A program made the position numbers and the translations under genes. Under the pieces are notes generated by a model. It made no database searches and had not been told where the DNA came from. It saw nothing but the letters and a program-made list of their open reading frames with translations. DNA of 64,000 bases. Origin: a bacterium (GTDB taxonomy: Bacteria > UBA10199 > JACPAL01 > GCA-016699445). This document shows, in pieces, positions 1-64,000 of the stretch. Numbering within the stretch: position 1 is the stretch's first letter; each line of letters starts with the position of its first letter. The stretch lies in the NCBI GenBank assembly GCA_036274695.1, contig DASUFF010000030.1, positions 2,510 through 66,509 of the forward strand. Reading direction: 5' to 3'.

Positions 1-498
1 GACGTCCATCACGAGGATGGGGCGGAAGCCGGCGACGCTGCCGCTTTCGTGCAGGTTGATCCAGTGGTTCGAGATGCGGCCGTTGGATGCGTCCTCGAAG
101 CAGATCGCCCAGCCGACGCCGCGCATCTTGCCGACCCCGGCGAAGTCCTCCTTCCAACGGGCGTAGCCGCCGAAGCAGATCTCGGTCTTGGAGGCGAGAA
201 GGGAGCGGGGATCGGGGTCCCCGCCGCCCTTCCGCGTCATGTTGTCGAAATAGTATTCGTGGAGCACCATGCCGTTGAACTCGAACCCCAGCCGGCGTTT
301 GAGCTCCGAGTAGGCGGGCATCTCCTCCTGGTCGACCTTGCCGTCCTTGAGGAACTCCGCGATCTGCTCGTTCAAACGGTTGGTTTCCTTGACGTAGCCT
401 TCGTAGAGCTTGAAATGCATTTCCAGCGTTCGGTCCGAAATGCCTTCCAGCCCGGATAGGTCGAACGTCTTGGGTTTATAGACGGGTTTCGCGTTCAT
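1..498 (-). CDS. Fe/Mn-family superoxide dismutase; C-terminus runs off the window start
   Basis: The minus-strand translation from the ATG at 498..496 reads MNAKPVYKPKTFDLSGLEGISDRTLEMHFKLYEGYV. Downstream it reads GVGWAICFEDASNGRISNHWINLHESGSVAGFRPILVMDV. The window edge falls just before the conserved SOD DVWEHAYY block. The metal-ligand His, the gateway Tyr and the GxGW motif are present. Confidence 0.8.
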   Translation of the reverse strand, partial: MNAKPVYKPKTFDLSGLEGISDRTLEMHFKLYEGYVKETNRLNEQIAEFLKDGKVDQEEMPAYSELKRRLGFEFNGMVLHEYYFDNMTRKGGGDPDPRSLLASKTEICFGGYARWKEDFAGVGKMRGVGWAICFEDASNGRISNHWINLHESGSVAGFRPILVMDV

Positions 499-743
499 GG
501 CTTCCGGTTGCCGTAGAGGTCTTCCTTCTCGGAGACTTCCTCTTCGGTACCCTCGTCGACGTCCGACGCCCGCTGCGTGCCTTGCGGCGGGTTCTGCCGG
601 TCGCGGTTCTTGTCGAACCCCTGCTGCTGGCCCTGGTTTTGGCCTTTTTGCCCCTGCTGCGGGTTCTTGATGTTCGGGTTCTGGCCGGGGTTCTGAAGGT
701 TCTTCTCCTGGCCCCTGCCCGTGTCGAGGTTCTGGTTTCCCAT
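495..743 (-). CDS. Gln/Asn/Gly-rich hydrophilin-like small protein (82 aa), possibly a YciG/KGG-like general stress protein
   Basis: A perfect Shine-Dalgarno sequence (AAGGAGGA) lies 6 nt before the ATG at 743. Its TGA stop overlaps the SOD start codon in an ATGA arrangement at 495..498. The composition is strongly biased and hydrophilic (GQ, NP and QQ repeats). Confidence 0.55.
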   Translation of the reverse strand: MGNQNLDTGRGQEKNLQNPGQNPNIKNPQQGQKGQNQGQQQGFDKNRDRQNPPQGTQRASDVDEGTEEEVSEKEDLYGNRKP

Positions 744-767
744 GCGGTCCTCCTTGGTTGGTTTCGG

Positions 768-1025
768 TTAACTGCGCCTTTTCAAAAATCCGAGGACGAA
801 GCCCGCACCGACGGCGACGGCCAGCGTGCGAAAAGGGTACTTGGCAACGTAGGCCTGCGCCTGCGCTCCCAATTTATGAGCCTTCTCCTGACCCCTCTCC
901 AAGAGGGCGGAAGCGTCCTCGCGCGTGGCCTTGCCCAGCTTGGTCACGTCCTCCATCAGTGTGGATGCGGCGTCGCGGATTCCTTCGGTCAGAGATTCTT
1001 CCCGTTGTTTCACGTTTTCTCTCAT
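768..1025 (-). CDS. YqjD/ElaB/YgaM family (DUF883) ribosome- and membrane-associated stress protein
   Basis: An 85-aa protein with an N-terminal amphipathic helix and the family-typical C-terminal tail PFRTLAVAVGAGFVLGFLKRRS. The SD AAGGAGAAA precedes the ATG. Confidence 0.75.
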   Translation of the reverse strand: MRENVKQREESLTEGIRDAASTLMEDVTKLGKATREDASALLERGQEKAHKLGAQAQAYVAKYPFRTLAVAVGAGFVLGFLKRRS

Positions 1026-1043
1026 GGTCTTTCTCCTTCTTGG

Positions 1044-1217
1044 TTAAACGGGCGGCGGATTGCGGAATCTGGGGATGACGAGGGAAAGCACGAACAAGAT
1101 CAGGAAAAGGACGAACAGGATCTTGGCGATGGACGCCGCTCCCGCAGCGATCCCGGTGAATCCGAACACCGCCGCGATGATGGCGACGATGAAAAATGTG
1201 ATGGACCACGACAGCAT
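1044..1217 (-). CDS. UPF0391/DUF1328 small membrane protein (57 aa); absent from the ORF track because it is under 60 aa
   Basis: The translation [57 protein letters not shown] matches the DUF1328 pattern. The SD AAGGAGGT lies 5 nt before the ATG. Confidence 0.6.
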
Positions 1218-1316
1218 ACCGACCTCCTTTCCGTTATGACGTGACTGTACGGAGGACCCGCTTCGCGGGCAATCGGGGGAGGCCTGGTTCTAGGGTGGGG
1301 GAATGCCCGAGGTTCT

Positions 1317-2000
1317 CTAAGGCTCGGAATGATACCACTTAACGGCGTATTGGATGAGCTCGTTGGCGTTCTTCAGATTCAGCTTTTCCTTGATCTTCGC
1401 GTAATGCGACTCGACGGTCTTCACGCTGACGTGGATCTCCTCGGCGATCTGCCGGGTTCCGCGGCCCTGGCCGACCAGTTGGAGGATCTCCAGCTCGCGG
1501 TCGCTTAGGTTTTCCACCGAGGCGTTCTTGGCGGACGCCTTGCCGGAAGCGCCGGAGGCGAGTTGGTTTAAGAGGGCCTCGTTCATGCGCTCGCTGACGT
1601 AGACGTCGCCCGCCAGGATCTTCCGGATGGCGTTGACCACGCGCTCGGTCGCCTCCTGCTTCATCAGGTAGCCGCGGGCGCCCGCCTTGAGCACCCTCTG
1701 CACATACAGCGACTCGTCGTGCATCGACATGATCAGGACCGGAAGCTTGGGGTCTAGGGCGAGCAGGCTCTTGGTCAGCTCCAGCCCGTTGCCGCCTTTC
1801 AGGGAGATGTCGATGATGGCGAAGTCGGGCTTGGCCTTGCGGTAGCGGTCCATGGCCTCCGCGACGTCGGCCGCCTCGGAATCGAGCACCATGTCGGGTT
1901 CCTGATTGATCACCTGGGCCAAGCCCTGGCGGACGATGGGATGGTCGTCGACGACGAGGACCTTGATTTTTTTCGGATGGCCGGTGTCCGTGTTTTTCAT
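1317..2000 (-). CDS. NarL/FixJ-family response regulator (REC domain plus LuxR-type HTH)
   Basis: It starts at MKNTD. It carries a VLVVDDHPIVRQGL receiver motif and a C-terminal LSDRELEILQLVGQGRGTRQIAEEIHVSVKTVESH helix-turn-helix. It overlaps the upstream kinase gene by 4 bp. Confidence 0.85.
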   Translation of the reverse strand: MKNTDTGHPKKIKVLVVDDHPIVRQGLAQVINQEPDMVLDSEAADVAEAMDRYRKAKPDFAIIDISLKGGNGLELTKSLLALDPKLPVLIMSMHDESLYVQRVLKAGARGYLMKQEATERVVNAIRKILAGDVYVSERMNEALLNQLASGASGKASAKNASVENLSDRELEILQLVGQGRGTRQIAEEIHVSVKTVESHYAKIKEKLNLKNANELIQYAVKWYHSEP

Positions 2001-4393
2001 AGGGGGTTCGCCGTTCTTAAGACGCTGTCGGGCGTCGGGTTGGAGAAGGAGCACGTCAGTACGGTGCCTCCGTCGTCGCCTGACTTGATGTCGAGCACCC
2101 CGTTGATCATGCGCGCGCGGTATTTCATGATGTGCAGGCCGATTCCGGATCCCGGCTGCGTCTCGGCGCCGCCGGTGCCGTTATCTTCCACCGAAAGCGA
2201 CATCATGCTCCCTTGTTTTATCAGGCTCAAGTCTATCTTTTTCGCGCGCCCGTGCTTCACCGAGTTGCGCACGGCCTCCTGGGCGATCCGGTAGAGATGG
2301 GTGGCTAGGTCGTTGTCATCGATCAAGATGGGCTTGGGACAGACGAAGCGGCAGTCCACTCCGTAGCCGGTCGAGGTCCGGGACGCCAAGTCCTTCAGCG
2401 CGATCATGAGCGAATCGCCCTCGAGCTCGACGGGGTAGAACCCGCGGGCCATGTCTCGGGCCTGGGTGATCGACTGATCCAGGAGCTCGGCGATCTTCTT
2501 CATCTCGGGCGCCTCAGGCAGTTCGCGGCGTTCCATTTTCTGGGTGAGGACCTTCGCCAGGATCATGATGCCCGTCAAATCCTGGCAGAGGTCGTCGTGC
2601 AGATGGGTGCCGAGGCGCTTCTGCTCCTTCTCGCTGATCTCCAAGACCTCCTTCTCGACGCGTTTGCGCTCCAGGATCTCGGCCTTGAGGGTCTCGTTGA
2701 TGAGGGCCATCTGCGCGGTTCGCTGCTGGACGCGCTTCTCCATCTCGTCGTAGGCGAGCTTCAAATCGTATTCCGTCTTTTTTCTCTCCAGATACTGGCC
2801 GATCTCGCTGCCGATGAGTTCCAGGGATTGGAGAAGCTCGGGGTCGGGCTCTTCGAGCCGGTTCTCGAAGAATTCCATGACGCCCAGGATTTCGTCTCCC
2901 AACCGGATGGGAAAACCGAATCCGCTGCGAAGCCCGGATTGGATGGCCAAATCGGCATTCGGAAAGTTGGGATCGAGCGACAGGTCGTGGATCCAAAAGG
3001 CCTTGCCCAGGCTCCAAATGCGTCCCGGAAGGCCGACGTCCGGGGCGAGGGTCAGTCCCATCTTCGCCGACCGGAACGGCTCGTAGGTGGCGGGCGGCCG
3101 GATCCAAACGCGGCGGCATTGGATTTCCTCTTTCTCAGGGGAAACCTCCCAATAAGCTCCGAAGGCCCAGCCCAAGCCTTCGCAGACCGTCTGAAGGATG
3201 CCGTCGAAAAGCTCCTCGGTGGACAGGTCTTTCGCCAGAAATTGAGTGATTTTGTGTTCCATCTCCTGGCGCCGTTCTGCGACCTTGCGGTCGGTGATGT
3301 CGATCGCCGACCCGATGTAGCCCAAGAGCCTGCGGTCGGAGGTGAAGCGCGGCCGTCCCGTCTCCAGGACCCAGCGGTAGCGGCCGTCCGCGCGAAGGAG
3401 CCGGTATTCGGTCCGGAAGTCTTCCCGCGCGTGGAACGCCCCGAGATATGCGTCCACGCAGGCCGCTCGGTCGTCCGGGTGCACGCCTTCCGTCCATCCG
3501 TGCCCCTGCTCCTGCCTCAAGGTGCGGCCGCGGAAGGCGAGCCAGGGCTCGTTGAAATAGTAGCAGAGGGCGTCGGGACCGGACATCCAGACCATGACGG
3601 GCGCCTGGTCGGCGACCATGCGGAAGCGGGCCTCGCTCTCGCTCAAGGCGTTCTCGGCCTCCTTGCGCAAGGTGATGTCGTAGATGTGGACCGAGACGCC
3701 TTCGCTGGAAGGGGCGATGTGGATTTCGTAGGACCGCGACTTCTCGACGTCGCTGAACTCGAACTCGGAGCCCTCTTTAAGGTCCGCCGCCTTCCGGAGG
3801 TTCGTCTCGAACTCCGTATCCTTCCATCCGGGAAAGGCCTCCCATACGCTCTTTCCGTAGAGGGCTTCGCGCGGGTACGGCAGGATCTCCTTGCTGTCCT
3901 CGTTGATGTGGGTGAAGCGGTCTTCCTCGTCCAGGCTGAAGAAGCACCCCTGCACGCTGTCCAAGATGTTGCTGATCTTGTTTTGCGAGATCAGGAGGTC
4001 TTGATAGGTCCGCTGCTGTTTTTTCAGCGTTTGGCGCAGATTTTCCGTCAGCCGGCAGATGACCAGACCGACGAAGGCGAAAAGGGTCAGGTGGAGCAAG
4101 TCCACCTTGGCCGGGATCGCGAGCGCGCCCCGCGGTTCGATGAAGAAATACGTGGCGGCGAGCAGGCCGGCCAGGACGGAGGCGACTCCGGGGCCGAGTC
4201 CGCCGTACCACGCCGCGACGATCACGACCGGGTAATAAAAAACGAAAGGGGAGAGCGTCGGGCCGAAAATCGGCGCGGCCAGGGAGCTCAAGATCGTCGC
4301 CAGGCCCACGGAAAGGAGGGCGAGCCCGTAACGGAAAACGGGCCCGCGCCCCATCATCCTGCCGGGGGCCGGATTTTTATCCTTCGGCGCCAT
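1997..4393 (-). CDS. Membrane sensor histidine kinase: DUF4118-like membrane module, two PAS domains, a GAF domain, HisKA_3 and HATPase_c
   Basis: The HisKA_3 H-box reads HLHDDLCQDLTGIM. The C-terminus has an ATPase G-box. PAS and GAF blocks are visible in the translation. I take the start at MAPKDK (4393), because a start at 4519 would overlap the divergent transporter gene. Confidence 0.8.
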   Translation of the reverse strand: MAPKDKNPAPGRMMGRGPVFRYGLALLSVGLATILSSLAAPIFGPTLSPFVFYYPVVIVAAWYGGLGPGVASVLAGLLAATYFFIEPRGALAIPAKVDLLHLTLFAFVGLVICRLTENLRQTLKKQQRTYQDLLISQNKISNILDSVQGCFFSLDEEDRFTHINEDSKEILPYPREALYGKSVWEAFPGWKDTEFETNLRKAADLKEGSEFEFSDVEKSRSYEIHIAPSSEGVSVHIYDITLRKEAENALSESEARFRMVADQAPVMVWMSGPDALCYYFNEPWLAFRGRTLRQEQGHGWTEGVHPDDRAACVDAYLGAFHAREDFRTEYRLLRADGRYRWVLETGRPRFTSDRRLLGYIGSAIDITDRKVAERRQEMEHKITQFLAKDLSTEELFDGILQTVCEGLGWAFGAYWEVSPEKEEIQCRRVWIRPPATYEPFRSAKMGLTLAPDVGLPGRIWSLGKAFWIHDLSLDPNFPNADLAIQSGLRSGFGFPIRLGDEILGVMEFFENRLEEPDPELLQSLELIGSEIGQYLERKKTEYDLKLAYDEMEKRVQQRTAQMALINETLKAEILERKRVEKEVLEISEKEQKRLGTHLHDDLCQDLTGIMILAKVLTQKMERRELPEAPEMKKIAELLDQSITQARDMARGFYPVELEGDSLMIALKDLASRTSTGYGVDCRFVCPKPILIDDNDLATHLYRIAQEAVRNSVKHGRAKKIDLSLIKQGSMMSLSVEDNGTGGAETQPGSGIGLHIMKYRARMINGVLDIKSGDDGGTVLTCSFSNPTPDSVLRTANPL

Positions 4394-4472
4394 TGAAAAG
4401 GAAGTGTAGCCCTCCGGGGACCCGGGGTCAAAACGAGTCCCGGTTTGACCGGAAGGCCCGAGGGGTTTATGG

Positions 4473-5576
4473 GTGAAGGCCATGGCGAACTCCACGAAGA
4501 CCGAGCAGAAGGCGTTCATCGCTTTGCTGGGTCTGCTCGTCGTCCTCGTCTGCTTTCTCCTTTATCCCTTTTTGAACGCGATCATCCTGGCGATCGTCTT
4601 CGCCGTCCTCTTTCAGCCCGTCCATCGAAGGTGTCTGAAATGGACGGGCGGCCGCGAGAACGTCACCTCTTTTCTGTCGACCGCTGCGGTGGTCGTCTTT
4701 CTCGTGCTTCCGCTGGCGGCGTTCCTGACGCTGGTGGCCGGCCAATTGGCGGATTTGGCGGCCGACCAAGCTCCATCGACGCAGCCTTCGGTTTCCGACG
4801 TCATCTTTTATCTGCAACGGAAGCTTACTTACCTGAGCGGAAAATTCGAGAAATTTATCGGAATCCAGCTCGATCTGGTGCCAGTCGTCCGCAAGGGAAT
4901 GTCTCAAATCGGACAGTCCGTGGCCCGCTATTCCCCTCAGGTCCTGGCCGGGACCGCCAATTTTTTCCTGCATCTTTTCGTCATGCTGACCCTCCTGTTC
5001 TATCTTTTCCGGGACGGGAAGAAGTTCATCCAGGCCTTGATCCGCATCACGCCGATCAAGGACCGCTACGAGCGGAAGCTGGCCGGGGAGATTCAGGAAA
5101 CCATCGAGGGCGTCTTCTACGGCAGTTTTCTCACGGCCCTTTTGCAGGGAGCGGTGGCCCTGGTCGGGTTCTTCGTCATCGGAGTCGAGGGCTCCTTCGT
5201 CTGGAGCGTGATCACGTTCTTCACGTCCTTCCTGCCCACGATCGGGACGGGCGCCGTGACGGTGCCTCTTTTCATCACCCTGCTCCTTCAGGGAAATACG
5301 ACGAAGGCTCTGGCGGTGCTGGCGTACGGCGGAATCGTCATCGGCGGCATCGATCAGGTCCTTCGCCCCTTCCTCATGCGCTCCAACATCCACCCGATGC
5401 TCCTCTTCCTGGGCATCTTCGGCGGGCTGGTCGTTTTCGGCCCGATCGGGCTGCTTTTGGGGCCCTTGCTCATGGCCCTCGTGACCGCCACGATCAGGAT
5501 TTACGCGGAGGATTTCGCGGGCGTCGACCTCCCGCAGGTGACTTCGGAGAAAAAGCCCAGAAGCGGCAAAACTTGA
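4473..5576 (+). CDS. AI-2E family transporter (PerM/YhhT, UPF0118)
   Basis: An eight-TM profile. Conserved GxxGxxLGP-type C-terminal blocks (FGPIGLLLGPLLMAL) are typical of AI-2E/UPF0118. Confidence 0.75.
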   Translation: MKAMANSTKTEQKAFIALLGLLVVLVCFLLYPFLNAIILAIVFAVLFQPVHRRCLKWTGGRENVTSFLSTAAVVVFLVLPLAAFLTLVAGQLADLAADQAPSTQPSVSDVIFYLQRKLTYLSGKFEKFIGIQLDLVPVVRKGMSQIGQSVARYSPQVLAGTANFFLHLFVMLTLLFYLFRDGKKFIQALIRITPIKDRYERKLAGEIQETIEGVFYGSFLTALLQGAVALVGFFVIGVEGSFVWSVITFFTSFLPTIGTGAVTVPLFITLLLQGNTTKALAVLAYGGIVIGGIDQVLRPFLMRSNIHPMLLFLGIFGGLVVFGPIGLLLGPLLMALVTATIRIYAEDFAGVDLPQVTSEKKPRSGKT

Positions 5577-5627
5577 CTTCGCGCCGCATCGTCCTAAAAT
5601 TTAGCTTACTTTCCAACGGAGGGGATT

Positions 5628-5933
5628 ATGGCCAACACCGCCAAGGAACGGACCCATCTCAAGGACCTGTCCAAACACACCGCGGAATTCCGCCAGAAGG
5701 CGGCCGCCCTGGGCCACGACGTCCAGGAGCTGGGCACCATCACCAAGGAGGTCGCGCGCGACGCCGCCGGGCTCCTGGGGGATAACGCCGCCGGGTACTA
5801 TCGCGAGGGCATGAAGACCGCCCAGAAGTGGGGGGAGGGCCTCGAAGAGAAGATCCGACAGAAACCGGTCCAATCGCTTCTTATCGCCACGGGCGTCGGT
5901 CTCCTCCTCGGGGCGCTGCTCCGGAGACGTTAA
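5628..5933 (+). CDS. Second YqjD/ElaB family (DUF883) protein
   Basis: A 101-aa protein with the C-terminal anchor PVQSLLIATGVGLLLGALLRRR. It follows the same architecture as the gene at 768..1025. Confidence 0.75.
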   Translation: MANTAKERTHLKDLSKHTAEFRQKAAALGHDVQELGTITKEVARDAAGLLGDNAAGYYREGMKTAQKWGEGLEEKIRQKPVQSLLIATGVGLLLGALLRRR

Positions 5934-5938
5934 AGGGA

Positions 5939-6526
5939 ATGGAAGAAACTCCGGGCCCGGATTTCGTCGGCCTCGCCATTGAACGGGGGAAAGCCGCGGT
6001 CAAAGACGCCCTTTGGAAGGGCGTGGCCTGGCTGTTTCTCGTCGCGGTGGCGGGTCTGCTTTTGTTGATGGCCGCCGCCTTCGCGTTTTACGGGGCGGCG
6101 TTGGGGGTCGGCGAGGCGCTGGGCCACCGCGTTTGGCTGGGCTACCTGATCACCGGGACTGCGTTTCTCCTGCTCGTTTTTTTCGCCTTACTGATTCAAA
6201 GATTCCGGTCGAAAAGGAAGAAAAAGGTTCTCTTCCGCAAGACGGCGGAATCCACGGACCGCTTGGTCGGGATCTTCGATCCCCGTCCCTGGATACGGGA
6301 TCACCCGTGGCAGACGACGAGCCTGGCCGCCTTGGGCGGGTTCGCGGTGGGCTTTCGGATGGAAATGCCGGGGGCGGGCGCCTCCGCGGCACCGACGTCC
6401 GAAGGGGCGCTGGGCAAGCCTTCCTTCCTGGACGAGCTGATCGCCGCGGGTCTGGAGATCCTCAAAAACGCGCTGACTCCCATCCTGGCCACCGAAGTCG
6501 CCAAGCGGATCAATCAAGAGGAATAA
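5939..6526 (+). CDS. YqjE-like (DUF1469, phage-holin-3_6-like) two-TM membrane protein with a C-terminal extension
   Basis: It starts 6 nt after the DUF883 stop, behind an AAGGGA ribosome-binding site. It has two adjacent TM helices followed by a basic stretch (RFRSKRKKK), as in E. coli yqjE, which follows yqjD. Confidence 0.5.
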   Translation: MEETPGPDFVGLAIERGKAAVKDALWKGVAWLFLVAVAGLLLLMAAAFAFYGAALGVGEALGHRVWLGYLITGTAFLLLVFFALLIQRFRSKRKKKVLFRKTAESTDRLVGIFDPRPWIRDHPWQTTSLAALGGFAVGFRMEMPGAGASAAPTSEGALGKPSFLDELIAAGLEILKNALTPILATEVAKRINQEE

Positions 6527-6536
6527 GGAATACCGG

Positions 6537-6911
6537 CTATTGCAGGAATTCGCAGCCGACCGGCGGCGATTCGCTGTTCAACGCCTCGCAGGGCGAGTCG
6601 GTGATGGCCTTCTTGCAGCCGTCCACGGTTTCCTGAGTTACCTTCAGGTCCGGGGATTTTTTCAGGTTATCCGCGATGCCGGCGGAAATCTCCTGAAGGC
6701 ATTGGTCCTTGTTGAATTGAGCGTTGTCCTTGTTGCAGGTCTCGTATTTGCCGCAGATCGCCGGCGCCAGCGTCTTGCCGATCTCCGCCACGTCGATCGC
6801 CTTCGGGGCGCTCGAAACCATCTCCTTCATCTTTTCGGGAGAACATTTCGTGCATCCCGAAAAGCCGGCCGCCGCAACGACCGCCACTGCCAACATAAGA
6901 ATTTTCTTCAT
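6537..6911 (-). CDS. Small Cys-rich lipoprotein, function unknown
   Basis: It has a signal peptide with lipobox AAGFSGC. It contains eight Cys residues and a Lys-rich mature domain. Confidence 0.5.
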   Translation of the reverse strand: MKKILMLAVAVVAAAGFSGCTKCSPEKMKEMVSSAPKAIDVAEIGKTLAPAICGKYETCNKDNAQFNKDQCLQEISAGIADNLKKSPDLKVTQETVDGCKKAITDSPCEALNSESPPVGCEFLQ

Positions 6912-6997
6912 GATCCCCTCCTGAACGGTCCGCCCAAGCTACCAGTTTTACGAGGATTTGAAAGATAAAAATCTCCCGAAGCGGTAGGATAGCCGAC

Positions 6998-7861
6998 GTG
7001 GCTTCCTTGAAGAAACGCCTGCCCGCCAACGCCCCCGGCGACTTCTACGTCGACGCGACCTGCATCGACTGCGACACCTGCCGCTGGATGGCGCCGGAGA
7101 CCTTTGCCGAGAAGGACGGCAAGTCCTACGTCCACACCCAGCCCGGCGATCCGGAGCGAAGGCTGCGCGCGCTCAAGGCGCTGACGGCCTGCCCCACGGC
7201 GTCGATCGGGACGGAGGCGCGCCACGACATGGCGCCGGTCTTCGAAGCGTTGCCCGACTCCATAGAAGGCAACGTCTTCCACTGCGGCTTCCACGCGGAG
7301 GACAGTTTCGGCGCGGCCCCCTATCTCATCGTCCGTCCGCAGGGGAATATCCTCATCGATTCGCCCCGGTTCGCGTCCCCGCTCGTCAAGCGGTTGGAGG
7401 CGCTGGGCGGCGTGAAGACGCTCTTCCTCACGCACGGCGACGACGTGGCCGACCACCGCAAGTTCAAGGAGCATTTCGGCTGCGAGCGCATCCTGCACGC
7501 CGGCGACGTGCGCGCGTCGACCGAAGACGTCGAATTCAAGCTGGAAGGGGAGGAGGCGGTGCGCTGGGATAAGGAGATCCTCTTCCTCCCGACGCCGGGA
7601 CACACGAAGGGCTCGGCCTGCCTTCTCTATCGCGATCGTTTCCTCTTCACCGGCGATCACCTGGCCTGGGACGACGACGCGAACCGGTTGGAGGCCTTTC
7701 GGAACGCCTGTTGGTACGATTGGAAGGTGCAGCGGGAATCGATGAAACGCCTGGCGGACTACTCCTTCGGATGGGTCCTGCCCGGACACGGGCGGCGCGT
7801 TCACCTGCCCGCCGACCGGATGGCGACCGAACTGCAACGCTTGGTGGAGTGGATGGCGTGA
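6998..7861 (+). CDS. Ferredoxin-domain and metallo-beta-lactamase-fold fusion protein
   Basis: The N-terminus carries a single-cluster ferredoxin motif, CIDCDTCRWMAPETF with a downstream CP. The remainder is an MBL fold. It shows ILIDSP, a degenerate motif 2 (LTHGDDVADH instead of HxHxDH), and then PGHTKG, FTGDH and LPGHG. Confidence 0.6.
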   Translation: MASLKKRLPANAPGDFYVDATCIDCDTCRWMAPETFAEKDGKSYVHTQPGDPERRLRALKALTACPTASIGTEARHDMAPVFEALPDSIEGNVFHCGFHAEDSFGAAPYLIVRPQGNILIDSPRFASPLVKRLEALGGVKTLFLTHGDDVADHRKFKEHFGCERILHAGDVRASTEDVEFKLEGEEAVRWDKEILFLPTPGHTKGSACLLYRDRFLFTGDHLAWDDDANRLEAFRNACWYDWKVQRESMKRLADYSFGWVLPGHGRRVHLPADRMATELQRLVEWMA

Positions 7862-7874
7862 GGTGCCGGCCCAG

Positions 7875-7962
7875 CGGAGGGGGAGGGATTCGAACCCCCG
7901 ATACCCGTAAGGGTATACCTGATTTCGAGTCAGGCGCCTTCAACCAACTCGGCCACCCCTCC
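7875..7962 (-). tRNA. tRNA-Ser (anticodon CGA), type II with a long variable arm
   Basis: The minus-strand sequence is GGAGGGGTGGCCGAGTTGGTTGAAGGCGCCTGACTCGAAATCAGG...TATACCCTTACGGGTATC...GGGGGTTCGAATCCCTCCCCCTCCG. It has a 7-bp acceptor stem, an anticodon loop CTCGAAA, and a 6-bp variable-arm stem. Confidence 0.85.
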
Positions 7963-8010
7963 GCTCGAACGGCACCGTGTCTCGACGGCGAGAGGGGTGT
8001 ACTAGACCTT

Positions 8011-8400
8011 TCAGTTCGTCTTCAAGCCCTTTCGCTCCAGGGACCTGGCCTTTTCCGCGGTCTTCTTCCGATTCACCGTCTTTAATTTTTCGCGCTGCTC
8101 GGGTGTCAGGAGGGCCTGAAACTTGGCGTCGCTCTCGGTCTTGACGGCCTCGCGTTTCGCGCGGAAGTCCTCATAAAGGGATTTCAGCTTCTTATCGCGC
8201 TCCTGGTAGATCGCTCGAAGCTTCTCCTGTTGGTCCGCCGTCAGGTTCAGGTCGCTGGAGAGGCCTTGCGCGCGGCTTTCGGCGCGTTCCCGGCGCGGCT
8301 GAGGAGCCTCTTGCGCGGGATGCCATTCCGCCGTTGCCGCGGGGCCGGCGCAAAGAGCGACAAAGGCAAAAAACAGGGCCGACGTTTTCGAAAGGCGCAT
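8011..8400 (-). CDS. Spy/CpxP-family periplasmic protein (LTXXQ motif)
   Basis: It has a signal peptide and two LTXXQ motifs (LNLTADQQEKL and LLTPEQREKL). It is charged and helical. Confidence 0.7.
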   Translation of the reverse strand: MRLSKTSALFFAFVALCAGPAATAEWHPAQEAPQPRRERAESRAQGLSSDLNLTADQQEKLRAIYQERDKKLKSLYEDFRAKREAVKTESDAKFQALLTPEQREKLKTVNRKKTAEKARSLERKGLKTN

Positions 8401-8553
8401 GGATTCCTCCTTCGGAAGTGTGCCTGGTGACGGGTTAGACAGACGCCCGCCCGGCGCTGGGGTATTTGAAACGATTTCAGAGCAATATCAAGCACGTGGG
8501 GCGCCGACACTTTCGGGCGCTTCCTTTCGTCTAATCCCACAGGAGGAAAGGTT

Positions 8554-8880
8554 ATGAAAAAAGGATTGGTGATCGGCGCGTTGGCTTTGGGATTGACGGC
8601 CGGAGGAGCGGCTCTCACGACGTCGCAGGACCTCTTCGCACACGCCAAGGAGTTCAAGGCCAAGATGGAGGAGCGCCAGCAGAAAAGGCTGGAGAAGATG
8701 ACCCGCGAGCTGAACCTGACCTCGGATCAGAAGGCGAAGATCCAGTCGCTCTTCAACGATCAGCGCGCGAAGATGAAGGCGATCCGCGAGGAGACGCATA
8801 CGAAGATGCTGGCCCTGCTCAACGCCGACCAGAAGGCGAAACTAGAAAAATGGCGTGAGGGGAAGCGCAAGAAGGACTAG
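8554..8880 (+). CDS. Spy/CpxP-family periplasmic protein (LTXXQ motif)
   Basis: It has a signal peptide and two LTXXQ-type motifs (LNLTSDQKAKI and LLNADQKAKL). The SD is AGGAGGAAAGG. Confidence 0.7.
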   Translation: MKKGLVIGALALGLTAGGAALTTSQDLFAHAKEFKAKMEERQQKRLEKMTRELNLTSDQKAKIQSLFNDQRAKMKAIREETHTKMLALLNADQKAKLEKWREGKRKKD

Positions 8881-8889
8881 TCTTCCTTT

Positions 8890-9429
8890 GTGGCGCCGGA
8901 ACGCGATGATTTCGAGGAGTTTGTCCGAGGCCAGCGGGAGCGCATGCTTCGGCTTTGCGCCGGGATCCTGTCGGATCCCGGCCAGGCCGAGGACGCCGCC
9001 CAGGAGGTTTTCGTGAAGGCCTACCGCGCCTGGGAGAATTTCCGCGGGGAGAGCTCGCGGTCGACCTGGCTCTACCGGATCGCCGTGCGCCACTGCGTCG
9101 ATCTGCTGCGCTTCCAGCAGCGTCTGCGCCGGATGTTCGCCACCGAAGGCGACGCGGCCGCGGAGGCGATGCAGGAGGCCCCCGGCGCGGAGGGCCGGCT
9201 GCCGGGATTCGAGACGGCGGTGGAATCGCGCATCGCCGCCAAGGAGATCCTGTCGGCCCTGCCGGAAGGGGACCGAGTGCTTCTGTCCTTAAGGGAGATC
9301 GAGGGATTGTCGTACGAGGAAATGGCGCGCGTTTTGGAGATTTCGGTGGAGGCCGTGCGTTCGAGGCTCGCACGCGCGCGACGCGCGCTGGCGCGCGTGT
9401 GGGAGAAAAGGCTTCAAGAGGGATCATGA
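8890..9429 (+). CDS. ECF (RpoE-like) sigma-70 family sigma factor
   Basis: It has a GTG start. Region 2 reads AQEVFVKAYRAWENFRGESSRSTWLYRIAVRHCVD. Region 4 reads LSLREIEGLSYEEMARVLEISVEAVRSRLARARRAL. Confidence 0.85.
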   Translation: MAPERDDFEEFVRGQRERMLRLCAGILSDPGQAEDAAQEVFVKAYRAWENFRGESSRSTWLYRIAVRHCVDLLRFQQRLRRMFATEGDAAAEAMQEAPGAEGRLPGFETAVESRIAAKEILSALPEGDRVLLSLREIEGLSYEEMARVLEISVEAVRSRLARARRALARVWEKRLQEGS

Positions 9430-9887
9430 AGAACGGCGACGAACATCTGCAGGTTTATCTTTTGGACGATCCGGAGACGGACGCCTCCGGGCGCCGCTCC
9501 ATCGAGGCGCATTTGGCGGGCTGCGCCGATTGCCTGCGTTCGCTGGAATCCTACCGCCGCGCCCGGCGGCTGATCGCGCCCCCGGAGGTTTCGCCGGAAA
9601 TTTCGGAGGTATCGACGGGGGATTTCGTGGAAAGGGTCTTTTCCAAGGTGGACGCCAAGCAAGCCTCGTCGCGGGAGGCCGGCAAACGCCGCTCGGTCTG
9701 GGCCTGGCCGGCCGCGGCCTTCGCGCTCGCGGCGGCGTTCGCGGCCGCCCTCTACTTCGGGTCCGCGCGGCCGGAGACGGATCAGGATCTGCTGGCGGGC
9801 GGGAACGAAGACTTTTATGAATGGGCGACGACGTCCGCGAGCCCGTCCGACGAGGACGTCTTGAAGGTCGTCTTGGAGGATCTCTGA
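9426..9887 (+). CDS. Zinc-finger (ZAS-type) transmembrane anti-sigma factor
   Basis: It overlaps the sigma gene stop by 4 bp. It carries an HLAGCADC (Hx3Cx2C) motif and one TM segment, WAWPAAAFALAAAFAAALYF. Confidence 0.7.
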   Translation: MKNGDEHLQVYLLDDPETDASGRRSIEAHLAGCADCLRSLESYRRARRLIAPPEVSPEISEVSTGDFVERVFSKVDAKQASSREAGKRRSVWAWPAAAFALAAAFAAALYFGSARPETDQDLLAGGNEDFYEWATTSASPSDEDVLKVVLEDL

Positions 9888-10261
9888 TGATTTCCTGGAA
9901 AACTCTGCTGGCGGGCTTTCTGATCGGTCTCATCGCCGGCGGCGGCTGGGGGGCGTGGTACGCGAAGGAGCACGGGCACTTCTGGGACAAGCCCGGGGGC
10001 CGCGAGGTCCGGCTTCTGAAGGAATTCACCCGTGAATTGGATTTGACGGACGCACAACGCGCGTCCGTCAGCGCCATCCTTCAAAGCCAGAGAGGGAGGA
10101 TCAAGGCGATTCGCTCCGAAATCCGCCCGCGCATGGAAGAGATCCGGGAGCAGGCCGGCGGAGAGATCCGCGCCTTGCTGGGCCCCGACCAGCAGGAGCG
10201 CTTCGATGTCCTGCAAATGCGCATGAAAGAGGAAAGGCGCAAGCGCGAGGAAAACCGCTGA
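9887..10261 (+). CDS. Membrane-anchored Spy/CpxP-like LTXXQ protein
   Basis: It has an ATGA overlap with the anti-sigma stop and an N-terminal TM helix. It carries LTXXQ-type motifs (LDLTDAQRASV and LLGPDQQERF). Confidence 0.65.
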   Translation: MISWKTLLAGFLIGLIAGGGWGAWYAKEHGHFWDKPGGREVRLLKEFTRELDLTDAQRASVSAILQSQRGRIKAIRSEIRPRMEEIREQAGGEIRALLGPDQQERFDVLQMRMKEERRKREENR

Positions 10262-10352
10262 ATCGATAAAAATTAGACGCTTTCCCCTTCCCGCCGCAAG
10301 GCGTTACAATACCCCTATCCCTCACGTCAGGACGATCCACCGGGAGGCGCTT

Positions 10353-11252
10353 GTGCGCGCGGCATGGCTTTTTGTCTGCGTGCTTTTTGTATCCGCGACG
10401 CTGCTGGGCGGCGGGCCGGCGGGGTGCGGCCAGACGGCCACCGAAGAACAGGCGGCCGTCGACACGGACGGCGACGGCGTGGTCGACGAAAGCGACAATT
10501 GCACGGCGGTCGCGAACGCGGACCAGGGCGATGCGGACGGCGACGGCGTCGGCGACGCCTGCGACGTCACCGCCTGCGAGGAGCAGGGCTACGATTGCCA
10601 GAGCCCTCTTTTTCTCTCCTGCGAAACCAAATCCGATTGTCTTTGTCTGATCGACGGCTGCGGCGAGACCTCGGGCGGCGTTCTGGACGCCGACCGGTTG
10701 GATTGCTGCAACGGTTTCTGCGTGAGCTTCGTCGATACGCCGCTGGAAACCTGCGAGGACCTGGCCGAGGCCGCGCCCGCCTGCTCGGAGACGGGCCACG
10801 TCTTTCCCGAATGCGGCTTCAGCGTCGGATGCGACGGCCGGGTGGCTTCCCCCGGATTCTTCGAGTGCCAGGCGGGCTGTTGCGGAAGGCGCCTGCCGGC
10901 CTTCATCGGCGAGGGCGAGCCCTGCGTCGCAGATCCCCTCTCCGAGCCCCAGTGCGATTTCGGAATGGCCTGCGTCGACGGGACGTGCGCCAAGATCTGT
11001 CCGGACGACGGCGCGGGCCAAGCGATCCTGACCTGCGAACAAGTGGCCCTGTTCGGTCCCGAGGGCGATTGCGGAAATTTCGGTTACGAGCCTTGCGATG
11101 AGGAGACGGGTTGTTGCGGCGCCCCGTTGCCGGCCGGTCCCTGCGACCCGTATCCCAGCTGCGGCGACGTCGGAAACGATTGCGCGGCCGTCGGCCTGGA
11201 AGGAGTCTGCGCGACGCCGGACGAGTGCTGCGTGTTGCCACCGGAGCCCTAA
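10353..11252 (+). CDS. Secreted Cys-rich protein with thrombospondin type-3 (DxDxDGxxDxxDNC) calcium-binding repeats
   Basis: It has a signal peptide. TSP3-like repeats read DTDGDGVVDESDNCTAVANADQGDADGDGVGDACD. These are followed by about 40 Cys in CxxC/CC clusters. Confidence 0.6.
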   Translation: MRAAWLFVCVLFVSATLLGGGPAGCGQTATEEQAAVDTDGDGVVDESDNCTAVANADQGDADGDGVGDACDVTACEEQGYDCQSPLFLSCETKSDCLCLIDGCGETSGGVLDADRLDCCNGFCVSFVDTPLETCEDLAEAAPACSETGHVFPECGFSVGCDGRVASPGFFECQAGCCGRRLPAFIGEGEPCVADPLSEPQCDFGMACVDGTCAKICPDDGAGQAILTCEQVALFGPEGDCGNFGYEPCDEETGCCGAPLPAGPCDPYPSCGDVGNDCAAVGLEGVCATPDECCVLPPEP

Positions 11253-12373
11253 TGACCATCACAAAGCCGATTCGTGCGCCGATCGCCGTTTTGCTGGCCG
11301 CGGTGGCCCTGGTGGCGGAGTGCTCCAGCCCCGGGGCGCCTCCGAGGCCGCCGGCCGAGATCCCGGGCTTGGTCGCGTTTCCGCAAAGCGTGGAGATCGA
11401 CGTATCGACCATCTCCTCCGGCGCCGTTCCCGCGGCGCTTTCGACGCCCAAGGCGGCCGTGGGGGCGGGCGGGGAATTCTCCAGCGCCATTACGACGGGC
11501 GCGGACCTGATCCGCACCATCTACAAGGTGTTCGTGGAGATCGGGTTGAGGCCGCTTACCCGCGTCCAGGCGCCGGTCGATCCGACGGTGACGCGGTTCG
11601 AAGCGACGGTGACGGAAGGGGCCACGCCGGGGGATTTCAAGATCGATTTTGCCGATTTCGACCTGGACGGCGACGGCGCCTCGGAAGGCTGCACCGGCTG
11701 CACCTGCCCGACCGGCTGCACCGGCGTTTCCTGCCCCGCGTCGGCCCCTCTCGAAAGCCTCAAGCCCGTCTGTTACCGCGTCTGGTTCCGGGAGGAGGGG
11801 GGATCGTCGTTCACGCGGCTGATGGCCGGCGTCTTCGAGCGGCTGGCGGTCGCGGACGACGCGGCGACGCCGGAGGACGAGAACAATCCCGGCGCCGGCC
11901 GTTTCCGCCGGTTCGGTTTCAACTTCGGGGACGTCTCCAGCGACTTCGCCTCTTTCTACGATTTTCTCGATCCGGACGATCCTCTGAACCGCTCTTCGGA
12001 GGTTTTCCTAAAGACCGTGACGGAGGACCCGGGCGGGGCGATCACGACGTTCAACCATCTGGACGCCGTTCAGATCGGGGACGCCCCGCAAAAGACCGTG
12101 CGCGTGACGGCGGGAGCGGCGTCCAGCCCGCCGAACGAGGTCTTCAAGTACCGGGGAGGTTTCCGGGAAGATGAAGACTTCTTCAGCGGCGTCATTCAAA
12201 ATCCCTCCGAGCTTTTGGAGTTCTGCGCCCGCATCTCGACAGGCGACGCGGCGGAGGATCCGGGCGCGTGCGACGCCCTCGGGATTTCCGTCGTGCCTTT
12301 GCCGTTCCTGAACTTCGCCTCGGAGGACGACGTCGCCGTTCCGGCGGGATTTCCCGAAACGCCTACTTTTTAG
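11252..12373 (+). CDS. Lipoprotein of unknown function with a DxDxDG calcium-binding motif and a Cys cluster
   Basis: It has a TAATG overlap with the upstream gene. The signal peptide carries lipobox LVAEC. It contains FADFDLDGDGASEGCTGCTCPTGCTGVSCP. Confidence 0.55.
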   Translation: MTITKPIRAPIAVLLAAVALVAECSSPGAPPRPPAEIPGLVAFPQSVEIDVSTISSGAVPAALSTPKAAVGAGGEFSSAITTGADLIRTIYKVFVEIGLRPLTRVQAPVDPTVTRFEATVTEGATPGDFKIDFADFDLDGDGASEGCTGCTCPTGCTGVSCPASAPLESLKPVCYRVWFREEGGSSFTRLMAGVFERLAVADDAATPEDENNPGAGRFRRFGFNFGDVSSDFASFYDFLDPDDPLNRSSEVFLKTVTEDPGGAITTFNHLDAVQIGDAPQKTVRVTAGAASSPPNEVFKYRGGFREDEDFFSGVIQNPSELLEFCARISTGDAAEDPGACDALGISVVPLPFLNFASEDDVAVPAGFPETPTF

Positions 12374-12821
12374 ATTGTCTTAAATTCCGGAAAAAACGGG
12401 AGAGGATGTCCCCGCATTCGGTCTTCCGTACGCCGCGGGCGACTTCGATGCGGTGATTGAGCCGGCGATCCCCGGACAGGTCATAGAGGGAGCCGCAGGC
12501 CCCGGCCTTGGGGTCCATCGCTCCGAACACGAGACGTCCCACGCGCGCCTGGATCAAGGCGCCCATGCACATCAGACAGGGCTCGAGCGTGACGTAGACG
12601 GCGACGTCGTTCAGCCGCCATCGCTTCAGCTTCCGCGCGAGCTTGCTGATCAGATAGATCTCGGCGTGGCCGAGAGGGTCGTTCTTGGACTCGCGAAGGT
12701 TGTGGGCGCGCGCGAGGACCTTTCCGTTTCGGACGGCCACGGCGCCGATGGGGGCTTCCTTTTTTGCGGCCGCCTTCTCCGCCTCCCGGAGGGCCGCCTC
12801 CATGAATCGTTCGTCACTCAA
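12363..12821 (-). CDS. tadA: tRNA-specific adenosine deaminase
   Basis: It has the CMP/dCMP deaminase zinc motifs HAEI and PCLMCMGA. It overlaps panE by 4 bp. Confidence 0.85.
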   Translation of the reverse strand: MSDERFMEAALREAEKAAAKKEAPIGAVAVRNGKVLARAHNLRESKNDPLGHAEIYLISKLARKLKRWRLNDVAVYVTLEPCLMCMGALIQARVGRLVFGAMDPKAGACGSLYDLSGDRRLNHRIEVARGVRKTECGDILSRFFRNLRQSKK

Positions 12822-13759
12822 AAATTCAGCTCCTTGGCGGAGAGTTGATCAAGAAACGACAAGAAATCATACAAAATCGTATTGACCGGCGTCGGCACGC
12901 CGAATTTTTTGCCTTCGCGCACCAGAAATCCCGCGAAGGTCTCGTGCTCGAGCCGGCGGCCGCGCTCGAAATCTTGGAGCATGGAAGGTTTCACCGACCG
13001 CAGCTCCTCGCTGGAGAGCGTCAGGTGGCGGTCGATCAGGTCCTCCGCCAGCGCGACCCCGTGTTTCGCGGCTACGGCGAAGACCTCCTTCATCGCGTCT
13101 CCCAAAAGCTTTTTCATAAACTCCGATTCCAGGACGGCGCCGACCGTCGCCCGGGCCACCGTGCAGACCTGATTGAAGGCGGTGTTCCAGGCGAGCTTGG
13201 TCCAGAGGTCTTTTTGAATGTCGTTGGAGGCGTTCACCTCGATCCGGGCCTTATGGAAGGCTTCGACGACGTTCCACAGCCGAGTCGACTTCGAACCGTC
13301 CATCTCGCCGATGGAGACGGTGCCGCGGGCGTTGTGCAGGATCACCCCCGGCTCGACCACCTCGGCGCCGATATAGCAGACGCAGCCCAAGACCTTGTCC
13401 TTCCCGAAGGCCTCTCCCAGCTTGATCTCGTTCTCGACACCGTTCTGGAAGGAAAGGAAGAGCGTTTCGGGTCCGGCGACGGACCTGATCAAGTCGATCG
13501 CCTTGTCCGTATCGTAGGATTTGACGGCCACGACGGCTAAGTCCGGCGGTTCATAGTCGGCGAGAGGGACGGCCGCGTCGACGGCTTTCACCCGCGCGTG
13601 GAAATCCCCGCGGAAGCTTTTGACGACTAAGTCGTGCTTCTTCAGGGCTTCGAGCGTCTGGCCGCGGGCCAGGAAGGTGACGTCCTCCCCCGCGAGCGTG
13701 AGTTTCGTCCCGTAATAGCCGCCGACCGCGCCGGCGCCGACGATGAGGATGCGCATCAT
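12818..13759 (-). CDS. panE: 2-dehydropantoate 2-reductase (ketopantoate reductase)
   Basis: The N-terminus has the Rossmann motif ILIVGAGAVGGYYG. It has the ApbA/PanE C-terminal domain pattern. Confidence 0.8.
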   Translation of the reverse strand: MMRILIVGAGAVGGYYGTKLTLAGEDVTFLARGQTLEALKKHDLVVKSFRGDFHARVKAVDAAVPLADYEPPDLAVVAVKSYDTDKAIDLIRSVAGPETLFLSFQNGVENEIKLGEAFGKDKVLGCVCYIGAEVVEPGVILHNARGTVSIGEMDGSKSTRLWNVVEAFHKARIEVNASNDIQKDLWTKLAWNTAFNQVCTVARATVGAVLESEFMKKLLGDAMKEVFAVAAKHGVALAEDLIDRHLTLSSEELRSVKPSMLQDFERGRRLEHETFAGFLVREGKKFGVPTPVNTILYDFLSFLDQLSAKELNF

Positions 13760-13792
13760 TTCATTTTACGACAGATTCGCGCGAAATCCAGG

Positions 13793-14722
13793 TCAGGCTT
13801 CCGGCTCTTCGGGGGCGATCTCCTTCTGGGCCTTTTGCCCCAAGGGCGCCCACAGGGTGGCCTGGAGCCGGGGATGGAGAGGCATACGCCCGTTGCGGGC
13901 GTTGTCCGGCCGGTAGAGGAGGGCGCTGACGATGGAGGGTTTGTCCTCGCTCTCCTTCGAAACGGAGATCGTCACCACGGGTTCCCGGGAGAGGGGATCG
14001 TCGGTCTCGAAGACCGACAAGGCGCTGACCAGCAGGATCTCGCGCTGCGTCGACGGGAAGGGGCCGGAGAAAGAAAATCGCCCGTTCTTCATCACCATCG
14101 GGATCTCTTCCTGCGAGCCCTCGGGCCTCATCAGTAGGGCGCCCAATTCGTCGTCAGGCCGGTATTGGCCGCATTCGTAGATCAGGGTGGCGATGAGGGC
14201 CGAGAACTCCAGGGCCTTGATCCGGTCCGAGAATCCGGCTTTCAAGTGGTAGCTGCCCGTCGCCACCTCCCAAGACTCGCGGTCTATGAGGACGCGCTGC
14301 GAAATTTCGGCCGTTTCGCCCCACAAGCCGGCCTCGAAGGTCGCCATTTTGGAGTTTCTCAGATCGATGGTGACCCGGCGCGGGTCTTCACTGCGCATGA
14401 ACGTCGCCTCGGCGAATTCCGGTTGGTTGTTCCCGCCCCGGTAGGATTGAAGCATCCAGCCGGCGGCGGGCTGCGGCAGGGGCTGGGGGAACATGTGGTC
14501 GGTCAGATCGAAATAGCGCCGGAAGTTTTCGCAGTCTTCGAAGAGGCGCGTGGCGACCTCGACGGTGGCTTGGGCCCCCTCCCGGTCCAGCATGACCCGG
14601 CGGGCGAAGGCCGGCTCGGTCACGGAGCCGTTCCACTTGGGAACGATCAGGCTCCCGCTGGACGGGTAGGGAACCCAGGCGTTCAGCAGGGGTGCGCACA
14701 GAAAAGGGGCGTTGAAGGACAT
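13793..14722 (-). CDS. Hypothetical protein (309 aa)
   Basis: A long ORF with good third-position GC and no motif I recognise. Confidence 0.45.
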   Translation of the reverse strand: MSFNAPFLCAPLLNAWVPYPSSGSLIVPKWNGSVTEPAFARRVMLDREGAQATVEVATRLFEDCENFRRYFDLTDHMFPQPLPQPAAGWMLQSYRGGNNQPEFAEATFMRSEDPRRVTIDLRNSKMATFEAGLWGETAEISQRVLIDRESWEVATGSYHLKAGFSDRIKALEFSALIATLIYECGQYRPDDELGALLMRPEGSQEEIPMVMKNGRFSFSGPFPSTQREILLVSALSVFETDDPLSREPVVTISVSKESEDKPSIVSALLYRPDNARNGRMPLHPRLQATLWAPLGQKAQKEIAPEEPEA

Positions 14723-14766
14723 GGCCCACTATCGGACCTTTTGGAAAGAAGTTGCGGGGTGCCGTC

Positions 14767-15090
14767 TTACTCGAAATAGCAGACGTACTCGCAGATCCCG
14801 CCCTCGGCGGTGATCGTGAAGGCCGAGTTTCCCGGAATTCGGAATTCCTGACCCGATTCGTGCGCCGTCAGGACGCCGCTGGCCTGGACGACCTTGCATC
14901 GGCCGGCGGTGATGACCATGCGCTCCGGGGCTCCGGTGTTGAATTTGTAGGTGCCGGGATAGATCAGCCCCAAGGTGAACTTCTTTCCGTTCTTGTCGTA
15001 GACGGAATGGCTGACGACCTTACCGTCGAAATAGACGTTGGCCTTGGCGTCGACGCTGACGTTTTCGAATTTCTGCGCGGGTGCGGTCAT
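14767..15090 (-). CDS. ppnP: Pyrimidine/purine nucleoside phosphorylase PpnP (DUF1255, cupin)
   Basis: NVYFDGKVVSHSV, TAGRCKV and EFRIPGNSAFTI match the YaiE/PpnP blocks. It starts at MTAPAQ. Confidence 0.75.
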   Translation of the reverse strand: MTAPAQKFENVSVDAKANVYFDGKVVSHSVYDKNGKKFTLGLIYPGTYKFNTGAPERMVITAGRCKVVQASGVLTAHESGQEFRIPGNSAFTITAEGGICEYVCYFE

Positions 15091-15133
15091 GGAGTCCTCC
15101 GTGAATTCATGTAGGGGCGAGGTAACCTCGCCC

Positions 15134-17086
<1,953 letters not shown>

Positions 17087-17098
17087 GTCGCTCCCTCG

Positions 17099-18076
17099 TT
17101 ACCGCCCGCCGCCCCTCGGCCGGCCCATCGGCGAGAAGGGGCTCGCGTTCTGGCCGCCCGCGGCCTTGAACTGGACGATCAGGATCGTCTCTCCCTCTTT
17201 GAGGCCCGAGACGATCTCTGTCCGCTTTCCGTCGTTCAATCCCGTCGTCACCGTCCGCTCCTCCGGCTTGCCGCGTCCCTGCTTCACCAGGACGATCGCC
17301 TTGCCCTCCCGCTTCTTGACCGCCTCCGAAGGAATCAAAAGGACGTCGGGCTTGGAATCGACCAGGAAATTCACGTTGGCCGTCATGCCGCTCCTTAAGA
17401 CCTCGGGCGGCAGGTCGGGGAGGACGTCGATGATGTAGGTGGTGACGTTGTTCACCGTCGTCGCGTCGTAGGCGATCTTGTCGACGTGGGCGGGAAATTC
17501 CTTTTGAGGGTAGGCGTCCAGCGTGATCTTGGCGTCCTGCTTCAGTTTGACCTGGGCGATGTCGGTCTCGTCCACCTGGGCCTTGACGGTCAGGCGGTCC
17601 GACATGACGAAGAGGGCGTCGGTGCCGGCGAAGGTCTGGCCCTGCTGGACGTTTTTCAAGATGATGGTGCCGTCGATGGGCGCCAGGACCGGCGTCGCAT
17701 TGTAGAACTCCTCCCAACGTTTCAACTCCGCCGGGCCGCGCGCGCGCGCGGCGTCGAGCAGGGCGGCGCGCTCGGTCGAACTCATCCAGCCCAGCACCTG
17801 GCCCCGCTTCACGGCGTCGCCTTCCTCGCTCAAGACTTGCTCCACGCGCCCGGCGATGGGCGGCTTGATCTCCAGCCGGTTCTCCGGCGCTACCGTGCCG
17901 GTGGCCAGGATGGTGACGTCGATCTGGCCGCGTTTGACGGAGACCTCGCGGTATGTGGGCGCCTGGTCCGATTTCTTTTTCCAGACGAAGACCGCGATCA
18001 GGACGAGGACGACGACGCTTCCGGCCACGGCCCACTTGACGGGGAATTTACGTTTCTTGCCGTTGGTGGTGTTCAT
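17099..18076 (-). CDS. macA: MacA/HlyD-family periplasmic adaptor (membrane fusion protein)
   Basis: It has an N-terminal TM anchor and lipoyl/beta-barrel blocks. It sits immediately upstream of macB. Confidence 0.8.
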   Translation of the reverse strand: MNTTNGKKRKFPVKWAVAGSVVVLVLIAVFVWKKKSDQAPTYREVSVKRGQIDVTILATGTVAPENRLEIKPPIAGRVEQVLSEEGDAVKRGQVLGWMSSTERAALLDAARARGPAELKRWEEFYNATPVLAPIDGTIILKNVQQGQTFAGTDALFVMSDRLTVKAQVDETDIAQVKLKQDAKITLDAYPQKEFPAHVDKIAYDATTVNNVTTYIIDVLPDLPPEVLRSGMTANVNFLVDSKPDVLLIPSEAVKKREGKAIVLVKQGRGKPEERTVTTGLNDGKRTEIVSGLKEGETILIVQFKAAGGQNASPFSPMGRPRGGGR

Positions 18077-19378
18077 TTAAGGTAGGACCCCCTTGCCTTG
18101 AGCCTGCTCCCACGCCGCCTCGGCGATGATGCGGTCGCGCCGGCTCTGCAACACGGCCTTTTCGCGGTTGATCAGGTCGTTCTCGATGATATCCCAGTCC
18201 TGGAAGGAGAGCAGGCCGTTGTTGTATTGCGCGCGCGCGATGTCGGCCCGGACGGTGGCCGCCTCCAGGAAGGATTGATCGGTCTTGAGCCTCTCCACTG
18301 ATTCCTCATAGGCCGTGTAGGCTTGCACCAGCGCGGAGCGCACCGCAGTTTCGGTGTCCGTTTGATTGAAGCGGGCCGCGGCATCCAGGGCCTTCGCGCT
18401 CTTCACGTTGTAGAAATCCCTCCCGCCGTTGAAGATCGGGATGGAGAGGTTGGCCCCCACCGACCAGGCGCCTTCGGTGGGGAAGAAGGAATCGTCCTGG
18501 GTGCCGACGGCGGCGTTGACGTTCAACGCGGGGAAGAAGGCCGAGCGCGCGGCGGTGATGGTTTCCTTGGCGAATTTCTTGCGGCTGACGGCGTCGCGGT
18601 AGTCCGGCGTGTCCCGCATCATCGCGTCCAGATCCGCCGGCGGCTTGGGGGAGGTGAGGGGAATGCCGCCCGCCACATGGAGGCCGTCTCCGGAATCGCG
18701 TCCCAGCGCCTTGGCCAATTGATGCTGCGCCGTCTTCACGTCGTCCTTGGCCTGGAGGCTCCCGAACTCCGCGTCCTTCAAGTTGGCCTGGGAGAGGAGC
18801 AGCGAGCCCTTGTTTTCCTGGCCGCTGTCGAAGCGGAGCTCCACCATGTCCTTGTTGTCCTTGCGGCGTTTGATGATTTCCCGGGCGAGCTTTTGGGAGG
18901 ACTGGGCGAATTGGAGGCCGGCGAAGGCCGATTTCAAATCGAAGCTGATCTTGGCGGCGGTGCCCTCCAAGGCCGCGGAGGCGATGCCTTCGTTGGCCTT
19001 GGCCTGGTTGACCCTGGCCTTGTCGGCGAAGCCGTTGAAGATGTTTTGGCTCGCCTGAAGGGACGAGGAAAAGGTGGAACGGTTATTACCGGTGGTGAAG
19101 GTCGACCCGGTAGGGACGATCGTCCCCGCCGCATTGAACGAATCGCTGTTGCTGTAGCCTAGATTGCCCGCGACCTGAGGAAAGAAATTACTGCGCGCCG
19201 ACTTGGTCAGGTAGCGGGACGACGAGACTCTCTCGCGCGATGAGTTCAACTCCGGATTCACTCGGGCGGCCTCCTCCACGCATTGCTTCCACGTCAACGT
19301 TTCGGCGCCCGCGGGGGCCGCGGAGAGGCCCGCCAGTCCCAGGGCGGCCAGAAACGAAAAAATGAGGGGGATTTTCAT
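18077..19378 (-). CDS. TolC-family outer membrane efflux protein
   Basis: It has a signal peptide and two repeated OMF halves. It sits immediately upstream of macA. Confidence 0.8.
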   Translation of the reverse strand: MKIPLIFSFLAALGLAGLSAAPAGAETLTWKQCVEEAARVNPELNSSRERVSSSRYLTKSARSNFFPQVAGNLGYSNSDSFNAAGTIVPTGSTFTTGNNRSTFSSSLQASQNIFNGFADKARVNQAKANEGIASAALEGTAAKISFDLKSAFAGLQFAQSSQKLAREIIKRRKDNKDMVELRFDSGQENKGSLLLSQANLKDAEFGSLQAKDDVKTAQHQLAKALGRDSGDGLHVAGGIPLTSPKPPADLDAMMRDTPDYRDAVSRKKFAKETITAARSAFFPALNVNAAVGTQDDSFFPTEGAWSVGANLSIPIFNGGRDFYNVKSAKALDAAARFNQTDTETAVRSALVQAYTAYEESVERLKTDQSFLEAATVRADIARAQYNNGLLSFQDWDIIENDLINREKAVLQSRRDRIIAEAAWEQAQGKGVLP

Positions 19379-19465
19379 TGTTTCTTAGACGGCGGCCAAT
19401 CCCTAAAAGTGTCGGGAAAAACGGGCCCTTGGGAAATCCCCTAGCATGGGTTAATTTGAAAAGGC

Positions 19466-20728
19466 ATGAAACATCTCGCCCGCGCCCTACGTCATCGAAA
19501 TTTCCGTCTTTTTTTCGCCGGCCAGTCGATTTCGCTCATCGGGACCTGGATGACCCAGGTGGCCACCGGCTGGCTGGTCTACCGGCTGAGTCGTTCGGCG
19601 TTCTGGCTGGGCGTTTCCGGATTTTCGGGGCAGATCCCGGTCTTCCTCTTTTCCGCCTTCGCCGGCGTTTGGGTGGACCGTCTGAACTTGAGGCGGGTGA
19701 TGATCGCCACCCAGGTCCTGGCGATGCTCCAATCGCTGACCCTGGCCTTTTTGACGCTGACCCACCGGATTACACTGGTCCAATTGATCGTCTTGGGCTT
19801 CGCGCAGGGTCTGATCAACGTCTTCGACATGCCGGCCCGCCAAGCCTTTGTGGTCCACATGGTTTCGGACAAGAAGGACCTGGGCAACGCCATCGCGCTC
19901 AACTCCTTCATGGTGAACGTGGCCCGACTGGTCGGTCCCACGCTCGCCGGAATACTGATCGCCGCCACGAACGAGGGGATGTGTTTTTTGGTAGATGGGT
20001 TGAGCTACGTCGCCGTGGTGGCGTCGCTGGTCCTGATGACGCTCTCCCTTCCGCGCAAGACCGGTCCGCACCCGGGCGTCTTCCATGAGTTGAAAGAGGG
20101 CGCTCGCTACGCCCTGGGTTTCCCGCCGATCCGTTACGTCTTGTTATTGCTGGCCGTCTTCAGCCTTATGGGCATGCCGCATGCGCTCCTGATGCCCGTC
20201 TTCGCCTCCGAGATCTTCCACGGCGACGCCCATGCGCTGGGCATGCTGTTGGGCGCCTCGGGTTTCGGGGCCATCTTAGGCGCCGTGTTCCTGGCCTCGA
20301 AGAAATCGGTACTGGGATTGGGCCGCATCATGGTGACGACGGGCATCCTTTTCGGCGCCGGCATCGTCTTGTTTTCGCTGTCCCATATCTGGTGGCTTTC
20401 ATTGTGCCTGCTTGCCGTCACGGGGCTTTCGCTCATCATGCTCGTCGCCTCCGCCAACACCTTCCTCCAGACCATCGCGGAGGACGCCAAGCGCGGCCGG
20501 TTGATGAGCCTGTTCACGATCGCCTTCATCGGCATGGCGCCCTTCGGCAGCCTCCTCTCGGGATGGATGGCCAAGAAGATCGGCGCACCGCACACGCTGC
20601 TGATCGAGGGCGTGTGCTGCATCGCCGGGGCGATCGCCTTCGCGAAGGTCATTCCGGCGATGCGGATTCACGTAAGGCCGATTTATCTGGAGAAGGGGAT
20701 CCTGCAGGCCGAGATTCCGCCGGCGTGA
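19466..20728 (+). CDS. MFS transporter (MFS_3/EntS-like, 12 TM)
   Basis: The N-terminus reads RNFRLFFAGQSISLIGTWM. It has 12 predicted TMs and motif A-like loops. Confidence 0.8.
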   Translation: MKHLARALRHRNFRLFFAGQSISLIGTWMTQVATGWLVYRLSRSAFWLGVSGFSGQIPVFLFSAFAGVWVDRLNLRRVMIATQVLAMLQSLTLAFLTLTHRITLVQLIVLGFAQGLINVFDMPARQAFVVHMVSDKKDLGNAIALNSFMVNVARLVGPTLAGILIAATNEGMCFLVDGLSYVAVVASLVLMTLSLPRKTGPHPGVFHELKEGARYALGFPPIRYVLLLLAVFSLMGMPHALLMPVFASEIFHGDAHALGMLLGASGFGAILGAVFLASKKSVLGLGRIMVTTGILFGAGIVLFSLSHIWWLSLCLLAVTGLSLIMLVASANTFLQTIAEDAKRGRLMSLFTIAFIGMAPFGSLLSGWMAKKIGAPHTLLIEGVCCIAGAIAFAKVIPAMRIHVRPIYLEKGILQAEIPPA

Positions 20729-20750
20729 CGGTCCTGGAGGCAAATAGTTC

Positions 20751-21062
20751 TTGGTTTTGCGCTCCCCGATGATAACATTTTTCCCGATGACGCCTTTCTC
20801 CCGTATCGTGAAGGCCGTGGCCCTGGCAACCCTCCTGGGGTTCTGCAGCATTTTGGCGGATCTTCATTTGGAGGAAACCTCTCCCCAGCAGGCCGATTCC
20901 TGCTGCATGACCTGTTGCCCGGCTCATCATTTGGCTCCGTCTCCCGTCGTCGTCTCCCAATTTAATGACGCCCCCCCGACGTGGCAGGACCTGCCCGTGA
21001 TTCGCTGCCTATCCGTCGATTTGACCCCGTCCGTCTTTCACCCGCCGCAAATCGTCTCCTAG
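20751..21062 (+). CDS. Small exported Cys/His-containing protein upstream of the RND genes; possible metal-binding accessory protein
   Basis: It has the signal-like segment AVALATLLGFCSILA, then CCMTCCPAHH. The start codon is uncertain. It ends 45 bp before the OMF gene. Confidence 0.35.
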   Translation: MVLRSPMITFFPMTPFSRIVKAVALATLLGFCSILADLHLEETSPQQADSCCMTCCPAHHLAPSPVVVSQFNDAPPTWQDLPVIRCLSVDLTPSVFHPPQIVS

Positions 21063-21107
21063 CTCCTTCCTTTCCGTTTTCAGCGTCACCGCTTTTTCGA
21101 CGGCCTC

Positions 21108-22385
21108 ATGCGTCCGCACGGGGCCAAGGAGCATTTTGTGAGACCGATTTTATTCGCCCTGGGGGCCCTGGGCCTCCTCTTGGGGACGTCTCCGGCGTTC
21201 GCCGAACCGTCTTCCTGCGGGATTCGCTCCGCTCAGGACATTTTGGATTGCGTCCTGACGCATCATCCCGACTTGGCCGTCTCCCAGGCCGCCGTGGAGC
21301 GCGACATCGAACTCGCCGCCGTCGCCCGGCAGCGTCCGAATCCGGAGCTGGAGAGCAAGATCCTCGCCGGGACGAGCTCCGCCGCGGACGATCTCGAAAC
21401 GGAGACCCGCCTTCTGCACACGGTGGAGTTGGGAGGAAAGAGGAAGGCGCGCCTTCGCGAGGCCAAGGCCTTCGGGGAGATCGCTGTCGCGGACCGCCAA
21501 AAAACGCGCGAAGAGGTCGCGCTGGCGACGGTCTTGGCCCTCCATCGCCTGCGCCAGATCCGGACGGAGCGCGCCTATCTCCGCGAATCGCTCGAGTCTT
21601 TTGGGCGCATCTTGGGTCAATTGAAGACGCGTCCTCTTCTTTCGCCGGAGCAATCGGTCTCGCAGTCCGTCTTCGAGATGGCGGCCGAAGAATACCGATT
21701 GAAAGAAACGACCCTGCTCGCGGAAGAGAACGGGCTGAAGAGTTCGCTGGAGCTGGCGACGGGGCTGCCCTTCGAATCTTTACAACGCCATCTCCCCGCC
21801 GCCAAGACCTCCTGGCCCAAAATCGGCGGCGACGGCGGCCCGGCCGCCGGCGCCGGCGATTTGCAAAAGGCGAAGGCCGAGACGGATCGGGCGTCGGCCG
21901 GGTTGGAGGCCGCCAAGAGCCTCTCCTGGCCGGATCTTAAAATAGGCCCCACGGTTCAGACCGCCAATCCCTCGGGCGCCGGCCGCACCGGAACCTCGGT
22001 CGGTGGTACGATTTCGCTGCCGATTCCGTTGTTGAGCGTGAACGGCGGCGGGCGCCGCTTTGCGGCCGCGGAGAAGGCGCGGGCGGAGCTGAACCTCCGC
22101 GCGACGAACGAGCGCCTGGCGAAGGAACGTCAAAAACAGGTCGAACGCTACCGAAGCGCCGTCAAAATTTTCTCCCAATTCCGTTCCCGCTCCGCGTTGG
22201 GTGCGAAACACAAGGCCGTCGACGACCTCTTCGAACGGGGCCTGGCCCCGAGCGCGCTCGTCTTGGAGAGCCATCGCCAGATGATCGAGATCATTCGATC
22301 GCTCGACGAACAGGAACTCGCCGCGTTGGACGCCCTCTGGCGCATCGCCATCCTGGACGGAAAGCTGACGGAGGCGAAATTATGA
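21108..22385 (+). CDS. CzcC-like outer membrane efflux protein (OMF) of an HME-RND system
   Basis: It has a signal peptide, the OMF start block LTHHPDLAVSQAAVE...RPNPELE, and a second repeat. It overlaps the RND gene by 4 bp. Confidence 0.7.
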   Translation: MRPHGAKEHFVRPILFALGALGLLLGTSPAFAEPSSCGIRSAQDILDCVLTHHPDLAVSQAAVERDIELAAVARQRPNPELESKILAGTSSAADDLETETRLLHTVELGGKRKARLREAKAFGEIAVADRQKTREEVALATVLALHRLRQIRTERAYLRESLESFGRILGQLKTRPLLSPEQSVSQSVFEMAAEEYRLKETTLLAEENGLKSSLELATGLPFESLQRHLPAAKTSWPKIGGDGGPAAGAGDLQKAKAETDRASAGLEAAKSLSWPDLKIGPTVQTANPSGAGRTGTSVGGTISLPIPLLSVNGGGRRFAAAEKARAELNLRATNERLAKERQKQVERYRSAVKIFSQFRSRSALGAKHKAVDDLFERGLAPSALVLESHRQMIEIIRSLDEQELAALDALWRIAILDGKLTEAKL

Positions 22386-25300
22386 TCCAAAAAATCATCC
22401 GATTTTCCGTCTACAACCGGGCCGTCGTCCTGGTCTTGACAGGGCTTCTCGCGGCCGCCGGGTGGATGGCCTTCCGGACGCTTTCCATCGACGCGCTTCC
22501 GGACATCACCAACGTCCAGGTCGCCGTCAACACGAGGGTGGACGGCCTGGCCCCCGAGGAGACGGAACGCACCATCACCGCCCGCGTCGAGTCCGTGATG
22601 AACGGAATCCCCGGCGTCGCGAACGTCCGCTCCCTCACCAAGTTCGGGCTTTCGCAGGTGACGGTGAATTTCGAGGACGGCACGGACATCTACCGCGCCC
22701 GGCAGCAGGTGTCGGAACGCCTCCAGTCGGTGGCGCCGGACCTTCCGGAAGGAGCGCGTCCGCATCTGGGGCCGATCACGACGGGACTGGGCGAAATCTT
22801 CTTCTACACAGTGGAGGCGGACGCGCCGGCTTCGGGCGAGGAGCGCGTGGCGCAGCTCATGGACCTGCGCGCCGTCCAGGAATGGACGGTCCGCCCGCGG
22901 CTCATGACGGTGAAGGGCGTGGCGGGCGTCGATACGACGGGCGGCTACGAGAAGCAGTACCACGTCCAGCCGGACGTGAAGAAAATGGCGGAATACGGCC
23001 TGGGCTTCGACGAGATCGAGGCCGCCTTGGAGAAGGCCAACCGGAACGTCGGCGGCGGCTACGTCCAGCAGGACGGAAAGATGTTCTTGGTCCAGGCGCT
23101 CGGACTTTTCCGTTCGGAAGAGGACATCCGGCGGGTCCCCGTGAAGTCCCTCGAAACCTTGAAGACGGTCGTGGTCGGCGACGTGGCGAAGGTGTCGCCG
23201 GGCTATCCTCTGCGCGTCGGCGCGGCGCTGGTCGACGGCCACGAGGCGGTCTTGGGCATGGTCTATCTCCTTTCGGGGGAAAACAGCCGGATCGTCGCCA
23301 AGGAGGTGGCTCAGAAGGCGGAGGAGGTGAGGAAGATCCTCCCTCCCGGCGTGCGCCTCGAGGTTCTGCACGACCGCTCGGAGCTGGTCGACGCCACCTT
23401 GAACACCGTCCTGCACAATCTGGCGACGGGGGCGGCCTTAGTCGTCGTTATATTGCTCCTGCTCGTGGGGAACCTCCGCGCGGCCCTCATCACCGCCGTC
23501 ATCATTCCGCTCTCGCTCCTCTTCACCTTCCTCCTCATGAAGGGAAGGGGGATATCCGGCAACCTCATGAGCCTGGGCGCCCTCGATTTCGGCATCATCG
23601 TAGACGCGGCGGTGATCGTGGTGGAGAACTGCGTCCGCCGGATTCATGAATACTGCGGGCGTCTGGGAAGAAGTCTCACCTCGGAGGAGTTGAAGGAAGC
23701 GGTGACGGACGCCACCGTCGAGATGCGCCGGGCCTCCGGTTTCGGGGAAATCGTCATTCTGGCCGTCTTCTTGCCCATTTTCGCGCTCACCGGCGTCGAA
23801 GGAAAAATGTTCCACCCCATGGCGGCGGCCTTTTGCTTCGCGCTGCTCGGCGCCTTGATCTTTTCGTTCACCACGGCCCCGGCGCTGGCGTCCCTGTTTC
23901 TCACGGGAAAAATGGTCGAAAGAGAGCCGTGGCTGATGCGTCTCTTCAGCCGGCTTTACGCGCCGGCCTTGCGCTATGCGATGAAGCGGAGGGGGGTCGC
24001 CCTGGGCGTCGCCGTCGCATCCGTCCTCCTCGGGACCGTCCTCTTCTCCCGCCTGGGCGCGGAGTTCCTGCCGCAATTGGACGAAGGCTCGATCGTCGTC
24101 ATGTTCAACCGGGACGTGAACATCGGGATCGACCAAGCGGTGTCGTTGCAGGCGCGTTCCGAAAAAATCATCCGCGGGTTCCCGGAGATCCGAAAAGTGT
24201 TTTCCCGCATCGGAACGGCCGAGGCCGCCACCGATCCAATGGGCATCTATCTTACGGACACGTTTGTCATGTTAAAAGACCGGAGCGCGTGGCCCGAGAT
24301 CGACGGGCACCGCCGCACGAAGGAGGAGCTTGCGGAGGCGATCGTCGAACGGGTCGAAAAGGAAATCCCGGATCAGGGCCCGGTGATTTCACAGCCGATC
24401 CAGATGCGTTTCAACGAGCTTCTCGAAGGCACGCGCGCCGACGTGGCGGTGAAGATCTTCGACGACGACCTGTCGCGCCTTCTGGCGTTTTCCCAAAAGG
24501 CCGAGGAGCTTCTGAAGGATTTGCCCGGCGCGGGCGACGTCGAGGCGGAGCTTTCGGACACCTCCAAGGTCCTGCGCATCGCCCCTTACGAAGACCGGCT
24601 GGCGGCCTTCGGCATCGGCGCGTCGGTCGTCTTGGACGCGGTCAGCACCGGCGTCGGCGGAAAGGAAGCGGGCTTTCTCTACGACGGCGTCCGCCGTTTT
24701 CCCATCCTCATCCGATTGAGTGAGAAAGACCGGTCGGACCTACAGACGCTCAAAAGCCTCCCCGTCGAGGTGGGGTCGAACCTGACGATCAAGCTGGGCG
24801 AACTCGCGCATCTCGAGTTCGTCGACGGCTTCGGAACGATCCTCCGGGAGAACGGCAAGAGACGGGCCGCCATCCTCATCAATCCGCGCGGCCGCGACAC
24901 CGAGAGTTTCGTCGACGAGGCCCGTGCGGTCTTGGAGAGCCGGGTGCCGCTTCCCGTCGGGTCGTACTACGAATGGGGCGGCAATTTCAAAAACCTGGAG
25001 CGCGCCAAGGAGCGTCTCTTGATTTTGGCGCCGGCGGTGCTGGTCTTGGTTTTCCTGATGATCTTTTTCGTCTTTAGGAATCTTTTTCAGACCTTTTTGA
25101 TTTTCAGCGGCGTCCCCCTGGCCCTGGTGGGGGGCGTGCTGGCGCTGAAGTTAAACGGCCTGACGTTCAGCCTCTCGGCGGGCATCGGCTTCATCGCCCT
25201 CTCGGGCATCGCGATCCTGAACGGGGTCGTGCTGATCAGTTATTTCAACCAACTGAAAGCGGGCCGGGGATTGTCCGGGAGGGAATTGATCTTCAAAGGG

Positions 25301-25522
25301 TCGATGCTGCGGCTCCGGCCCGTCCTCATGACCGCCTTGGTCGACATTTTCGGTTTCCTGCCGATGATGCTCTCCCACGGCATGGGGGCGGAGGTTCAGA
25401 AACCGCTGGCGACGGTGGTGATCGGCGGGATCATCTCATCGACCCTTCTGACCTTATTGGTTTTGCCTGTCCTCTACGAATGGAGGGAAGAAAAAAATGA
25501 CAACTCCCTTCGCAAGCCTTAA
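22382..25522 (+). CDS. czcA: CzcA/CusA-family heavy-metal RND efflux pump (12 TM)
   Basis: The 1046-aa protein starts MIQKIIRFSVYNRAVVLVL, which matches the HME-RND N-terminus. It has two large periplasmic loops and the 12-TM layout. Confidence 0.85.
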   Translation: MIQKIIRFSVYNRAVVLVLTGLLAAAGWMAFRTLSIDALPDITNVQVAVNTRVDGLAPEETERTITARVESVMNGIPGVANVRSLTKFGLSQVTVNFEDGTDIYRARQQVSERLQSVAPDLPEGARPHLGPITTGLGEIFFYTVEADAPASGEERVAQLMDLRAVQEWTVRPRLMTVKGVAGVDTTGGYEKQYHVQPDVKKMAEYGLGFDEIEAALEKANRNVGGGYVQQDGKMFLVQALGLFRSEEDIRRVPVKSLETLKTVVVGDVAKVSPGYPLRVGAALVDGHEAVLGMVYLLSGENSRIVAKEVAQKAEEVRKILPPGVRLEVLHDRSELVDATLNTVLHNLATGAALVVVILLLLVGNLRAALITAVIIPLSLLFTFLLMKGRGISGNLMSLGALDFGIIVDAAVIVVENCVRRIHEYCGRLGRSLTSEELKEAVTDATVEMRRASGFGEIVILAVFLPIFALTGVEGKMFHPMAAAFCFALLGALIFSFTTAPALASLFLTGKMVEREPWLMRLFSRLYAPALRYAMKRRGVALGVAVASVLLGTVLFSRLGAEFLPQLDEGSIVVMFNRDVNIGIDQAVSLQARSEKIIRGFPEIRKVFSRIGTAEAATDPMGIYLTDTFVMLKDRSAWPEIDGHRRTKEELAEAIVERVEKEIPDQGPVISQPIQMRFNELLEGTRADVAVKIFDDDLSRLLAFSQKAEELLKDLPGAGDVEAELSDTSKVLRIAPYEDRLAAFGIGASVVLDAVSTGVGGKEAGFLYDGVRRFPILIRLSEKDRSDLQTLKSLPVEVGSNLTIKLGELAHLEFVDGFGTILRENGKRRAAILINPRGRDTESFVDEARAVLESRVPLPVGSYYEWGGNFKNLERAKERLLILAPAVLVLVFLMIFFVFRNLFQTFLIFSGVPLALVGGVLALKLNGLTFSLSAGIGFIALSGIAILNGVVLISYFNQLKAGRGLSGRELIFKGSMLRLRPVLMTALVDIFGFLPMMLSHGMGAEVQKPLATVVIGGIISSTLLTLLVLPVLYEWREEKNDNSLRKP

Positions 25523-25565
25523 ACTCCGTTCCTCAGCCGACAAACCTTTAAGAAAGGGGAAATTC

Positions 25566-25766
25566 ATGTTCACGAGAATCAAAACCGCCAACGGAAACGT
25601 TGTTCTAAACGCCGGCAGGATCATCGCCATCGCCGATAAGGGCGAGCAAAAATACGAGATCACCGTCGATCAAGGCTCTTCGGTCGGCTCTTACATCACG
25701 GACCGAGAATCGGCGAACAACCTGCTGCAGGAAGTGGAAGCGAGCTTCGAGTTCGGCGGAAGATAA
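25566..25766 (+). CDS. Small cytoplasmic hypothetical protein (66 aa)
   Basis: An ORF immediately downstream of czcA, followed by a terminator-like hairpin and T-run. It has no recognisable motif. Confidence 0.35.
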   Translation: MFTRIKTANGNVVLNAGRIIAIADKGEQKYEITVDQGSSVGSYITDRESANNLLQEVEASFEFGGR

Positions 25767-25768
25767 GG

Positions 25769-25815
25769 CGCGCCCGCTTCAATTTCCCCATTCTCTTTTT
25801 CGGGCGTTTTTTTCC
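25769..25815 (+). terminator. Putative intrinsic terminator
   Basis: CGCCCG...CGGGCG stem followed by TTTTTTT. Confidence 0.4.
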
Positions 25816-25831
25816 GGCAAATGACAGCAAC

Positions 25832-26788
25832 TTGTGGCCCGGCGCCTCGATACGACCCTCCGCTATGGCGCTGACATCCCCGCTTCTTTGTTTGCCGGCG
25901 ACGACTTTCTCCCCGCAGGGCGTCGGCTTTCCCGGCGCGTCTTACGAGCCGCTGTCGCAGATGATCGTTTCCGCTTCCAAGGACGACGACGGTCCCTCAA
26001 TCGGCGGGGCACCGACGACGCCGCGGGAATCGGCTCTCGTTGCCGGGGAAAGGGAGACGGAAGCAAGTTCCCGGTCGACTTATTTGGGCCGCAGAGCGGC
26101 GGTGGCGCGTCTCAGCTCCGTTTATGTGTCCCGCGGCAGGGCGGGAGACGCCGCAAACCTCGCCTTGAAATGGGCCGTCATGGGGAGTTTGGCTTATTTC
26201 CTCCCTTCGCCTTGGGGCTGGCTCGCCGCGGCGGCGGCCATGGGCGCGATGGCGGTTTTCAACACGGCTCGCTTGGGCGCCTATTTTAGTACCGCACCGA
26301 AAAGTCCCAGGCGCTACGAGGCCAAGTATGGCGTGTTGATGAGGCGGATCGATTTTTCCTGGAAAGAGATGGTTCGATATTCCCGCGACGGGACCGCCCC
26401 TCTCTACGAGCGGCAACGGCAGTATCGGGAACTTTTGGCGGAAATTCGCTCGACGATGACGGAACTGGAAGCGTTGAGTTTGTCCAATCCGGGGCGCGTA
26501 ATGGCCCGCGGAAGCGTCACCGGGATCTACCTGATGCTGACGACGCCCTGGAAGGATGAGGGTTTGCGCCATCGGTACGAGCGCGAGTCCCTGGTGCGCT
26601 CCTGCAGGCGGTTCGTGAATTCCCTGCCCGGGGAGTTGCCGGTCCTGCCTCCGGAATCCGAGGAGGCGGGAAGCTATCGCGAATTGCCCGCCCGACTTCG
26701 CGTGGAGGTTCCGGAGGAATTTTCCGATTTCGAAGACGAACTGGCCGAGATCGAGGATGAGCGCGAGGAGAAAAAAGGGCGCTCATAA
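25832..26788 (+). CDS. Hypothetical protein with one hydrophobic segment and an acidic C-terminal tail
   Basis: It has coding-like third-position GC. The start is uncertain (alternatives at 25865 and 25963). Confidence 0.4.
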   Translation: MWPGASIRPSAMALTSPLLCLPATTFSPQGVGFPGASYEPLSQMIVSASKDDDGPSIGGAPTTPRESALVAGERETEASSRSTYLGRRAAVARLSSVYVSRGRAGDAANLALKWAVMGSLAYFLPSPWGWLAAAAAMGAMAVFNTARLGAYFSTAPKSPRRYEAKYGVLMRRIDFSWKEMVRYSRDGTAPLYERQRQYRELLAEIRSTMTELEALSLSNPGRVMARGSVTGIYLMLTTPWKDEGLRHRYERESLVRSCRRFVNSLPGELPVLPPESEEAGSYRELPARLRVEVPEEFSDFEDELAEIEDEREEKKGRS

Positions 26789-26813
26789 GACAGACCGCTT
26801 CATTTTCATTTTG

Positions 26814-26886
26814 TGCGCCCGGTAGGAATCGAACCTACGACCCACAGCTTAGAAGGCTGTTGCTCTATCCCCTGAGCTACGGGCGC
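26814..26886 (-). tRNA. tRNA-Arg (anticodon TCT)
   Basis: The minus-strand sequence is GCGCCCGTAGCTCAGGGGATAGAGCAACAGCCTTCTAAGCTGTGGGTCGTAGGTTCGATTCCTACCGGGCGCA. The cloverleaf is canonical and the anticodon loop is CTTCTAA. Confidence 0.9.
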
Positions 26887-26962
26887 TAACCAGCAACCCC
26901 CTACGTTACACTTCGGGGGCGATTACGCTTCGCTTCATCGAAAATCCAAAGCCAGCGCCCTG

Positions 26963-27015
26963 TCCTAATGGCTTCGCCATTAGGGCGGGCGGCTTCAAGC
27001 GGCCTTCGGCCGCTT
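26963..27015. promoter_or_regulatory. Twin GC-rich stem-loops with TTC loops between tRNA-Arg and ndh
   Basis: CCTAATGGC-TTC-GCCATTAGG at 26963..26983 and CAAGCGGCC-TTC-GGCCGCTTG at 26995..27015. Both have perfect 9-bp stems. Confidence 0.5.
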
Positions 27016-27083
27016 GAGCGCGAAGTTAAAGGTAAAACCCCCTTATTTCAATCAAAAGGAAATACGCGTATAGGCTTTAGCCA

Positions 27084-28367
27084 ATGAGCCATCCCCAAGA
27101 TAACGCGCGCCATCGTGTGGTTCTTCTGGGCGGCGGCTTCGGCGGCCTCTACGCCGCCCAATCGATCCCAAGCGACTCCCCGATTGAGGTGACCCTCATC
27201 GACAAGCGCAACTTCCATCTCTTTCAACCTCTTCTCTATCAAGTCGCCACCGGAGGCCTCAGCCCCGGCGACATCGCTTCGCCCCTCCGCGCGATCCTGG
27301 CCAAGCGCAAGAACGTGACGGTCCTCCAAGTCGAGGCCATCGACCTCGATATTGCCGGCAATCAGGTTGTTCTGAAAGACGGCGCCGTTCCTTACGACAC
27401 GCTGATCATCGCCACCGGCGCCAGCCACCATTACTTCGGCCACGACGACTGGGCCGCCCACGCCCCGGGCCTGAAGACCGTCGAAGACGCCCTGGCGATC
27501 CGCCAGAAAATATTTTCCGCCTTCGAAAAGGCCGAGCGCGAGACGAATGAAGAGAATCGTCGCGCCTTGCTCACCTTCCTCCTGATCGGCGGGGGACCCA
27601 CGGGCGTGGAGATGGCGGGGGCGCTGGCGGAACTGGCGCACGACACGCTCAAGGGCGAGTTCAAGCGCATCGATCCGACGTGGGCGCGGATCGTCCTGAT
27701 CGAAGGCGTCGACCGCATCCTGCCGCCGTATCCGGAAAAGCTGTCGGAAAAGGCGCGCGCGTCGCTGGAAAAATTGGGCGTCGAGGTCCGCACCGGAACG
27801 TTGGTGACGGAGGTCCGCGACGGCGCCGTCACGATGAAACGGGGCGAGGAGACGGAGACCATCGAAGCGGCGACGATCTTTTGGGCCGCGGGCGTTCAAG
27901 CCTCGCCCGTGGGAAAGATTCTGGCGGCCAAGACCGGCGCGTCGCTCGACCGCGCGGGACGGGTCTTGGTGGAAAAAGATCTCACCGTCCCCGGTCATCC
28001 CGAAATTTTCGTGATCGGCGATCTGGCGAATTTTTCCCATCAGGGCGGCAAGCCCTTGCCGGGCATCGCCCCCGTCGCGATGCAGCAGGGGAGGTACGTC
28101 GCGGATCTGGTTCAACGCCGGATCAACGGCGCTCCGCAATGGCCGTTCGTCTATCAAGACAAAGGCAGCCTGGCCGTCATCGGCCGGAATGCGGCGGTGG
28201 CCGATTTGGGAAATCTCCGATTCAGCGGCTTCCCCGCGTGGCTCCTCTGGGTCTTCGTCCACATCCGCTACTTGATCGAGTTCGACAACAAGGCCTTGGT
28301 GCTCTTCCAATGGGCCTGGAATTACCTCACCCGCAAGCGCGGGGCGCGGCTGATCACCAATGAATAG
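27084..28367 (+). CDS. ndh: Type II NADH dehydrogenase (NDH-2)
   Basis: It has two FAD/NAD Rossmann motifs, VVLLGGGFGGLYAA and LIGGGPTGVEMAGAL. The C-terminal membrane-anchor region is conserved. Confidence 0.85.
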   Translation: MSHPQDNARHRVVLLGGGFGGLYAAQSIPSDSPIEVTLIDKRNFHLFQPLLYQVATGGLSPGDIASPLRAILAKRKNVTVLQVEAIDLDIAGNQVVLKDGAVPYDTLIIATGASHHYFGHDDWAAHAPGLKTVEDALAIRQKIFSAFEKAERETNEENRRALLTFLLIGGGPTGVEMAGALAELAHDTLKGEFKRIDPTWARIVLIEGVDRILPPYPEKLSEKARASLEKLGVEVRTGTLVTEVRDGAVTMKRGEETETIEAATIFWAAGVQASPVGKILAAKTGASLDRAGRVLVEKDLTVPGHPEIFVIGDLANFSHQGGKPLPGIAPVAMQQGRYVADLVQRRINGAPQWPFVYQDKGSLAVIGRNAAVADLGNLRFSGFPAWLLWVFVHIRYLIEFDNKALVLFQWAWNYLTRKRGARLITNE

Positions 28368-28464
28368 AGCGCTCTCAAATTGAGAATCGAGACGTCAAAA
28401 AGGGTGAGGTTTAACCCTTCCTAGCCGGAAATTTCGGAAGGAAATCAACGGCACGCCTGTTGCT

Positions 28465-28725
28465 TTGGCATCTGGCATGCTTCGCCTTCTTTCCGCTTGG
28501 ATCGGTCTCTCGGGGGTGCCGGTGCTGCTGGCCCTGCTTCCCTTCGCTCCGGCGCGGGTGACGGCCCACGCACCGGTACATGCGGCGGTTTGGGAGATCC
28601 GGGACCGGCAGAACGCCGAGGCGGAGGCGTTGAAGGATCGCATCGAATCTCTGCAAGCGCGCGTCGATTCCGCGAACGCCCGGTTGACCGCCGCGATCGC
28701 CGCCCTCGAATCCGGCGACCGATAA
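28465..28725 (+). CDS. Small exported coiled-coil protein, hypothetical
   Basis: It has a signal peptide ending TAHA, followed by helical repeats. Confidence 0.35.
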   Translation: MASGMLRLLSAWIGLSGVPVLLALLPFAPARVTAHAPVHAAVWEIRDRQNAEAEALKDRIESLQARVDSANARLTAAIAALESGDR

Positions 28726-28769
28726 ACCTCCTCGATTTTTCAAAGGCCTTAAGCTAGTCACCCACCTCC

Positions 28770-30383
28770 ATGACGGAGACCGCCGCATCCGAAGTCTTGA
28801 AGGAGATCGACCGACGCAAGACCTTCGCCATCATCTCGCATCCGGACGCCGGAAAGACGACGGTGACGGAGAAGCTTTTGCTCTTCGGCAACGCCATCCA
28901 CATGGCCGGCGTCGTCAAGGCCAAGCGCTCCAAACAATTCGCGCGCTCGGACTGGATGGAGATCGAAAAGCAGCGCGGGATCTCGGTGGCCTCCTCCGTC
29001 ATGCAGTTCCAGTACGGCGGCAAGGAGATCAACCTGCTGGATACGCCGGGCCACCAGGATTTTTCGGAAGACACCTACCGCGTGCTCACCGCCGTCGACA
29101 GCGCCCTGATGATCATCGATTCGTCGAAGGGCATCGAGACGCAGACCAAGAAACTGTTTCAAGTCTGCCGCGACCGGAAGCTGCCCATCATCACCTTCAT
29201 GAATAAGATGGATTTGGAGGCCCGCGACCCGTTCGAGCTGGTCGACGAGGTCGAGAAGGTCCTGAACCTGCCGTGCTTCACGATGACGTGGCCGATCGGG
29301 CAGGGGAAGGGCTTCAAGGGCGTCTACGACCTGATGGAAAAACGAGTCCGGTTCTTCGACGCCGGCCAAAAGACGAGGGACTTCGAGCAGAAGTTCTATT
29401 CGGATCTCGACGATCCGGAGTTGAACGAGGCGATCGGGCCCGAATTGATCGACAAGCTTAAAGAAGACTGCGAACTCCTGACCGGCGCGGGCCACGATTT
29501 CGACCGCGAACGTTACCTGGCCGGCAACTTAAGCCCGGTTTTCTTCGGCTCCGCCGTGAACAACTTCGGCATCCAGGAACTGTTGGACGCCTTCGTCCGC
29601 CTGGCGCCCGGCCCGCGCCCGCGGCCGGCGGAGACGCGCGACGTGAAGCCGGACGAGCCGAAATTCACCGGACTGGTCTTCAAGATCCAGGCGAACATGG
29701 ATCCGAAGCACCGGGATCGCACGGCCTTTCTGCGCATCTGCTCGGGCGAATTTGTGCAGGGGATGACGGCCTATCACGTGCGTCAAGAACGCGAGTTCAA
29801 GATCAACAACGCCCTCCAGTTCATGAGCAAGGAGCGCAAGAACGTCGACCGCGCCTACGCGGGCGACATCATCGGCATCCACGACAAGAACTTAACAATC
29901 GGAGACGCCATCACCGAGGGCGAACGCTTGCGCTTCACCGGCGTGCCGCAGTTCTCGCCGGATCTCTTCGCGCGCGTGGATCTGAAGAATCCCATCAAGA
30001 ACAAGCAGCTTCAAAAGGGCTTGGAGCAGTTGGCGGAGGAGGGGACGTCCCAGATCTTCCGCCGCAAGAACACGTCCGAGACGTTCATCGGCGTGGTGGG
30101 CCAGCTCCAGTTCGAGGTGGTGAAGTTCCGCCTATTGCACGAGTACGGGGCCGACGCTGTCTTCACCCCTTTGCCTTACGCCCTGTCCTGCTGGTACCAT
30201 GCGACCGACAAAAAGGTGATGGAGGACTTCGAGGACTACTACCGCTCGCAGATCGTCTACGACGTGCGCGGTTACCCGATGATCCTCTTCAAGACCGAAT
30301 GGGAACGCGATTACATCCAAAAGAATCAGCCGAAGGTGGCGTTTTACTCGAACCTCATCGCGTACGAAGCCGAGTGCGCCTAG
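28770..30383 (+). CDS. prfC: Peptide chain release factor 3
   Basis: It has the GTPase motifs AIISHPDAGKTT and DTPGHQDF. It is about 537 aa and carries RF3-specific C-terminal blocks. Confidence 0.9.
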   Translation: MTETAASEVLKEIDRRKTFAIISHPDAGKTTVTEKLLLFGNAIHMAGVVKAKRSKQFARSDWMEIEKQRGISVASSVMQFQYGGKEINLLDTPGHQDFSEDTYRVLTAVDSALMIIDSSKGIETQTKKLFQVCRDRKLPIITFMNKMDLEARDPFELVDEVEKVLNLPCFTMTWPIGQGKGFKGVYDLMEKRVRFFDAGQKTRDFEQKFYSDLDDPELNEAIGPELIDKLKEDCELLTGAGHDFDRERYLAGNLSPVFFGSAVNNFGIQELLDAFVRLAPGPRPRPAETRDVKPDEPKFTGLVFKIQANMDPKHRDRTAFLRICSGEFVQGMTAYHVRQEREFKINNALQFMSKERKNVDRAYAGDIIGIHDKNLTIGDAITEGERLRFTGVPQFSPDLFARVDLKNPIKNKQLQKGLEQLAEEGTSQIFRRKNTSETFIGVVGQLQFEVVKFRLLHEYGADAVFTPLPYALSCWYHATDKKVMEDFEDYYRSQIVYDVRGYPMILFKTEWERDYIQKNQPKVAFYSNLIAYEAECA

Positions 30384-32470
30384 GGTTCGTTTCCGCCGCC
30401 GCCTTCCTCCTGATTCCCCTTTCGCTCGCCGCCGATACGGTGACGACGCCGCACGTCGTAGCCCGCATCGTCTCCGACGCCGCCGCCGTGGCGCCGGGGT
30501 CGTCCTTCGGAGTGGGCCTCGATTTCACCCTGAAAAAGGGCTGGCACACGTATTGGAAAAATCCGGGCGATTCCGGCGAACCGATGAAGGTGACCTGGAA
30601 GGTTTCACCGGGACTCTCCGCCGGACCGCTGTCGTACCCGCCGCCCGAGCTCATCCAAATGCCGCCGCTGGCGAACTTCGGCTACAAAGACCAAGTCCTC
30701 ATCTTCTCCGACATGGCCGCCGGCGCGGATTTGACCCCCGGCGGTTCGATCGAGATCCAGGCCGACGCCACGTGGCTGGTCTGCGAGGAGACGTGCATCC
30801 CGGAAAAAGGGAGTTTTTCGATCACGCTGCCGGTGGCCGCGGCTTCGTCGCCGGGCCCCGATGCGCCGCGCTTCCAGGCCGCGCGCGAACGGTTGCCCAA
30901 ACCCGTGTCCGCGGCTCGGGTCGAGGTTTCCGACAAGGGATTGTATCTCGCTTTTCCGGAGGGGATCGAGCTTCCCGAGGAGACGTCCCGGCTCTTTTTC
31001 TTTCCCGAGACTCCGGGCGTGATCAAGAACGCCGCGGAACAGGTGGCCTTCAAGGACCGCGGGAGGCATTTCTTGCGGCTCGTCCCCGACCCGGGGATGA
31101 CGAAACCGCCGGAGCGCCTGACCGGCGTTCTGGTGACGGGCGAAAAGGCCTACGCCCTGGGCGAATTGCCGGATCATCCGTCGGTGGTGGCGTTGCCTCC
31201 GCGGGCCGCGTCGCGGACGCCGGCCGAAGTCCCGTCGGGCGAAACCGCGCCGGCCGTAAAATCGGAAGCACCCGGCTTGACCGCCGCCCGCGCCGTTCCC
31301 TTCGCCTTCCTGGGAGGGCTTCTGCTCAATCTCATGCCCTGCGTCTTCCCCGTCCTGTCGGTGAAGGTTTTGGGCTTTTTGAAAAAAAGCGGCGGCGATC
31401 ACCGGCGCGCTCGGACTCACGGATGGGCCTATGCGGCGGGCGTGGTCCTTTCCTTCGGCGTCCTGGCCGCGGCCCTGCTGTTCCTTCGCTGGAGCGGGGA
31501 GGCGCTGGGATGGGGGTTCCAGCTTCAGTCGCCGCTCTTCGTGCTTCTCATGATCTTCCTGCTCTTCTTATTGGCCTTGAGCCTCCTGGGACTTTTCGAA
31601 ATAGGCGGATCGCTGATGGGCGTCGGCTCGAAGCTGGCGGGACAGACCGGCCTCTCGGGCTCCTTCTTCACGGGCGTTCTCGCCACCGTCGTGGCCACGC
31701 CGTGCACGGCGCCGTTCATGGGACCGGCGGTCGGATTCGCCCTGGCCCAGCCGGCGGCGATGGCGCTCGCCGTTTTTCTCGCGGTGGGCGTCGGGATGGC
31801 GCTTCCTTACCTCGTGCTGACGCACGTGCCCGCCCTTCTGTGGCGTCTGCCCAAGCCCGGGCCGTGGATGGAGACCTTCCAACAGGCCATGGCCTTTCCT
31901 TTGCTCGCCACGGTGGTCTGGCTCTTGTGGGTGATCGGCCGGCAGGCCCCGGGGGCGTTGGTGACGATCCTTCTGGCGCTTTTAGCTTTGTCCTTCGGCG
32001 TGTGGCTGGGCCGCCGCGTGCGACGGGCGAGGCCGGTGGCCTTGCTGATCGCGGCGGCGGCCGTGGCCTGGGCCGTCGTGGAGGTCCGCGGGGAGATACG
32101 CGGCGCGGCGTCCGCGCTCGCGACGACGGCGGGTTGGGAGGCCTTTTCGGAGCGACGAATCTCCGCTTTGCGCGCCGAGGGTCGTCCCGTCTTCGTCGAT
32201 TTCACCGCCGCCTGGTGCCTGACCTGCCAGGTGAACAAAAAGACCGTCTTGGAACGGGAGGACGTGCGCCGGGCCTTTTCCGATAAGAACGTCGCGCTGA
32301 TCGAGGCGGATTGGACCAATCAAGACGCGGCGATCTCCAAGGCCTTGGAGGCGTTCGGGCGCCAGGGCGTTCCCCTGTACGTTTACTACCCGCCCGGCGG
32401 CGAGGCGAAAGTATTGCCGGCTTTACTGACCAAAGCGATCGTGCTGGAATCCTTGGAAAACCAACCGTGA
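30374..32470 (+). CDS. dsbD: Thiol:disulfide interchange protein DsbD (alpha domain, CcdA-like TM core, thioredoxin gamma domain)
   Basis: It has a GTG start with signal VRLGFVSAAAFLLIPLSLAADT. The alpha domain carries CEETC. The TM core has Cys in LMPCVFPV and TPCTAPF. The C-terminal thioredoxin carries WCLTCQ. Confidence 0.8.
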   Translation: MRLGFVSAAAFLLIPLSLAADTVTTPHVVARIVSDAAAVAPGSSFGVGLDFTLKKGWHTYWKNPGDSGEPMKVTWKVSPGLSAGPLSYPPPELIQMPPLANFGYKDQVLIFSDMAAGADLTPGGSIEIQADATWLVCEETCIPEKGSFSITLPVAAASSPGPDAPRFQAARERLPKPVSAARVEVSDKGLYLAFPEGIELPEETSRLFFFPETPGVIKNAAEQVAFKDRGRHFLRLVPDPGMTKPPERLTGVLVTGEKAYALGELPDHPSVVALPPRAASRTPAEVPSGETAPAVKSEAPGLTAARAVPFAFLGGLLLNLMPCVFPVLSVKVLGFLKKSGGDHRRARTHGWAYAAGVVLSFGVLAAALLFLRWSGEALGWGFQLQSPLFVLLMIFLLFLLALSLLGLFEIGGSLMGVGSKLAGQTGLSGSFFTGVLATVVATPCTAPFMGPAVGFALAQPAAMALAVFLAVGVGMALPYLVLTHVPALLWRLPKPGPWMETFQQAMAFPLLATVVWLLWVIGRQAPGALVTILLALLALSFGVWLGRRVRRARPVALLIAAAAVAWAVVEVRGEIRGAASALATTAGWEAFSERRISALRAEGRPVFVDFTAAWCLTCQVNKKTVLEREDVRRAFSDKNVALIEADWTNQDAAISKALEAFGRQGVPLYVYYPPGGEAKVLPALLTKAIVLESLENQP

Positions 32471-32485
32471 CATAAGGAGGATCCC

Positions 32486-33103
32486 GTGAAGTTTTTCAAA
32501 CCGCTTTCGTCTTTCGTCCTTGCCGGCTTTTTCCTTTGCGCCTTGGCCACCTGCCTCCAGGCATCTCCCAAACCCGGCGACGCCGCGCCGGATTTTACGT
32601 TGAAGGACAGCGACGGCAAGACCCAAACGCTGTCTTCTTATAAGGGAAAATACGTCGTCCTCGAATGGTTCAACGAGGGCTGCCCCTTCGTGAAGAAGCA
32701 CTACGAATCGGGAAGCATGCAGGCGCTTCAAAAGGAGGAGACGGGCAAGGGCGTGGTGTGGCTCTCCGTCATCTCATCGGCCGAAGGCAAGCAGGGCTTC
32801 TCGACGCCGGAGCAGGCCAATGCCGCGCGCAAGAAGTGGAATATCGCCTCGACGGCGACCCTTCTCGATGCGAAGGGCGAGGCTGGAAAACTCTACGAGG
32901 CCAAGACCACGCCGCACATGTTCGTGATCGATCCCGAGGGGAAGGTCGTCTACATGGGCGCCATCGACGACAAGCCCACCTCCGATCCGGCAGACGTTAA
33001 AACGGCGAAGAACTACGTGAAGGCGGCCTTGGACGAGGCGATGGCGGGCAAGCCCGTGGCGACCGTTTCGACGACGCCCTACGGCTGTTCGGTCAAGTAC
33101 TAG
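32486..33103 (+). CDS. Periplasmic redoxin/thioredoxin-fold protein (AhpC/TSA–TlpA-like)
   Basis: It has a signal peptide and the block PDFTLKDSDGKTQTLSSYKGKYVVLEWFNEGCPFV, which is redoxin-like. Confidence 0.7.
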   Translation: MKFFKPLSSFVLAGFFLCALATCLQASPKPGDAAPDFTLKDSDGKTQTLSSYKGKYVVLEWFNEGCPFVKKHYESGSMQALQKEETGKGVVWLSVISSAEGKQGFSTPEQANAARKKWNIASTATLLDAKGEAGKLYEAKTTPHMFVIDPEGKVVYMGAIDDKPTSDPADVKTAKNYVKAALDEAMAGKPVATVSTTPYGCSVKY

Positions 33104-33116
33104 CTTCCACTACGAG

Positions 33117-34860
33117 CTACCACGTCAATTCCATGGGGGCGGCCAGGGTCGGTCCCTTGTCGACCGACGCGATGACGAAGAGTTTTCCCTTCGAAACGGC
33201 GAGGCGCAGATTTTTCAGGCGTCCGGCCGCATTTTGAAATTCCTCGGGCAGGCTTTGGGTGACGAACATCGGCGCCGAGAAACGGTCCTTGCCCAAGTCG
33301 TAGATCAAAAGCCCCAGGGTCGTTCCGTATTCGAGGTAGGTGGGAAAGATCAGGGCATTTCCGAATTGGACCGGCGTCTGGAAGGTGTCGACGAGGCCGC
33401 GTTCCAGTTGGATCGTCCCTCCCCGGTTTTGATCAAAGACCGGGCTTCCGCCGGCGCCCGAGTCCTTCCTTTGGGCCAGCCGGACCATCGTCAGGTTGAT
33501 CTTCCAATAATTGTCGTTGTCCTCGTGCGCGAGCACGGCCAGGTCCCGGCCGTTGTCCAGGCTCATGACGTGGACGGGCGTCACCTTGTCCGGCATCGTC
33601 CAACTGAAGATTTCCGGGGATTCCCCTTCGGCCGGCTCCAAGGATTTGAGGGTGATCTTGCCGCCGGCGTACGTGAAATAGCCGATCTTGCCGCCGACCT
33701 GGGTCAACCCGCTCAAGACGGATTCCTTGGCGATGTAGTGCCGCTTGGCGATGAGCACCTTCGACGCGGCCCCCGTGGGATCCAGCTCGAAGATGCTGGC
33801 GCCCGTCCGGTCCTTCGACGGGTGGAAATTGTCGGAGCGTCCCATGACGAAGAGCCGGTCCCCGAGGCGCGAGGCGAAGAAGGGCGTGGAGGCGGTCTTG
33901 ACCGCGTCCTGGCTTTCGAGGATCCAGAGCAACTGTTCCGCGTCGGCGGGTTTTTCCGGGGAAGCGACGAAGCGTCCGTCGACCAACTGGTACTCGGTCA
34001 GCGTCTTTTTCTCCCGGTCGAGGGAAGAGAGGGTGGAGCCGGCGAAGAACTGCGCGGTCGAAGCGGGCAAGGTCTGGGCCGGGCCGACCTTCAACGTGCC
34101 CCAAACCGGTTTTTCCAGGGTCGTGATGTCGAAGATCAGCTTGATCTTGGTTTGAAGCGAGGTCCTTCCGACGACCTCCAGGTTCAGGTTCGTCCTCAGA
34201 AGCGTTTCATTGGGTGTGAGCAGCGTTTGCTCGAAGTGCCGGGCCCAATCCTCCGCCGGACTCGAGCCCGCCTTGGCGTAGATGAAACAGTGGGACCCTT
34301 CGCAGCGGTGGACGCGTTCGCCGTCCTGGACGATCCAGCTTTGATCCAGAAAGGCGCGCAGGGTCGGCGCGAAATGGCCCGTGTTGTGCACATGGTGGCC
34401 GACCTCGTGCACGACCGGGACGTGCATGTTGTAGAGCCGGATGCGCAGGACGCGTTGGTCGTGATCATAGTGCGCGGCGCTTCCCTGGGACTGGGCGTCG
34501 TATTCGCGCGCGCCCAAAAGCTCGATCTTCTCCAGGCCGCAGAGGAAGACGGGATTGGAGGTCCGGAGCGTTCTGAGGCCGCTCTGAACGGATTCCATCA
34601 CCCGCCTCTTCACGTCCTCGTTCGTATCCCCCTTGCGATAGGCCAGGGGAAAGGCCCCGGGCTGGTCGCGCAGGGCGTCCTGGAAATCGGCCTCCGAGCC
34701 GCGTACGACGATTTCGGGTTCCCGCCGGACCGAGCAGGGGTCGGCGGCGAGGAGGTCATCAGAGCCCGGCCAGTCCGGATACGTCGTGCGGTTGGCCAGG
34801 GAAGGGCCGCATCCGGCGATGCCGAGGAGGCCGACCAAGGGTAAAAAACGTGTCTGCATG
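33117..34860 (-). CDS. Lipoprotein with an HEXXH zinc-metallopeptidase motif and a repeat-rich (beta-propeller-like) C-terminal region
   Basis: I take the start at MQTRF with lipobox LLGIAGC. It carries the motif VHEVGHHVHNTGH. The long N-terminal extension in the ORF track is rejected because it would overlap efp. Confidence 0.55.
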
Positions 34861-34949
34861 CCTCCCTCTTCGTATCGGTCGCGGGGAGGTTGCTCAAAGA
34901 TTTGATCGTTGATCCCGGAGCCTTCGCGTACTAAGAACCGCCGCATCCT

Positions 34950-35501
34950 ATGATCAACGCCACTCAAATCCGGGTCGGAGACATCTTGAACATCGACGGG
35001 ACCCTGTTCCGCATCATGAAGGCCCAGCACATCACGCCGGGCAAGGGCAACGCCCAGGTGCAGGTGGACATGCGGAACCTGAAGACCGGCATCAAGAACA
35101 ACATGCGTTTCCGGTCGGTGGACTCGGTGGACAAGGTCGTCGTCGAGGAGCGGACGGTCAATTTTCTTTATCAGGACGGCGACAGCTATCACTTCATGGA
35201 CCCGGCGAGCTTCGAGCAGTTCGAGTTGAACAAGGCGATCTTGGAAGACGTGATCCCGTATCTGAAGCCCGAATCGCCCCTGACCCTCCTCAGTTATGAG
35301 GAGAGGACGATCAGCGTGAGTCTGCCCCTGAAGATGACGTTTACGGTGTCCGAGTGCGATCCGCCCACGAAGGGCATGGCAGGCGCCATGAAGGACGCCA
35401 AGATGGACAACGGCCTCGTCGTAAAAGTCCCTCTGTTCATCAAACCGGGCGAATCGGTGGTGGTCAACACCGAGACCGGCGACTATTTGGAAAAGGCGTA
35501 G
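34950..35501 (+). CDS. efp: Elongation factor P
   Basis: It is 183 aa with the KOW-like N-terminus IRVGDILNIDGTLFRIMKAQHITPGKGNA, and OB domains II and III. Confidence 0.85.
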   Translation: MINATQIRVGDILNIDGTLFRIMKAQHITPGKGNAQVQVDMRNLKTGIKNNMRFRSVDSVDKVVVEERTVNFLYQDGDSYHFMDPASFEQFELNKAILEDVIPYLKPESPLTLLSYEERTISVSLPLKMTFTVSECDPPTKGMAGAMKDAKMDNGLVVKVPLFIKPGESVVVNTETGDYLEKA

Positions 35502-35525
35502 GGGCGGGGTGACCCCGCCCCTACA

Positions 35526-36041
35526 TTATTCCACGCGGGTGAAAACGAAGGTCGTGGGCTTCTTGCTCTCACCGCCGGTCGATTTCCAATCCTCCGTCAG
35601 CTTGTCCTTGCCCTTGATCGTCAGCGACACGTCGCTCATGTGCGGAGAATCCGGGGACGGGATGTTGGAGCCGTCTACATAGGTGAAATCGAGCTTTTTG
35701 CCCCCCTTGGAGGTGAGCTTGAGACGAGGCTGATTGCCCATCGCGCAGTAGTGGACCATCGAGACGCCGTCGCCGTCGGGATAGTACATGTTCACCATCT
35801 CGTGCCCCGTTCCGGGAAACATCACTTCCTCCACGGCCGTGCCCGCGGACGTGACCCGAAATTTCGTGGTCATCGTCTGTTCCTTGCCCTCCATCTCGCC
35901 CTTGCCGGTCCAGGTCCCGCTCAAGGCCTTGATCTGCTCGAAGGCGGAGTTGGTTTTTGCGTCCTTCTTCTCGGCGCCTGCGGTCGAGGAAATCGCGAGC
36001 GCGGCCAAACCGGACATGATCGCCATCGGGAAACGCTTCAT
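35526..36041 (-). CDS. Secreted hypothetical protein (171 aa)
   Basis: It has a signal peptide and is beta-rich. The function is unknown. Confidence 0.45.
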   Translation of the reverse strand: MKRFPMAIMSGLAALAISSTAGAEKKDAKTNSAFEQIKALSGTWTGKGEMEGKEQTMTTKFRVTSAGTAVEEVMFPGTGHEMVNMYYPDGDGVSMVHYCAMGNQPRLKLTSKGGKKLDFTYVDGSNIPSPDSPHMSDVSLTIKGKDKLTEDWKSTGGESKKPTTFVFTRVE

Positions 36042-36064
36042 GGAAGCCTCCTTGGATTAGGGGA

Positions 36065-36505
36065 TTATTGGAAAAGCGTCAGTTGTTCCGACCGAATCTC
36101 CACGGATTTTAGATGATTCTGCGGCGGCTGGAAGAGGAATTTCCGGTTGGCGCGGATCCAGTCGCGCGCCGTCCGGTACTCGCGGAACCGGCGCTCCATC
36201 GCCTTGAATTCCGGCCCGTGGTACTCCGTGTAGCCGCGGCGCCTCTTGGCGGGGATCACCGCGTGGCACATTTCATGGTGCATGACGGAGGCGATCACGA
36301 AGAGGGGGACGCCGCTTTGATCGAGAACGGGGTTGATGACGATCCGGTTGGCCTTGGGCTCGTAGCGCCCGAGCTGGCGGACCCGGCGCACGCGATCGGC
36401 ACGCACCCGGCCCCAGTCGAGCTTGCAGTCGATCGATCCGCCGAAATACTCGCGGTTCAACGATTCGAAAAGGACTTTGAGGTGATAGACTTTGCCGCGG
36501 GCCAC
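36065..36505 (-). CDS. SprT-like/DUF45-type zinc metallopeptidase-domain protein
   Basis: It has an HEMCH (HExxH) motif in an SprT-like context, VIASVMHHEMCHAV. Confidence 0.5.
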   Translation of the reverse strand: MARGKVYHLKVLFESLNREYFGGSIDCKLDWGRVRADRVRRVRQLGRYEPKANRIVINPVLDQSGVPLFVIASVMHHEMCHAVIPAKRRRGYTEYHGPEFKAMERRFREYRTARDWIRANRKFLFQPPQNHLKSVEIRSEQLTLFQ

Positions 36506-36510
36506 GTGGA

Positions 36511-36798
36511 TTAGAGGACGACCTGGTAGCCGTTGAACTCGGGCGGGCCCTGGACCAGGCCCTTGCTGCCGCCCTGGCCGTGTGCCTTCGCGAAGGCCTC
36601 GGACTCGGTCCAGGCGTTGAACGCGTTCTCGCTCTCCCAGACGGAATGGGAGATGTAGACGCCGCCCTCGCCGCGCAGGAGATGGAATTCCTTAAAACCC
36701 GGCACGTCTTTCAAGTAGCTTTCGCGCTCCTTCCAAACCTGTTCGAAATCGTTTCCCTTGCCGGGCTTGGTCCAGAATTTGTTCATCGCAATGTACAT
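36511..36798 (-). CDS. Antibiotic-biosynthesis-monooxygenase (ABM) domain protein
   Basis: It is about 95 aa from MYIAMNKF. It has the ABM-like ferredoxin-fold pattern (FHLLRGEGGVYISHSVWESENAFNAW). Confidence 0.5.
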   Translation of the reverse strand: MYIAMNKFWTKPGKGNDFEQVWKERESYLKDVPGFKEFHLLRGEGGVYISHSVWESENAFNAWTESEAFAKAHGQGGSKGLVQGPPEFNGYQVVL

Positions 36799-36943
36799 GC
36801 GGATCCTCCCCGAAGTTGATTGGATGATATTTCCGATCTGATGCCACATTTCCGCGCGCGAGACAAGGGGCTCAAATCGCCTCTTGAACGCCGGGCTCCG
36901 GCGTTGTACGTCGGGAAACGTGTTCTCGCGGCTCTTCCTCGAA

Positions 36944-37570
36944 ATGTCCCTCGTCAAGGCGGAGTGGATCCTCTACCTCCTCCTTTTTCTTTCCGTCCTC
37001 TCCATCGGCCTGATCTTGGAGCGCGCCTGGTTCTACCGGCGGGCCACGAAGGGCCTCGAGCTCTTCCGGGACCGTCTGCGCCGCGCCGTCTCCAAGGGAG
37101 AGTGGTCGGAAGCCGTGCGGATGACGGAGGAGAGGGCGGACCGCACGCGGACTTCGCCGCCGGATCTTGACTCCGGCGTGGCCCTGACCTTGCTCCAGTT
37201 CCGATCGGAATCGAAGGGTTCAACGGAGGTCTTGCAGGAGCTGGCCCAGGACGCGATCCTGAGGACGAAGGTGGCCTGGGAGCAGAATTTGGCCATGTTG
37301 GCGACGATCGGCAGCAACGCGCCCTTCATCGGCCTCTTCGGGACCGTCATCGGAATCATCAAGGCCTTCCACGACCTCTCAACGCAGGCCGGCGGCACGG
37401 CGCCCCAGGTGACGGCGGGCATCTCCGAGGCCCTGGTTTCGACGGCGGTCGGCATTTTCGTGGCGGTCCCGGCCGTCGTGGCCTTCAACCTCTTTCAACG
37501 GCGGATCAAGGCGGCGGTCTCCGAAGCCGATGCCCTTAAGAGCTTTCTGATCGGCAAGATCGCCAAGTAA
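36944..37570 (+). CDS. MotA/TolQ/ExbB proton-channel family protein
   Basis: It has three TMs and the signature GLFGTVIGII...AGISEAL. Confidence 0.8.
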   Translation: MSLVKAEWILYLLLFLSVLSIGLILERAWFYRRATKGLELFRDRLRRAVSKGEWSEAVRMTEERADRTRTSPPDLDSGVALTLLQFRSESKGSTEVLQELAQDAILRTKVAWEQNLAMLATIGSNAPFIGLFGTVIGIIKAFHDLSTQAGGTAPQVTAGISEALVSTAVGIFVAVPAVVAFNLFQRRIKAAVSEADALKSFLIGKIAK

Positions 37571-37575
37571 TCCCT

Positions 37576-38013
37576 ATGGGTGTTTCCAACTCGAGCGACG
37601 AGGACGTCATTTCGGCGATCAACATCACGCCGTTGGTCGACGTCGTGCTCGTGCTCCTGGTGATCTTCATGATCACCGCTCCCGTGCTGTATCAATCCGC
37701 CATCAAGGTGAAGCTGCCGACGGCGTCGACCGGGGAGCATTCGGACAAGGACAAGCAGTCCTTCAATTTCACGGTCTCCGCCAAGGGAGAGGTCGCCTGG
37801 GACAACCAGGCCGTGGATTGGGAGACGCTGGCCAAGCGTTTGTCCGCCTTGGACGAGGTCTCCAAGCAGAAGACCGCCTTCATCAGCGCCGACAAAGACA
37901 CGCCGCACGGCACGGTGATCCGTCTCATGGACACCCTGCGCCAGGCGGGAGTGACTCACCTGGGCATGTCGGTGGAACCCGCCGGCGCCGCCAAAGATCC
38001 CGGTCGCTCCTGA
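37576..38013 (+). CDS. ExbD/TolR family protein
   Basis: The N-terminus reads INITPLVDVVLVLLVIFMITAP. It has a single TM and a periplasmic domain. Confidence 0.8.
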   Translation: MGVSNSSDEDVISAINITPLVDVVLVLLVIFMITAPVLYQSAIKVKLPTASTGEHSDKDKQSFNFTVSAKGEVAWDNQAVDWETLAKRLSALDEVSKQKTAFISADKDTPHGTVIRLMDTLRQAGVTHLGMSVEPAGAAKDPGRS

Positions 38014-38028
38014 TTCTTCTATGGATCG

Positions 38029-39249
38029 TTACGAGGGTTGGTTCGCCGTTCTTAGCGGGAACGACGGAACCGACATCTTGAGAATCCGCTTCAGGGAACC
38101 CTTGAGCGTTTTTCCCCAATCGGTACGGTGGTAGCGCACGCCGTAGCGCTCGCAGATTTCCTGAATTTTAGGGGCGATCTTGCGGAGACGATTGGGAGGA
38201 AGCTTCGGGAAGAGGTGGTGTTCGATCTGGTAATCGAGAGCGCCACACAAGAGGCTCACCGGCCCTGGAACGGCGTAGTCATGGGCGGCCTCGATCTGAG
38301 CCTTGTACCATTCGCCGCGCCCGCTGGCCTTGAAGTCCTTGTCGAAATACTCCAGATCGTCGCCGAAGTGCCCCGCGTAAATGGTGGCGATCGTATAAAT
38401 ATTCCGAAGCGCGTCGGCGCTTAAATTCCCCAACAGGACCTTCCACCACATCGGGCCCGCCAGAACCGGCCACAGCCCGAAATGATAAGCGGAGTAGGGC
38501 ACCAGTTTCTTCGCGGTTTGGCGGAACGCCTTCCACACCGTTTTTAGCTTTTTATCGGGAAGGACGTTGGCGTAGGTCTCGTCGCCGGCCGGATGGGCTA
38601 GGTCGGTCAGGCCCGTGGCGTGGACGGCGATCGTATAGGTGAAGACGGGGGCGGTGATGAAGAACTGAAGATATTGGATCAGATTGTGCGGCCACCACCG
38701 GGTTTGGTCGGCGATGCGTAGGCCGCCGTAGTTCAAATCAGGGTCCTTGCCCACCACGTTCGTGTACTGATGGTGGAGGATGTTGTGCTCCCGCTTCCAG
38801 GCCTCCTCTTCGGTCGGCATGATCCACTTGAAGCCCGAGGAAAAGAACGCCTCCGCTCCCGCCAATCCGTCCCAGCAGCCGTGCAATGCGGAATGCCCGA
38901 TCTCGATGGTTTCCAACTGGTGATGGACCCAAAGGGCGAGGACGCCCGCACCCCAGGTGAAGGGATCCAGGCTGAAATGAATGAGGGCGCGCCCGACGGC
39001 CTCCGAGGCGCGCGAGAGTTTGCGCACTTTTTTGACGTAGGCGACGTCTTCGTGCCCAAGTTTCGCTTTGGCTTCCTCGCCGACGGCGGTGATCTCCCGG
39101 CCGAAGGCCTCGAATTTTTCAGGCGTCCAGGTCTCTTTCAGCGATTTTCCTTTTCTCGTCGTCACTTGGAGCTCCTTCGGCGATGGCGCCAATTCAGTAT
39201 ACAGTTGTGCACTGAAAATAGCCCATTGTCCCATTTTGTCAAGCCACAT
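38029..39249 (-). CDS. Membrane fatty-acid desaturase (histidine-box di-iron enzyme)
   Basis: It has histidine boxes HHQLE, HNILHH and HHLFP, and four TM segments. The start is taken at MWLDKMGQ. Confidence 0.75.
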   Translation of the reverse strand: MWLDKMGQWAIFSAQLYTELAPSPKELQVTTRKGKSLKETWTPEKFEAFGREITAVGEEAKAKLGHEDVAYVKKVRKLSRASEAVGRALIHFSLDPFTWGAGVLALWVHHQLETIEIGHSALHGCWDGLAGAEAFFSSGFKWIMPTEEEAWKREHNILHHQYTNVVGKDPDLNYGGLRIADQTRWWPHNLIQYLQFFITAPVFTYTIAVHATGLTDLAHPAGDETYANVLPDKKLKTVWKAFRQTAKKLVPYSAYHFGLWPVLAGPMWWKVLLGNLSADALRNIYTIATIYAGHFGDDLEYFDKDFKASGRGEWYKAQIEAAHDYAVPGPVSLLCGALDYQIEHHLFPKLPPNRLRKIAPKIQEICERYGVRYHRTDWGKTLKGSLKRILKMSVPSFPLRTANQPS

Positions 39250-39316
39250 CCCCTTGAAATTCAAGAAAAATGGGCCTAAAAACGTCGCATATGTACACCG
39301 AAAAGGCGGTTCCTGC

Positions 39317-39928
39317 TTGAAGACGCGGGCCGAAAAGAAGGCTTTGACCCGGCGGGATCTGGTCGACGCCGCCATTCGCTTGAGCGCGGACCGGGGCTTC
39401 GCCGGATTAAGCCTGCGCGAAGTTTGCCGGGCGGCGGGGCTGACGCCGACCGCTTTCTATAGACATTTCAAGGATATGGACGACTTGGGGCTTGCGTTGG
39501 TCGACGAGGTGGCTTTGTCCTTAAGGCGCCTCATGCGCGAGGCGCGGCAGAAAGCGGAAGGGAAGGGGAGCCGCGTCGAGTCCTCGGCCGAGGCCTTCGT
39601 GGCCTTCATTCGCCAAAACGCCCATCTGTTCCGTCTTTTGCTCGGCGAGCGGTCCGGAAGCTCGGCCGGATTCCGAAAGGCGATCCGGCGGGAGATGAAT
39701 CTCTTCGTTTCGGAGCTGTCCGAAGATCTGCAGAGGGTGGCGGCGCTGACGAACCGGCCGTTGGTCGATCCCCTTCTGACCTCCGAGATCATCGTGGCTT
39801 TGGTGTTCACCGTCGGAGCCGAGGCCCTGGACCTTTCGCCGGCGGAGGCGCGCCGTTTGACGAAACGGCTGATCCGGGAGATCCGGATCGTCCTCAGAGG
39901 GTCCGAATCCTTGGCCGAGAGAAGTTAG
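39317..39928 (+). CDS. TetR-family transcriptional regulator, divergent from the desaturase (DesT-like arrangement)
   Basis: It has a TTG start. The N-terminal HTH reads LTRRDLVDAAIRLSADRGFAGLSLREVCRAAGLTPTAFYRHF. Confidence 0.7.
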   Translation: MKTRAEKKALTRRDLVDAAIRLSADRGFAGLSLREVCRAAGLTPTAFYRHFKDMDDLGLALVDEVALSLRRLMREARQKAEGKGSRVESSAEAFVAFIRQNAHLFRLLLGERSGSSAGFRKAIRREMNLFVSELSEDLQRVAALTNRPLVDPLLTSEIIVALVFTVGAEALDLSPAEARRLTKRLIREIRIVLRGSESLAERS

Positions 39929-41994
39929 TCGGCTTCGAACGACTCGGAGCACGAGCCGCCAATGGAATTCTGGCAGGTCAGATGAAGAGTGAGGTTCGAT
40001 TCGATGCTCACGCGGCAGGAATGCCCGGGCGCGCCGAAGATCGATAGATCGGTGTTTGTCGAGTCGGCCGTGTCGCTTTCCTCGCTTTCGGGCACGAACT
40101 CCTGGGCGCCGTTGGTCCCCAATGGGTTCAGCTCCACGCCTTCGGGGGTTTCTTCGAGTCCGAAACCGTCCGTGATCCCGCAGCCGGTATCTTGCGGCGT
40201 GTAGGTCTTGCCGACGGCCGGCGTGAAGGGGCTGGTGACCGTCCCTCCGGTGGTTCCCGAACCCGAACAAACAACGTTGATATTTAAAGACCGCTGAAAT
40301 CCCCAAGCCTGCGAGGTGACGGTGGCGCTGCAAGGCGATCCCGGCGCCGTGTAGGTCAGGGTGCGGTCGGTTTGATGGATGTCGCCGATCACTTCGTGCT
40401 CGAGGACGCCGACGGGATTGAGCGACCCGCAACCCTCGAGGGCGATGGTGTCGTGGTTCACGCAGGCGTTGTTGTGATGGCAAAGGGTCGTGACGCTGTT
40501 GCAGGCCACCGTGATGGTCTCCGGATTCGTCGTAGGATCGTGGGCGTCGCAGACGGACCGGCTCGCGCTTAAGACCAAGGCCTTCTCCTGGACGTCGATG
40601 TTCTGGCAGTTCCTTTGAAGATGATTGTTCCAGCAGGACGTGAGCTTCTTCAAGCCCGCCGCCCCGAGCACCAGGTTTTTCACCGTCCCGCGCTCGTTCA
40701 CGCAGCAATTCAAGTCCACGTATTGTTCGCAGGTCGACCCAAAGTAGGCCGCTGCGTGCCGGGCGAAGTTGTGGGGACGGCCGGCGGCCGGCCAGTAGGA
40801 GCCGTTGTAATCCAGACAGCAGCCTTCCGCGTTGCTCGCTCCGCAAACGATGTGGGTGGTCTTTGTCGGAGGAACGATTCCCAACGCCACCGCCAAGGGA
40901 GCGTCGCTGGTATCGGTCAGAGGCACGCCACCGCACTGACCTTCGCTCGTATCGTCCATCGTGCAGGGATCCAGGAAAGGGACCTTCTGGACGATGGGAT
41001 CGGGCGATGCGAGCCGGCACAGGGGCAGGATCATCACCGGTTCGTCGTGGGTGAGGTCCTTGTAGACCTTGGCCGTCACCACGCCGGGAGGAATCGAAGG
41101 AATCGTGAAATTCCCGTCCGAATCGGCCATGACAGCGAGCGACGTATCGTTCTTGCCTCCCAGCGTGATCCAGTTGCCCTTCATCGGCGTCGGGTCGGTG
41201 AAGAAGCCGGAGCCGCTCAAAGTGACGTTCGCCGGGACGATGGACGGATCTTTGGTGATCTCGGCCAACTCCGCCGGGGTGAGATCGTCGCGGGAGGCGA
41301 CGAAAAGGAGACGGCCGCTTAAAGGACCCGCGCCCGGCGAGGCGCAGGCGACGTCTACGGGATTAGCTTCGGGAATACCATCGCCGTCGGTGTCGCTTCC
41401 GGTTAAGAAACCGGCCTCATTGTCGTCGGGGATTCCGTCGGCGTTGGTATCGAACCTGATGGGTTCGATGGCCGGAAAAGCGATCGTTTTGCCCGAAGCG
41501 CCGGCGAAGGCGATCCCCCGGGCCGAGAGGTCCGACGAGAAATCGGAGGGATTCAACAGCGTGAGCGTGCCCAAATCAGACGTCTGGGATTCGCCCATCT
41601 TTACGAAGGACGTGAGTTTGAGCGATTTCCCGTCGTTCAACTGCGTCGGATCCTGCCAGGACAACACCGCCCCGACGTCGCCGGAGTCGTCCAAAAATTG
41701 CAGATAGCAGGATTTGCCCTTGGCGAGCGTCGCGGAGAAGGAGCAGTCCGCGCCGATGTCGAAATCGGAGGCCGCGCCGTCGCAGACCACGCGGACGGAG
41801 GCGAATCCTCCGCGACAGCCCGCCGTTTCGCCCTTGGAGGCCTGAAGCGCCGTCGGTTCTTCGGTAGGCAGCCGTCCGGTCAATGCGGGGTTTCCGAATT
41901 CGGAACCACCGGTGGCCGATCCGCAGCCTCCGGAGGCGAGGGGAAGGGACAGAACGGTCACCGATAGGATGGCGAGAAGAAAGCGAGCTCCCAT
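39925..41994 (-). CDS. Large secreted Cys-rich lipoprotein with thrombospondin type-3-like calcium-binding repeats
   Basis: It has lipobox LASGGC. It carries DTNADGIPDDNEAGFLTGSDTDGDGIPEANPVD and more than 40 Cys. Confidence 0.6.
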   Translation of the reverse strand: MGARFLLAILSVTVLSLPLASGGCGSATGGSEFGNPALTGRLPTEEPTALQASKGETAGCRGGFASVRVVCDGAASDFDIGADCSFSATLAKGKSCYLQFLDDSGDVGAVLSWQDPTQLNDGKSLKLTSFVKMGESQTSDLGTLTLLNPSDFSSDLSARGIAFAGASGKTIAFPAIEPIRFDTNADGIPDDNEAGFLTGSDTDGDGIPEANPVDVACASPGAGPLSGRLLFVASRDDLTPAELAEITKDPSIVPANVTLSGSGFFTDPTPMKGNWITLGGKNDTSLAVMADSDGNFTIPSIPPGVVTAKVYKDLTHDEPVMILPLCRLASPDPIVQKVPFLDPCTMDDTSEGQCGGVPLTDTSDAPLAVALGIVPPTKTTHIVCGASNAEGCCLDYNGSYWPAAGRPHNFARHAAAYFGSTCEQYVDLNCCVNERGTVKNLVLGAAGLKKLTSCWNNHLQRNCQNIDVQEKALVLSASRSVCDAHDPTTNPETITVACNSVTTLCHHNNACVNHDTIALEGCGSLNPVGVLEHEVIGDIHQTDRTLTYTAPGSPCSATVTSQAWGFQRSLNINVVCSGSGTTGGTVTSPFTPAVGKTYTPQDTGCGITDGFGLEETPEGVELNPLGTNGAQEFVPESEESDTADSTNTDLSIFGAPGHSCRVSIESNLTLHLTCQNSIGGSCSESFEAD

Positions 41995-42016
41995 GGTCCC
42001 CCCGTGTGCGGGTGAT

Positions 42017-42466
42017 TTATTTGACTTCGCGATTGATGATCACGTCCACGTCCCGGTCTCCGACGCGCGCGGGAACCTTCACGGCCGTTCCTTCGAGATC
42101 GCCCGGCTGGGCCGGGCCGGCGCCGCCGTCCTTGTCGATGCGGGCGAGCACGCGGACCTCGCCTTGGAACGGTGTGCCGGGGAACATGACGTCGCTCGCG
42201 GTCAAGGCGTAGGCGACGGGAAAGGCCGGGCTCGCAATTTTTTTGACGGCGAGCGGCGGTCCCACGTCCTTGCGGGCGATGACGAAGAGCACGTCGGTCG
42301 GCTGGATTTTCGCCTGGACCTCCGGCGCCACCGAGATCAGGCCGGTGATCGTCGCGCCTTCGTTGATGTCGGCGACCGGCGCCGAATCGCCTTGGGAGCA
42401 GGCGTATAAAAAGGCCGAAGAACAAAGTCCGAAGAGGGCGATAAGACGCGAGGCGCGGGATGTCAT
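42017..42466 (-). CDS. Small lipoprotein, hypothetical, co-oriented with and upstream of the large lipoprotein gene
   Basis: It starts at MTSRASRLIALFGLCSSAFLYAC with a lipobox. The rest is beta-rich. Confidence 0.5.
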   Translation of the reverse strand: MTSRASRLIALFGLCSSAFLYACSQGDSAPVADINEGATITGLISVAPEVQAKIQPTDVLFVIARKDVGPPLAVKKIASPAFPVAYALTASDVMFPGTPFQGEVRVLARIDKDGGAGPAQPGDLEGTAVKVPARVGDRDVDVIINREVK

Positions 42467-42513
42467 GAATCCTCCGAAAAGTGCGCCTCCTATAAATCGC
42501 GGACGGCGAGGCG

Positions 42514-43719
42514 TCAAGCGACCTGGCCGGCCGCCCAGCCGGAGGCCCAGGCCCACTGGAAGTTGTAGCCGCCCAGCCATCCGGTAACGTCGACGACCTC
42601 GCCGATGAAATAAAGCCCCGGGACTGTTTTCGCCTCCATCGTCTTGGAGGACAGCTCGTTCGTGGAAACGCCGCCGCGCGTGACCTCGGCGCGATCGTAG
42701 CCGACGGTGCCCGTCGGCACGATCCGCCACCCGTTCAATAACGCGCCCAACCCCTCCAGCGCCTTGTCGCCGATCTGGACGAGAGGCAGCGCGGGCGTCT
42801 TGGCCAGGGCGCAGAATTTTTCCGAAAAGCTCTTTGCGAAGAAGGCGGTCAGCAGGTTCTTAGGCTCGGCCTTGGAGCCCTCCCTCTTTTTTCCAATCAG
42901 CCAATCCGCCGCGTCCGTCTCCGGCAGGAGGTTGACGACGACCTCGCCGCCGCGCCTCCAATAGAGGGAGGCCTGAAGGGCCGCGGGGCCGCTCAATCCC
43001 AAGTGCGTGAAGAGGATGTTCTCGCGGAACGACGCGCCGCCGCAGGTCACCACGCTGTCGACGGAAACGCCCGAGAGGCCTTCCAAGGCGGCGAGCAGGG
43101 GACGGGCGAGCTTGAATCCGTCCAGCGCCGGCGCCGTTTCTACGATGTCGAGGCCGAATTGCCGCGCGATCTCGTAGCCCAGGCCCGTGGCGCCGATCTT
43201 CGGGAGCGAAAGACCTCCGGTGGCGACCACGAGCGACGGGGCTTCGAAGGTCCCGCGGCTCGTTGAAACCCGGAAGCCGTCGCCCTCCCGCGCCACGCCG
43301 CGAACGGAGGTCTCCAGACGGAGTTCGGCGCCGGCCTTTTCGCATTCGGCGAGGAGCAGGTTCAAGATGTCGCGCGCCGAGCGGTCACAGAAGAGCTGGC
43401 CCAGTTTTTTTTCGTGGAAGGGAATGCCGTGGGCCTTGACCAGGGCTATGAAGTCCTCGGGCGCGAAGCGCGACAGGGCGGACTTGGCGAAATGGGGATT
43501 CTCCGAGACGTAGGCGCGCGCCTCCGTGCCGGTGTTGGTGAAGTTACAGCGTCCCCCGCCGGAGATGAGGATTTTGCCCCCGGCCTTCTTCGCGTGGTCG
43601 AGGACCACCACCTTCCGGCCCCGCTTGCCGGCCTCGACGGCGCACATCAGCCCCGCGCCTCCGGCTCCCAGTATCAGAACGTCGGGGTCGGTTGACAGCT
43701 CTGTCGAAAAAGGTCTCAA
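42514..43719 (-). CDS. HI0933/BaiN-family FAD-dependent oxidoreductase (flavoprotein)
   Basis: It has DVLILGAGGAGLMCA and the HI0933-like blocks (GGRCNFTN). The start is uncertain: a TTG at 43719 would leave only 8 bp to the divergent gene. Confidence 0.65.
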   Translation of the reverse strand: MRPFSTELSTDPDVLILGAGGAGLMCAVEAGKRGRKVVVLDHAKKAGGKILISGGGRCNFTNTGTEARAYVSENPHFAKSALSRFAPEDFIALVKAHGIPFHEKKLGQLFCDRSARDILNLLLAECEKAGAELRLETSVRGVAREGDGFRVSTSRGTFEAPSLVVATGGLSLPKIGATGLGYEIARQFGLDIVETAPALDGFKLARPLLAALEGLSGVSVDSVVTCGGASFRENILFTHLGLSGPAALQASLYWRRGGEVVVNLLPETDAADWLIGKKREGSKAEPKNLLTAFFAKSFSEKFCALAKTPALPLVQIGDKALEGLGALLNGWRIVPTGTVGYDRAEVTRGGVSTNELSSKTMEAKTVPGLYFIGEVVDVTGWLGGYNFQWAWASGWAAGQVA

Positions 43720-43726
43720 TACCGGG

Positions 43727-45088
43727 ATGTATCGCACACTCAATCCCGCCACGGAAGAATTGATCCGAGAATATCCGGAACACACGCCGGCGCAAATCGA
43801 CGCCGCCCTCGCCCGATCCCGCGAGGCCTTCGCCGCCTGGCGTGCGACGCCCATCGACCAGCGCGTCGCCGTCGTTCGGAAGCTCGCCTCGCTGGTCCGG
43901 GCGCGGCTCGCCCGCTACGGCGCCTTGGTGACGCAGGAGATGGGCAAGCCGTTCAGCCAGGCGCAGGTGGAGATCGACAAGTGCGGGCGCGGTTGCGACT
44001 ACTACACCACCTCGGCCAAACAGGCCCTCGATCCCCAGACCATTCAAACCGAGGCCGCCAAGAGCTACGTCCGCTACGATCCTCTCGGTGCGATCTTGGG
44101 GATCATGCCTTGGAATTTTCCCTTCTGGCAGGTCTTCCGCTTCGCGGTTCCGGCGGTTCTGGCAGGCAACGTCGTCCTCCTGAAACACGCCCCGAACGTC
44201 CCGGCCTGCGCCTTGGAAATCGAAAGCGTTTTTCGGGAAGCCGGAGCTCCCGAAGGCGTCTTTCAATCGCTCTTCCTGATCAACGACGACGCCGCGAAAC
44301 TGATCGCGTCCGGAGAAATCGCCGGCGTTTCGCTCACCGGCAGCGACCGCGCCGGCAGCGCGGTGGCATCCGTCGCCGGCAAGAACCTCGTGAAGACGGT
44401 TTTGGAGCTGGGCGGATCGGATCCCTTCATCGTCTTCGACGACGCCGACCTCGATGCCACGATCCCCGTCGCCGTCAAGGCCCGCATGCTGAACACCGGG
44501 CAGAGCTGCATCGCCGCCAAGCGCTTTTTGGTAAACGACAAGATTTATCCCGAATTCCAAAGGCGGCTCCTCGAGGCGGTGAAGGCGCTCAAGGTGGGCG
44601 ATCCCACGCAGGCCGATACGGATTTGGGGCCGCTGGCCCGCGAAGACCTTCTGGCCAACCTGGTGAAGCAGGTCGGCGAGGCGAAAAAGCAGGGCGCGAA
44701 GGTCCTGCTCGAGGGCGGCCGCCGTCCGGGAAAGGGCTATTTCTACGAGCCGACCGTGCTGGAGGGCGTGGCGCCCGGCATGGTCGCCTTCGATCAGGAG
44801 GTCTTCGGGCCCGTCGTCTCCCTCGTCCGTTTCAAAGCGGACGACGAGGCCGTCGCCCTGGCCAATCAAACCCCGTTCGGCCTGGGCGCCTCGCTCTGGA
44901 CGCGCGACACGGCGAAGGCGGAGGCGATCGCCGCGCGCATCGACGCCGGCAACGTCTTCGTCAACGGCATGGTCAAGTCCGACCCGCGCCTTCCCTTCGG
45001 CGGCGTCAAGCGCTCGGGCTACGGCCGCGAGCTTTCGGTGGTGGGCATCCATGAATTTACGAATGTGAAAACGGTTTGGGTGGGATAA
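43727..45088 (+). CDS. NAD(P)-dependent aldehyde / succinate-semialdehyde dehydrogenase
   Basis: It has the ALDH motifs LELGGSDPFIV, the catalytic Cys in GQSCIAAKR, and EVFGPV. Confidence 0.85.
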   Translation: MYRTLNPATEELIREYPEHTPAQIDAALARSREAFAAWRATPIDQRVAVVRKLASLVRARLARYGALVTQEMGKPFSQAQVEIDKCGRGCDYYTTSAKQALDPQTIQTEAAKSYVRYDPLGAILGIMPWNFPFWQVFRFAVPAVLAGNVVLLKHAPNVPACALEIESVFREAGAPEGVFQSLFLINDDAAKLIASGEIAGVSLTGSDRAGSAVASVAGKNLVKTVLELGGSDPFIVFDDADLDATIPVAVKARMLNTGQSCIAAKRFLVNDKIYPEFQRRLLEAVKALKVGDPTQADTDLGPLAREDLLANLVKQVGEAKKQGAKVLLEGGRRPGKGYFYEPTVLEGVAPGMVAFDQEVFGPVVSLVRFKADDEAVALANQTPFGLGASLWTRDTAKAEAIAARIDAGNVFVNGMVKSDPRLPFGGVKRSGYGRELSVVGIHEFTNVKTVWVG

Positions 45089-45126
45089 GATCAGAAATCC
45101 CCCTCGGGGAGATTTCCGGAGGAATC

Positions 45127-45489
45127 ATGGAACGTACCGACTGGGCGGAAGTGAAGAGACGGTTGAAGCTGGCGGTGGATCAGGGCGTCAAGGCGCTCAA
45201 GGAAGGCGGGCAGGGCGCGCGTTACGTCGCCGGCCAGACCGCGCATGTCTTGCAACTGGAAATGGACATCTACGGACTCAAGAACCGCATCACGAAGACC
45301 ACGACGGATTTGGGGGAAGCCGCCTACAAATCGCTCAAGGCCGGCAAGGTGCAGACGAACGCGGAGATCACGCGCCTGATCGGCGATCTCGACACGCTGA
45401 AGGCGAGCCTGAAGAAGAAGCAGAACGAAGTGCACCGCACCCATCTCACGCGCTCGAACGGCGGCTCCAAACCCCGCAAAAAAACTTAG
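45127..45489 (+). CDS. Small coiled-coil hypothetical protein
   Basis: It is about 120 aa and helical. It sits between the ALDH gene and the Rieske gene. Confidence 0.4.
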   Translation: MERTDWAEVKRRLKLAVDQGVKALKEGGQGARYVAGQTAHVLQLEMDIYGLKNRITKTTTDLGEAAYKSLKAGKVQTNAEITRLIGDLDTLKASLKKKQNEVHRTHLTRSNGGSKPRKKT

Positions 45490-45495
45490 GAACGG

Positions 45496-45897
45496 ATGAC
45501 CGACTCCAAGCAGAGAGAAAAAGAGATCAAGGAACCGAAGCCCTTCGGCGTCGAGTACGTGCCCTACGTCAAGCGCGTGATTCCCAAGAAGGGCGAGCCC
45601 GTCTACGTCGGCAAGGCGAGCGAGATCCCGCCGGGCAAGGCCAAGTCCGTCATGACGGAGAAATACAAGGTGGCCGTCTTCAACGTGGACGGCAAGTTCT
45701 ACGCCATCAAAGACGCCTGTCCGCACGCCGAATACCCGCTCGAGAAGGGGACGCTCCGCGGCGAGATCGTGGCCTGCTCCTCCCACAACTGGCAGTTCAA
45801 CGTCCGCACCGGCGAGTGCGTGAAGGGCGATCCGGATATCAAGATCCGTCAATTCGAGGTGGAGGTGCGGGGGGACGAAGTCTGGGTAAAATCTTAG
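45496..45897 (+). CDS. Rieske [2Fe-2S] domain protein (NirD-like small ferredoxin)
   Basis: It has CPHAEYPL...(16 aa)...CSSHNWQF, which is a CxH...CxxH arrangement. Confidence 0.75.
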   Translation: MTDSKQREKEIKEPKPFGVEYVPYVKRVIPKKGEPVYVGKASEIPPGKAKSVMTEKYKVAVFNVDGKFYAIKDACPHAEYPLEKGTLRGEIVACSSHNWQFNVRTGECVKGDPDIKIRQFEVEVRGDEVWVKS

Positions 45898-46208
45898 GAT
45901 TTTGAAAAATCCTCTGATTTATTGGAGGAAACAGGGTTTGGCCTCTCGAAAAGAGGACAACCTATCTTGACTCGGTACGATAATCTCTTTAGCATGATCG
46001 AACGTTTTATGAATCCGACCCTGCCTTTTACCGCCGCTTCTTTCTTCTGTTGTCGCCGCTGTCACTAGCCGGCGACCTCCAGGGTAATCCCTAATTTCAG
46101 GTCCCAGAGCGTCGCCGGCTTATCGTTCCCTTCACCGACCGGAACGCAAGCGAGGCAGACGATGACTTTATACATTCGAATCATTTCTTGGATCCTGCAG
46201 GAGGGCGT

Positions 46209-46460
46209 ATGAGCGACGCTCTCGTTTCCATCGCCGGAAAAAATTTAAGGCGGCTGCGCCGTCAGCGAGGACTTTCGCTCGACCGTTTGGCCGAAGTCTC
46301 CGGCGTCAGCCGCGCCATGATCAGCCACGTCGAACTGGGTCAGAGCGCGCCGACCATCGTGACTTTGGACAAGATCGCGAAAGGTCTGGGCGTGTCGATC
46401 ATGTCTTTTCTCAATCACATCTTGAGCGAACCCCCCCCCGACCGTCTTTGTCGCTGTTGA
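46209..46460 (+). CDS. XRE-family HTH transcriptional regulator
   Basis: The HTH_3 segment reads LSLDRLAEVSGVSRAMISHVELGQSAP. An SD GGAGGG precedes it. Confidence 0.65.
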   Translation: MSDALVSIAGKNLRRLRRQRGLSLDRLAEVSGVSRAMISHVELGQSAPTIVTLDKIAKGLGVSIMSFLNHILSEPPPDRLCRC

Positions 46461-46524
46461 CCCTCCTCCATCGCAGTCATCAACGTCCGCCGTCATTAAT
46501 CCATAAACCTTAGGAGTTCGTGTC

Positions 46525-47883
46525 ATGGACCGTCTCAAAATCGACGTCATCGCCGTCCTGGTCGTGGCCGGGATGGCGCTGGGGCTTGCGTCTTTCAAGG
46601 CGTTCGCGGCCCCGAGTTTAAACGAGATCGATCGGAAACAAAAAGTCCTCGAAAGGAAATGGGAGCTGATCGAGGAGCAGAACAAGGACAAGGCAGCCGT
46701 CTCCGTCGGCAAGGAGGGCTTCCAGCTCAAATCCGGCGACGGCAAGTTCGCCCTCAAGCTGGGCGGGCTCGTGCACGCCGACAGCCGCTTCTTTTTCGAT
46801 CTGCCCCAAAACCTGGGCAACAACAGCTTCCTGCTCCGGCGCGTTCGTCCGATCGTGGAAGCCACGCTCTTCGACCGCTTCAGCGTCCGCATCGTCCCCG
46901 ATTTCGGCGGCGGCACCGCCGTCCTCCAGGACGCCTACGCGGACATCCGCTTCATCCCGGAGATCAAGCTCCGCGGCGGCAAGTTCAAGGAGCCGGTGGG
47001 CCTGGAGCGCCTCCAGTCCGCCAACAGCAATCTCTTCGTGGAACGCGGCCTGCCGACCAACCTGGTTCCGAACCGCGACGTGGGCGTCCAGCTCTTCGGC
47101 GACATCGGCGGCGGGCTGGTCAGCTACGCGGTCGGCGCCTTCAACGGCGTCTTCGACGGCGGCAGCTCCGACGGCGACAACAACGACGGCAAAGACATCG
47201 CCGGACGCGTCTTCGTCCAACCCTTCCTGAAGACGGGCATCGAGCCGCTCAAGGGATTGGGCGTCGGCGCGGCGGCGACCTTTGGAAAACAGAAGGGCAG
47301 CGCCTCGAGCCCGAACCTTCCGGGATTCAAGACGGCGGGGCAGTCCACCTTCTTCCGGTACCTGAACGTGCCGGCGTCGGGAACGACGGGGGCTTCCATC
47401 GTGGTGGCGGCGGGCAAGGTTTATCGCATCACCCCTCAGCTCTATTACAGCTGGGGCCCGTTCGGTTTCCTGGGCGAGTACGTCCGTTCCTCCCAGGAAG
47501 TGGACAGCGGCGGCACGGTGGACACCCTTACGCACCGCGCCTGGCAGACCGCGGCCTCGTTCGTGCTGACCGGAGAGAAGGCCTCCTACAAGGGCGTGAA
47601 GCCCAAGAACCCGATCAATCCGAAGGAAGGCAAATGGGGAGCCGTCGAGATCGCGGCCCGTTACAACGAGCTGCGCGTCGACAGCGCCGCCTTCCCCGTT
47701 TTCGCCGATCCGACCGCGTCCGCAAACCTGGCCCGCGGCTTCGGCGGCGGCGTGAACTGGTACCTGAACGACAACGTCAAATTCGTGCTCGATTTCGAGC
47801 ATACGCTCTTCCACGGCGGCGCCAAGACGGGCAATCGCCAGTCGGAGAACGCGTTACAAACCCGTCTGCAACTTTATTTCTAA
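46525..47883 (+). CDS. OprO/OprP-family anion-selective porin
   Basis: It has a signal peptide and an N-terminal coiled segment. The barrel region is long and ends in a terminal Phe. It lies upstream of the sulfate ABC genes. Confidence 0.65.
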   Translation: MDRLKIDVIAVLVVAGMALGLASFKAFAAPSLNEIDRKQKVLERKWELIEEQNKDKAAVSVGKEGFQLKSGDGKFALKLGGLVHADSRFFFDLPQNLGNNSFLLRRVRPIVEATLFDRFSVRIVPDFGGGTAVLQDAYADIRFIPEIKLRGGKFKEPVGLERLQSANSNLFVERGLPTNLVPNRDVGVQLFGDIGGGLVSYAVGAFNGVFDGGSSDGDNNDGKDIAGRVFVQPFLKTGIEPLKGLGVGAAATFGKQKGSASSPNLPGFKTAGQSTFFRYLNVPASGTTGASIVVAAGKVYRITPQLYYSWGPFGFLGEYVRSSQEVDSGGTVDTLTHRAWQTAASFVLTGEKASYKGVKPKNPINPKEGKWGAVEIAARYNELRVDSAAFPVFADPTASANLARGFGGGVNWYLNDNVKFVLDFEHTLFHGGAKTGNRQSENALQTRLQLYF

Positions 47884-47895
47884 AGGAGTCGTGTC

Positions 47896-48930
47896 ATGAA
47901 AAAGATTTCGAGATTCATCCGTGATTTTTTGTGGATCGTCGGGTCGCTGCTGACCGTGTCCGTCGCCGTTCTTCCGGCGCCGGCCCGGGCGGCGGATCCG
48001 GTGACCCTCTTCAACGTCTCCTACGACCCCACGCGCGAACTGTACGCCGACTACAACAAGGCCTTCTCGGCCTACTGGCAGTCCAAGGGCGGCGGGGCGG
48101 TCGACGTCAAACAATCCCACGGCGGGTCGGGCAAACAGGCCCGCGCCGTGATCGACGGGTTGGAGGCGGATGTCGTGACCCTGGCCTTGGCCTACGACAT
48201 CGACGCCATCGCCGATAAGTCCGGCCTTCTGCCGAAGGACTGGCAGGCGAAGCTCCCGAACAACAGCTCGCCCTACACGTCCACGATCGTCTTCCTCGTC
48301 CGCAAAGGGAATCCCAAGGCCATCAAGGATTGGGACGACCTGGTCAAGCCGGGCGTCGCAGTCGTAACGCCGAACCCGAAGACATCCGGAGGCGCCCGTT
48401 GGAATCTGCTCGCGGCCTGGGGTTACGCGCTCAAGAAATTCGGTAACGACGAGGGCAAAGCCAAGGACTTCGTGGCGGCCCTCTTCAAGAACGTGCCGGT
48501 GCTGGATTCCGGCGCACGCGGCTCGACCACGACCTTCGTCGGGCGCGGGATCGGCGACGTGCTGCTCGCCTGGGAAAACGAGGCCTTCCTCGCCGTCAAC
48601 GAACTGGGCAAGGACAAGTTCGAGATCGTCGTCCCGTCGGTGTCGATCCTGGCGGAGCCCCCGGTCGCGGTGGTGGAGAAGAATGCGGCCAAGCACAAGA
48701 CGGCCGATGCCGCCAAGGCGTACCTCGATTACCTCTACTCGACGGAGGGGCAGGAGATCGCCGCGAAGCATTACTACCGCCCGCGCGACGCCGCGGTCGC
48801 CGCGAAGTACGCTTCGAAATTCCCCAAGCTCAACCTGATCACCATCGACGAGGTTTTCGGCGGATGGAGCAAGGCGCAGCCGAAATTTTTCAATGACGGG
48901 GGCGTCTTTGATCAAATTTATGCGAAATAA
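47896..48930 (+). CDS. Sulfate/thiosulfate ABC transporter substrate-binding protein
   Basis: It has a signal peptide and Sbp/CysP blocks ([25 protein letters not shown]). Confidence 0.85.
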
Positions 48931-49729
48931 GAGCGTGATCCCGGGCTTCGGGCTCACGATGGGCTTCACGCTGCTCTATCTGAGCGTGATCGTCCTGATT
49001 CCGCTGGCGGCCCTCGTCTTCAAATCCTCGGGGCTCACTTGGCAGGCGTTCACGGAGGCCGTCGCGTCGCAGCGCGTGGCGGCCTCCTACCGCCTGACCT
49101 TCGGAACGTCGCTGGTGGCGGCGTTGATCAATGGCGTCTTCGGTTTTCTGGTCGCCTGGGTGCTGGTCCGGTATAAATTTCCGGGCAGAGGCTTCATCGA
49201 CATGTTGGTGGATCTTCCCTTCGCCCTTCCCACGGCGGTGGCGGGCATCGCGCTTACCACCATCTATTCCCAGAACGGGTTTTTGGGGAAACCTCTCGAA
49301 GCCATCGGGATCAAGGTGGCCTTCACTCCCGTCGGTATTACGGTGGCACTCATCTTCATCGGACTGCCGTTCGTGGTGAGGACGGTCCAGCCGGTCTTGC
49401 AGGCCCTCGATCCGGACGTGGAGGAGGCGGCCGTCTGCCTCGGCGCCACGCGGTGGCAGACATTTACCAAGGTGCTCTTGCCGGCCTTGTTGCCGGCGTT
49501 GCTCACGGGCGTGACCTCGGCCTTCGCGCGGGCGGTGGGTGAATACGGTTCCGTGGTTTTCATCGCCGGCAACATGCCGATGAAGACCGAGATCACGCCT
49601 CTGCTCATCATCACCAAGCTCGAACAATACGATTACGCCGGCGCGGCGGCCATCGCCGTCGTGATGTTGATCGTCTCCTTCTTCCTGCTCTTCCTGATCA
49701 GCCTCTTCCAGAAAATGGAGCGATCATGA
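48920..49729 (+). CDS. cysT: Sulfate ABC transporter permease CysT
   Basis: It has six TMs and the EAA loop [14 protein letters not shown]. Confidence 0.8.
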
Positions 49730-50559
49730 TCGCGTCGACGCCCAAGGTGACGGAGAGCCTGTTCGTACGGATCCTCCTGATCTTAGTCGCCCTTATTTTC
49801 CTCTCGCTCGTCCTGATCGTGCCCCTGGTCACCATTTTCAGCACGGGATTGGCCAAGGGGATCCAAGTTTACTGGGCCGCGATCACCGAGTCCGACGCGC
49901 GTTCGGCGATCTACCTGACGCTCACGGCCGCGGCGATTTCGGTGCCGTGCAACTTGGTCTTCGGCATCGCGGCCTCGTGGGCGATCGCCAAGTTCGATTT
50001 TACGGGCAAGAAGCTGCTCATGACGCTGATCGACCTGCCGCTCACCGTCTCTCCGGTCATCTCGGGCCTGATATTTGTGCTTTTGTTCGGGGCCCAGGGC
50101 CTCTTCGGCGGCGTGGTGTCGTGGCTGGACATCAAGATCCTCTTCGCCGTCCCCGGCATCGTCTTGGCGACGATCTTCGTCACCTTCCCCTACGTGGCGC
50201 GCTCGCTCATCCCTCTCATGCAGGTGCAAGGCAACGATCAAGAGGAGGCGGGGCTGACCCTAGGCGCGGGAGGATGGCGAACCTTCTGGCACATCACGTT
50301 GCCCAACATCAAATGGGGCGTCCTCTACGGCGTGATCCTGCTCAACGCGCGCGCCATGGGCGAGTTCGGCGCGGTCTCGGTCGTGTCGGGCCACATCCGC
50401 GGGATGACCAACACGATTCCGTTGCACGTGGAGATTCTTTATAACGAGTATCAATTCGTGGCCGCGTTCGCGATGGCGTCGATCCTGACGCTGTTGGCGG
50501 TGGTCACCCTGATCGCCAAGACTTATGTGAAATGGCGGACGGGCGAGGAGCAGGCATGA
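49726..50559 (+). CDS. cysW: Sulfate ABC transporter permease CysW
   Basis: It overlaps cysT by 4 bp. It has the EAA loop GAGGWRTFWHITLP. Confidence 0.8.
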   Translation: MIASTPKVTESLFVRILLILVALIFLSLVLIVPLVTIFSTGLAKGIQVYWAAITESDARSAIYLTLTAAAISVPCNLVFGIAASWAIAKFDFTGKKLLMTLIDLPLTVSPVISGLIFVLLFGAQGLFGGVVSWLDIKILFAVPGIVLATIFVTFPYVARSLIPLMQVQGNDQEEAGLTLGAGGWRTFWHITLPNIKWGVLYGVILLNARAMGEFGAVSVVSGHIRGMTNTIPLHVEILYNEYQFVAAFAMASILTLLAVVTLIAKTYVKWRTGEEQA

Positions 50560-51596
50560 GCATACGCGTCGAACATTTGGAAAAGCGCTTCAACGGCTTC
50601 CACGCCGTCAACGACGTCAGCTTTCGAGTGGCGGACGGCGAGTTCGTCACCCTCTTGGGGCCGTCGGGTTCGGGCAAATCGACGATCCTAAGGTGCATCG
50701 CGGGGTTGGAGGAGGCGAATTCAGGCCTCATCGAGATCAACGGGCAGAACGTGACTTACGTGCCCGTCCAGGAGCGCAAGATCGGTTTCGTCTTCCAGCA
50801 CTACGCCCTGTTCCGCCACATGTCGATCTTGGACAACGTGGCCTTCGGCCCGCGCGTGCGCGGAGCCGGCAAGAAGGAACGCCATGACAAGGCGCGCGAA
50901 TTGCTAAATCTGGTCGGCCTTTCCGGCATGGAGCATCGCAAGCCCTCGCAACTCTCCGGAGGCCAGCGCCAGCGCGTCGCCCTCGCGCGCGCCCTGGCTC
51001 CCGAGCCCCAGCTGTTGCTGCTCGACGAGCCCTTCGGGGCCTTGGACGCGCGGCTGCGCAAGGAATTGAGGGCGTGGCTCCGCGAGTTGCACAACCGGAT
51101 CAAGCTGACCTCCCTTTTGGTGACGCACGATCAGGACGAAGCGTTCGAATTATCCGACCGCGTGCTGGTGGTGAACGAAGGCAAGATCGAGCAGGAGGCG
51201 CATCCGCAGGAGATCTTCGACAAGCCGGCGACGGCCTTCGTGGCCTCGTTCGTCGGAGAGACCAATCACGTCGAAGGCATGGTGGACGAGGGGACGGTGG
51301 CCTGGGGGCCGTTCCGTTTCAAGGCGATCCACTTGAAGCAGGGGACGAGGGCCCGCGTCTTGTTCCGCCCGAACGACGTCTACGTGGCCTCCAAACGCGA
51401 GGACGGCGGCTGGCCGGGAACCATTCAGTCCGTGCAATTTCTAGGCGCGAGCGTTTCGCTGGCGATCCGCCTGGAAGACGGCTCGATCCTGAATGCGATG
51501 GTGCCGAAGGGCGTCGCCGACCAGAGCGGTTTCGAGCAGGGGAAGACCGTCTACACCCACATCACGCAGGCCCACGTCTTTCCGGCGACCGTTTAG
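50556..51596 (+). CDS. cysA: Sulfate ABC transporter ATP-binding protein CysA
   Basis: It has an ATGA overlap with cysW. It carries Walker A GPSGSGKST and signature LSGGQRQRVALARAL, with a C-terminal TOBE domain. Confidence 0.85.
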   Translation: MSIRVEHLEKRFNGFHAVNDVSFRVADGEFVTLLGPSGSGKSTILRCIAGLEEANSGLIEINGQNVTYVPVQERKIGFVFQHYALFRHMSILDNVAFGPRVRGAGKKERHDKARELLNLVGLSGMEHRKPSQLSGGQRQRVALARALAPEPQLLLLDEPFGALDARLRKELRAWLRELHNRIKLTSLLVTHDQDEAFELSDRVLVVNEGKIEQEAHPQEIFDKPATAFVASFVGETNHVEGMVDEGTVAWGPFRFKAIHLKQGTRARVLFRPNDVYVASKREDGGWPGTIQSVQFLGASVSLAIRLEDGSILNAMVPKGVADQSGFEQGKTVYTHITQAHVFPATV

Positions 51597-52255
51597 GTCC
51601 CGTTGCCGACGTTCACCTTATGGTATTTTTTCAGGGCCGCCGCGCTTTCGAGGATATTGTGGGCGGCGCGTTGGGCGGGGTCGTAAAAGTCCACCACCAA
51701 GTCCCAACCTGCCGGCCGGTATTTTCGCTCCAATTGCTGAACGAAAAAGTGACGTAAGGCGTAGGTGTCTTGGAGCCAGGATAGATTTTCATCCAATCCA
51801 AGGACGTTGATGCGGGAATCGTGATTTTCGTTGGAACCGAAGATTTTTTTCCAGCGGGTCACGCGGTCAAAGACGTTTTGCCGGGCTTGGCGGATTTGCC
51901 AAAGGTCATCCGCGGCGCGGCGTCCCATTTCCCCGGTTTCGCCGCTCAACCAGGCCGCTTTCTTGATCCAGAAATAGGTGTTCAGGGAGGGACCGTCTTT
52001 GCGGGAGACCTCGCTTTCCACGTTGGCCGGATCGAATCCCAAGGCCTTCAAAAGAGGCCCTTCTTTTTGCCTCATCCGCTCCAGATATTGGAGGGCACGC
52101 TCGGACGGAAGGAGGGGCGGGGTGGCGCTCGTCCTGCGGGAGGGCTCCGGCGGGGTCAGGGGCGAGAGCGTGATCTCGACGATCTGGAAGGATCCCCAGG
52201 CCAGGACATGGTTCAAGAGCTGCGTCTGCGCCGTGCTTAAACTCGCCGTCACCAT
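51593..52255 (-). CDS. Hypothetical protein, convergent with cysA
   Basis: A coding-like ORF. The start is uncertain (alternative at MRQKEG). No motif was recognised. Confidence 0.4.
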   Translation of the reverse strand: MVTASLSTAQTQLLNHVLAWGSFQIVEITLSPLTPPEPSRRTSATPPLLPSERALQYLERMRQKEGPLLKALGFDPANVESEVSRKDGPSLNTYFWIKKAAWLSGETGEMGRRAADDLWQIRQARQNVFDRVTRWKKIFGSNENHDSRINVLGLDENLSWLQDTYALRHFFVQQLERKYRPAGWDLVVDFYDPAQRAAHNILESAAALKKYHKVNVGNGT

Positions 52256-52364
52256 AAAGATGCGGCTAGGATCGTAATAAACTCCAAACGGTTGCGGGCT
52301 TTTACCGGGGCGCCCCGGAAAATCATAATGGACGAGGTTTGGCGCGATTTGTTAAGGAGGCGCT

Positions 52365-52934
52365 ATGGCACGCATCCTTATGATCGAACCGACGCCCAAC
52401 CCCATGGCCTTCAAGCTCCGCTTGGACCAGAAGGTCGCCGTCGGCGGCAGCAAGCAATACAACAAGAAGGAAGAATGCTGGGACATGCCCGTGGCCGGAA
52501 AGCTTTTCGACGTTCACGGCGTCGAATCCGTCTTCCTGATGGACGATTTCATCACGGTGACCAAGACCGTCGGCGGCATTTGGGACTACATCTTCTTCCA
52601 GGCCAACGAGATCCTGATGGCGGCCAAGGACATTGTGGCCATCAGAGTCGGGGAAGGCGGCGAGTTCAAGAATCTGGACTCGGATGAGTTCGACAAGCTG
52701 CCCAGCGACCAAAAACTTTCCTACATCGACCGCGTGATCGACGAGACCATCCGTCCGGGCCTGGCGCGCGACGGCGGCAATCTGAAGATTCTCGGCTTGG
52801 AAGAAAACATCCTGCGCGTCCAGTACCAGGGCGCCTGCGGCAGTTGCCCGAGCTCGACGGGCGCGACGCTGAATTACATTTCCAACATGCTTCAGAGCCG
52901 GGTGAGCCCGAATATCCAAGTCATTCCCGGATAA
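52365..52934 (+). CDS. Nfu/NifU-like Fe-S cluster scaffold (Nfu_N plus NifU C-terminal domain)
   Basis: It has a C-terminal CGSCPSS CxxC motif. The N-terminal Nfu domain is MIEPTPNPMAFKL. Confidence 0.75.
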   Translation: MARILMIEPTPNPMAFKLRLDQKVAVGGSKQYNKKEECWDMPVAGKLFDVHGVESVFLMDDFITVTKTVGGIWDYIFFQANEILMAAKDIVAIRVGEGGEFKNLDSDEFDKLPSDQKLSYIDRVIDETIRPGLARDGGNLKILGLEENILRVQYQGACGSCPSSTGATLNYISNMLQSRVSPNIQVIPG

Positions 52935-52942
52935 TTCCTTCC

Positions 52943-53554
52943 ATGACCAAGAAAGAAGCCTCGACCAAAGAGAAGATCCTGCTCGCGGCGGAAGATGAAT
53001 TCGCCGAGCAAGGCTTCGCCGGCGCGCGCACGCAGGAAATCGCCCGCAAGGCGCAGGTCAACAAGGCCCTCATCCATTACTATTATAAGGATAAGTCCTC
53101 CCTCTATCAGGCGGTGATGGATGAAATGATGTACGACCTGATCCGCATCAGCCAGGACGTGGCCAAGCGGAAGCTTACGGGCAAGGCGTTGGTGGAGGCC
53201 CTCGTTTCCGACTTTTTTGATTTCGCCGCGCGCCATCCGCATTTCGCCAAGCTCACCACCGCCGGTTCGACTATGGGGGATGCGAAGTATCTGGAGACCA
53301 GCATCAAGAACCTTTTTCGTCCGCTCTTTCAGCGTGGCGTCGAGTTTTTGGAAGAACACATGGAGAAGGGGGCGATCCGGAAGGTGGATGCGCCCCAGTT
53401 TCTCGTGTCGGCCTTGCTCCTGACGCTTTCTTACTTCGCCATGCAGCCGATGATCTCGCTGCTCTTAGGTAAGGATGCTGCCTCCAAAACAGCCTTGGAA
53501 CAGCGAAAGAAGTCGGTTCTGGATTTTGTCTTCGCTACGTTGGGGGTCCAATAA
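52943..53554 (+). CDS. TetR-family transcriptional regulator
   Basis: The HTH reads EKILLAAEDEFAEQGFAGARTQEIARKAQVNKALIHYYYKDK. Confidence 0.75.
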   Translation: MTKKEASTKEKILLAAEDEFAEQGFAGARTQEIARKAQVNKALIHYYYKDKSSLYQAVMDEMMYDLIRISQDVAKRKLTGKALVEALVSDFFDFAARHPHFAKLTTAGSTMGDAKYLETSIKNLFRPLFQRGVEFLEEHMEKGAIRKVDAPQFLVSALLLTLSYFAMQPMISLLLGKDAASKTALEQRKKSVLDFVFATLGVQ

Positions 53555-53578
53555 GGCCCATGTATGTTTAAGACATTG

Positions 53579-53962
53579 CTAGCCATGTAGTTTAACAGCC
53601 CCTATCGCAGCGACTTTCTGAAAAATCTGATCTCGCGTCAGCAAATACCCCTCTAAGTCTCGCGCGCACTGCGCGATGTGCGCATCCGGAATCGACATGG
53701 AAATTCCGTGACTCGCCGCTTGATGCCGCAGCCTTCCCACTGCGATCCAATGTTCCTCCGGCGTCGCGTGAAGCGGCAGCTCATGCAGGAATTCGGCAAG
53801 TTGCTTCTCTTCGTTTTTATTGTGAACCCCGCTGATCAACTCCGCCAGAACGATGGGAGAGAGGACAACCCGTCCTTCTTTTAGGGCGAGCTCCAGTTCA
53901 GGAAAGCTCTGCCCCCGAAAGAAATCGATCCAAACGGAGGTATCAACGAGGAGTACGTTCAC
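53579..53962 (-). CDS. vapC: PIN-domain toxin VapC
   Basis: The PIN N-terminus VLLVDTSVWIDFF is present with conserved acidic residues. Confidence 0.75.
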   Translation of the reverse strand: MNVLLVDTSVWIDFFRGQSFPELELALKEGRVVLSPIVLAELISGVHNKNEEKQLAEFLHELPLHATPEEHWIAVGRLRHQAASHGISMSIPDAHIAQCARDLEGYLLTRDQIFQKVAAIGAVKLHG

Positions 53963-54167
53963 GGAGGGTGTCGATGTCCAAGTCGAGATTGAGGCGACCC
54001 TTCAGGGCCATTCCTTTTTCGTAAGCCCGGCTGCGGCGGATCAGTTGAAGGCCCTGGATGAGAGTCTCGGTAATCCCTTGTCCCGTGGCCTCCAAGGCCT
54101 CTTCCAGAAGGTCTTCCGGGAGATTGGCGGTGATACGCCGAGCAGGATTTTTAATGTTTTTCGTCAT
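53943..54167 (-). CDS. vapB: VapB-type antitoxin
   Basis: It is about 74 aa and overlaps the vapC start by 20 bp. The N-terminus is small and helical, MTKNIKNPARRITANLPEDLLEEAL. Confidence 0.6.
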   Translation of the reverse strand: MTKNIKNPARRITANLPEDLLEEALEATGQGITETLIQGLQLIRRSRAYEKGMALKGRLNLDLDIDTLRERTPR

Positions 54168-54228
54168 GATAACTATACTAACAATGATATGTATCGTCGT
54201 CAATACGGCTCAGGATGCTAAGAATTAT

Positions 54229-54272
54229 CTTAACCGCTTGGATTAACCACTCAGATTAACCAAATAGTTAAC
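54229..54272. repeat. Tandem 13-bp repeat (ATTAACCnnnnnG, three copies plus a partial fourth) in the promoter region of the activase operon
   Basis: cTTAACCgcttgg / ATTAACCactcag / ATTAACCaaatag / TTAAC, then TTTTTT. Confidence 0.7.
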
Positions 54273-54357
54273 TTTTTTCTTGCCCCCCACGGGTATCCTG
54301 TGCCAATTTCCGTTCAATCTTAACCAACCAGTTAATCAACGAAATAGGGGGATTTTC

Positions 54358-56103
54358 ATGGAACCCACTCAGATCCAATCCGTTGACGAGATCATCCAGC
54401 AGCGTTTGGCCGAAAAGCGGAACGCCTTGATGGCCGAGGCGGGCTTGAAAAAGCCGGTGCATCACTTCGAGCGTCCCAAGGAAAACCCCTTCCTGAAATC
54501 CCAGCGCGGAACGACGAAGGTCCTCTTCGGCGGCCTCACGTGGAAACACGAAAAGCTGATCCAGGCCGCGTGGGAAGGCTTGGGCTACATCGCCGAACCG
54601 GTTGAAGTGCCGGACGTGAAGGCCTTCCAGTTGGGTAAGGAGTACGGCAACAACGGCCAGTGCAACCCGACCTACTTCACCGTCGGCAACCTCGTACAGC
54701 ATCTCCAAAAGCTGGAAGAGAAGGGGATGAGCAAGCAGGAGATCATCGACAAGCACATCTTCATCACAGCCGGGGCCTGCGGCCCTTGTCGGTTCGGCAT
54801 GTACGAGGCTGAGTATCGGCTCGCTCTCCGCAACTCCGGCTTCGACGGCTTCCGCGTCATCCTCTTCCAGCAGTCCGGCGGCTTGAACCAGTCCGACGCC
54901 GAGCAGGGCCTGGACATGAACCTCGATTTCTTCCTCGGCATCTTAAACGCCATGAACATGGGCGACCTGATCAACGACATCGCCTACCAGATCCGTCCCT
55001 ACGAGGTGACCAAGGGCGAGACCGACCGCGTCCTCGGCGAATGCATGGATTACCTGTTCGGCGTGATGAAGAACCACAAGCCGTTCAAGCTGGAAGGCAA
55101 GATCGCGAAGTTCCTGCGCGCGCTGCCCAGCGCGGCCTCGACCACGGAATACGTCGGTAAGTTCCTCTCGCAGCTTTTGGGCGACGAGTACGTGAAGGCT
55201 TTCGCGGAGGTCGGTCGCCGTTTCAACGCCATCGAGATCGACCGCACGCGCGCCAAGCCCATCGTCAAGATCACAGGCGAGTTCTGGGCCCAGACCACCG
55301 AGGGCGACGGCAACTTCAACATGTTCCCCTTCTTGGAAAAGGAAGGCGCCCAGGTTCTGGTGGAGCCGATCGGGACATGGATCATGTATATGATCCATCA
55401 GGTCGTCCAAAAATATAAGGACCAGAAGGGGCTCGAAGACGGGGCGACGTTGCCGTCCTGGAGCAAGTTCGGAAAGCGCCTGTCGATCGAGTCGAATTAC
55501 CGCAAGAAGGTGGCGAAGTTGAAAGTGGCCGAACGCATCTTCGAGCGCGAATGGAACCGCCTGCGCGGGGCCCTCGGAAACATGCCGCACGCGCTCGCCA
55601 ACCAGTACGAACTCCAGCGCGAAGGGCATCCGTATTACAACAGCCGCGCCGGCGGCGGCGAAGGCCACTTGGAAGTCGCTAAGAACATCTACTACTCGCA
55701 CAAGGACCTGGCCCACATGGTGTTGTCGGTCAAACCCTTCGGTTGTATGCCGTCCACCCAGTCGGACGGCGCGCAGGCCGCGGTCGTGTCTCAATATAAA
55801 GACATGATCTATCTGCCCATCGAGACCTCCGGTGAAGGCGCCGTCAACGCGCACAGCCGCGTGCAGATGGCCTTGGGCGAGGCCAAGTTCAAGTGCAAGG
55901 CCGAGTTCGCCGACGCGGTGAAGTCGACGGGCTATACGCTCCCCGAAATCCAGGAATACATCCAGGCTCATGCCGAGCTGAAGACGCCATTTTATCATGT
56001 GCCGCATTACAAGGGCATCGTGGGCGTGGCTGCGAGTTTCGTGAAGCACGTCGGCGAGCGGATGGCGAAGGACGGCGTGAAGGCGCAGGCGAAGGCGGCG
56101 TAA
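54358..56103 (+). CDS. Acyl-CoA dehydratase/activase-related protein (DUF2229/HgdB-like component, no ATPase domain)
   Basis: It is 581 aa. It carries the Cys-containing blocks FITAGACGPCRFGMYE and VKPFGCMPSTQSDGA. It is co-oriented with, and 70 bp upstream of, the fused activase gene. Confidence 0.6.
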   Translation: MEPTQIQSVDEIIQQRLAEKRNALMAEAGLKKPVHHFERPKENPFLKSQRGTTKVLFGGLTWKHEKLIQAAWEGLGYIAEPVEVPDVKAFQLGKEYGNNGQCNPTYFTVGNLVQHLQKLEEKGMSKQEIIDKHIFITAGACGPCRFGMYEAEYRLALRNSGFDGFRVILFQQSGGLNQSDAEQGLDMNLDFFLGILNAMNMGDLINDIAYQIRPYEVTKGETDRVLGECMDYLFGVMKNHKPFKLEGKIAKFLRALPSAASTTEYVGKFLSQLLGDEYVKAFAEVGRRFNAIEIDRTRAKPIVKITGEFWAQTTEGDGNFNMFPFLEKEGAQVLVEPIGTWIMYMIHQVVQKYKDQKGLEDGATLPSWSKFGKRLSIESNYRKKVAKLKVAERIFEREWNRLRGALGNMPHALANQYELQREGHPYYNSRAGGGEGHLEVAKNIYYSHKDLAHMVLSVKPFGCMPSTQSDGAQAAVVSQYKDMIYLPIETSGEGAVNAHSRVQMALGEAKFKCKAEFADAVKSTGYTLPEIQEYIQAHAELKTPFYHVPHYKGIVGVAASFVKHVGERMAKDGVKAQAKAA

Positions 56104-56172
56104 ATCCACCGCCCCCAACCCCCTCCTTAATAAGGAGGGGGATCAAAGGGGGAGGTAACGCGGAGACACACG

Positions 56173-59100
56173 ATGTCAGAAACCAAATTCCTAGTCGGCG
56201 TCGACGTCGGTTCCACCACGGTCAAGGCGGTCGTCGTTGAAGTGGCCACCGACAAGATGATCTGGAGCGACTACCAGCGTCACGAGACCAAGCAGCCGGA
56301 AAAGACCCTCGAGCTCTTGAAGGAGATCGAGGACAAGACCGGCGTCTGCGCCGGCAACACCCGGATGTTCATCACGGGCTCCGGCGGCGGGGGGATCGGC
56401 GCGCGGTTGGGCGCCAAGTTCGTCCAGGAAGTGAACGCGGTTTCGCTGGCGGTGGAAAAGCTTCATCCGGAGGTTCAGTCCGTCGTCGAGTTGGGCGGCC
56501 AGGACGCCAAGATGATCTTCTTCAAGGAGATCGAGGAATCCGGAAAAAAGAAAAAGATGCCGACGATGAACGATAAATGCGCCGGCGGCACGGGCGCCGT
56601 CATCGACAAGATCAACGCCAAGTTGCGCATCCCCTCGGAACAGCTCTGCCAATTGGGACACACGGGCATCAAGCTGCATCCCGTCGCCGGCAAGTGCGGC
56701 GTGTTCGCCGAGTCCGACATCAACTCGCTGCAGAAAATGGGCATTCCGAACGACGAGCTCATGGCGTCGCTGTTCGAATCCATCATCGTTCAAAACCTGT
56801 CGGTTTTGACTCGGGGCAATACCCTCAAGCCCACCGTCCTCCTGTTGGGCGGCCCCAATTGTTATATCAAGGGCATGAAGGAAGCCTGGCGGAACAACAT
56901 CCCCAAAATCTGGGAAGAGCGCGGCGTGGAAGTGCCGGACAAACCCATCGAAGAATTGATCAAGGTCCCGGAGAACGCCCAGTACTACGCGGCGTTGGGC
57001 GCCATCGAGTACGGCAAGACGGAGGACGAGGACATCGGCCAATACAAAGGCGCCGGCGAACTCGAGCACTACATCAAGGTCGGCCGTCAGGAAGAAATGG
57101 CGAAAAAGGCGGCCCAAAGCGGCGGCGGCAAGGGCTTGATCAAGGACGAAGCGGAGTTAAACGAATTCCTGGATCGCTATAAGAAGGAAAAATTCATCCC
57201 CACGACGTTCGAAGCGGGAACGGTGGTGGAGGGGTTCATCGGTTTGGACGGCGGTTCGACGTCGACCAAGGCCGTGCTCGTCAGCAAGGACAAGAAGATT
57301 TTGGCCAAGGCCTACCAGCTTTCGAAGGGCAATCCGATCCAGGACACCATCGAGGTCATCGGAAATCTGCAAAAAATGATCGAGGACCAGGGCTGCACGA
57401 TGAACGTCTTGGGCATCGGGACGACCGGTTACGCCAAGGACATCTTGAAGGATACTCTGAACGGCGACGCCGCCATCGTGGAAACGGTCGCGCACACGGA
57501 ATCCGCCCTGCATTTTTATCCGGATACGGACGTCATCGTCGACGTCGGCGGGCAGGACATCAAGGTGATGATCCTGAAGAACGGCCGCGTCAAAGACTTC
57601 AAGCTCAACACCCAGTGCTCCGCCGGCAACGGTTACTTTCTGCAGTCGACCGCCCAAGGCTTCGGCGTTCCCGTGGAAGATTTCGCCGCGAAGGCCTTCT
57701 CGGCGAAGACGTTCCCGGAATTCGGCTACGGCTGCGCCGTCTTCATGCAGTCCGACATCGTCGATTTTCAGCGCCAGGGTTGGAAGCCGGAAGAGATCAT
57801 GGCGGGACTCGCCAACGTGTTGCCGAAAAACATCTGGCTCTACGTCTCTCAGATCCCGAATCTGTCTTCGCTCGGCACCAAGTTCGTCCTGCAAGGCGGC
57901 ACCCAGCATAATATGGCGGCGGTCAAATCCCAGGTGGATTTCATCGAATCGCGCTTCAAGGACAAGGGGCTCAAGCCCGACGTCGTCGTTCACAAGCACT
58001 GCGGCGAGGCCGGGGCCATCGGCGCCGGCATCGAAGCCGCGCGCCTTTACGCCAACGGGCATCGCACGAAGTTTATCGGGTTGGACCGCGTGAAGGAGAT
58101 CACCTACCGCACCACCCGCAGCGAAGAGACGCGATGTTACTTCTGCAAGAACAAGTGCCTGCGCACGTTTATCGACGTGAAGACGAAGAGCACGACGGAG
58201 ATTAAGGCGGAAGACGTGCCGGTGTTCAAGTCGAAGGTGCCGCTGGAGCCGGGAGAGAATCGGATCATCATCGCCACCTGCGAAAAGGGCACGGTCGAGG
58301 ACGTCAACGCCATGCGCGGCATCAAGAAGGGGCTGGACGCCATCAAGGAGAAGAACCCCAACATGGTCCACTGGGCCGCGGAGAACGTTTGGAAGTCGTT
58401 CAAGCCGCCCTTGGTGGCAGACGCGATCCCGGAAAAGATCAAGAACGATAAGATGAAGGCGCGCGTCGAGCTTATGAAGCGTCGCGCCGAGCTGAAAATC
58501 GGCATCCCGCGCGTGCTCAATCAGTATTCGACGAACCCGTTGTTCACGGCCTACTTCGAATCGCTGGGGATCCAGCCGCAGAACATCGTCTATTCCGACT
58601 TCACCGACGAGAAGCTCTACAAGGACGGCGCCAAGCGCGGCGCGATTGATCCGTGCTTCCCGTCCAAGGTCGGTATCCCGCACGTGCACAATCTGCTCTT
58701 CACGCAGCACGAGAAGAAGAAGCTCGATTACATCTTCTTTCCGATGATCGACGATTTGCTCACGCCCTTGAAGAACGTCCAGGCCAGCCGCGCCTGCCCG
58801 ACCGTCACCGCGACGCCGGAGGCCGTGAAGGCCGCGTTCACCAAGGAAGGCGACATCTTCGCGGAAAAGGGGATCAAGTACCTTGACACCTTCGTGAACG
58901 TCGGTACGCCGAAACTCTTCGAACGCCAGATGTTCGAGCAGTTCGTGGATATCCTCGGGCTCTCGCCCGAGGAGAACGCCCGCGCCGTCGCCGAAGGCTA
59001 CAAGGCTTTGAAGGCTTTCGACGATACGCAGCGGATCATGGGACGCGAGACCATCGAAATGTTGGAAAAGGAAAACCGCCTCGGCGTCGTCTTGCTCGGC

Positions 59101-59655
59101 CGCCCGTACCACAACGATCCCGGAATCAATCACGAGATCTTGGAGGAGTTCCAAAAATTGGGCTATCCGGTGCTCACGCAGGATTCCTTGCCGATCGATC
59201 GGGACATCTTGGATCGGTTGTTCGGCGAAGAGGTCGAGAAGGGGATCGTGAGCCACGCGTTGGACGTCAAGGACGCCTGGAAAAACTCCTACTCCGAGAA
59301 CACCACGCGCAAGGTTTGGGCCGCGAAGTTCGCCGCGCGCCATCCGAACCTGGTGGCCTTGGAGCTCTCCAGTTTCAAGTGCGGTCACGACGCGCCGGTC
59401 TACACCGTGGTGGAAGAAGTCATCGAGCACTCGGGCACGCCCTACTTCTGCTTCAAGGACATCGACGAGAACAAGCCCACCGGATCGATCAAGATCCGCT
59501 TGGAGACGATGCACTACTTCCTGACCCGCTACCGCGAGGACATGCTCAAGGCCGAGAAGAAGCTGGAAGGCATCGAGGCGGAATTGAAGGCCTACGAAGA
59601 ACAGTTGCGGCGGGAGTTGGGGGCGGGGTATCAGCCGAGCGTCGTTAATTTGTAG
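56173..59655 (+). CDS. CoA-substrate-specific enzyme activase fusion: two BadF/BadG/BcrA/BcrD-type ATPase domains plus a C-terminal 2-hydroxyacyl-CoA-dehydratase-like region
   Basis: It is 1160 aa. The two ASKHA phosphate-1 loops are VGVDVGSTTVKAVVV and IGLDGGSTSTKAVLV. The C-terminal half has conserved Cys blocks (ASRACPTV, SSFKCGHDAPV). Confidence 0.75.
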   Translation: MSETKFLVGVDVGSTTVKAVVVEVATDKMIWSDYQRHETKQPEKTLELLKEIEDKTGVCAGNTRMFITGSGGGGIGARLGAKFVQEVNAVSLAVEKLHPEVQSVVELGGQDAKMIFFKEIEESGKKKKMPTMNDKCAGGTGAVIDKINAKLRIPSEQLCQLGHTGIKLHPVAGKCGVFAESDINSLQKMGIPNDELMASLFESIIVQNLSVLTRGNTLKPTVLLLGGPNCYIKGMKEAWRNNIPKIWEERGVEVPDKPIEELIKVPENAQYYAALGAIEYGKTEDEDIGQYKGAGELEHYIKVGRQEEMAKKAAQSGGGKGLIKDEAELNEFLDRYKKEKFIPTTFEAGTVVEGFIGLDGGSTSTKAVLVSKDKKILAKAYQLSKGNPIQDTIEVIGNLQKMIEDQGCTMNVLGIGTTGYAKDILKDTLNGDAAIVETVAHTESALHFYPDTDVIVDVGGQDIKVMILKNGRVKDFKLNTQCSAGNGYFLQSTAQGFGVPVEDFAAKAFSAKTFPEFGYGCAVFMQSDIVDFQRQGWKPEEIMAGLANVLPKNIWLYVSQIPNLSSLGTKFVLQGGTQHNMAAVKSQVDFIESRFKDKGLKPDVVVHKHCGEAGAIGAGIEAARLYANGHRTKFIGLDRVKEITYRTTRSEETRCYFCKNKCLRTFIDVKTKSTTEIKAEDVPVFKSKVPLEPGENRIIIATCEKGTVEDVNAMRGIKKGLDAIKEKNPNMVHWAAENVWKSFKPPLVADAIPEKIKNDKMKARVELMKRRAELKIGIPRVLNQYSTNPLFTAYFESLGIQPQNIVYSDFTDEKLYKDGAKRGAIDPCFPSKVGIPHVHNLLFTQHEKKKLDYIFFPMIDDLLTPLKNVQASRACPTVTATPEAVKAAFTKEGDIFAEKGIKYLDTFVNVGTPKLFERQMFEQFVDILGLSPEENARAVAEGYKALKAFDDTQRIMGRETIEMLEKENRLGVVLLGRPYHNDPGINHEILEEFQKLGYPVLTQDSLPIDRDILDRLFGEEVEKGIVSHALDVKDAWKNSYSENTTRKVWAAKFAARHPNLVALELSSFKCGHDAPVYTVVEEVIEHSGTPYFCFKDIDENKPTGSIKIRLETMHYFLTRYREDMLKAEKKLEGIEAELKAYEEQLRRELGAGYQPSVVNL

Positions 59656-59661
59656 AAAAAC

Positions 59662-59699
59662 ATAGGTCCTATGGGGCCTATACGACTTATAGGACTTAT
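59662..59699. repeat. Degenerate copy of a 38-bp palindromic element
   Basis: CATAGGTCCTATGGGGCCTATACGACTTATAGGACTTAT. The right half matches the perfect copy at 60144..60181 with one mismatch. Confidence 0.6.
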
Positions 59700-59979
59700 G
59701 TCTTTTGAATCTCAGAAAATCTTGTTTCAAATTTACAGAGAAGGCAGCTTCAACCGCCGTTACCGCGTGGTGTACTTCACCGAACTGGGCGACAAGAACA
59801 AAGAGAGCGAGATCAACCACGCCCTGGCGGGCGACCCCATCTACGACGGCTTCATCAAGGACTTCCGCAAGGACGAGGCCAAGGCCATTATTGACCGGCA
59901 TCTCGATGCTTTAAACAACGGCGAGAGCTTTAATGCCGAGCAGTTCAAGCAGGATCTAAAGTCTTACATGCCATCCTAA
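59698..59979 (+). CDS. Small hypothetical protein (93 aa) with codon usage that strongly prefers C-ending codons
   Basis: The ORF begins immediately after the palindromic element. Its codon usage (AAC, AAG, GAC, ATC, TTC bias) differs from the surrounding genes. Confidence 0.4.
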   Translation: MSFESQKILFQIYREGSFNRRYRVVYFTELGDKNKESEINHALAGDPIYDGFIKDFRKDEAKAIIDRHLDALNNGESFNAEQFKQDLKSYMPS

Positions 59980-60524
59980 AATCTGCGGTGCTGCCTGCGG
60001 GCCTGATACAGGCGCTCGGTAAAGCCGCCTTCCTCTAAAAATTTTCTTTCTAGTTGCCGGAGCTGTTGGTCGAGCAGGTAGTTGGCTTGGTGAATCAGAC
60101 AAAGGGCGGTGTTGGCCGCGGTTTCCGGGTCCCCGCGTTCAAAATAAGTCCTATAGGTCGTATACGACCTATAGGACTTATACCCAAGTTGCCTCACCTC
60201 GAGAGCGCGCAGGTCGTTCTTGCTCCACAAAGTAAGGCCGCGCTGTCTTAAAAAATCCTCAAAATCGAGCAGGAGTTCCTCCAAGCTAGCGCGGGCTACC
60301 CCCATCAGTTTCAGCTCTGTCTTTTTAGAGGTGCCGGAGGCCATGCTTCCTTCGGCGATGTTCTGTTTGCCGCTGCGGGCGGCTTGAACCATTTGGTCGT
60401 GGGTGCGGGATCTTCGCTCAATGAACCGGTCGCAGAACCGCAGCGTGGCGTCATAGATGATTTCCGCGGTCTGGTAGGACTTCAGGTTTCGATAGCCGCC
60501 ATGAGAGGGAATGAGCTCAGTCAT
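59976..60524 (-). CDS. Four-helix-bundle protein (TIGR02436 / 23S rRNA intervening-sequence protein family), interrupted in-frame by a palindromic insert
   Basis: The N-terminal two-thirds matches the family pattern (…SGKQNIAEGS…SLEELLLDF…). The segment GYKSYRSYTTYRTYFE is encoded exactly by the 38-bp palindrome. This gene uses atypical codons (AGA, TTA, GTA, CGA). Confidence 0.55.
   Translation of the reverse strand: MTELIPSHGGYRNLKSYQTAEIIYDATLRFCDRFIERRSRTHDQMVQAARSGKQNIAEGSMASGTSKKTELKLMGVARASLEELLLDFEDFLRQRGLTLWSKNDLRALEVRQLGYKSYRSYTTYRTYFERGDPETAANTALCLIHQANYLLDQQLRQLERKFLEEGGFTERLYQARRQHRRF
60144..60181. repeat. Perfect 38-bp palindrome ATAAGTCCTATAGGTCGTATACGACCTATAGGACTTAT
   Basis: I verified the exact reverse-complement symmetry by eye. 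It lies inside the four-helix-bundle ORF. Confidence 0.9.
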
Positions 60525-60628
60525 GCCGAACTAGCACAATCGGTGCCAATAAAATCGAGCTTGGCGATTCGCCAAAAAGACCGAAATTCTGGATTCCAAA
60601 GTACGAATTTTAGACCTATGTCTGGGGC

Positions 60629-60955
60629 ATGTTGCTGGCCCCGATTTTAGCTAAATGCCCCACCTGTGGTTCGCAGGACGTCTTCTATAGTTGCCACGTC
60701 ACCTGCTGTTTCAACCACGTCTGTAACGAATGCCGGACCACCTTCGAGTTGGCGACGGACGCCTCCGGGGATCGTTATGAAGGGACTTTTCCCGACCCCG
60801 GCGAGCGCGATACCTCGCTCCCCATGGCCCCTTGCGCGGTTTGCGAAAAGGCCGAGGTCTATCAATTGCCTGAAGGCGGCAATCTCGTTTGCTCCTCCTG
60901 CCGGGCCCTTTTGTCTCTCCGTTACGAGAAGATCGTTCCCGACCGAAAAGGTTGA
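60629..60955 (+). CDS. Double zinc-ribbon small protein
   Basis: CPTCGS…CHVTCC…CNEC at the N-terminus and CAVCEK…CSSCRA at the C-terminus. Confidence 0.45.
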   Translation: MLLAPILAKCPTCGSQDVFYSCHVTCCFNHVCNECRTTFELATDASGDRYEGTFPDPGERDTSLPMAPCAVCEKAEVYQLPEGGNLVCSSCRALLSLRYEKIVPDRKG

Positions 60956-61091
60956 TTTTAACCCATCCCCGTTGCCCGGGATTCCGCAACCCATTCCTAA
61001 AGATTTGATTTTAAAAGAAAAGCTCTAGGGACCTTCGAAGGTCCGGTTGGCATGTCCGTTGCTTTCCTCCAAAGACAACAAGGAGAACGAC

Positions 61092-61790
61092 ATGACCGAT
61101 GCACCGACTTTTCAGCTGACCGGCACCTTTGTCCCCGTCACCGTCGAATCGATGCCCCCGGACGACAGTTCCTTGCCGAGCGACGTTCGGACCTATTCGC
61201 TGACCTTGGACGACGGCAATGCGGCCGATCCCACGCATCGCATTTACGAAAAAGTGACCATCTATCAGCCGCCCGACGGCCGGCCGGTGAGCGCGGACTA
61301 CGACCGGACCATGCGGGAGCACAATCCGCCTCTCGAACGCCATTTGGTGCCGATCGGCAATCACTACGAAGTCGCTTACATGACCAATTACGATTGGAAC
61401 CGATATCAAGAGGCCTATACGTCTTTGCTCTCCGCACGGGAGGAGACCGTTCGATCCCACAGCCTGATGTCCGACCTGGGCGTCGGCCCGGCCTCGAATC
61501 CGATGTTCCGCCCGGCCGCGCGGCCGTTCAATGAGGTGATGTTCGTTCAGGATTTCGACGTGCCCACCGCCGCGCTGGGGCATTTGCGCCGCACGGATCT
61601 CGCCATTCCCGGCCGCACCGGAGAGTTGTTCGACGCGCGCGGTTTCGTGGCCACCAACACCGCCGCCGAGGACTTTCTGATTTCGAGGGGCTACGTGCAG
61701 GTCGGGACGCGCGTGGAGAACGGCGCCATCCGCCCCTTGTTCCTGCCACCCCTCGACGCCCAGCTTTACCGGGAATCGGGTACCATCTAA
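61092..61790 (+). CDS. Hypothetical protein (232 aa)
   Basis: An SD AAGGAGA lies before the ATG. It is a coding-like ORF with no recognisable motif. Confidence 0.45.
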   Translation: MTDAPTFQLTGTFVPVTVESMPPDDSSLPSDVRTYSLTLDDGNAADPTHRIYEKVTIYQPPDGRPVSADYDRTMREHNPPLERHLVPIGNHYEVAYMTNYDWNRYQEAYTSLLSAREETVRSHSLMSDLGVGPASNPMFRPAARPFNEVMFVQDFDVPTAALGHLRRTDLAIPGRTGELFDARGFVATNTAAEDFLISRGYVQVGTRVENGAIRPLFLPPLDAQLYRESGTI

Positions 61791-61830
61791 TCGGATTGCA
61801 TTTCGCCCTCCCCCGCACTAATCGGGGGGC

Positions 61831-62523
61831 ATGCTTCAGCTATTCCAATACGAGGTCTGCCCGTACTGCTGCAAAGTGAAGTCGGTCCTCGACTACAAGA
61901 AAATCCCCTACGAGAAGGTCGAAGTGAATCCGATGTCCCATGAAGAGCTCGAGGGGAACGAGAAGGCGCTCAGGCACGACAAGGTGCCGGTGGTGGTCGA
62001 TCAGGGCAAGACGTTGCTCGAATCCAACGACATCATCCGCTATTTGGACCAGGCGTATCCGAAGAAGCCCATTTTCGCCAAAACGAAGACGGCTTCGGCG
62101 CGTCAGGAAGAGTGGATCCGGTTCGCCGACGACGAGCTCGTACAGATCCTCCCGGGCAACATCTACCGCACGCTCCCCGAGGCCATCGATTCGTTCAAGT
62201 ACATCACGAAGGTAGGCAAGTTCCCGGCCTGGAAGCGCTACTACCTGATGCTGGGCGGCGCGGTGGCGATGAACATCGTGGCCAAGAAGGGCTTGAAGAA
62301 GCGCGGCATCGCCGACCCGCGGAAGGCCTTGGCCGACACGCTGGACAAGTTGGCCGGCGGGCTGGTCAAAGAGAAATTTTTGGGCGGCGACGAACCCGAC
62401 GCGGGCGACTTGGTCTGTCACGGCGTGCTCCGCAGCGTCCGCGAGATGAAGGTCTGGAAGGACATCGCTAAAAACAAAAAAGTGGCCGATTGGTACGACC
62501 GGGTCGAACGGACCCTTCAATAA
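61831..62523 (+). CDS. Glutaredoxin-2-like glutathione S-transferase-fold protein
   Basis: The N-terminus has a CPYC active site (LFQYEVCPYCCKVKSVL) in a GST N-terminal domain. It has a GST C-terminal helical domain. Confidence 0.7.
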   Translation: MLQLFQYEVCPYCCKVKSVLDYKKIPYEKVEVNPMSHEELEGNEKALRHDKVPVVVDQGKTLLESNDIIRYLDQAYPKKPIFAKTKTASARQEEWIRFADDELVQILPGNIYRTLPEAIDSFKYITKVGKFPAWKRYYLMLGGAVAMNIVAKKGLKKRGIADPRKALADTLDKLAGGLVKEKFLGGDEPDAGDLVCHGVLRSVREMKVWKDIAKNKKVADWYDRVERTLQ

Positions 62524-62534
62524 AGGGGAGGCTC

Positions 62535-62861
62535 ATGCGCAAACTCAAAGTCATGGCCAAGGAGCTTAAAAAGGATCTGCCGGTCTACCAACTGGCCCTG
62601 AAGGACAAGCGCACGCCGAAGTTGGCGAAGGTCCTCCTGGGGGCCGCCGTCTTCTACGCGCGCTTCCGCTTCGACCTCATTCCCGACTTCATCCCCATCG
62701 TCGGCCACTTGGACGACGCCGTCGTCGTGCCCTTCGTCATCCGCATGGCCCTCAACCTGATTCCGGAGGACGTCCTCCGGGAGAGCCGGATGCGCGTCGA
62801 GTGGACGAAGAACCCGCCGCGCCGCCCGAAGGCCCGGTCGCGCCGGTCAGCGCGTTCTTAG
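62535..62861 (+). CDS. DUF1232/YkvA-family membrane protein
   Basis: It has the hallmark DLIPDFIPIVGHLDDAVVV. Confidence 0.7.
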   Translation: MRKLKVMAKELKKDLPVYQLALKDKRTPKLAKVLLGAAVFYARFRFDLIPDFIPIVGHLDDAVVVPFVIRMALNLIPEDVLRESRMRVEWTKNPPRRPKARSRRSARS

Positions 62862-63998
62862 AAGCAGGATCTGACCGCCTTCCACCAATTGAGCGTCTCC
62901 GGTCAGGCCGGCGGCGGCGGAAGCCGCGGCGCTGGATCGCGTGTGCGCTTGCACGTCCAAGATCCAAGAGCCGGGACCGTAGACGGAAGAGGCGTCGATT
63001 ACGCCGGTGGGCTCCCAGCCTTTGGCGGCGGCTTCCGCGATCCGGACGGGCTTGGAATTGCCGTCCGGACGGTAGAGCCACACCGAGTTGTTGCGCTTGA
63101 GGTAGGTCCAGAAATTGTCGAGCGTGAAATCCTCCAGGATCAGCATCTCGCCGTCGGCGTTCATGTCGATGTTGTCCGGGCTGACGATGGGATCGCCGGC
63201 GTCGCCCTCGATCAGGATCTCCAGGATCATCGGACTCGCGAGCGGGTCCTTCGGGTTGAACGTCAATTTGTAGAGGCGGCCCTTTGCGTTGGCCGAACCC
63301 CCTCCGGTGGTGACGAAATAGAAGACGCCGTTTCGACGGCGATCGTAGGTTCCGTCTTCGATGCGGTCGAAACGGAAGGCCCCGGCGGCGGACGCCTTCG
63401 CGTCCAGCTCGTCGTCCGTCAGGCCGGAGGCTCCGTCGACCGGGATCCAACGCCCGACGAGAGGGCTGTTGATCTTATGAAACGTAGTCTCATCGTTCCT
63501 TCCGTCGGTGGCGGAGCCCAACACGTACAATCGCCCGCCGGTCAATCCGTTCCTCTCCAATGGATCTGTCGACGAAAGCTTTTTTTCGCCGATGTAAAGA
63601 TAGAGCTCGCTGTTCAATCCCTTCGGTCCGTCCTCCAATCCGAAGAGCAGCGTCTTCAAACCCGTGCCGGGCACGACGACTAAGTTTTCCTTGCGGTAGC
63701 GCCCGAGCTCGGGGAGGGCATAGGCGTTGCCGCCCGTGAAGGCGAAGCCCATCCCGCCCCGGCCGTCGCCGCTCTGGTTGCCCGTCGCCTCCTCGCCGGT
63801 GAAATAGATCGGGCGGTCGAACCCGACCTCGGCGCCGGATAAATTTCCGGAGCAGAAAAGGGCGGGGATCCGGCCCCAGGCCTGGGTTCCGAGGAAAAGG
63901 GTGGAGGCCGCAAAGTCTCCGGAGACCGGGGCGGGACGATCGGAAGCGAGTTGGAACAGGGAAACGAAGGCCCCCGTTTGGAGGGGCGTGCCCGGCAC
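62847..63998 (-). CDS. PhoX/DUF839-like secreted phosphatase-family protein; N-terminus runs off the window end
   Basis: The ORF is open to the window edge. The repeat-rich beta-propeller-like sequence carries DGEMLILEDF and GRLYKL blocks, which resemble PhoX. Confidence 0.5.
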   Translation of the reverse strand: MPGTPLQTGAFVSLFQLASDRPAPVSGDFAASTLFLGTQAWGRIPALFCSGNLSGAEVGFDRPIYFTGEEATGNQSGDGRGGMGFAFTGGNAYALPELGRYRKENLVVVPGTGLKTLLFGLEDGPKGLNSELYLYIGEKKLSSTDPLERNGLTGGRLYVLGSATDGRNDETTFHKINSPLVGRWIPVDGASGLTDDELDAKASAAGAFRFDRIEDGTYDRRRNGVFYFVTTGGGSANAKGRLYKLTFNPKDPLASPMILEILIEGDAGDPIVSPDNIDMNADGEMLILEDFTLDNFWTYLKRNNSVWLYRPDGNSKPVRIAEAAAKGWEPTGVIDASSVYGPGSWILDVQAHTRSSAAASAAAGLTGDAQLVEGGQILLLRTR

Positions 63999-64000
63999 CG

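Follow-up and report, generated by a model that had tools for sequence, protein, structure and literature searches.

Within the 64-kb stretch of DNA that we analysed, hereafter the window, five genes were confirmed at the positions given in the original prediction, and the four on the plus strand make up an operon spanning 8554-10261:

8011-8400, minus strand: divergent LTXXQ gene; secreted protein of 129 aa with a signal peptide (PF13801 37.9 bits, PF07813 29.9 bits)
8554-8880, plus strand: first operon gene; small secreted Spy/CpxP-like (LTXXQ) protein of 108 aa with a signal peptide, read by eye (PF07813 26.9 bits)
8890-9429, plus strand: ECF (group 4) sigma factor of 179 aa with a GTG start (Sigma70_r2, Sigma70_r4_2, TIGR02937)
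9426-9887, plus strand: single-pass membrane anti-sigma factor of 153 aa (zf-HC2 22.0 bits, HxxxCxxC)
9887-10261, plus strand: membrane-anchored Spy-like protein of 124 aa at position +2 from the sigma gene, with an N-terminal membrane helix (PF13801 29.4 bits)

The operon genes are closely packed, with a 9-nt gap at the first junction, an ATGA overlap between the sigma and anti-sigma genes and a TGATG overlap at the last. The sigma factor contains only the two domains that define the ECF (group 4) branch of the sigma-70 family, sigma-2 (Sigma70_r2, PF04542, 58.3 bits) and sigma-4 (Sigma70_r4_2, PF08281, 56.2 bits), scores 95 bits against TIGR02937 (cut-off 42.9 bits), and has an N-terminus that is kept across its relatives. 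The three LTXXQ proteins are paralogues (BLASTP E 1e-10 to 3e-13), each with a pair of LTXXQ-type motifs spaced by about 45 residues. Their proposed membership of the LTXXQ family holds by HMM for the divergent and first operon proteins, which pass the PF07813 cut-off of 24.3 bits, and does not hold on that model for the +2 protein (22.1 bits), which does however pass PF13801 (cut-off 29.2 bits), a family of the same Pfam clan. In the deposited annotation the first operon protein is a hypothetical protein (HEX5035951.1), while the PGAP label "periplasmic heavy metal sensor" is attached to both the +2 protein (HEX5035954.1) and the divergent protein.

All relatives whose sequence spans the region (L001-L005, L007 and L008) have the four-gene unit, down to an anti-sigma identity of 52%, and parts of it are also found on three short contigs, L006, L009 and L010. 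Given this recurrence, the gene arrangement is not due to chance, and junctions and conservation together bear out the expectation that an LTXXQ protein, an ECF sigma factor, an Hx3Cx2C anti-sigma factor and a membrane-anchored LTXXQ protein are encoded as one tight unit. The first operon gene is kept in L001, L004, L005 and L007. Two genes further downstream, encoding a TSP_3 protein (10353-11252) and a lipoprotein (11252-12373), were considered as core operon members and rejected because their position varies: in L001 they lie 5' of the promoter, and L006 and L007 lack them. An apparent fusion of the anti-sigma factor to a Spy-like protein, P0023, is probably an artefact of gene calling or sequencing and was not taken as evidence of fusion, in view of an apparent frameshift in its linker and the overlap between the two genes. 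When genome contigs were scanned with the sigma alignment, the lineage of the window was not among the matches, of which the best was 45% identical. An exact search with the +2 protein sequence matched no recorded contig.

A heptamer pair, GACACTT-N15-CGTCTAA, precedes the operon and also a minus-strand efflux operon elsewhere in the window:

8506-8534, plus strand: predicted sigma-dependent (autoregulatory) promoter; exact motif, 19 nt 5' of the first operon ATG
19385-19413, minus strand: second perfect copy of the motif, ending 6 nt before the ATG of a TolC-like gene
15134-19378, minus strand: tripartite ABC efflux operon tolC-macA-macB, predicted regulon member (Pfam matches)
18077-19378, minus strand: TolC-like outer membrane factor (OEP 199.9 bits)
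17099-18076, minus strand: MacA/HlyD-type adaptor (HlyD_D23 64.9 bits)
15134-17086, minus strand: MacB-type fused ATPase-permease (MacB_PCD 159.2, ABC_tran 113.3, FtsX 75.5 bits)

These two perfect copies are the only matches with fewer than three mismatches in the 64-kb window, where 0.00 are expected by chance; matches with three mismatches, at 532, 29070, 46618, 55664 and 58885, are at chance level and were disregarded. A scan of 7800-12600 with the sigma-70 consensus found no promoter. At the sigma operon the position of the motif is shared by eight relatives (L001-L005 and L007-L009), while the bases surrounding it vary. Related motifs lie 5' of 8 of the 16 distant sigma relatives that are linked to LTXXQ genes, as compared with 1 of 64 unlinked ones (background 0.016 matches per kb), and the relatives carrying them belong to other phyla. 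The text of Rhodius 2013 does not give the ECF20 promoter motif. On the strength of the conserved motif, the operon is predicted to be governed by an ECF-type promoter and to be autoregulated. Since it is one coupled unit behind this predicted promoter, the two Spy-like proteins that it encodes would be outputs of the sigma factor, in keeping with the proposal that the LTXXQ proteins are the regulated output of the system.

That proposal does not extend to the divergent LTXXQ gene, which had been counted as the third member of the module. No ECF promoter was found upstream of it within 3 mismatches at either spacing, and the nearest look-alike, picked out by eye, was rejected for its wrong spacing. 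The gene is lineage-specific, occurring only in the window and in the closest relative, L005 (anti-sigma factors 93% identical); L001 and L004 carry an EF-hand-like gene there instead. Its product is 34% identical to the first operon protein. The divergent gene is thus a neighbour and not part of the conserved module.

The efflux operon lies about 9 kb from the sigma operon and encodes an outer membrane factor, an adaptor and a MacB with its periplasmic core domain, the combination that defines a MacAB-TolC-type pump. The second promoter is kept 5' of the orthologous operon in L110, L091, L111 and L109, whose TolC proteins are 85, 76, 62 and 53% identical to that of the window, even though the genes flanking the operon differ; L109 shares its MAG contig with the sigma operon of L001. 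In two TolC relatives from other lineages, L092 (51% identity) and L093 (41%), the motif is absent. Judging from this shared promoter, the sigma switch appears to turn on the nearby MacAB-TolC efflux pump as well.

The anti-sigma factor falls just short of the zf-HC2 cut-off (22.0 against 22.2 bits). Its N-terminal cytoplasmic domain has the layout of ZAS class I, with H29-x3-C33-x2-C36 (nt 9510-9533), invariant in 11 orthologues, and an invariant upstream fourth ligand, H7. From this motif the original prediction had deduced a thiol-oxidative or metal-related signal, and one could envisage a cytoplasmic redox sensor in which oxidation of C33/C36 releases zinc and then the sigma factor. The invariance of the motif would fit such a sensor, as would the weak matches to the RsrA model (25.5 bits against a cut-off of 62.5; the NCBIfam anti-sigma models likewise match weakly) and to RslA, which is redox-sensitive (E 0.013 with the anti-sigma profile against the PDB). 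However, the predicted first ligand is His7, and the domain would thus fall outside the RsrA-like redox subset, in which this ligand is Cys; His is found there in ChrR-type anti-sigma factors. An equally good, and equally marginal, match is obtained with RsiW (E 0.0097, the best among solved structures), the membrane-spanning HxxxCxxC anti-sigma factor of Bacillus subtilis SigW, which is inactivated by proteolysis and not by redox; the extracytoplasmic part of RsiW is unrelated to that of the protein described here, and RsiW has no Spy-like partner. Moreover, HxxxCxxC is missing in the distant relatives L031, L011 and L012 although all three keep the +2 protein, and a purely cytoplasmic sensor would need neither a membrane helix nor an invariant periplasmic tail. 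Redox sensing by the ZAS motif is therefore very improbable, and HxxxCxxC most likely holds a structural zinc.

The tail in question follows a single membrane helix (residues 91-111, nt 9696-9758; helix and topology were read by eye). It is acidic and periplasmic, comprises residues 112-153 (nt 9759-9884; QDLLA..FYEWA..PSDEDVLKVVLEDL), and is nearly invariant in the 11 orthologues, whereas the cytoplasmic linker varies. A pattern defined post hoc after seeing the data, an acidic ...LL...LE(E/G) C-terminus, marks 4 (strict pattern) to 6 (by eye) of the 9 distant anti-sigma factors linked to LTXXQ genes and none of the 31 unlinked ones; among distant relatives, C-termini of this acidic kind are confined to those that also keep a membrane-anchored LTXXQ gene at +2. 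Among the three lacking HxxxCxxC, the tail resembles that of the window in L031 and L011 and not in L012. This tendency of the invariant tail to occur together with the +2 protein across phyla suggests that sensing takes place in the periplasm. Because the tail is nearly invariant and similar C-termini are confined to relatives with the +2 LTXXQ gene, it is also plausible that an LTXXQ protein modulates the anti-sigma factor.

The candidate for such a modulator is the +2 protein. Its N-terminal membrane helix is Gly-rich, with W4, K5, G10, G14, G19, G20 and G22 invariant, and the WK...LxGxxxG pattern is retained in the wider family, of which 64 of 78 sampled members match PF13801 and 60 of 78 match PF07813. 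Against the PDB the family profile matches Spy only (E 2.5e-5), and not CnrX, NccX, ZraP or CpxP; family profiles were needed for this, as single-sequence searches with the three LTXXQ proteins gave non-significant matches to Spy (E 0.07-0.7). The AlphaFold model of the +2 protein is all helical (pLDDT 89.6), and structure searches with it returned only generic helical hairpins, so that the relationship to Spy is drawn from the sequence profiles. The LTXXQ proteins score 16-35 bits against the NCBIfam Spy/CpxP models, far below the equivalog cut-offs of 148-174, and are therefore not orthologues of E. coli Spy or CpxP.

The names given to these proteins raise the question of whether the locus is instead a metal sensor of the CnrYXH type (Cupriavidus metallidurans, ECF291), in which the anchored +2 protein would capture a metal ion in the periplasm and pass the signal on to the anti-sigma factor, with the pump exporting the metal. 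The logic of the two systems is indeed the same in three parts, an ECF sigma factor, a small membrane anti-sigma factor and an anchored periplasmic PF13801 partner, and CnrX shares with the +2 protein the succession of an N-terminal membrane helix and a periplasmic helical domain. CnrYXH further combines a short periplasmic anti-sigma C-terminus with an efflux-pump output, as predicted here, and the +2 and divergent proteins both match PF13801, "Heavy-metal resistance", in line with the PGAP name. The likeness weakens on closer comparison. CnrY belongs to another anti-sigma class, lacks a zinc finger and is encoded at -2, whereas the zinc-finger anti-sigma factor described here is at +1. While CnrX matches PF13801 with 91.2 bits over positions 5-124, the +2 protein barely passes the cut-off (29.4 against 29.2 bits), with an alignment limited to profile positions 4-77 of 125, and profile-profile alignment with CnrX (hhalign) aligns only the membrane helix, with 44% probability; outside this helix no relation between the two is detectable. 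Nor do the metal ligands of CnrX have a counterpart: the +2 protein has no invariant His or Cys among 9 orthologues, its sole invariant Met is M83, and the His residues that follow the membrane helix are variable. It thus has neither the full-length PF13801 match nor the His/Glu/Met metal site of a CnrX-type sensor, and its family profile points to Spy. The pump, for its part, is of a class that does not typically export metals, and the one controlled by CnrYXH is of the RND type. A metal sensor is accordingly improbable, and with no metal site visible in the +2 protein, the metal-related signal proposed in the original prediction finds no footing.

We consider it about an even call that the locus is an ECF281-type switch that responds to envelope stress and regulates itself, with the +2 protein as partner of the anti-sigma factor and a regulon of two promoters. 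At rest, the single-pass anti-sigma factor would hold the sigma factor at the inner membrane, and its short, acidic, invariant tail would serve to sense the input on the periplasmic side. The +2 protein may dock on or shield this tail, its Gly-rich membrane helix packing against the Ala-rich helix of the anti-sigma factor. Once the Spy-like proteins are occupied by damaged envelope proteins, or by a noxious compound in the periplasm, the tail would be left exposed, upon which the anti-sigma factor would be inactivated, probably by proteolysis, and the sigma factor released. The free sigma factor would transcribe from the GACACTT-N15-CGTCTAA promoters, yielding at its own operon more Spy-like chaperone and more anti-sigma factor, that is, output together with negative feedback, and at the second promoter, about 9 kb away, the tolC-macA-macB pump. 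More tentatively, and with rather less confidence than in the switch as such, one could speculate that the +2 protein, docked on the tail and with its GxxxG-type membrane helix packed against that of the anti-sigma factor, is an integral co-sensor titrated by its clients or by toxic compounds, which would amount to a widespread CpxP-like chaperone titration acting on an ECF sigma factor with a Bae-like output. Such a system, if real, would be spread across Elusimicrobiota, Myxococcota and uncultured lineages.

It is feasible that the Spy-like proteins are chaperone products only, with no effect on the anti-sigma factor, and that the tail itself, or the proteases that recognise it, sense the signal. 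Co-transcription alone would explain the gene linkage, and the spy gene of Phocaeicola vulgatus is described as a co-transcribed regulon member with no modulatory role shown (PMC13114119). The contig L009 has lost the first Spy-like gene while retaining the promoter, sigma, anti-sigma and +2 genes, and therefore at least that copy is dispensable for the switch. However, the +2 protein holds precisely this place in different phyla, the conservation of its membrane helix far exceeds what anchoring calls for, and it is accompanied by a particular type of anti-sigma C-terminus. We thus regard a role as output alone as rather unlikely, and prefer the switch in which the +2 protein is a partner of the anti-sigma factor.

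The wiring itself is not novel, as the operon type is already catalogued and a spy-linked precedent exists in P. vulgatus. In ECF281, a group defined bioinformatically out of the original groups ECF20 and ECF113, the sigma gene is followed by a zinc-finger anti-sigma gene at +1 and a PF13801 "heavy-metal resistance" gene at +2, and a link to heavy-metal stress has been suggested for it (Casas-Pastor et al. 2021, NAR 49:986, PMC7826278). The locus, provisionally placed in the group by gene order, has the same order, with both neighbours in place, and differs in the extra Spy-like gene within the operon 5' of sigma. The heavy-metal suggestion, which would speak for a metal sensor, gains no support here from conserved metal ligands. 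Our literature search found no experimentally studied ECF281 member.

In P. vulgatus, the ECF sigma/anti-sigma pair CirY/CirZ is co-transcribed with a Spy-like gene and autoregulated, as shown experimentally; deletion of the anti-sigma gene induces sigma, spy and two neighbouring genes, and the other regulon members are peptidoglycan-related (Gut Microbes 2026, PMC13114119). Common to both systems is the coupling of an ECF/anti-sigma pair with a Spy-like gene. The phylum is different, the regulon there is peptidoglycan-related where an efflux pump is predicted here, and neither membrane anchoring of Spy nor a second copy 5' of sigma, both present here, is described there.

The proteins of the locus belong to the same Spy/CpxP (LTXXQ) superfamily as E. 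coli Spy and CpxP. The Bae regulon comprises spy together with mdtABCD/acrD, and the regulon predicted here likewise comprises both a Spy-like chaperone and an efflux pump; the action of CpxP on CpxA resembles the proposed titration of a periplasmic inhibitor. In E. coli, Spy and CpxP are under the two-component systems BaeSR and CpxAR with their histidine kinases, whereas here control would lie with a sigma/anti-sigma pair, and one of the Spy-like copies is membrane-anchored. If the proposed mechanism is correct, an envelope response of the Bae/Cpx kind has been reached outside enterobacteria by way of a sigma/anti-sigma switch, and there would be reason to correct the "heavy metal sensor" label as well; as it stands, this automatic annotation of the partner proteins rests on thin evidence. 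The locus is a well-resolved example of a catalogued operon type, and would in that case refine the current understanding without overturning it. For the ECF281 group it offers testable predictions, namely a defined promoter, a two-operon regulon of chaperone and MacAB-TolC pump, and the tail as the likely site of input. Operons of the ECF281 type are common, the +2 family alone numbering 946 cluster representatives at E<=1e-10.

The original gene calls at this locus are borne out, in position and by Pfam or TIGRFAM score, for all five genes:

8011-8400, minus strand: divergent secreted LTXXQ protein, 129 aa (PF13801 37.9 bits, PF07813 29.9 bits)
8554-8880, plus strand: first operon gene, secreted LTXXQ protein, 108 aa (PF07813 26.9 bits)
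8890-9429, plus strand: ECF sigma factor, 179 aa, GTG start (Sigma70_r2 58.3, Sigma70_r4_2 56.2, TIGR02937 95 bits)
9426-9887, plus strand: anti-sigma factor, the +1 protein counted from sigma, 153 aa, H29-x3-C33-x2-C36 (zf-HC2 22.0 bits, cut-off 22.2)
9887-10261, plus strand: Spy-like (LTXXQ) +2 protein, 124 aa, N-terminal membrane helix (PF13801 29.4 bits, cut-off 29.2)

The last four genes are tightly spaced: 9 nt lie between the first two, and the next two junctions are overlaps, ATGA and then TGATG; a Shine-Dalgarno-like sequence precedes each junction. The three LTXXQ proteins are paralogues (BLASTP among them, E 1e-10 to 3e-13), each with two LTXXQ-type motifs spaced by about 45 residues, and the divergent one scores above threshold in both CpxP-clan Pfam models. 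No further copies of the sigma, anti-sigma or LTXXQ families were found elsewhere within the 64-kb window. In the deposited annotation (HEX5035950.1-HEX5035954.1), the divergent and +2 proteins are named 'periplasmic heavy metal sensor'; the anti-sigma, like the first operon protein, is entered as 'hypothetical'.

To delimit the unit, we used the anti-sigma and the +2 protein as queries in word-indexed searches, which returned about 10 relatives per query, all from metagenomes or MAGs. The order Spy-like (108 aa), sigma, anti-sigma, membrane-anchored Spy-like (124 aa) is found on every sufficiently long contig (L001-L005, L007, L008), at anti-sigma identities as low as 52%, and L009 retains the promoter, sigma, anti-sigma and +2 gene. 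Among the relatives compared, L005 (93% identical) alone shares the divergent LTXXQ gene with the window, and the conserved unit thus comprises four genes, not five. This third gene, which the original prediction had counted as part of the module, is lineage-limited and has no site within 3 mismatches of the promoter motif described below in a scan of the window.

The surroundings of the unit offer some further observations. The divergent slot is occupied in L001 (1903-2352, minus strand) and L004 (3553-4008, minus strand) by a gene for a secreted protein of about 150 aa with faint EF-hand matches and DxDxDG-like loops, which could be a calcium-binding periplasmic protein. In the window the divergent LTXXQ gene adjoins a tRNA-Ser(CGA) gene (7874-7962, minus strand), and the same tRNA is retained upstream of, and adjoining, the L009 unit; the tRNA site is possibly an insertion hotspot, which may explain why the slot is variable. 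Within L009 (630-1043) the first Spy-like gene is mostly deleted, leaving the promoter and the last ~50 nt of the gene directly before the sigma start. On the 3' side of the operon, the window encodes a Cys-rich thrombospondin-type-3-repeat protein (10353-11252, plus strand; TSP_3 29.1 bits) followed by a 373-aa lipoprotein without a family match (11252-12373, plus strand), a pair that is also downstream in L004 and L005 and absent in L006 and L007; L001 has a possible counterpart pair upstream of the promoter, matched by gene size and order only.

Alignment of the DNA upstream of the first operon gene in the window and its relatives revealed GACACTT-N15-CGTCTAA in every aligned case, with variable spacer and flanks. 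This is similar to RpoE-type ECF promoters, which take the form GGAACTT...TCTAA. Matches with fewer than 3 mismatches number two in the 64-kb window, both perfect, against 0.00 expected by chance:

8506-8534, plus strand: promoter copy 1, perfect GACACTT-N15-CGTCTAA
19385-19413, minus strand: promoter copy 2, perfect, its end 6 nt short of the start codon (ATG) of a TolC-like gene

The TolC-like gene is followed in the same operon by genes for a MacA/HlyD-type adaptor and a MacB-type ABC transporter, and the motif is kept directly upstream of orthologous TolC genes in four relatives:

L110, 85% TolC identity: GACACTT-N15-CGTCCAA
L091, 76% TolC identity: AACACTT-N15-CGTCCAA
L111, 62% TolC identity, same metagenome as L004: GACACTT-N15-CGTCTAA
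L109, 53% TolC identity, MAG contig shared with the L001 sigma operon: GACACTT-N15-CGTCTCA

The neighbours upstream of these sites differ (an MFS gene, an NDH-2 gene, an aquaporin gene and, judged by sequence, a probable tRNA gene). Conservation of the motif amid such differing neighbours is a phylogenetic footprint, and we regard the efflux operon as a predicted conserved target of this sigma factor. The reading we consider most likely is an autoregulated switch, sensing in the periplasm, that would drive the Spy-like proteins together with the MacAB-TolC pump, and in which the anti-sigma tail probably has the membrane-anchored +2 protein as its partner. The LTXXQ proteins had been proposed as both outputs and modulators; the first part holds for the operon-encoded pair, which are predicted outputs of the sigma factor through the unit's own promoter, while modulation of the anti-sigma is plausible. 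Ahead of tolC (window 19379-19391, minus strand; L110, L091, L111), only 3-6 nt separate the -10 element from an ATG in 4 of 5 lineage members, so that the tolC-macAB mRNA may lack a leader; the exception, L109, has a 22-nt leader ahead of tolC.

Where the input might enter was approached through an alignment of 11 anti-sigma orthologues. Their N-terminal domain is invariant at DEHL..YLLDDPET..RR.IE.H...C..C and the linker is variable; after a hydrophobic helix (residues 91-111) comes an acidic 40-residue tail, QDLLA..FYEWA..PSDEDVLKVVLEDL, that is nearly invariant. That so short a periplasmic stretch is this strongly conserved suggests that it has a specific role in binding or recognition. 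A redox switch, with thiol sensing via the ZAS motif, would instead place the sensor in the N-terminal domain. The first ligand position is, however, a His and not a Cys, and the best solved relatives, RsiW and RslA, are both matched at marginal E-values. Moreover, three distant relatives, L031, L011 and L012, lack HxxxCxxC, yet the +2 protein is present in all three, and a similar tail is kept in the first two, though not in L012. The thiol-oxidative or metal signal originally read from the motif is thus wrong or unsupported. In these +1 proteins (L011 6504-6752, L012 6532-6849, L031 6528-6989) the membrane helix is kept; those of L011 and L012 lack the entire N-terminal part, and the acidic C-termini of L011 and L031 read ...LTLEDL and ...YLEEL.

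W4, K5, G10, G14, G19, G20 and G22 are invariant in the membrane helix of the +2 protein, and WK...LxGxxxG is kept throughout the wide +2 family, a conservation in excess of what a simple anchor would need. One could also take this protein for a CnrX-like metal sensor, but it contains no invariant His or Cys. A full-length match of 311 bits to PDB 3zg1 confirmed the CnrX query sequence, which reaches 91.2 bits across the entire PF13801 model, whereas the +2 protein matches the first 77 of 125 positions only, at threshold; a profile-profile comparison of the two aligns the membrane helix alone. Against the PDB, the +2 family profile found Spy, but not CnrX, NccX, ZraP or CpxP.

Scanning species-representative genomes with the sigma alignment gave sigma factors from many phyla, none more than 45% identical. 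Among these, 16 of 80 loci have an LTXXQ-family gene near sigma, within 0.7 kb in 14 of them. These linked loci, mostly top-ranked, come from Elusimicrobiota, Myxococcota, Planctomycetota and unclassified MAGs, and the LTXXQ gene is usually membrane-anchored, at +2, behind an anti-sigma of ~150 aa; L011 (Myxococcota) has the four-gene layout of the window. GACAC-N17/18-GTCT occurs just upstream of the unit in 8/16 linked loci versus 1/64 others, the one being a truncated contig. An acidic ...LL...LE(E/G) C-terminus, a pattern picked after the data were seen, is found in 4/9 linked distant anti-sigmas strictly (6/9 by eye) and in 0/31 unlinked ones, which often end in PPDS.GG.Y..L instead. Searched exhaustively as a profile, the +2 protein gave 946 cluster representatives at E<=1e-10, mostly ~125 aa with the alignment starting at the membrane helix; in a sample of 78, PF13801 matched 64 and PF07813 matched 60. 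One entry of the representative library (P0023, 262 aa) looks like a ZAS anti-sigma fused to a membrane-anchored Spy-like protein; since its linker looks out of frame, it was set aside as a probable artefact of sequencing or gene calling where the stop and start overlap.

By gene context and domains, the window locus fits the published description of ECF281, in which the +1 gene encodes a zinc-finger anti-sigma and the +2 gene a conserved PF13801 protein of the heavy-metal-resistance family (Casas-Pastor et al. 2021, PMC7826278). ECF290 combines the same PF13801 partner with an anti-sigma of the RskA type; CnrH is ECF291 (PMC7826278). [quoted passage not shown] In Phocaeicola vulgatus, a Spy-like gene shares a transcript with an ECF/anti-sigma pair, the operon is induced >100-fold in colitis, and anti-sigma deletion induces sigma, spy and two neighbouring genes (PMC13114119). 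Control of Spy-like proteins by ECF factors has therefore already been published, bioinformatically and experimentally, and the implied novelty of the sigma/LTXXQ wiring does not stand. For ECF281, a group for which we found no studied member, the locus adds a promoter of defined sequence, a second target that is conserved, and a candidate site for the input.

The sigma gene of eight distant relatives, though not that of the window, contains the clade's promoter motif once more, at its 3' end (plus strand: L012 6485-6513, L014 6503-6531, L015 2316-2344, L016 1254-1282, L022 6488-6516, L027 4868-4896, L028 6494-6522, L031 from 6484). In 7/8 loci the distance from the start of this copy to the final base of the stop codon is exactly 28 nt, the motif encoding Arg-His-(Phe) as CGA-CAC-TT. 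and Val plus stop as C-GTC-TAA, with the rare Arg codon CGA and the TAA stop in all seven; L031 has the same DNA motif in a different reading frame. Together, the fixed position, the CGA/TAA usage and the frame difference suggest selection at the DNA level, for a putative internal sigma-dependent promoter into the anti-sigma and Spy-like genes.

Follow-up and report, generated by a model that had tools for sequence, protein, structure and literature searches.

Two adjacent genes, here named A and B, lie in the stretch of DNA that was analyzed (the window, 64,000 nucleotides), and their products are best read, from a comparison of loci that carry relatives of B, as a conserved pair of partners in which A is variable and B is constant. 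As an observation from the comparative genomics of uncultured bacteria, the pair is well supported, and it is useful for annotation rather than surprising. It offers a new domain family (B) and a gene-pair rule, and it corrects the record in that the window does not hold two paralogous modules.

A Gene Pair Kept Together across Loci

The features discussed are listed in Table 1. An earlier reading made from the sequence of the window, before any database search (the sequence-only reading), had proposed that a TAATG overlap couples A to a lipoprotein gene, and this overlap is indeed present, with a GGAG 5' of B and a single base shared by the two genes. Equivalent overlaps between A and B were found in loci L001, L005, L012, and L013. 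A pair was scored when a B-family gene directly adjoined a gene for a signal-peptide protein with at least 6% Cys and either TSP3 or DxDxDG. With the window counted, such pairs occur in 16 loci that are independent and informative, the others being L001/2/16 (counted as one locus), L003 to L015, and L018. At a 17th locus, L017, the only candidate partner is weaker, with 4.2% Cys and a distance of about 640 bp. The identity to the window B is 91% in L012, about 75% in L005, and 25-44% in the other loci.

Table 1: Positions in the window of the features described in the text.
Feature	Position	Strand	Description	Basis
LTXXQ/Metal_resist gene	8011-8400	-		Pfam
LTXXQ gene	8554-8880	+		Pfam
ECF sigma gene	8890-9429	+		Pfam
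zf-HC2 anti-sigma gene	9426-9887	+		Pfam
LTXXQ/Metal_resist gene	9884-10261	+		Pfam
Gene A	10353..11252	+	299 aa, probable lipoprotein	ORF and translation
TSP3 calcium-binding unit of A	10461..10565	+	residues 37-71	Pfam; phmmer against PDB
Cys-rich C-terminal region of A	10566..11249	+	residues 72-299	alignments of A-like proteins
Stop/start overlap TAATG joining A to B	11250..11254	+	GGAG upstream	sequence
Gene B	11252..12373	+	373 aa, probable lipoprotein, unannotated family	
DxDxDG loop and six-Cys knot of B	11639..11773	+	residues 130-174	family alignment, model
689-aa lipoprotein gene	39925..41994	-		ORF
Small Ig_CycH lipoprotein gene	42017..42466	-	149 aa	ORF; Pfam PF23892, E=2e-17

Across loci the partner gene is variously co-directional, divergent, or downstream, and this changing orientation is an argument that proximity itself has been selected, as opposed to synteny having been inherited. 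A-position proteins range from 166 to 1117 aa and have in common only a lipobox together with TSP3 and/or acidic double-disulfide repeats; B, unlike its partners, is full-length and alignable throughout the family. Near large partners the paralogs of B are multiplied: L003 has two and L010 has three. The partnership appears to lie between A and B themselves, family-wide, and not between the two separate loci that the sequence-only reading had paired. Its remark that Cys-rich TSP3 lipoproteins are functionally uncharacterized holds for both A and B, and our literature search found no description of the A-B pair.

Gene A

Gene A starts with a GTG codon, 6-7 nt downstream of a ribosome binding site (GGGAGG) that is also kept in L012. 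In the protein, the signal peptide with its Cys25 is followed by a TSP3 unit and then by a Cys-rich tail that ends in CCVLPPEP. Cys residues are dense after the TSP3 unit, as had been claimed: they make up 36 of the 299 residues (12%).

Residues 37-71 of A (DTDGDGVVDESDNCTAVANADQGDADGDGVGDACD) matched the Pfam model TSP_3 (PF02412) in two stretches with 29.1 bits (E=8e-7), which is above the gathering threshold of 25 bits that was used, together with the pattern DxDxDGxxDxxDNC...NxxQxDxDxDGxGDxCD, to assign proteins to this family. The unit consists of two DxDxDGxxD motifs between Cys50 and Cys70. When PDB sequences were searched with phmmer, the TSP3 repeats of COMP (3fby) aligned with it end to end (E=1e-22), the repeats of thrombospondin-1 and -2 matched as well, and a bacterial OmpA-family protein (5wtl) gave a weak match. 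The presence of canonical TSP3 repeats in this protein, proposed in the sequence-only reading, was thereby borne out. Fifteen residues of the unit are invariant across the A-like partners (D37, D39, D41, D48, N49, C50, N55, Q58, D60, D62, D64, G67, D68, C70, and D71).

The Cys-rich tail could be aligned with distant partners over its last ~90 aa only (an LTCxQ...GCC...PDP...C core). A profile search with the tail retrieved only five proteins; either the distribution of this region is narrow or its divergence is too great for the word filter of the search. Full-length relatives of A were P0001 (89% identity) and P0002 (73%), and the remoter A-like proteins were located via synteny. The region matched no Pfam or NCBIfam model, and the Myxococcus Cys-rich repeat models that the sequence-only reading had suggested running did not reach their cut-offs on A (NCBIfam). 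The AF2 model of A, built from an alignment of six sequences, had a pLDDT of 49 and was unusable.

Gene B and Its Predicted Fold

At 50% identity the B family falls into 254 clusters. Neither the window protein nor any of the 26 aligned members gave a Pfam match, and B had no match in NCBIfam or among PDB sequences. The sole hit of a profile search of PDB with B, EBP2 (E=0.014), was judged to be due to chance. The landmarks of the protein are an invariant Cys24, a conserved PPxPPxEIP tether, a helix at residues 77-104, 12 antiparallel strands, and an invariant C-terminus (FPxxPTF).

Residues 130-174 of B, which are modeled with a local pLDDT of ~96, contain the DxDxDG stretch KIDFADFDLDGDG, which resembles a calcium loop, followed by a knot of the form C147-x2-C-x-C-x3-C...C161...C174. 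The motif FDLDGDG...CTGCTCPTGC that the sequence-only reading quoted for the lipoprotein coupled to A is found here, as FDLDGDGASEGCTGCTCPTGCTGVSCP at residues 136-162. In the alignment D132, D137, C147, and C174 are invariant, and K130, F133, G142, G149, and T151 are nearly so; the DxDxDG loop and two Cys pairs are invariant in the family, and the inner four Cys of the knot are lost together in four members.

The model of B is confident (pLDDT 87) and predicts a long helix and 12 antiparallel strands, arranged as a curved sheet around the helix. It resembles beta-barrels in a generic way only. Foldseek gave TM-scores of at most 0.27 with E of at least 0.04, and the structure searches found no functionally informative neighbor of B. 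In superpositions, 170-188 residues of B fit barrels of 18-22 strands and not those of 12 strands, which suggests an open sheet of low curvature.

A long N-terminal helix followed by 12 strands, an invariant C-terminal Phe, and strands that are mostly hydrophobic on one side and charged on the other are also what might be expected if B were a membrane-embedded or oligomeric beta-barrel of the outer membrane that exports A or holds it at the surface, like an autotransporter translocator or the TraB barrel. An outer-membrane barrel was taken to be closed and made of amphipathic strands, with a hydrophobic belt that faces the lipid and, at the C-terminus, a beta-signal strand whose final residue is Phe; B does not fit this description. 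Four of its 12 strands lack a hydrophobic face, and its final 45 residues, rich in proline, form no beta structure, which leaves the terminal Phe outside any beta-signal strand. The low Foldseek scores, the low curvature suggested by the superpositions, and the lipobox present in the family speak against a barrel as well. We regard this proposal as very doubtful; B is probably a soluble protein and not a barrel that spans the membrane.

The fold of B bears on a second alternative, in which A and B are functionally independent and linked by co-expression only, B being a half-barrel that binds a ligand or lipid and A a structural calcium-binding protein of the wall or matrix. A curved sheet with a helix is generic for carriers of hydrophobic ligands, Foldseek matched B weakly to Osh/ORP and to lipocalin-like barrels, the orientation of the partner gene is not fixed, and any contact between A and B is putative. 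Against independence, the genes stay adjacent despite rearrangement, turnover of the domains of A, and divergence to ~25% identity; start/stop overlaps are found in several lineages; and paralogs of B gather round single large partners. We consider independence of the two proteins improbable and keep the conserved partnership as the preferred reading.

Lipoboxes and Cys Pairing

The lipobox test was PROSITE PS51257, {DERK}(6)-[LIVMFWSTAG](2)-[LIVMFYSTAGCQ]-[AGS]-C near the N-terminus. Both window proteins are atypical and fall outside this pattern, A with GPAGC (P at -3) and B with VAEC (E at -1). The pattern is passed by 18 of 26 relatives of B and by 12 of 14 A-like partners, and the lipobox Cys is invariant in the alignment, which makes A and B probable lipoproteins as judged from their families. 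Beyond the lipobox, 34 Cys are present in mature A and 8 in mature B; both numbers are even, so that all of these residues could pair as disulfides.

Upstream ECF/LTXXQ Cluster

The cluster of LTXXQ, ECF sigma, and anti-sigma genes (8011..10261) stops 91 bp short of A. Its gene order is the same in L005 and L012, which with the window represent the three closest genomes, and the cluster is absent from all distant B loci that were compared; the linkage of the A-B pair to ECF is limited to one clade. No terminator-like site was predicted between 10261 and 10353, and no sigma-70-like promoter was found. The ECF operon is preceded by a conserved motif, CGACACTTT-N13-TCGTCTAA, at 8505-8534. A conserved block 5' of A holds half-sites that resemble those of the motif, but the spacer between them exceeds that of the operon promoter by ~4 nt. 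ECF sigmas rarely tolerate a spacer lengthened to this extent.

This context raises the question whether the pair is an effector of envelope stress or metal homeostasis, in which A would be a thiol- and Asp-rich periplasmic buffer of metal or calcium, B would bind metal via CxxCxCxxxC, and both would be driven by ECF alongside the Spy/CpxP/ZraP-like LTXXQ proteins. The three LTXXQ/Metal_resist genes and the genes for the ECF sigma and the zf-HC2 anti-sigma directly 5', the lack of a predicted terminator before A, the half-sites, and the retention of the arrangement in L005 and L012 are consistent with such a role. Neighbors related to metal or calcium are also found elsewhere, namely, a multicopper oxidase in L007, TerC and a Na/Ca exchanger in L003, and an EF-hand protein in L005, and the partner protein of L011 has a weak match to Cu-binding_MopE. 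However, these neighbors change from locus to locus, the ECF/LTXXQ context is missing at all distant loci, and the spacer before A is the longer one. Four members of the B family do without the four inner Cys, and the even Cys counts and the presumed extracytoplasmic location favor disulfides over free thiols. An effector of stress or metal homeostasis seems to us unlikely, and we return to the partnership of A and B.

Proposed Model

We give an even chance to a model in which A and B are translated together and act as a dedicated pair in the envelope, both being extracytoplasmic and lipid-anchored. Both proteins would be exported via Sec and, at the level of the family, acylated on the invariant Cys after the signal peptide. 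The 34 Cys of mature A and the 8 Cys of mature B could all become paired as disulfides through oxidative folding. A would supply a TSP3 hinge stiffened by calcium and a fast-evolving, disulfide-rich module of variable size. B would be the constant subunit, a sheet round a helix with its own loop of the DxDxDG calcium type fused to a disulfide knot, and it may serve as a conserved platform for docking or anchoring the variable A, giving a calcium-dependent complex of the envelope or surface. In the clade of the window, the pair might be expressed by read-through from the upstream ECF sigma/LTXXQ envelope-stress cluster or be co-regulated with it.

Should a physical complex underlie the pairing, the finding would give the first functional handle on the unannotated B family of ~250 clusters and a handle on Cys-rich TSP3 lipoproteins that are otherwise merely cataloged. 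It would also represent a second, non-homologous design in the style of TraA/TraB, with a variable disulfide-rich stalk, a constant beta-rich partner, and calcium repeats.

Comparison with Known Systems

The 35-residue unit at residues 37-71 of A is canonical, with both Asp-rich motifs and the bracketing Cys pair, as in COMP, the thrombospondins, and bacterial OmpA-family TSP3 proteins such as that of PDB 5wtl (Dai et al. 2017, as cited in PMC12045341). A differs from these proteins in having a single unit and not a long array, and no known domain, OmpA and lectin-like ones included, is present at its C-terminus; a putative lipobox and an unclassified Cys-rich region are found instead.

The TraA/TraB pair of Myxococcus xanthus, which mediates outer-membrane exchange, is built from a Cys-rich stalk (TraA) and a beta-rich TraB with TSP3, and it joins a variable component to a conserved one (PMC12045341). 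The A-B pair resembles it in its two adjacent genes, in the probable lipid-anchored, disulfide-rich protein and its beta-rich partner, in the TSP3 repeats, and in the combination of a variable with a conserved component. In TraAB, however, TSP3 is on the beta-rich partner, whereas here it is on the Cys-rich A, and B is probably soluble and not a transmembrane barrel. The A-B pair has no PA14-like variable domain, MYXO-CTERM tag, or OmpA domain, its putative anchor being the N-terminal lipobox; searches of Pfam and NCBIfam for OmpA, PA14, and MYXO-CTERM gave no match in A or B. For assignment to TraA-TraB, the whole-protein score had to exceed the cut-off, TraB had to carry an OmpA domain, and TraA had to carry a PA14-like variable domain and MYXO-CTERM; the TraB model NF033763 scored 9.1 bits on A, far from its cut-off of 700. 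The likeness is loose; the A-B pair is not homologous to TraA/TraB and does not belong to that system. A bolder proposal would make B a new fold family whose sole role is to receive, anchor, or present a hypervariable, calcium-stiffened, disulfide-rich A at the cell surface, as part of a system of surface recognition or adhesion that is TraAB-like and evolved independently in an uncultured deltaproteobacteria-like lineage, with turnover of A setting specificity and multiplication of B setting valency. We consider this a long shot.

TSP3 repeats are also common to A and the cell-cell cohesion proteins MtsC and MtsD (NF047638/NF047639). These models scored 37 and 12 bits on A, confined to the TSP3 stretch and well below their equivalog cut-offs of 350 and 800, and A lacks the MYXO-CTERM tag that assignment to MtsC also requires. 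A third protein in L007 scored 99 bits on the MtsC/MtsD repeat region, which is likewise below the equivalog cut-offs. The acidic double-disulfide repeat NF033662 (cut-off 41 bits) was detected in the A-position proteins of the distant loci L003 (50.7 bits) and L011 (110 bits). On the window A, neither it nor Myxococcus-type Cys-rich repeats matched at E<=1, and the tail of A appears to be a different, narrowly distributed module from those of NF033662 and MopE-type (PF11617) proteins.

The barrels and half-barrels with which B was compared (TonB-dependent receptors, porins, autotransporter translocators, and proteins of the Osh/ORP and lipocalin type) share 3-10% identity with it, that is, no sequence relationship, with Foldseek TM-scores below 0.3; B differs from them by its putative lipobox, its predicted disulfide loops, and its non-beta C-terminus.

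The Second Locus

The sequence-only reading had described 39925..42466 as a second TSP3/Cys-rich lipoprotein module, paralogous to that at 10353-12373. This locus is flanked by genes for an HI0933-like flavoprotein, a TetR regulator, and a fatty-acid desaturase. Both of its open reading frames and the motif DTNADGIPDDNE...DTDGDGIPE are present, but the 689-aa protein has 28 Cys (4.1%, compared with 12% in A) and not the more than 40 that had been counted. The TSP3 repeats ascribed to this protein could not be recovered: it had no TSP_3 match at E<=1 (Pfam) and no thrombospondin match among PDB sequences at E<=1, nor any PDB relative, and its DxDxDG motif is generic and lacks the NC...Q...C frame.

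Each locus does consist of two adjacent genes for proteins with lipobox-type signal peptides, and DxDxDG is found in the large protein of the one and the first protein of the other. However, the best BLASTP match between the loci had an E of 0.13 and was confined to the DxDxDG stretch, and family profiles of A and B, run on all open reading frames of the window at E<=1, matched A and B alone. The small protein belongs to Ig_CycH, and sizes and gene order are unlike, with a TSP3/Cys-rich protein followed by a beta-rich one of 373 aa in the first locus and the 149-aa Ig_CycH protein followed by the 689-aa protein in the second; the two loci do not share domain order. Similarity limited to composition was the outcome that the sequence-only reading had itself named as refuting paralogy, and a generic DxDxDG is all that the two loci share. 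Paralogy is refuted at the level of sequence and profile, and we hold it to be extremely improbable; as judged by these comparisons, 39925..42466 is unrelated to the A-B system. The RNA genes of the window are two tRNAs only, both unrelated to the A-B pair.

Gene Pair A-B and the B Family

The open reading frames proposed in the sequence-only reading for gene A (TSP3/Cys-rich protein) and gene B (its beta-rich partner) were recovered as described, together with their coupling by a TAATG overlap, which is preceded by GGAG. Residues 37-71 of A (DTDGDGVVDESDNCTAVANADQGDADGDGVGDACD) matched Pfam TSP_3 with 29.1 bits against a threshold of 25 (E=8e-7). Against PDB sequences, the same residues aligned end-to-end with the solved COMP repeats (3fby, E=1e-22) and likewise with those of thrombospondin-1 and -2, the bacterial OmpA-family TSP3 protein 5wtl being a weak match. 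The claimed Cys density also held: A contains 36 Cys (12%), one in the signal peptide, one at the lipobox position and 34 in the mature part. No Cys-rich repeat model of Pfam or NCBIfam, the Myxococcus type included, matched the window's A, and the profile of its Cys-rich tail matched just five proteins in 5.8 billion. Direct search gave two full-length relatives of A (89% and 73% identity), with the remaining matches confined to the TSP3 stretch; further, more distant A-like proteins were recovered via synteny. Alignments of the A-like proteins show a common lipobox, common TSP3 residues with 15 invariant columns, and, at the C-terminal end, a core of ~90 aa, LTCxQ...G..GxC..F...C...GCC...PDP..C. 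The structure model of A was poor (pLDDT 49) and unusable. NCBI protein records include B at 100% (hypothetical protein VFX30_02220), whereas the search for A returned none at 100%, the best being an 89% match from another assembly; A may be unannotated, or given another start, in the public MAG record.

For B, which carries the reported motif FDLDGDGASEGCTGCTCPTGCTGVSCP at residues 136-162, a word-indexed search returned 27 relatives (32-100% identity); none has a Pfam domain, and their lengths are ~340-425 aa. When 1.84 billion representatives were searched exhaustively with a profile, 254 clusters scored E<=1e-3, of which 212 reached E<=1e-10, and in nearly all of them the match spanned the full length. 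Pfam matched none of the 26 aligned members, NCBIfam did not match the window's B, and the family profile found nothing credible among PDB sequences. Invariant in the alignment are the Cys after the signal peptide, the Asp-rich KIDFADFDLDGDG loop of DxDxDG type, C325 and C340, the C-terminal ...FPxxPTF, and C147 and C174 of a Cys knot whose four inner Cys are jointly absent in four members; the PPxPPxEIP tether is conserved, and the family carries the motifs CYRxW and CARISTG...C. AlphaFold2 with the B-family alignment gave a confident model (pLDDT 87, pTM 0.83), in which 12 long antiparallel strands come after a 28-residue helix (77-104); pLDDT is ~96 in the Cys-knot loop.

Conservation of the Pair

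At all informative loci, a B homolog directly adjoins a gene for a signal-peptide protein with 6-13% Cys and TSP3 or DxDxDG motifs. Counting the window, the pairing was seen at 16 independent loci, among which B identity falls as low as ~25%; at an additional locus, L017, the sole candidate partner is a weaker one. The partner is co-directional and upstream of B, often with start/stop overlap, in the window, its closest relatives L012 and L005, L001/2/16, L004, L006, L007, L009 and L013; divergent and upstream in L003, L008, L010, L015 and L018; and downstream in L011 and L014. Partner length varies between 166 and 1117 aa, and the Cys-rich modules differ; four passed the Pfam TSP_3 threshold, and those of L003 and L011 passed the NCBIfam cut-off for the acidic double-disulfide repeat. 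Unlike these variable partners, B is full-length and alignable across all loci, and where it has paralogs they surround one large partner, with two B genes in L003 and three in L010. A and B are a real gene pair, formed by a new TSP3-repeat lipoprotein member and an unannotated partner family. As a less likely reading, A and B would be independent, co-expressed proteins; the start/stop overlaps and an adjacency kept in all these arrangements speak against it.

The PROSITE lipobox pattern was matched by 12 of 14 A-like partners and 18 of 26 B members; because neither the A of the window, with P at -3, nor its B, with E at -1, fits the pattern, lipidation is proposed at the level of the family. 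In some loci the A-like gene is closely preceded by an accessory gene, the third of the set, which is clade-specific and lacking in the window clade; it encodes a secreted, non-lipobox protein of ~155-266 aa with 11-18 Cys and no match in Pfam or NCBIfam. Downstream of B in L007 lies another TSP3 protein, with acidic double-disulfide repeats, a C-terminal GGGCG-hydrophobic-basic tail resembling a MYXO-CTERM-type sorting tag, and a partial match to MtsC (99 bits, cut-off 350).

On the best-supported reading, A and B would be a dedicated pair of envelope proteins that are exported, disulfide-bonded, calcium-binding and probably acylated. A would be the variable subunit, a TSP3 hinge with a fast-turnover Cys-rich module. 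B, a curved sheet that has a disulfide knot and a calcium-type loop of its own, would be the constant one and would most likely serve to dock or anchor A. The motifs, the B family, its fold class and the adjacency are shown directly; lipidation, disulfides, calcium binding by B, contact between the two proteins, localisation and role are inferences. The predicted strands could alternatively form a membrane or oligomeric barrel exporting or holding A, which is less well supported than the docking subunit. The logic of the pair parallels that of Myxococcus TraA/TraB, in which a beta-rich partner bearing TSP3 repeats carries a Cys-rich stalk that has a lipid anchor (PMC12045341). A-B is not itself a TraA/TraB system, the TraB model scoring far below cut-off and OmpA, PA14 and MYXO-CTERM domains being absent, nor MtsC/D, whose models also score far below cut-off. 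We found no description of the arrangement in the literature searched. The finding is of use for annotation and targeted complex prediction; its general interest is modest.

Genomic Context

In the window, L012 (91% B identity) and L005 (~75%), a five-gene cluster precedes the pair by a 91-bp gap in which no terminator was predicted. The cluster is of envelope-stress type, with ECF sigma and zf-HC2 anti-sigma genes amid three LTXXQ/Metal_resist (Spy/CpxP/ZraP-like) genes. Upstream of the ECF operon, CGACACTTT-N13-TCGTCTAA is kept in all three genomes and looks like an ECF-type autoregulated promoter. A block upstream of A, AATTAGaCGCTTTcCC...CCG..AgGcGTTAcAA, is common to the same genomes and its half-sites resemble the operon motif; a promoter shared by the operon and A is unproven because the spacer upstream of A is ~4 nt longer. 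Such a context would suit A-B if the pair served the adjacent ECF system as its effector in envelope or metal stress. At the distant loci the ECF/LTXXQ context is absent and the contexts differ, and we favour the dedicated pair. L003, L004 and L006 have a Ser/Thr kinase (~1140 aa, AAA_16 and TPR) no more than a few kb from the pair; other neighbours include a multicopper oxidase (L007), TerC and a Na/Ca exchanger (both L003). At its 3' end, B shares 11 nt (12363-12373) with the 3' end of a tadA-like deaminase gene that runs convergently, and this gene and a ketopantoate reductase neighbour are kept in L005 and L012.

Features of the window and of loci carrying B homologs
Locus	Feature	Position	Strand	Remarks
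Window	LTXXQ/Metal_resist	8011-8400	-	cluster 8011-10261
Window	putative ECF-type motif	8505-8534
Window	LTXXQ	8554-8880
Window	ECF sigma	8890-9429
Window	zf-HC2 anti-sigma	9426-9887
Window	LTXXQ/Metal_resist	9884-10261
Window	block upstream of A	10270-10310
Window	gene A	10353-11252	+	299 aa; GTG start, GGGAGG 6-7 nt before it
Window	TAATG overlap	11250-11254
Window	gene B	11252-12373	+	373 aa
Window	tadA-like deaminase	12363-12821	-
Window	gene C	39925-41994	-	689 aa; lipoprotein, DxDxDG motifs
Window	gene D	42017-42466	-	149 aa; lipoprotein, Ig_CycH (PF23892, E=2e-17)
Window	low-G+C region	52000-62000
Window	ORF without Pfam match	54280-56103		607 aa
Window	BcrAD_BadFG/DUF2229 protein	56173-59655		1160 aa; CoA-enzyme-activase type
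Window	small Cys-rich ORF	60629-60955	+
Window	small Cys-rich ORF	6537-6911	-
L003	Ser/Thr kinase	1-3405
L004	Ser/Thr kinase	1-767
L006	Ser/Thr kinase	1-2880
L003	partner flanked by two B genes	3457-7209		partner 425 aa
L010	three B genes around one partner	1197-8397		partner 1117 aa, 122 Cys
L007	additional TSP3 protein	6231-7121
L004	accessory gene	3687-4481
L006	accessory gene	3701-4447
L007	accessory gene	2874-3620
L009	accessory gene	3643-4443
L001	accessory gene	4751-5218

The Second Locus and Other Features of the Window

The sequence-only reading regarded C and D as a paralogous TSP3 module; its observations were confirmed in part and its interpretation was supported in part, the paralogy being rejected. 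We counted 28 Cys (4.1%) in C where more than 40 had been claimed, and Pfam TSP_3 did not match it even at E<=1; its sole Pfam signal was a sub-threshold CarboxypepD_reg. C had no relative among PDB sequences and no family match. BLASTP of A or B against C or D gave a best E of 0.13, over the Asp-rich motif only, and at E<=1 the A- and B-family HMMs matched no window ORF of >=80 aa other than A and B themselves. Domain order and protein sizes differ too. The two loci thus share no detectable similarity beyond composition, the outcome that the sequence-only reading had itself named as refuting paralogy. C, which follows D after 22 nt, forms with it an uncharacterised pair, whose flanking genes encode an HI0933-like flavoprotein, a TetR regulator and a fatty-acid desaturase.

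Elsewhere, the low-G+C region (~0.57 against ~0.62 in the rest of the window) includes the 607-aa ORF and the CoA-enzyme-activase-type protein. Two small Cys-rich ORFs had no family match: that at 60629-60955, of 108 aa with 11 Cys and CxxC pairs, is possibly a zinc ribbon, and that at 6537-6911 encodes a lipobox protein of 124 aa containing 8 Cys.

Follow-up and report, generated by a model that had tools for sequence, protein, structure and literature searches.

An HME-RND transporter gene coupled to a divergent TolC-fold channel gene without an adaptor gene: a candidate adaptor-independent metal efflux operon

The closest described systems are the heavy-metal RND pumps CzcCBA, ZneCAB and CusCFBA (HME-RND, TC 2.A.6.1). 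In current models of Gram-negative tripartite pumps, a hexameric periplasmic adaptor, the membrane fusion protein (MFP), is indispensable: it bridges the RND transporter to the TolC-type outer membrane factor (OMF) and opens the channel. MFP adaptors are normally encoded in the operon of their transporter and are specific to it, and TolC-type channels are closed at rest, their opening normally requiring a partner. Transporters of the RND superfamily that work without an MFP include MmpL, HpnN and SecDF. The hairpin-less BesA has previously been cited as a challenge to the indispensability of the adaptor, and it was interpreted as compatible with direct RND–OMF contact (PMC4446572). A literature search on adaptor-less OMF–RND systems and on Bdellovibrio czc systems returned nothing relevant.

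Here, a locus with an OMF gene and an RND gene was analysed within the window, the whole 64,000-nucleotide stretch of bacterial DNA under study. We put at about even odds (a probability of roughly 0.5) the reading that this locus is an intact three-ORF operon, leader–OMF–RND, and that it encodes a heavy-metal efflux pump whose function does not depend on a periplasmic adaptor encoded in the operon, the OMF and the RND protein probably being coupled directly.

Gene organisation and assignment of the pump components

The ORFs of the locus (Table 1) agree in position with those of the original prediction, and the 4-bp overlap that it reported between the OMF and RND genes was seen directly in the sequence as ATGA (...AAA TTA TGA in one frame, ATG ATC in the other). 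Because of this overlap, there is no room for an MFP gene between the two. The TolC–MacA–MacB operon nearby on the minus strand and the MFS gene were likewise found as described, according to Pfam and NCBIfam (MFS_3). Neither database gave a match for the small ORFs flanking the pump genes upstream and downstream. The 66-aa ORF downstream was considered as a member of the system and rejected because no related locus has a homologue, and it is probably not part of the operon. The upstream Cys/His protein, however, had been taken for a mere neighbour, and it looks instead like a conserved, CutF-like operon leader.

Table 1. Features of the locus and its surroundings, in window coordinates
Feature	Position	Strand	Details
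Leader ORF	20787..21062	+	91 aa; likely ATG at 20787
Predicted mRNA hairpin	21049..21150	+	RNA fold
OMF gene	21108..22385	+	Pfam OEP, AlphaFold, Foldseek
HME-RND gene	22382..25522	+	1046 aa; TIGR00914, Pfam ACR_tran
Small downstream ORF	25497/25567-25766		66 aa; no homologue in related loci
MacA gene	17099-18076	minus	Match to canonical-MFP profile
ORF, 318 aa	25832-26788		No family match; not syntenic

The RND protein scored 1183 bits on TIGR00914 (CusA/CzcA; cut-off 701), covering model positions 1–1040 of 1051, and 912 bits on Pfam ACR_tran, which bears out its description as CzcA-like; its full-length, 12-TM ACR_tran architecture is that of the HME-RND family. The best PDB matches were ZneA (4k0e, 627 bits) and CusA (561 bits). 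The TM4 motif DFGIIVDAAVIVVEN at residues 402–416 shows the charged D-x5-D-x6-E pattern, with a G-to-A variant just after the second Asp that is common to the window and the related loci L004, L006 and L009. Relative to ZneA, no insertion was seen in the docking domain. Relatives of the locus carry genes for CDF, P-type ATPase and P-II-like proteins on the downstream side. Judged from motifs and neighbouring genes, the pump substrate is most likely a heavy metal, as a divalent cation.

The original prediction had called the 425-aa protein an OMF and had allowed that it might turn out to be an MFP instead; it was assigned as an OMF because of its match to Pfam OEP (54 bits vs. a cut-off of 22, in two stretches) and its TolC-like AlphaFold fold. 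The model (pLDDT 92.4) combines four beta strands with long helices, the longest of 63 residues, and in Foldseek it matched TolC, OprN, SilC and CusC over its own full length (TM 0.6–0.69, 12–17% identity). None of the NCBIfam TolC/NodT/CusC models matched the OMF, the sole match being a partial one to IhpA (24 bits vs. a cut-off of 650). By its sequence, the OMF belongs to a divergent lineage, and it has 66 homologues, itself not counted. It carries a signal peptide (AFA/EP) and an invariant Cys37/Cys48 pair, and the invariant or near-invariant residues include R175, P180, E181, Q182 and G378, near the predicted helix turns. In the AlphaFold model the helix length is TolC-like, with no obvious extension to compensate for the absent adaptor. 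The 425 aa are counted from the ATG at 21108; the NCBI annotation of 415 aa starts at the GTG at 21138, 8 nt after AAGGAG.

Adaptor reduction in related operons

A profile from canonical MFPs, built using jackhmmer seeded with a CzcB-like protein, matched MacA alone among the window ORFs of at least 60 aa; phmmer with MacA alone had matched almost no MFPs in the loci. This result upheld the earlier view that the pump has no MFP gene and that MacA is the only adaptor in the window. In a near-identical contig, about 8 kb past the right end of the window carries no MFP annotation. The locus lacks the co-operonic MFP with hairpin, lipoyl, beta-barrel and membrane-proximal domains that marks a canonical tripartite czcCBA or cusCBA operon.

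The clade to which the window belongs is nested within a family of about 50 operons that carry a mini gene in the MFP position. The mini gene, which is absent from the window, encodes 125–226 aa, and its product was found to be homologous to MFPs by hhalign and fold comparison: it comprises the MFP membrane-proximal domain plus tails of a metal-binding type, among them a His-rich linker and a GHSH tail, and the beta-barrel, lipoyl and hairpin domains are all missing. When 26 mini proteins and four database homologues were scanned against Pfam, no meaningful family emerged, and a PDB sequence-profile search with the mini protein gave only two sub-threshold matches, both MFPs. All mini genes are at present annotated as 'hypothetical protein' and can now be named. 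Three loci (L038, L054 and L056) contain extra 3-kb inserts; these were searched for a hidden full-length MFP, and they encode another OEP-like OMF along with ORFs that matched nothing in Pfam, and no MFP. The family members all come from metagenome-assembled genomes, except for one Bacteriovorax isolate match for the mini protein. The adaptor-less clade includes the closed or near-complete genome CP064976.1, and Bacteriovorax sp. BAL6_X is a mini-bearing isolate.

Searches with a mini-protein HMM gave no match in six frames of the 64-kb window or of L004–L006, L009, L010 and L012–L014. The same HMM matched all other complete loci at E ≤ 1e-27, with weaker matches only in L041, which is cut by a contig end. 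A short or frameshifted MFP gene, which had been named beforehand as a possible refutation, is therefore not present according to the MFP profile and the six-frame mini-protein search.

The OMF–RND layout without an adaptor was found in eight further distinct loci (L004, L006, L009, L010, L012, L013, L014 and L066), where the two genes are separated by 16–103 nt. With this recurrence, neither chance nor a misassembly accounts for the arrangement. The nine adaptor-less RND proteins share 61–86% pairwise identity and retain 89–95% of the 229 family-invariant residues, the TM4 D-D-E included, compared with 50% in canonical RNDs; the window protein keeps 213 of these 229 residues, which are invariant in 44 mini-bearing relatives. 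The L010 RND gene is frameshifted close to its 3' end, probably through a homopolymer error, although this could be decay. Periplasmic clustering of the clade-specific RND substitutions was also considered, and the enrichment was unconvincing (about 19 of 27 periplasmic vs. about 55–60% of conserved sites).

Phylogenetic analysis recovered the adaptor-less RNDs as monophyletic in 50 of 50 bootstraps and the adaptor-less OMFs in 0 of 100. In the OMF tree, L066 (no mini gene) and L067 (mini gene) are sisters in 88 of 100 bootstraps, as are L009 (no mini gene) and L001 (mini gene) in 84 of 100. The OMF and RND trees conflict: of two sister OMFs, one may belong to an operon that has the mini gene and the other to an operon that lacks it. 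In addition, OMF and RND lengths are equal with or without the mini gene, indicating that the mini protein has not been fused to either of them. One genome, MAG_483, holds both the adaptor-less L006 and the mini-bearing L008, so in that genome a mini protein may work in trans.

The upstream leader ORF and its predicted mRNA hairpin

The leader reading frame is open from a TTG at 20751 (20751–21062), and the 91-aa product is identical to the NCBI hypothetical protein P0160. It has a signal peptide or hydrophobic N terminus, a metal-binding motif (CCMTCCPAHH, with CCMTCC at residues 39–44) and the C-terminal sequence ...FHPPQIVS, in which PP occupies residues 86–87 of 91 and four residues separate it from the stop; the OMF gene starts 45–75 nt 3' of the leader. 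A homologous small ORF lies immediately upstream of the OMF gene in 43 related loci, the leader family being defined by synteny. Among these leaders the Cys/His motif precedes PP by a median of 40 aa, and PP lies 2–5 residues from the stop. With the leader peptide as query, a word-indexed search returned its own protein only, and an exhaustive search returned 8 further relatives. The leader follows the sequence rules that define CutF-like proteins, and CzcI of C. metallidurans, encoded upstream of czcCBA, is without the proline motif (PMC9973294). The leader matched neither Pfam DUF2946 nor any other Pfam family at E ≤ 0.01. These sequence features suggest that the upstream Cys/His ORF encodes an exported, metal-sensing leader of the CutF type and is a member of the operon.

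RNA folding of 21030–21150 gave −36.1 kcal/mol (z = −2.45), with 1 of 200 dinucleotide shuffles as stable. In the predicted hairpin, which only moderately beats the shuffles, the 5' arm consists of the leader's last four codons, the stop and GCUCCUU, and the 3' arm of the AAGGAGC Shine-Dalgarno sequence (21126–21132) and GUG start (21138) of the OMF gene, so that the OMF ribosome-binding site would be masked. Similar masking hairpins were predicted in L029, L014, L008 and L003 and are not evident in every locus. Rfam showed no riboswitch or leader family in 20400–27100. The exported Cys-rich leader may control expression in cis. By analogy with CutF, periplasmic metal on the nascent leader would lengthen a pause at the C-terminal PP motif, and the paused ribosome would melt the hairpin and free the OMF ribosome-binding site; metal-dependent pausing may in this way unmask translation of the pump genes. 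With such a leader, the sensing of metals at the translational level by nascent exported peptides would extend to RND efflux operons.

Explanations for the absent adaptor and relation to known systems

The original prediction had listed an unusual organisation among its explanations, and this was upheld and can be specified as the end point of a family-wide adaptor reduction. In its most specific form, which we offer tentatively and hold to be somewhat more doubtful than adaptor independence as such, the locus would encode a naturally two-component pump: the TolC-fold channel would sit straight on the HME-RND trimer, and no periplasmic adaptor would take part. Such a pump would stand at the end of a reduction within a family found in Bdellovibrionota, UBA10199-like lineages and Elusimicrobia, whose adaptor had earlier shrunk to a membrane-proximal, metal-binding stub. 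Direct docking would give a complex about 270 Å long instead of about 320 Å. On the broader, adaptor-independent reading, the OMF would be recruited to the RND protein without a hairpin-bearing adaptor in the whole family, most simply because the OMF trimer docks directly on the docking domain of the RND protein. The mini protein would have been an accessory, perhaps in metal delivery or activation, and would have become dispensable in the RND lineage of the window.

Alternatively, as the original prediction also allowed, the pump may be a normal tripartite one whose full-length adaptor is encoded elsewhere, as an orphan CzcB-like MFP or as a shared adaptor such as MacA next door. Current structural models call for OMF and RND to be bridged by an adaptor hexamer (PMC4403515), our view covers 64 kb of the genome, MacA lies 3 kb away, and in L010 a canonical MFP–RND pair lies directly upstream. 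However, the MacA neighbourhood is not conserved, and no MFP was found in L004, L006, L009, L012, L014 and L066, up to ±7 kb. MacA-type membrane-proximal domains fit MacB, and adaptors are usually co-operonic and transporter-specific. Moreover, in about 50 relatives the cognate gene in the MFP position has been cut down to the RND-binding domain, and a second full-length adaptor on the same RND surface is hard to reconcile with this. We therefore regard an adaptor encoded elsewhere as rather unlikely, while still giving it real weight.

A further explanation, which we consider improbable, is that RND and OMF form no sealed conduit: the RND protein would export metal from the cytoplasm or inner membrane to the periplasm, and the OMF would be a separate exit or the partner of another system. 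There is no adaptor to seal the junction, and some relatives have two OMF paralogues per operon. In addition, OMF genes have been swapped between operon types, which suggests loose partner specificity. Yet OMF–RND adjacency and translational coupling are strict in about 60 loci from several phyla, and TolC-type channels are closed at rest. In the OMF family, some of the best-conserved positions lie close to the predicted helix turns, which suggests a conserved protein interface.

Very improbable is the remaining explanation of the original prediction, loss of the adaptor leaving a decaying, non-functional remnant. The canonical third component is absent and the L010 RND gene is frameshifted near the C terminus, but the window and seven of the eight other loci have kept both reading frames undamaged although identity has fallen to 61% (RND) and 44% (OMF), the family-invariant RND residues and TM4 triad are retained as given above, RND branch lengths appear similar to those of mini-bearing relatives, and the leader ORF has kept its motifs.

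Adaptor reduction goes much further here than in BesA, with about 50 operons carrying the RND-binding membrane-proximal domain only and a clade of at least nine carrying nothing, OMF and RND being intact and translationally coupled. If direct docking is true, the design given up for AcrAB-TolC would occur in nature, and recruiting and opening an OMF would not universally depend on adaptor hairpins. A pump that is functional as encoded would provide a simple two-protein system in which to ask whether an RND protein directly docks on and opens an OMF. It would also bear on the least that the membrane-proximal domain must do (metal hand-over or activation vs. bridging) and on envelope geometry as a constraint on pump architecture in small predatory and uncultured bacteria. 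For annotation, the OMF–RND operons of this family should not be labelled as incomplete czc systems.

Like CzcCBA, ZneCAB and CusCFBA, the locus has a CusA/CzcA-family RND protein with the TM4 Asp-Asp-Glu and a co-operonic TolC-fold OMF, and its relatives share the metal-homeostasis gene context (CDF, P-type ATPase). The window TM4 sequence (DFG-DAA-VEN) is a hybrid of the CzcA (DFG-DGA-VEN) and CusA (AIG-DAA-IEN) forms. Unlike these systems, the locus has no CzcB, CusB or ZneB adaptor gene, and the OMF is very divergent, without a lipobox and with a conserved Cys pair. In BesABC of Borrelia burgdorferi, a multidrug (HAE-type) pump in contrast to this HME one, BesA retains the lipoyl, beta-barrel and membrane-proximal domains, whereas the relatives described here keep the membrane-proximal domain only and the window's clade keeps nothing. 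MmpL, HpnN and SecDF resemble the window protein as RND-superfamily members without an MFP gene; however, they belong to other RND families and have no OMF partner, whereas here the OMF gene is translationally coupled to the HME-RND gene. Finally, the leader resembles CutF, CopL and CruR (DUF2946-type) in its small size (<150 aa), N-terminal signal peptide and Cys motif about 40 aa before an extreme C-terminal PP. It differs from them in its motif (CCxxCC/HCCVQCC or CxNCHLGHC rather than a plain CxxxC), in having no DUF2946 match, and in that the genes it putatively controls encode an OMF–RND pump instead of a multicopper oxidase.

The OMF–RND gene pair and its missing adaptor

The ORF listing confirmed the gene positions of the original prediction, which had described a CzcA-like RND pump with an outer membrane factor (OMF) and no periplasmic adaptor (MFP) gene. 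The 1046-aa RND product matched TIGR00914 with 1183 bits (cut-off 701) and Pfam ACR_tran with 912 bits, and by family membership it is assigned to the CusA/CzcA-type HME-RND transporters. Its nearest solved structures were ZneA (627 bits) and CusA (561 bits). The TM4 motif reads DFGIIVDAAVIVVEN; Asp-Asp-Glu in TM4 is typical of metal-transporting RNDs. An ATGA overlap joins the OMF stop to the RND start, and GGAGG lies 8 nt upstream of the RND ATG.

The 425-aa OMF product gave a modest Pfam OEP score (54 bits) and matched none of the NCBIfam TolC, NodT and CusC models. An AlphaFold model built from 64 homologues (pLDDT 92.4) showed a complete TolC protomer fold, and Foldseek aligned it over its whole length with TolC, OprN, SilC, CusC and OprM (TM 0.6–0.69, 12–17% identity). 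The possibility that this protein is itself an MFP was thereby ruled out, and the modelled fold identifies it as a divergent OMF. GTG 21138, with AAGGAG upstream, is the likely start, giving NCBI's 415-aa product.

A jackhmmer search started from a CzcB-like MFP bore out the absence of an adaptor gene. Its profile picked up adaptors of the CzcB-like and the MacA-like type alike; of the window ORFs with at least 60 aa it detected only MacA, and no short MFP hidden in the locus was found. The small ORFs flanking the pair had no Pfam or NCBIfam match. The ordinary lengths of OMF and RND exclude a fused adaptor domain in both proteins.

Features of the window and of related loci (handles beginning with L denote loci from other genomes carrying OMF/RND homologues)
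Feature	Position	Strand	Remarks
MacB	15134-17086	-	complete operon with MacA and TolC
MacA	17099-18076	-	
TolC	18077-19378	-	
MFS_3/EntS-like exporter	19466-20728	+	divergent from TolC operon; ends 58 nt before leader
Leader ORF	20787-21062		open from 20751
Predicted hairpin	21049-21150		RNA fold -36.1 kcal/mol, z = -2.45
OMF	21108-22385		425 aa
RND	22382-25522		1046 aa
66-aa ORF	25567-25766	+	begins MFTRIKTANGNVV...; just after RND; no signal peptide, no family match
318-aa ORF	25832-26788	+	between efflux operon and tRNA gene
tRNA-Arg(TCT)	26813-26886	-	about 1.3 kb downstream of RND
Gap protein gene (examples)	L003:9221-9643, L001:9263-9883		
P-II family	L001:13048-13389, L009:11384-11725, L010:11389-11727, L066:6527-6868, L067:6031-6372		112-113 aa; directly after RND
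Second OEP-like protein	L038:6995-8236, L054:8889-10142, L056:8796-10094		very divergent; in tandem with OMF
Candidate second OEP-like genes	L061:1616-2857, L063:5714-6946, L015:5401-7002, L016:5357-6979		upstream ORFs

Related operons and a reduced adaptor

Besides the window protein, 66 database homologues of the OMF were found. A scan with one genome per species yielded 60 loci, to which context look-ups added others; the hosts are Bdellovibrionota (Bdellovibrio, Bacteriovoracaceae, Oligoflexia), "Deltaproteobacteria"/UBA10199-type MAGs, Elusimicrobia and one MAG labelled Myxococcota. The OMF gene precedes the RND gene in every locus having both in the same orientation; L064 has the two genes on opposite strands, with the RND upstream. 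Eight loci share the window layout (L004, L006, L009, L010, L012, L013, L014 and L066; intergenic distance 16–103 nt), and in the remainder an ORF of 125–226 aa fills the gap. In three loci the gap additionally accommodates an OEP-like OMF, the second of the operon, and ORFs with no Pfam match. Such second proteins (410–540 aa) occur in some Bacteriovoracaceae and Bdellovibrionota operons together with extra 190–220 aa ORFs that have no Pfam match; the OEP matches were weak for the two scanned (L038, L054).

The gap gene is present in about 50 related HME-RND operons. Its HMM matched every complete locus with a gap ORF (E ≤ 1e-27) and, searched in six frames, had no match in the window or in L004, L006, L009, L010, L012, L013 and L014, which have none. 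The protein opens with a hydrophobic helix at its N-terminus; a variable linker rich in His, Asp and Glu leads to a conserved domain (~100 residues), and the sequence often ends in GHSH, GHGH or SCAH. Databases list it as a "hypothetical protein"; it is unnamed in Pfam and NCBIfam, and the Pfam scan was empty. Profile–profile comparison with canonical MFPs aligned it to their C-terminal membrane-proximal domain (probability 84.5%, E 6.9e-6), by which the gap protein is read as a vestigial adaptor, an MFP reduced to its transporter-binding domain. Unlike the MFPs of solved pumps, it has no beta-barrel, lipoyl or alpha-hairpin domains, which form the bridge to the OMF (PMC4403515, PMC4446572). 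Judged from this domain content, no operon-encoded adaptor would reach the OMF anywhere in the family.

The window and the other adaptor-less loci formed a single clade in the RND tree, nested within the gap-protein-bearing family (50/50 bootstraps), with pairwise RND identities of 61% to 86%. Each adaptor-less RND retains 89–95% of the 229 residues invariant in 44 gap-protein-bearing RNDs, and canonical RNDs of the same loci retain 50%. The window lineage has lost even the vestigial adaptor and is not decaying. In the closed genome of L010 (CP064976.1), a frameshift near the RND 3′ end (11100-11260), adjoining T5/G4 homopolymers, splits the protein into 992 and 75 aa; an error of long-read assembly is the probable cause, though the gene may be a pseudogene. 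At RND residue 409 in TM4, the window, L004, L006 and L009 carry DFG-DAA-VEN in place of the canonical DFG-DGA-VEN of gap-protein-bearing RNDs; the Ala after the second Asp is CusA-like.

The adaptor-less OMFs were monophyletic in 0/100 bootstraps and interleaved with OMFs of gap-protein-bearing operons, as in the sister pairs L066 (none)/L067 (gap protein; 88/100) and L009 (none)/L001 (gap protein; 84/100). Taken at face value, this discordance between neighbor-joining trees (window, L001, L004, L006–L010, L012–L014, L066 and L067) suggests that OMF modules or RND modules, with or without the gap gene, have been swapped among operons. Adaptor independence would then go with the RND gene, and close OMF relatives would work with or without the gap protein, which argues that it is not what recruits the OMF.

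Upstream leader and genomic surroundings

The small ORF upstream of the OMF had been regarded as a mere neighbour, a view that did not hold: in 43 loci the OMF gene is immediately preceded by such an ORF, which is counted as part of the system. Mutual identity is low, and the common features are a signal peptide, a Cys/His cluster (of HCCVQCCPxHNL type in relatives of the window, CxNCHLGHC in Bdellovibrio), a PP motif at a median of 40 residues from the cluster (36–47 in almost all) and a stop 2–5 residues past PP. The window leader fits this pattern (CCMTCCPAHH ... FHPPQIVS, then stop). Signal peptide, Cys motif and terminal PP define CutF-like exported metal sensors, in which metal bound to the nascent exported peptide lengthens the ribosome's stay at the proline motif; the ribosome then opens a hairpin that covers the ribosome-binding site of the following gene (PMC9973294). 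The hairpin predicted in the window has the four terminal leader codons, their stop codon and GCUCCUU on its 5′ side, paired with the OMF Shine-Dalgarno AAGGAGC and GUG start on its 3′ side. Similar hairpins were predicted in L029, L014, L008 and L003 and are not obvious in all relatives; an Rfam search of the leader/operon region returned no element. By analogy, we infer that leader and hairpin may regulate OMF–RND expression in a CutF-like manner.

Genes for a P-II-like protein, a CDF transporter or a P-type ATPase commonly come next after the RND gene in relatives, supporting a role in metal efflux. The P-II gene (Pfam P-II 91 bits in L009), often itself followed by a CDF transporter or P-type ATPase, is absent from the window. 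None of the 67 related loci contains a homologue of the 66-aa ORF, which was rejected as a system member; it is uncertain whether it is a real gene. The TolC–MacA–MacB operon and the MFS_3 gene were likewise rejected, as they are not syntenic in the other adaptor-less loci. The 318-aa ORF, rich in Ala, Arg and Glu, may encode two TM helices and has no Pfam or NCBIfam match. tRNA genes, one of which lies nearby, are frequent integration sites. At 52000-62000 the G+C content is 0.57–0.59 (0.60–0.66 elsewhere), with a strongly positive AT skew at ~56–60 kb; this segment may be foreign.

Proposed coupling of OMF to RND and comparison with known systems

We favour, with a probability of about 0.5 for the reading as a whole, a two-component OMF–RND pump that would be induced by metal and export divalent cations. 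OMF and RND would couple with no adaptor between them, and direct docking is the simplest way in which they might do so. The coupling mode is the weakest step, and no obvious compensating extension was seen in OMF or RND. A full-length adaptor encoded in trans may instead serve the pump; we consider this unlikely, albeit the best-placed alternative. MAG_483 holds one locus without and one with the gap gene. That OMF and RND operate uncoupled is improbable, and decay of the operon far more so, because synteny is strict, translation is coupled and the genes are conserved.

Based throughout on comparative genomics and structure prediction, the two-component reading should genuinely interest those who work on efflux pumps; no description of OMF–RND operons with an MFP stub or without an MFP was found in the literature searched. 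The window operon differs from czcCBA and cusCBA in that their defining feature, a co-operonic MFP, is absent. Among known systems, BesABC of Borrelia comes closest: its adaptor is missing just the hairpin and has already been judged "fully incompatible" with models of tip-to-tip contact (PMC4446572).
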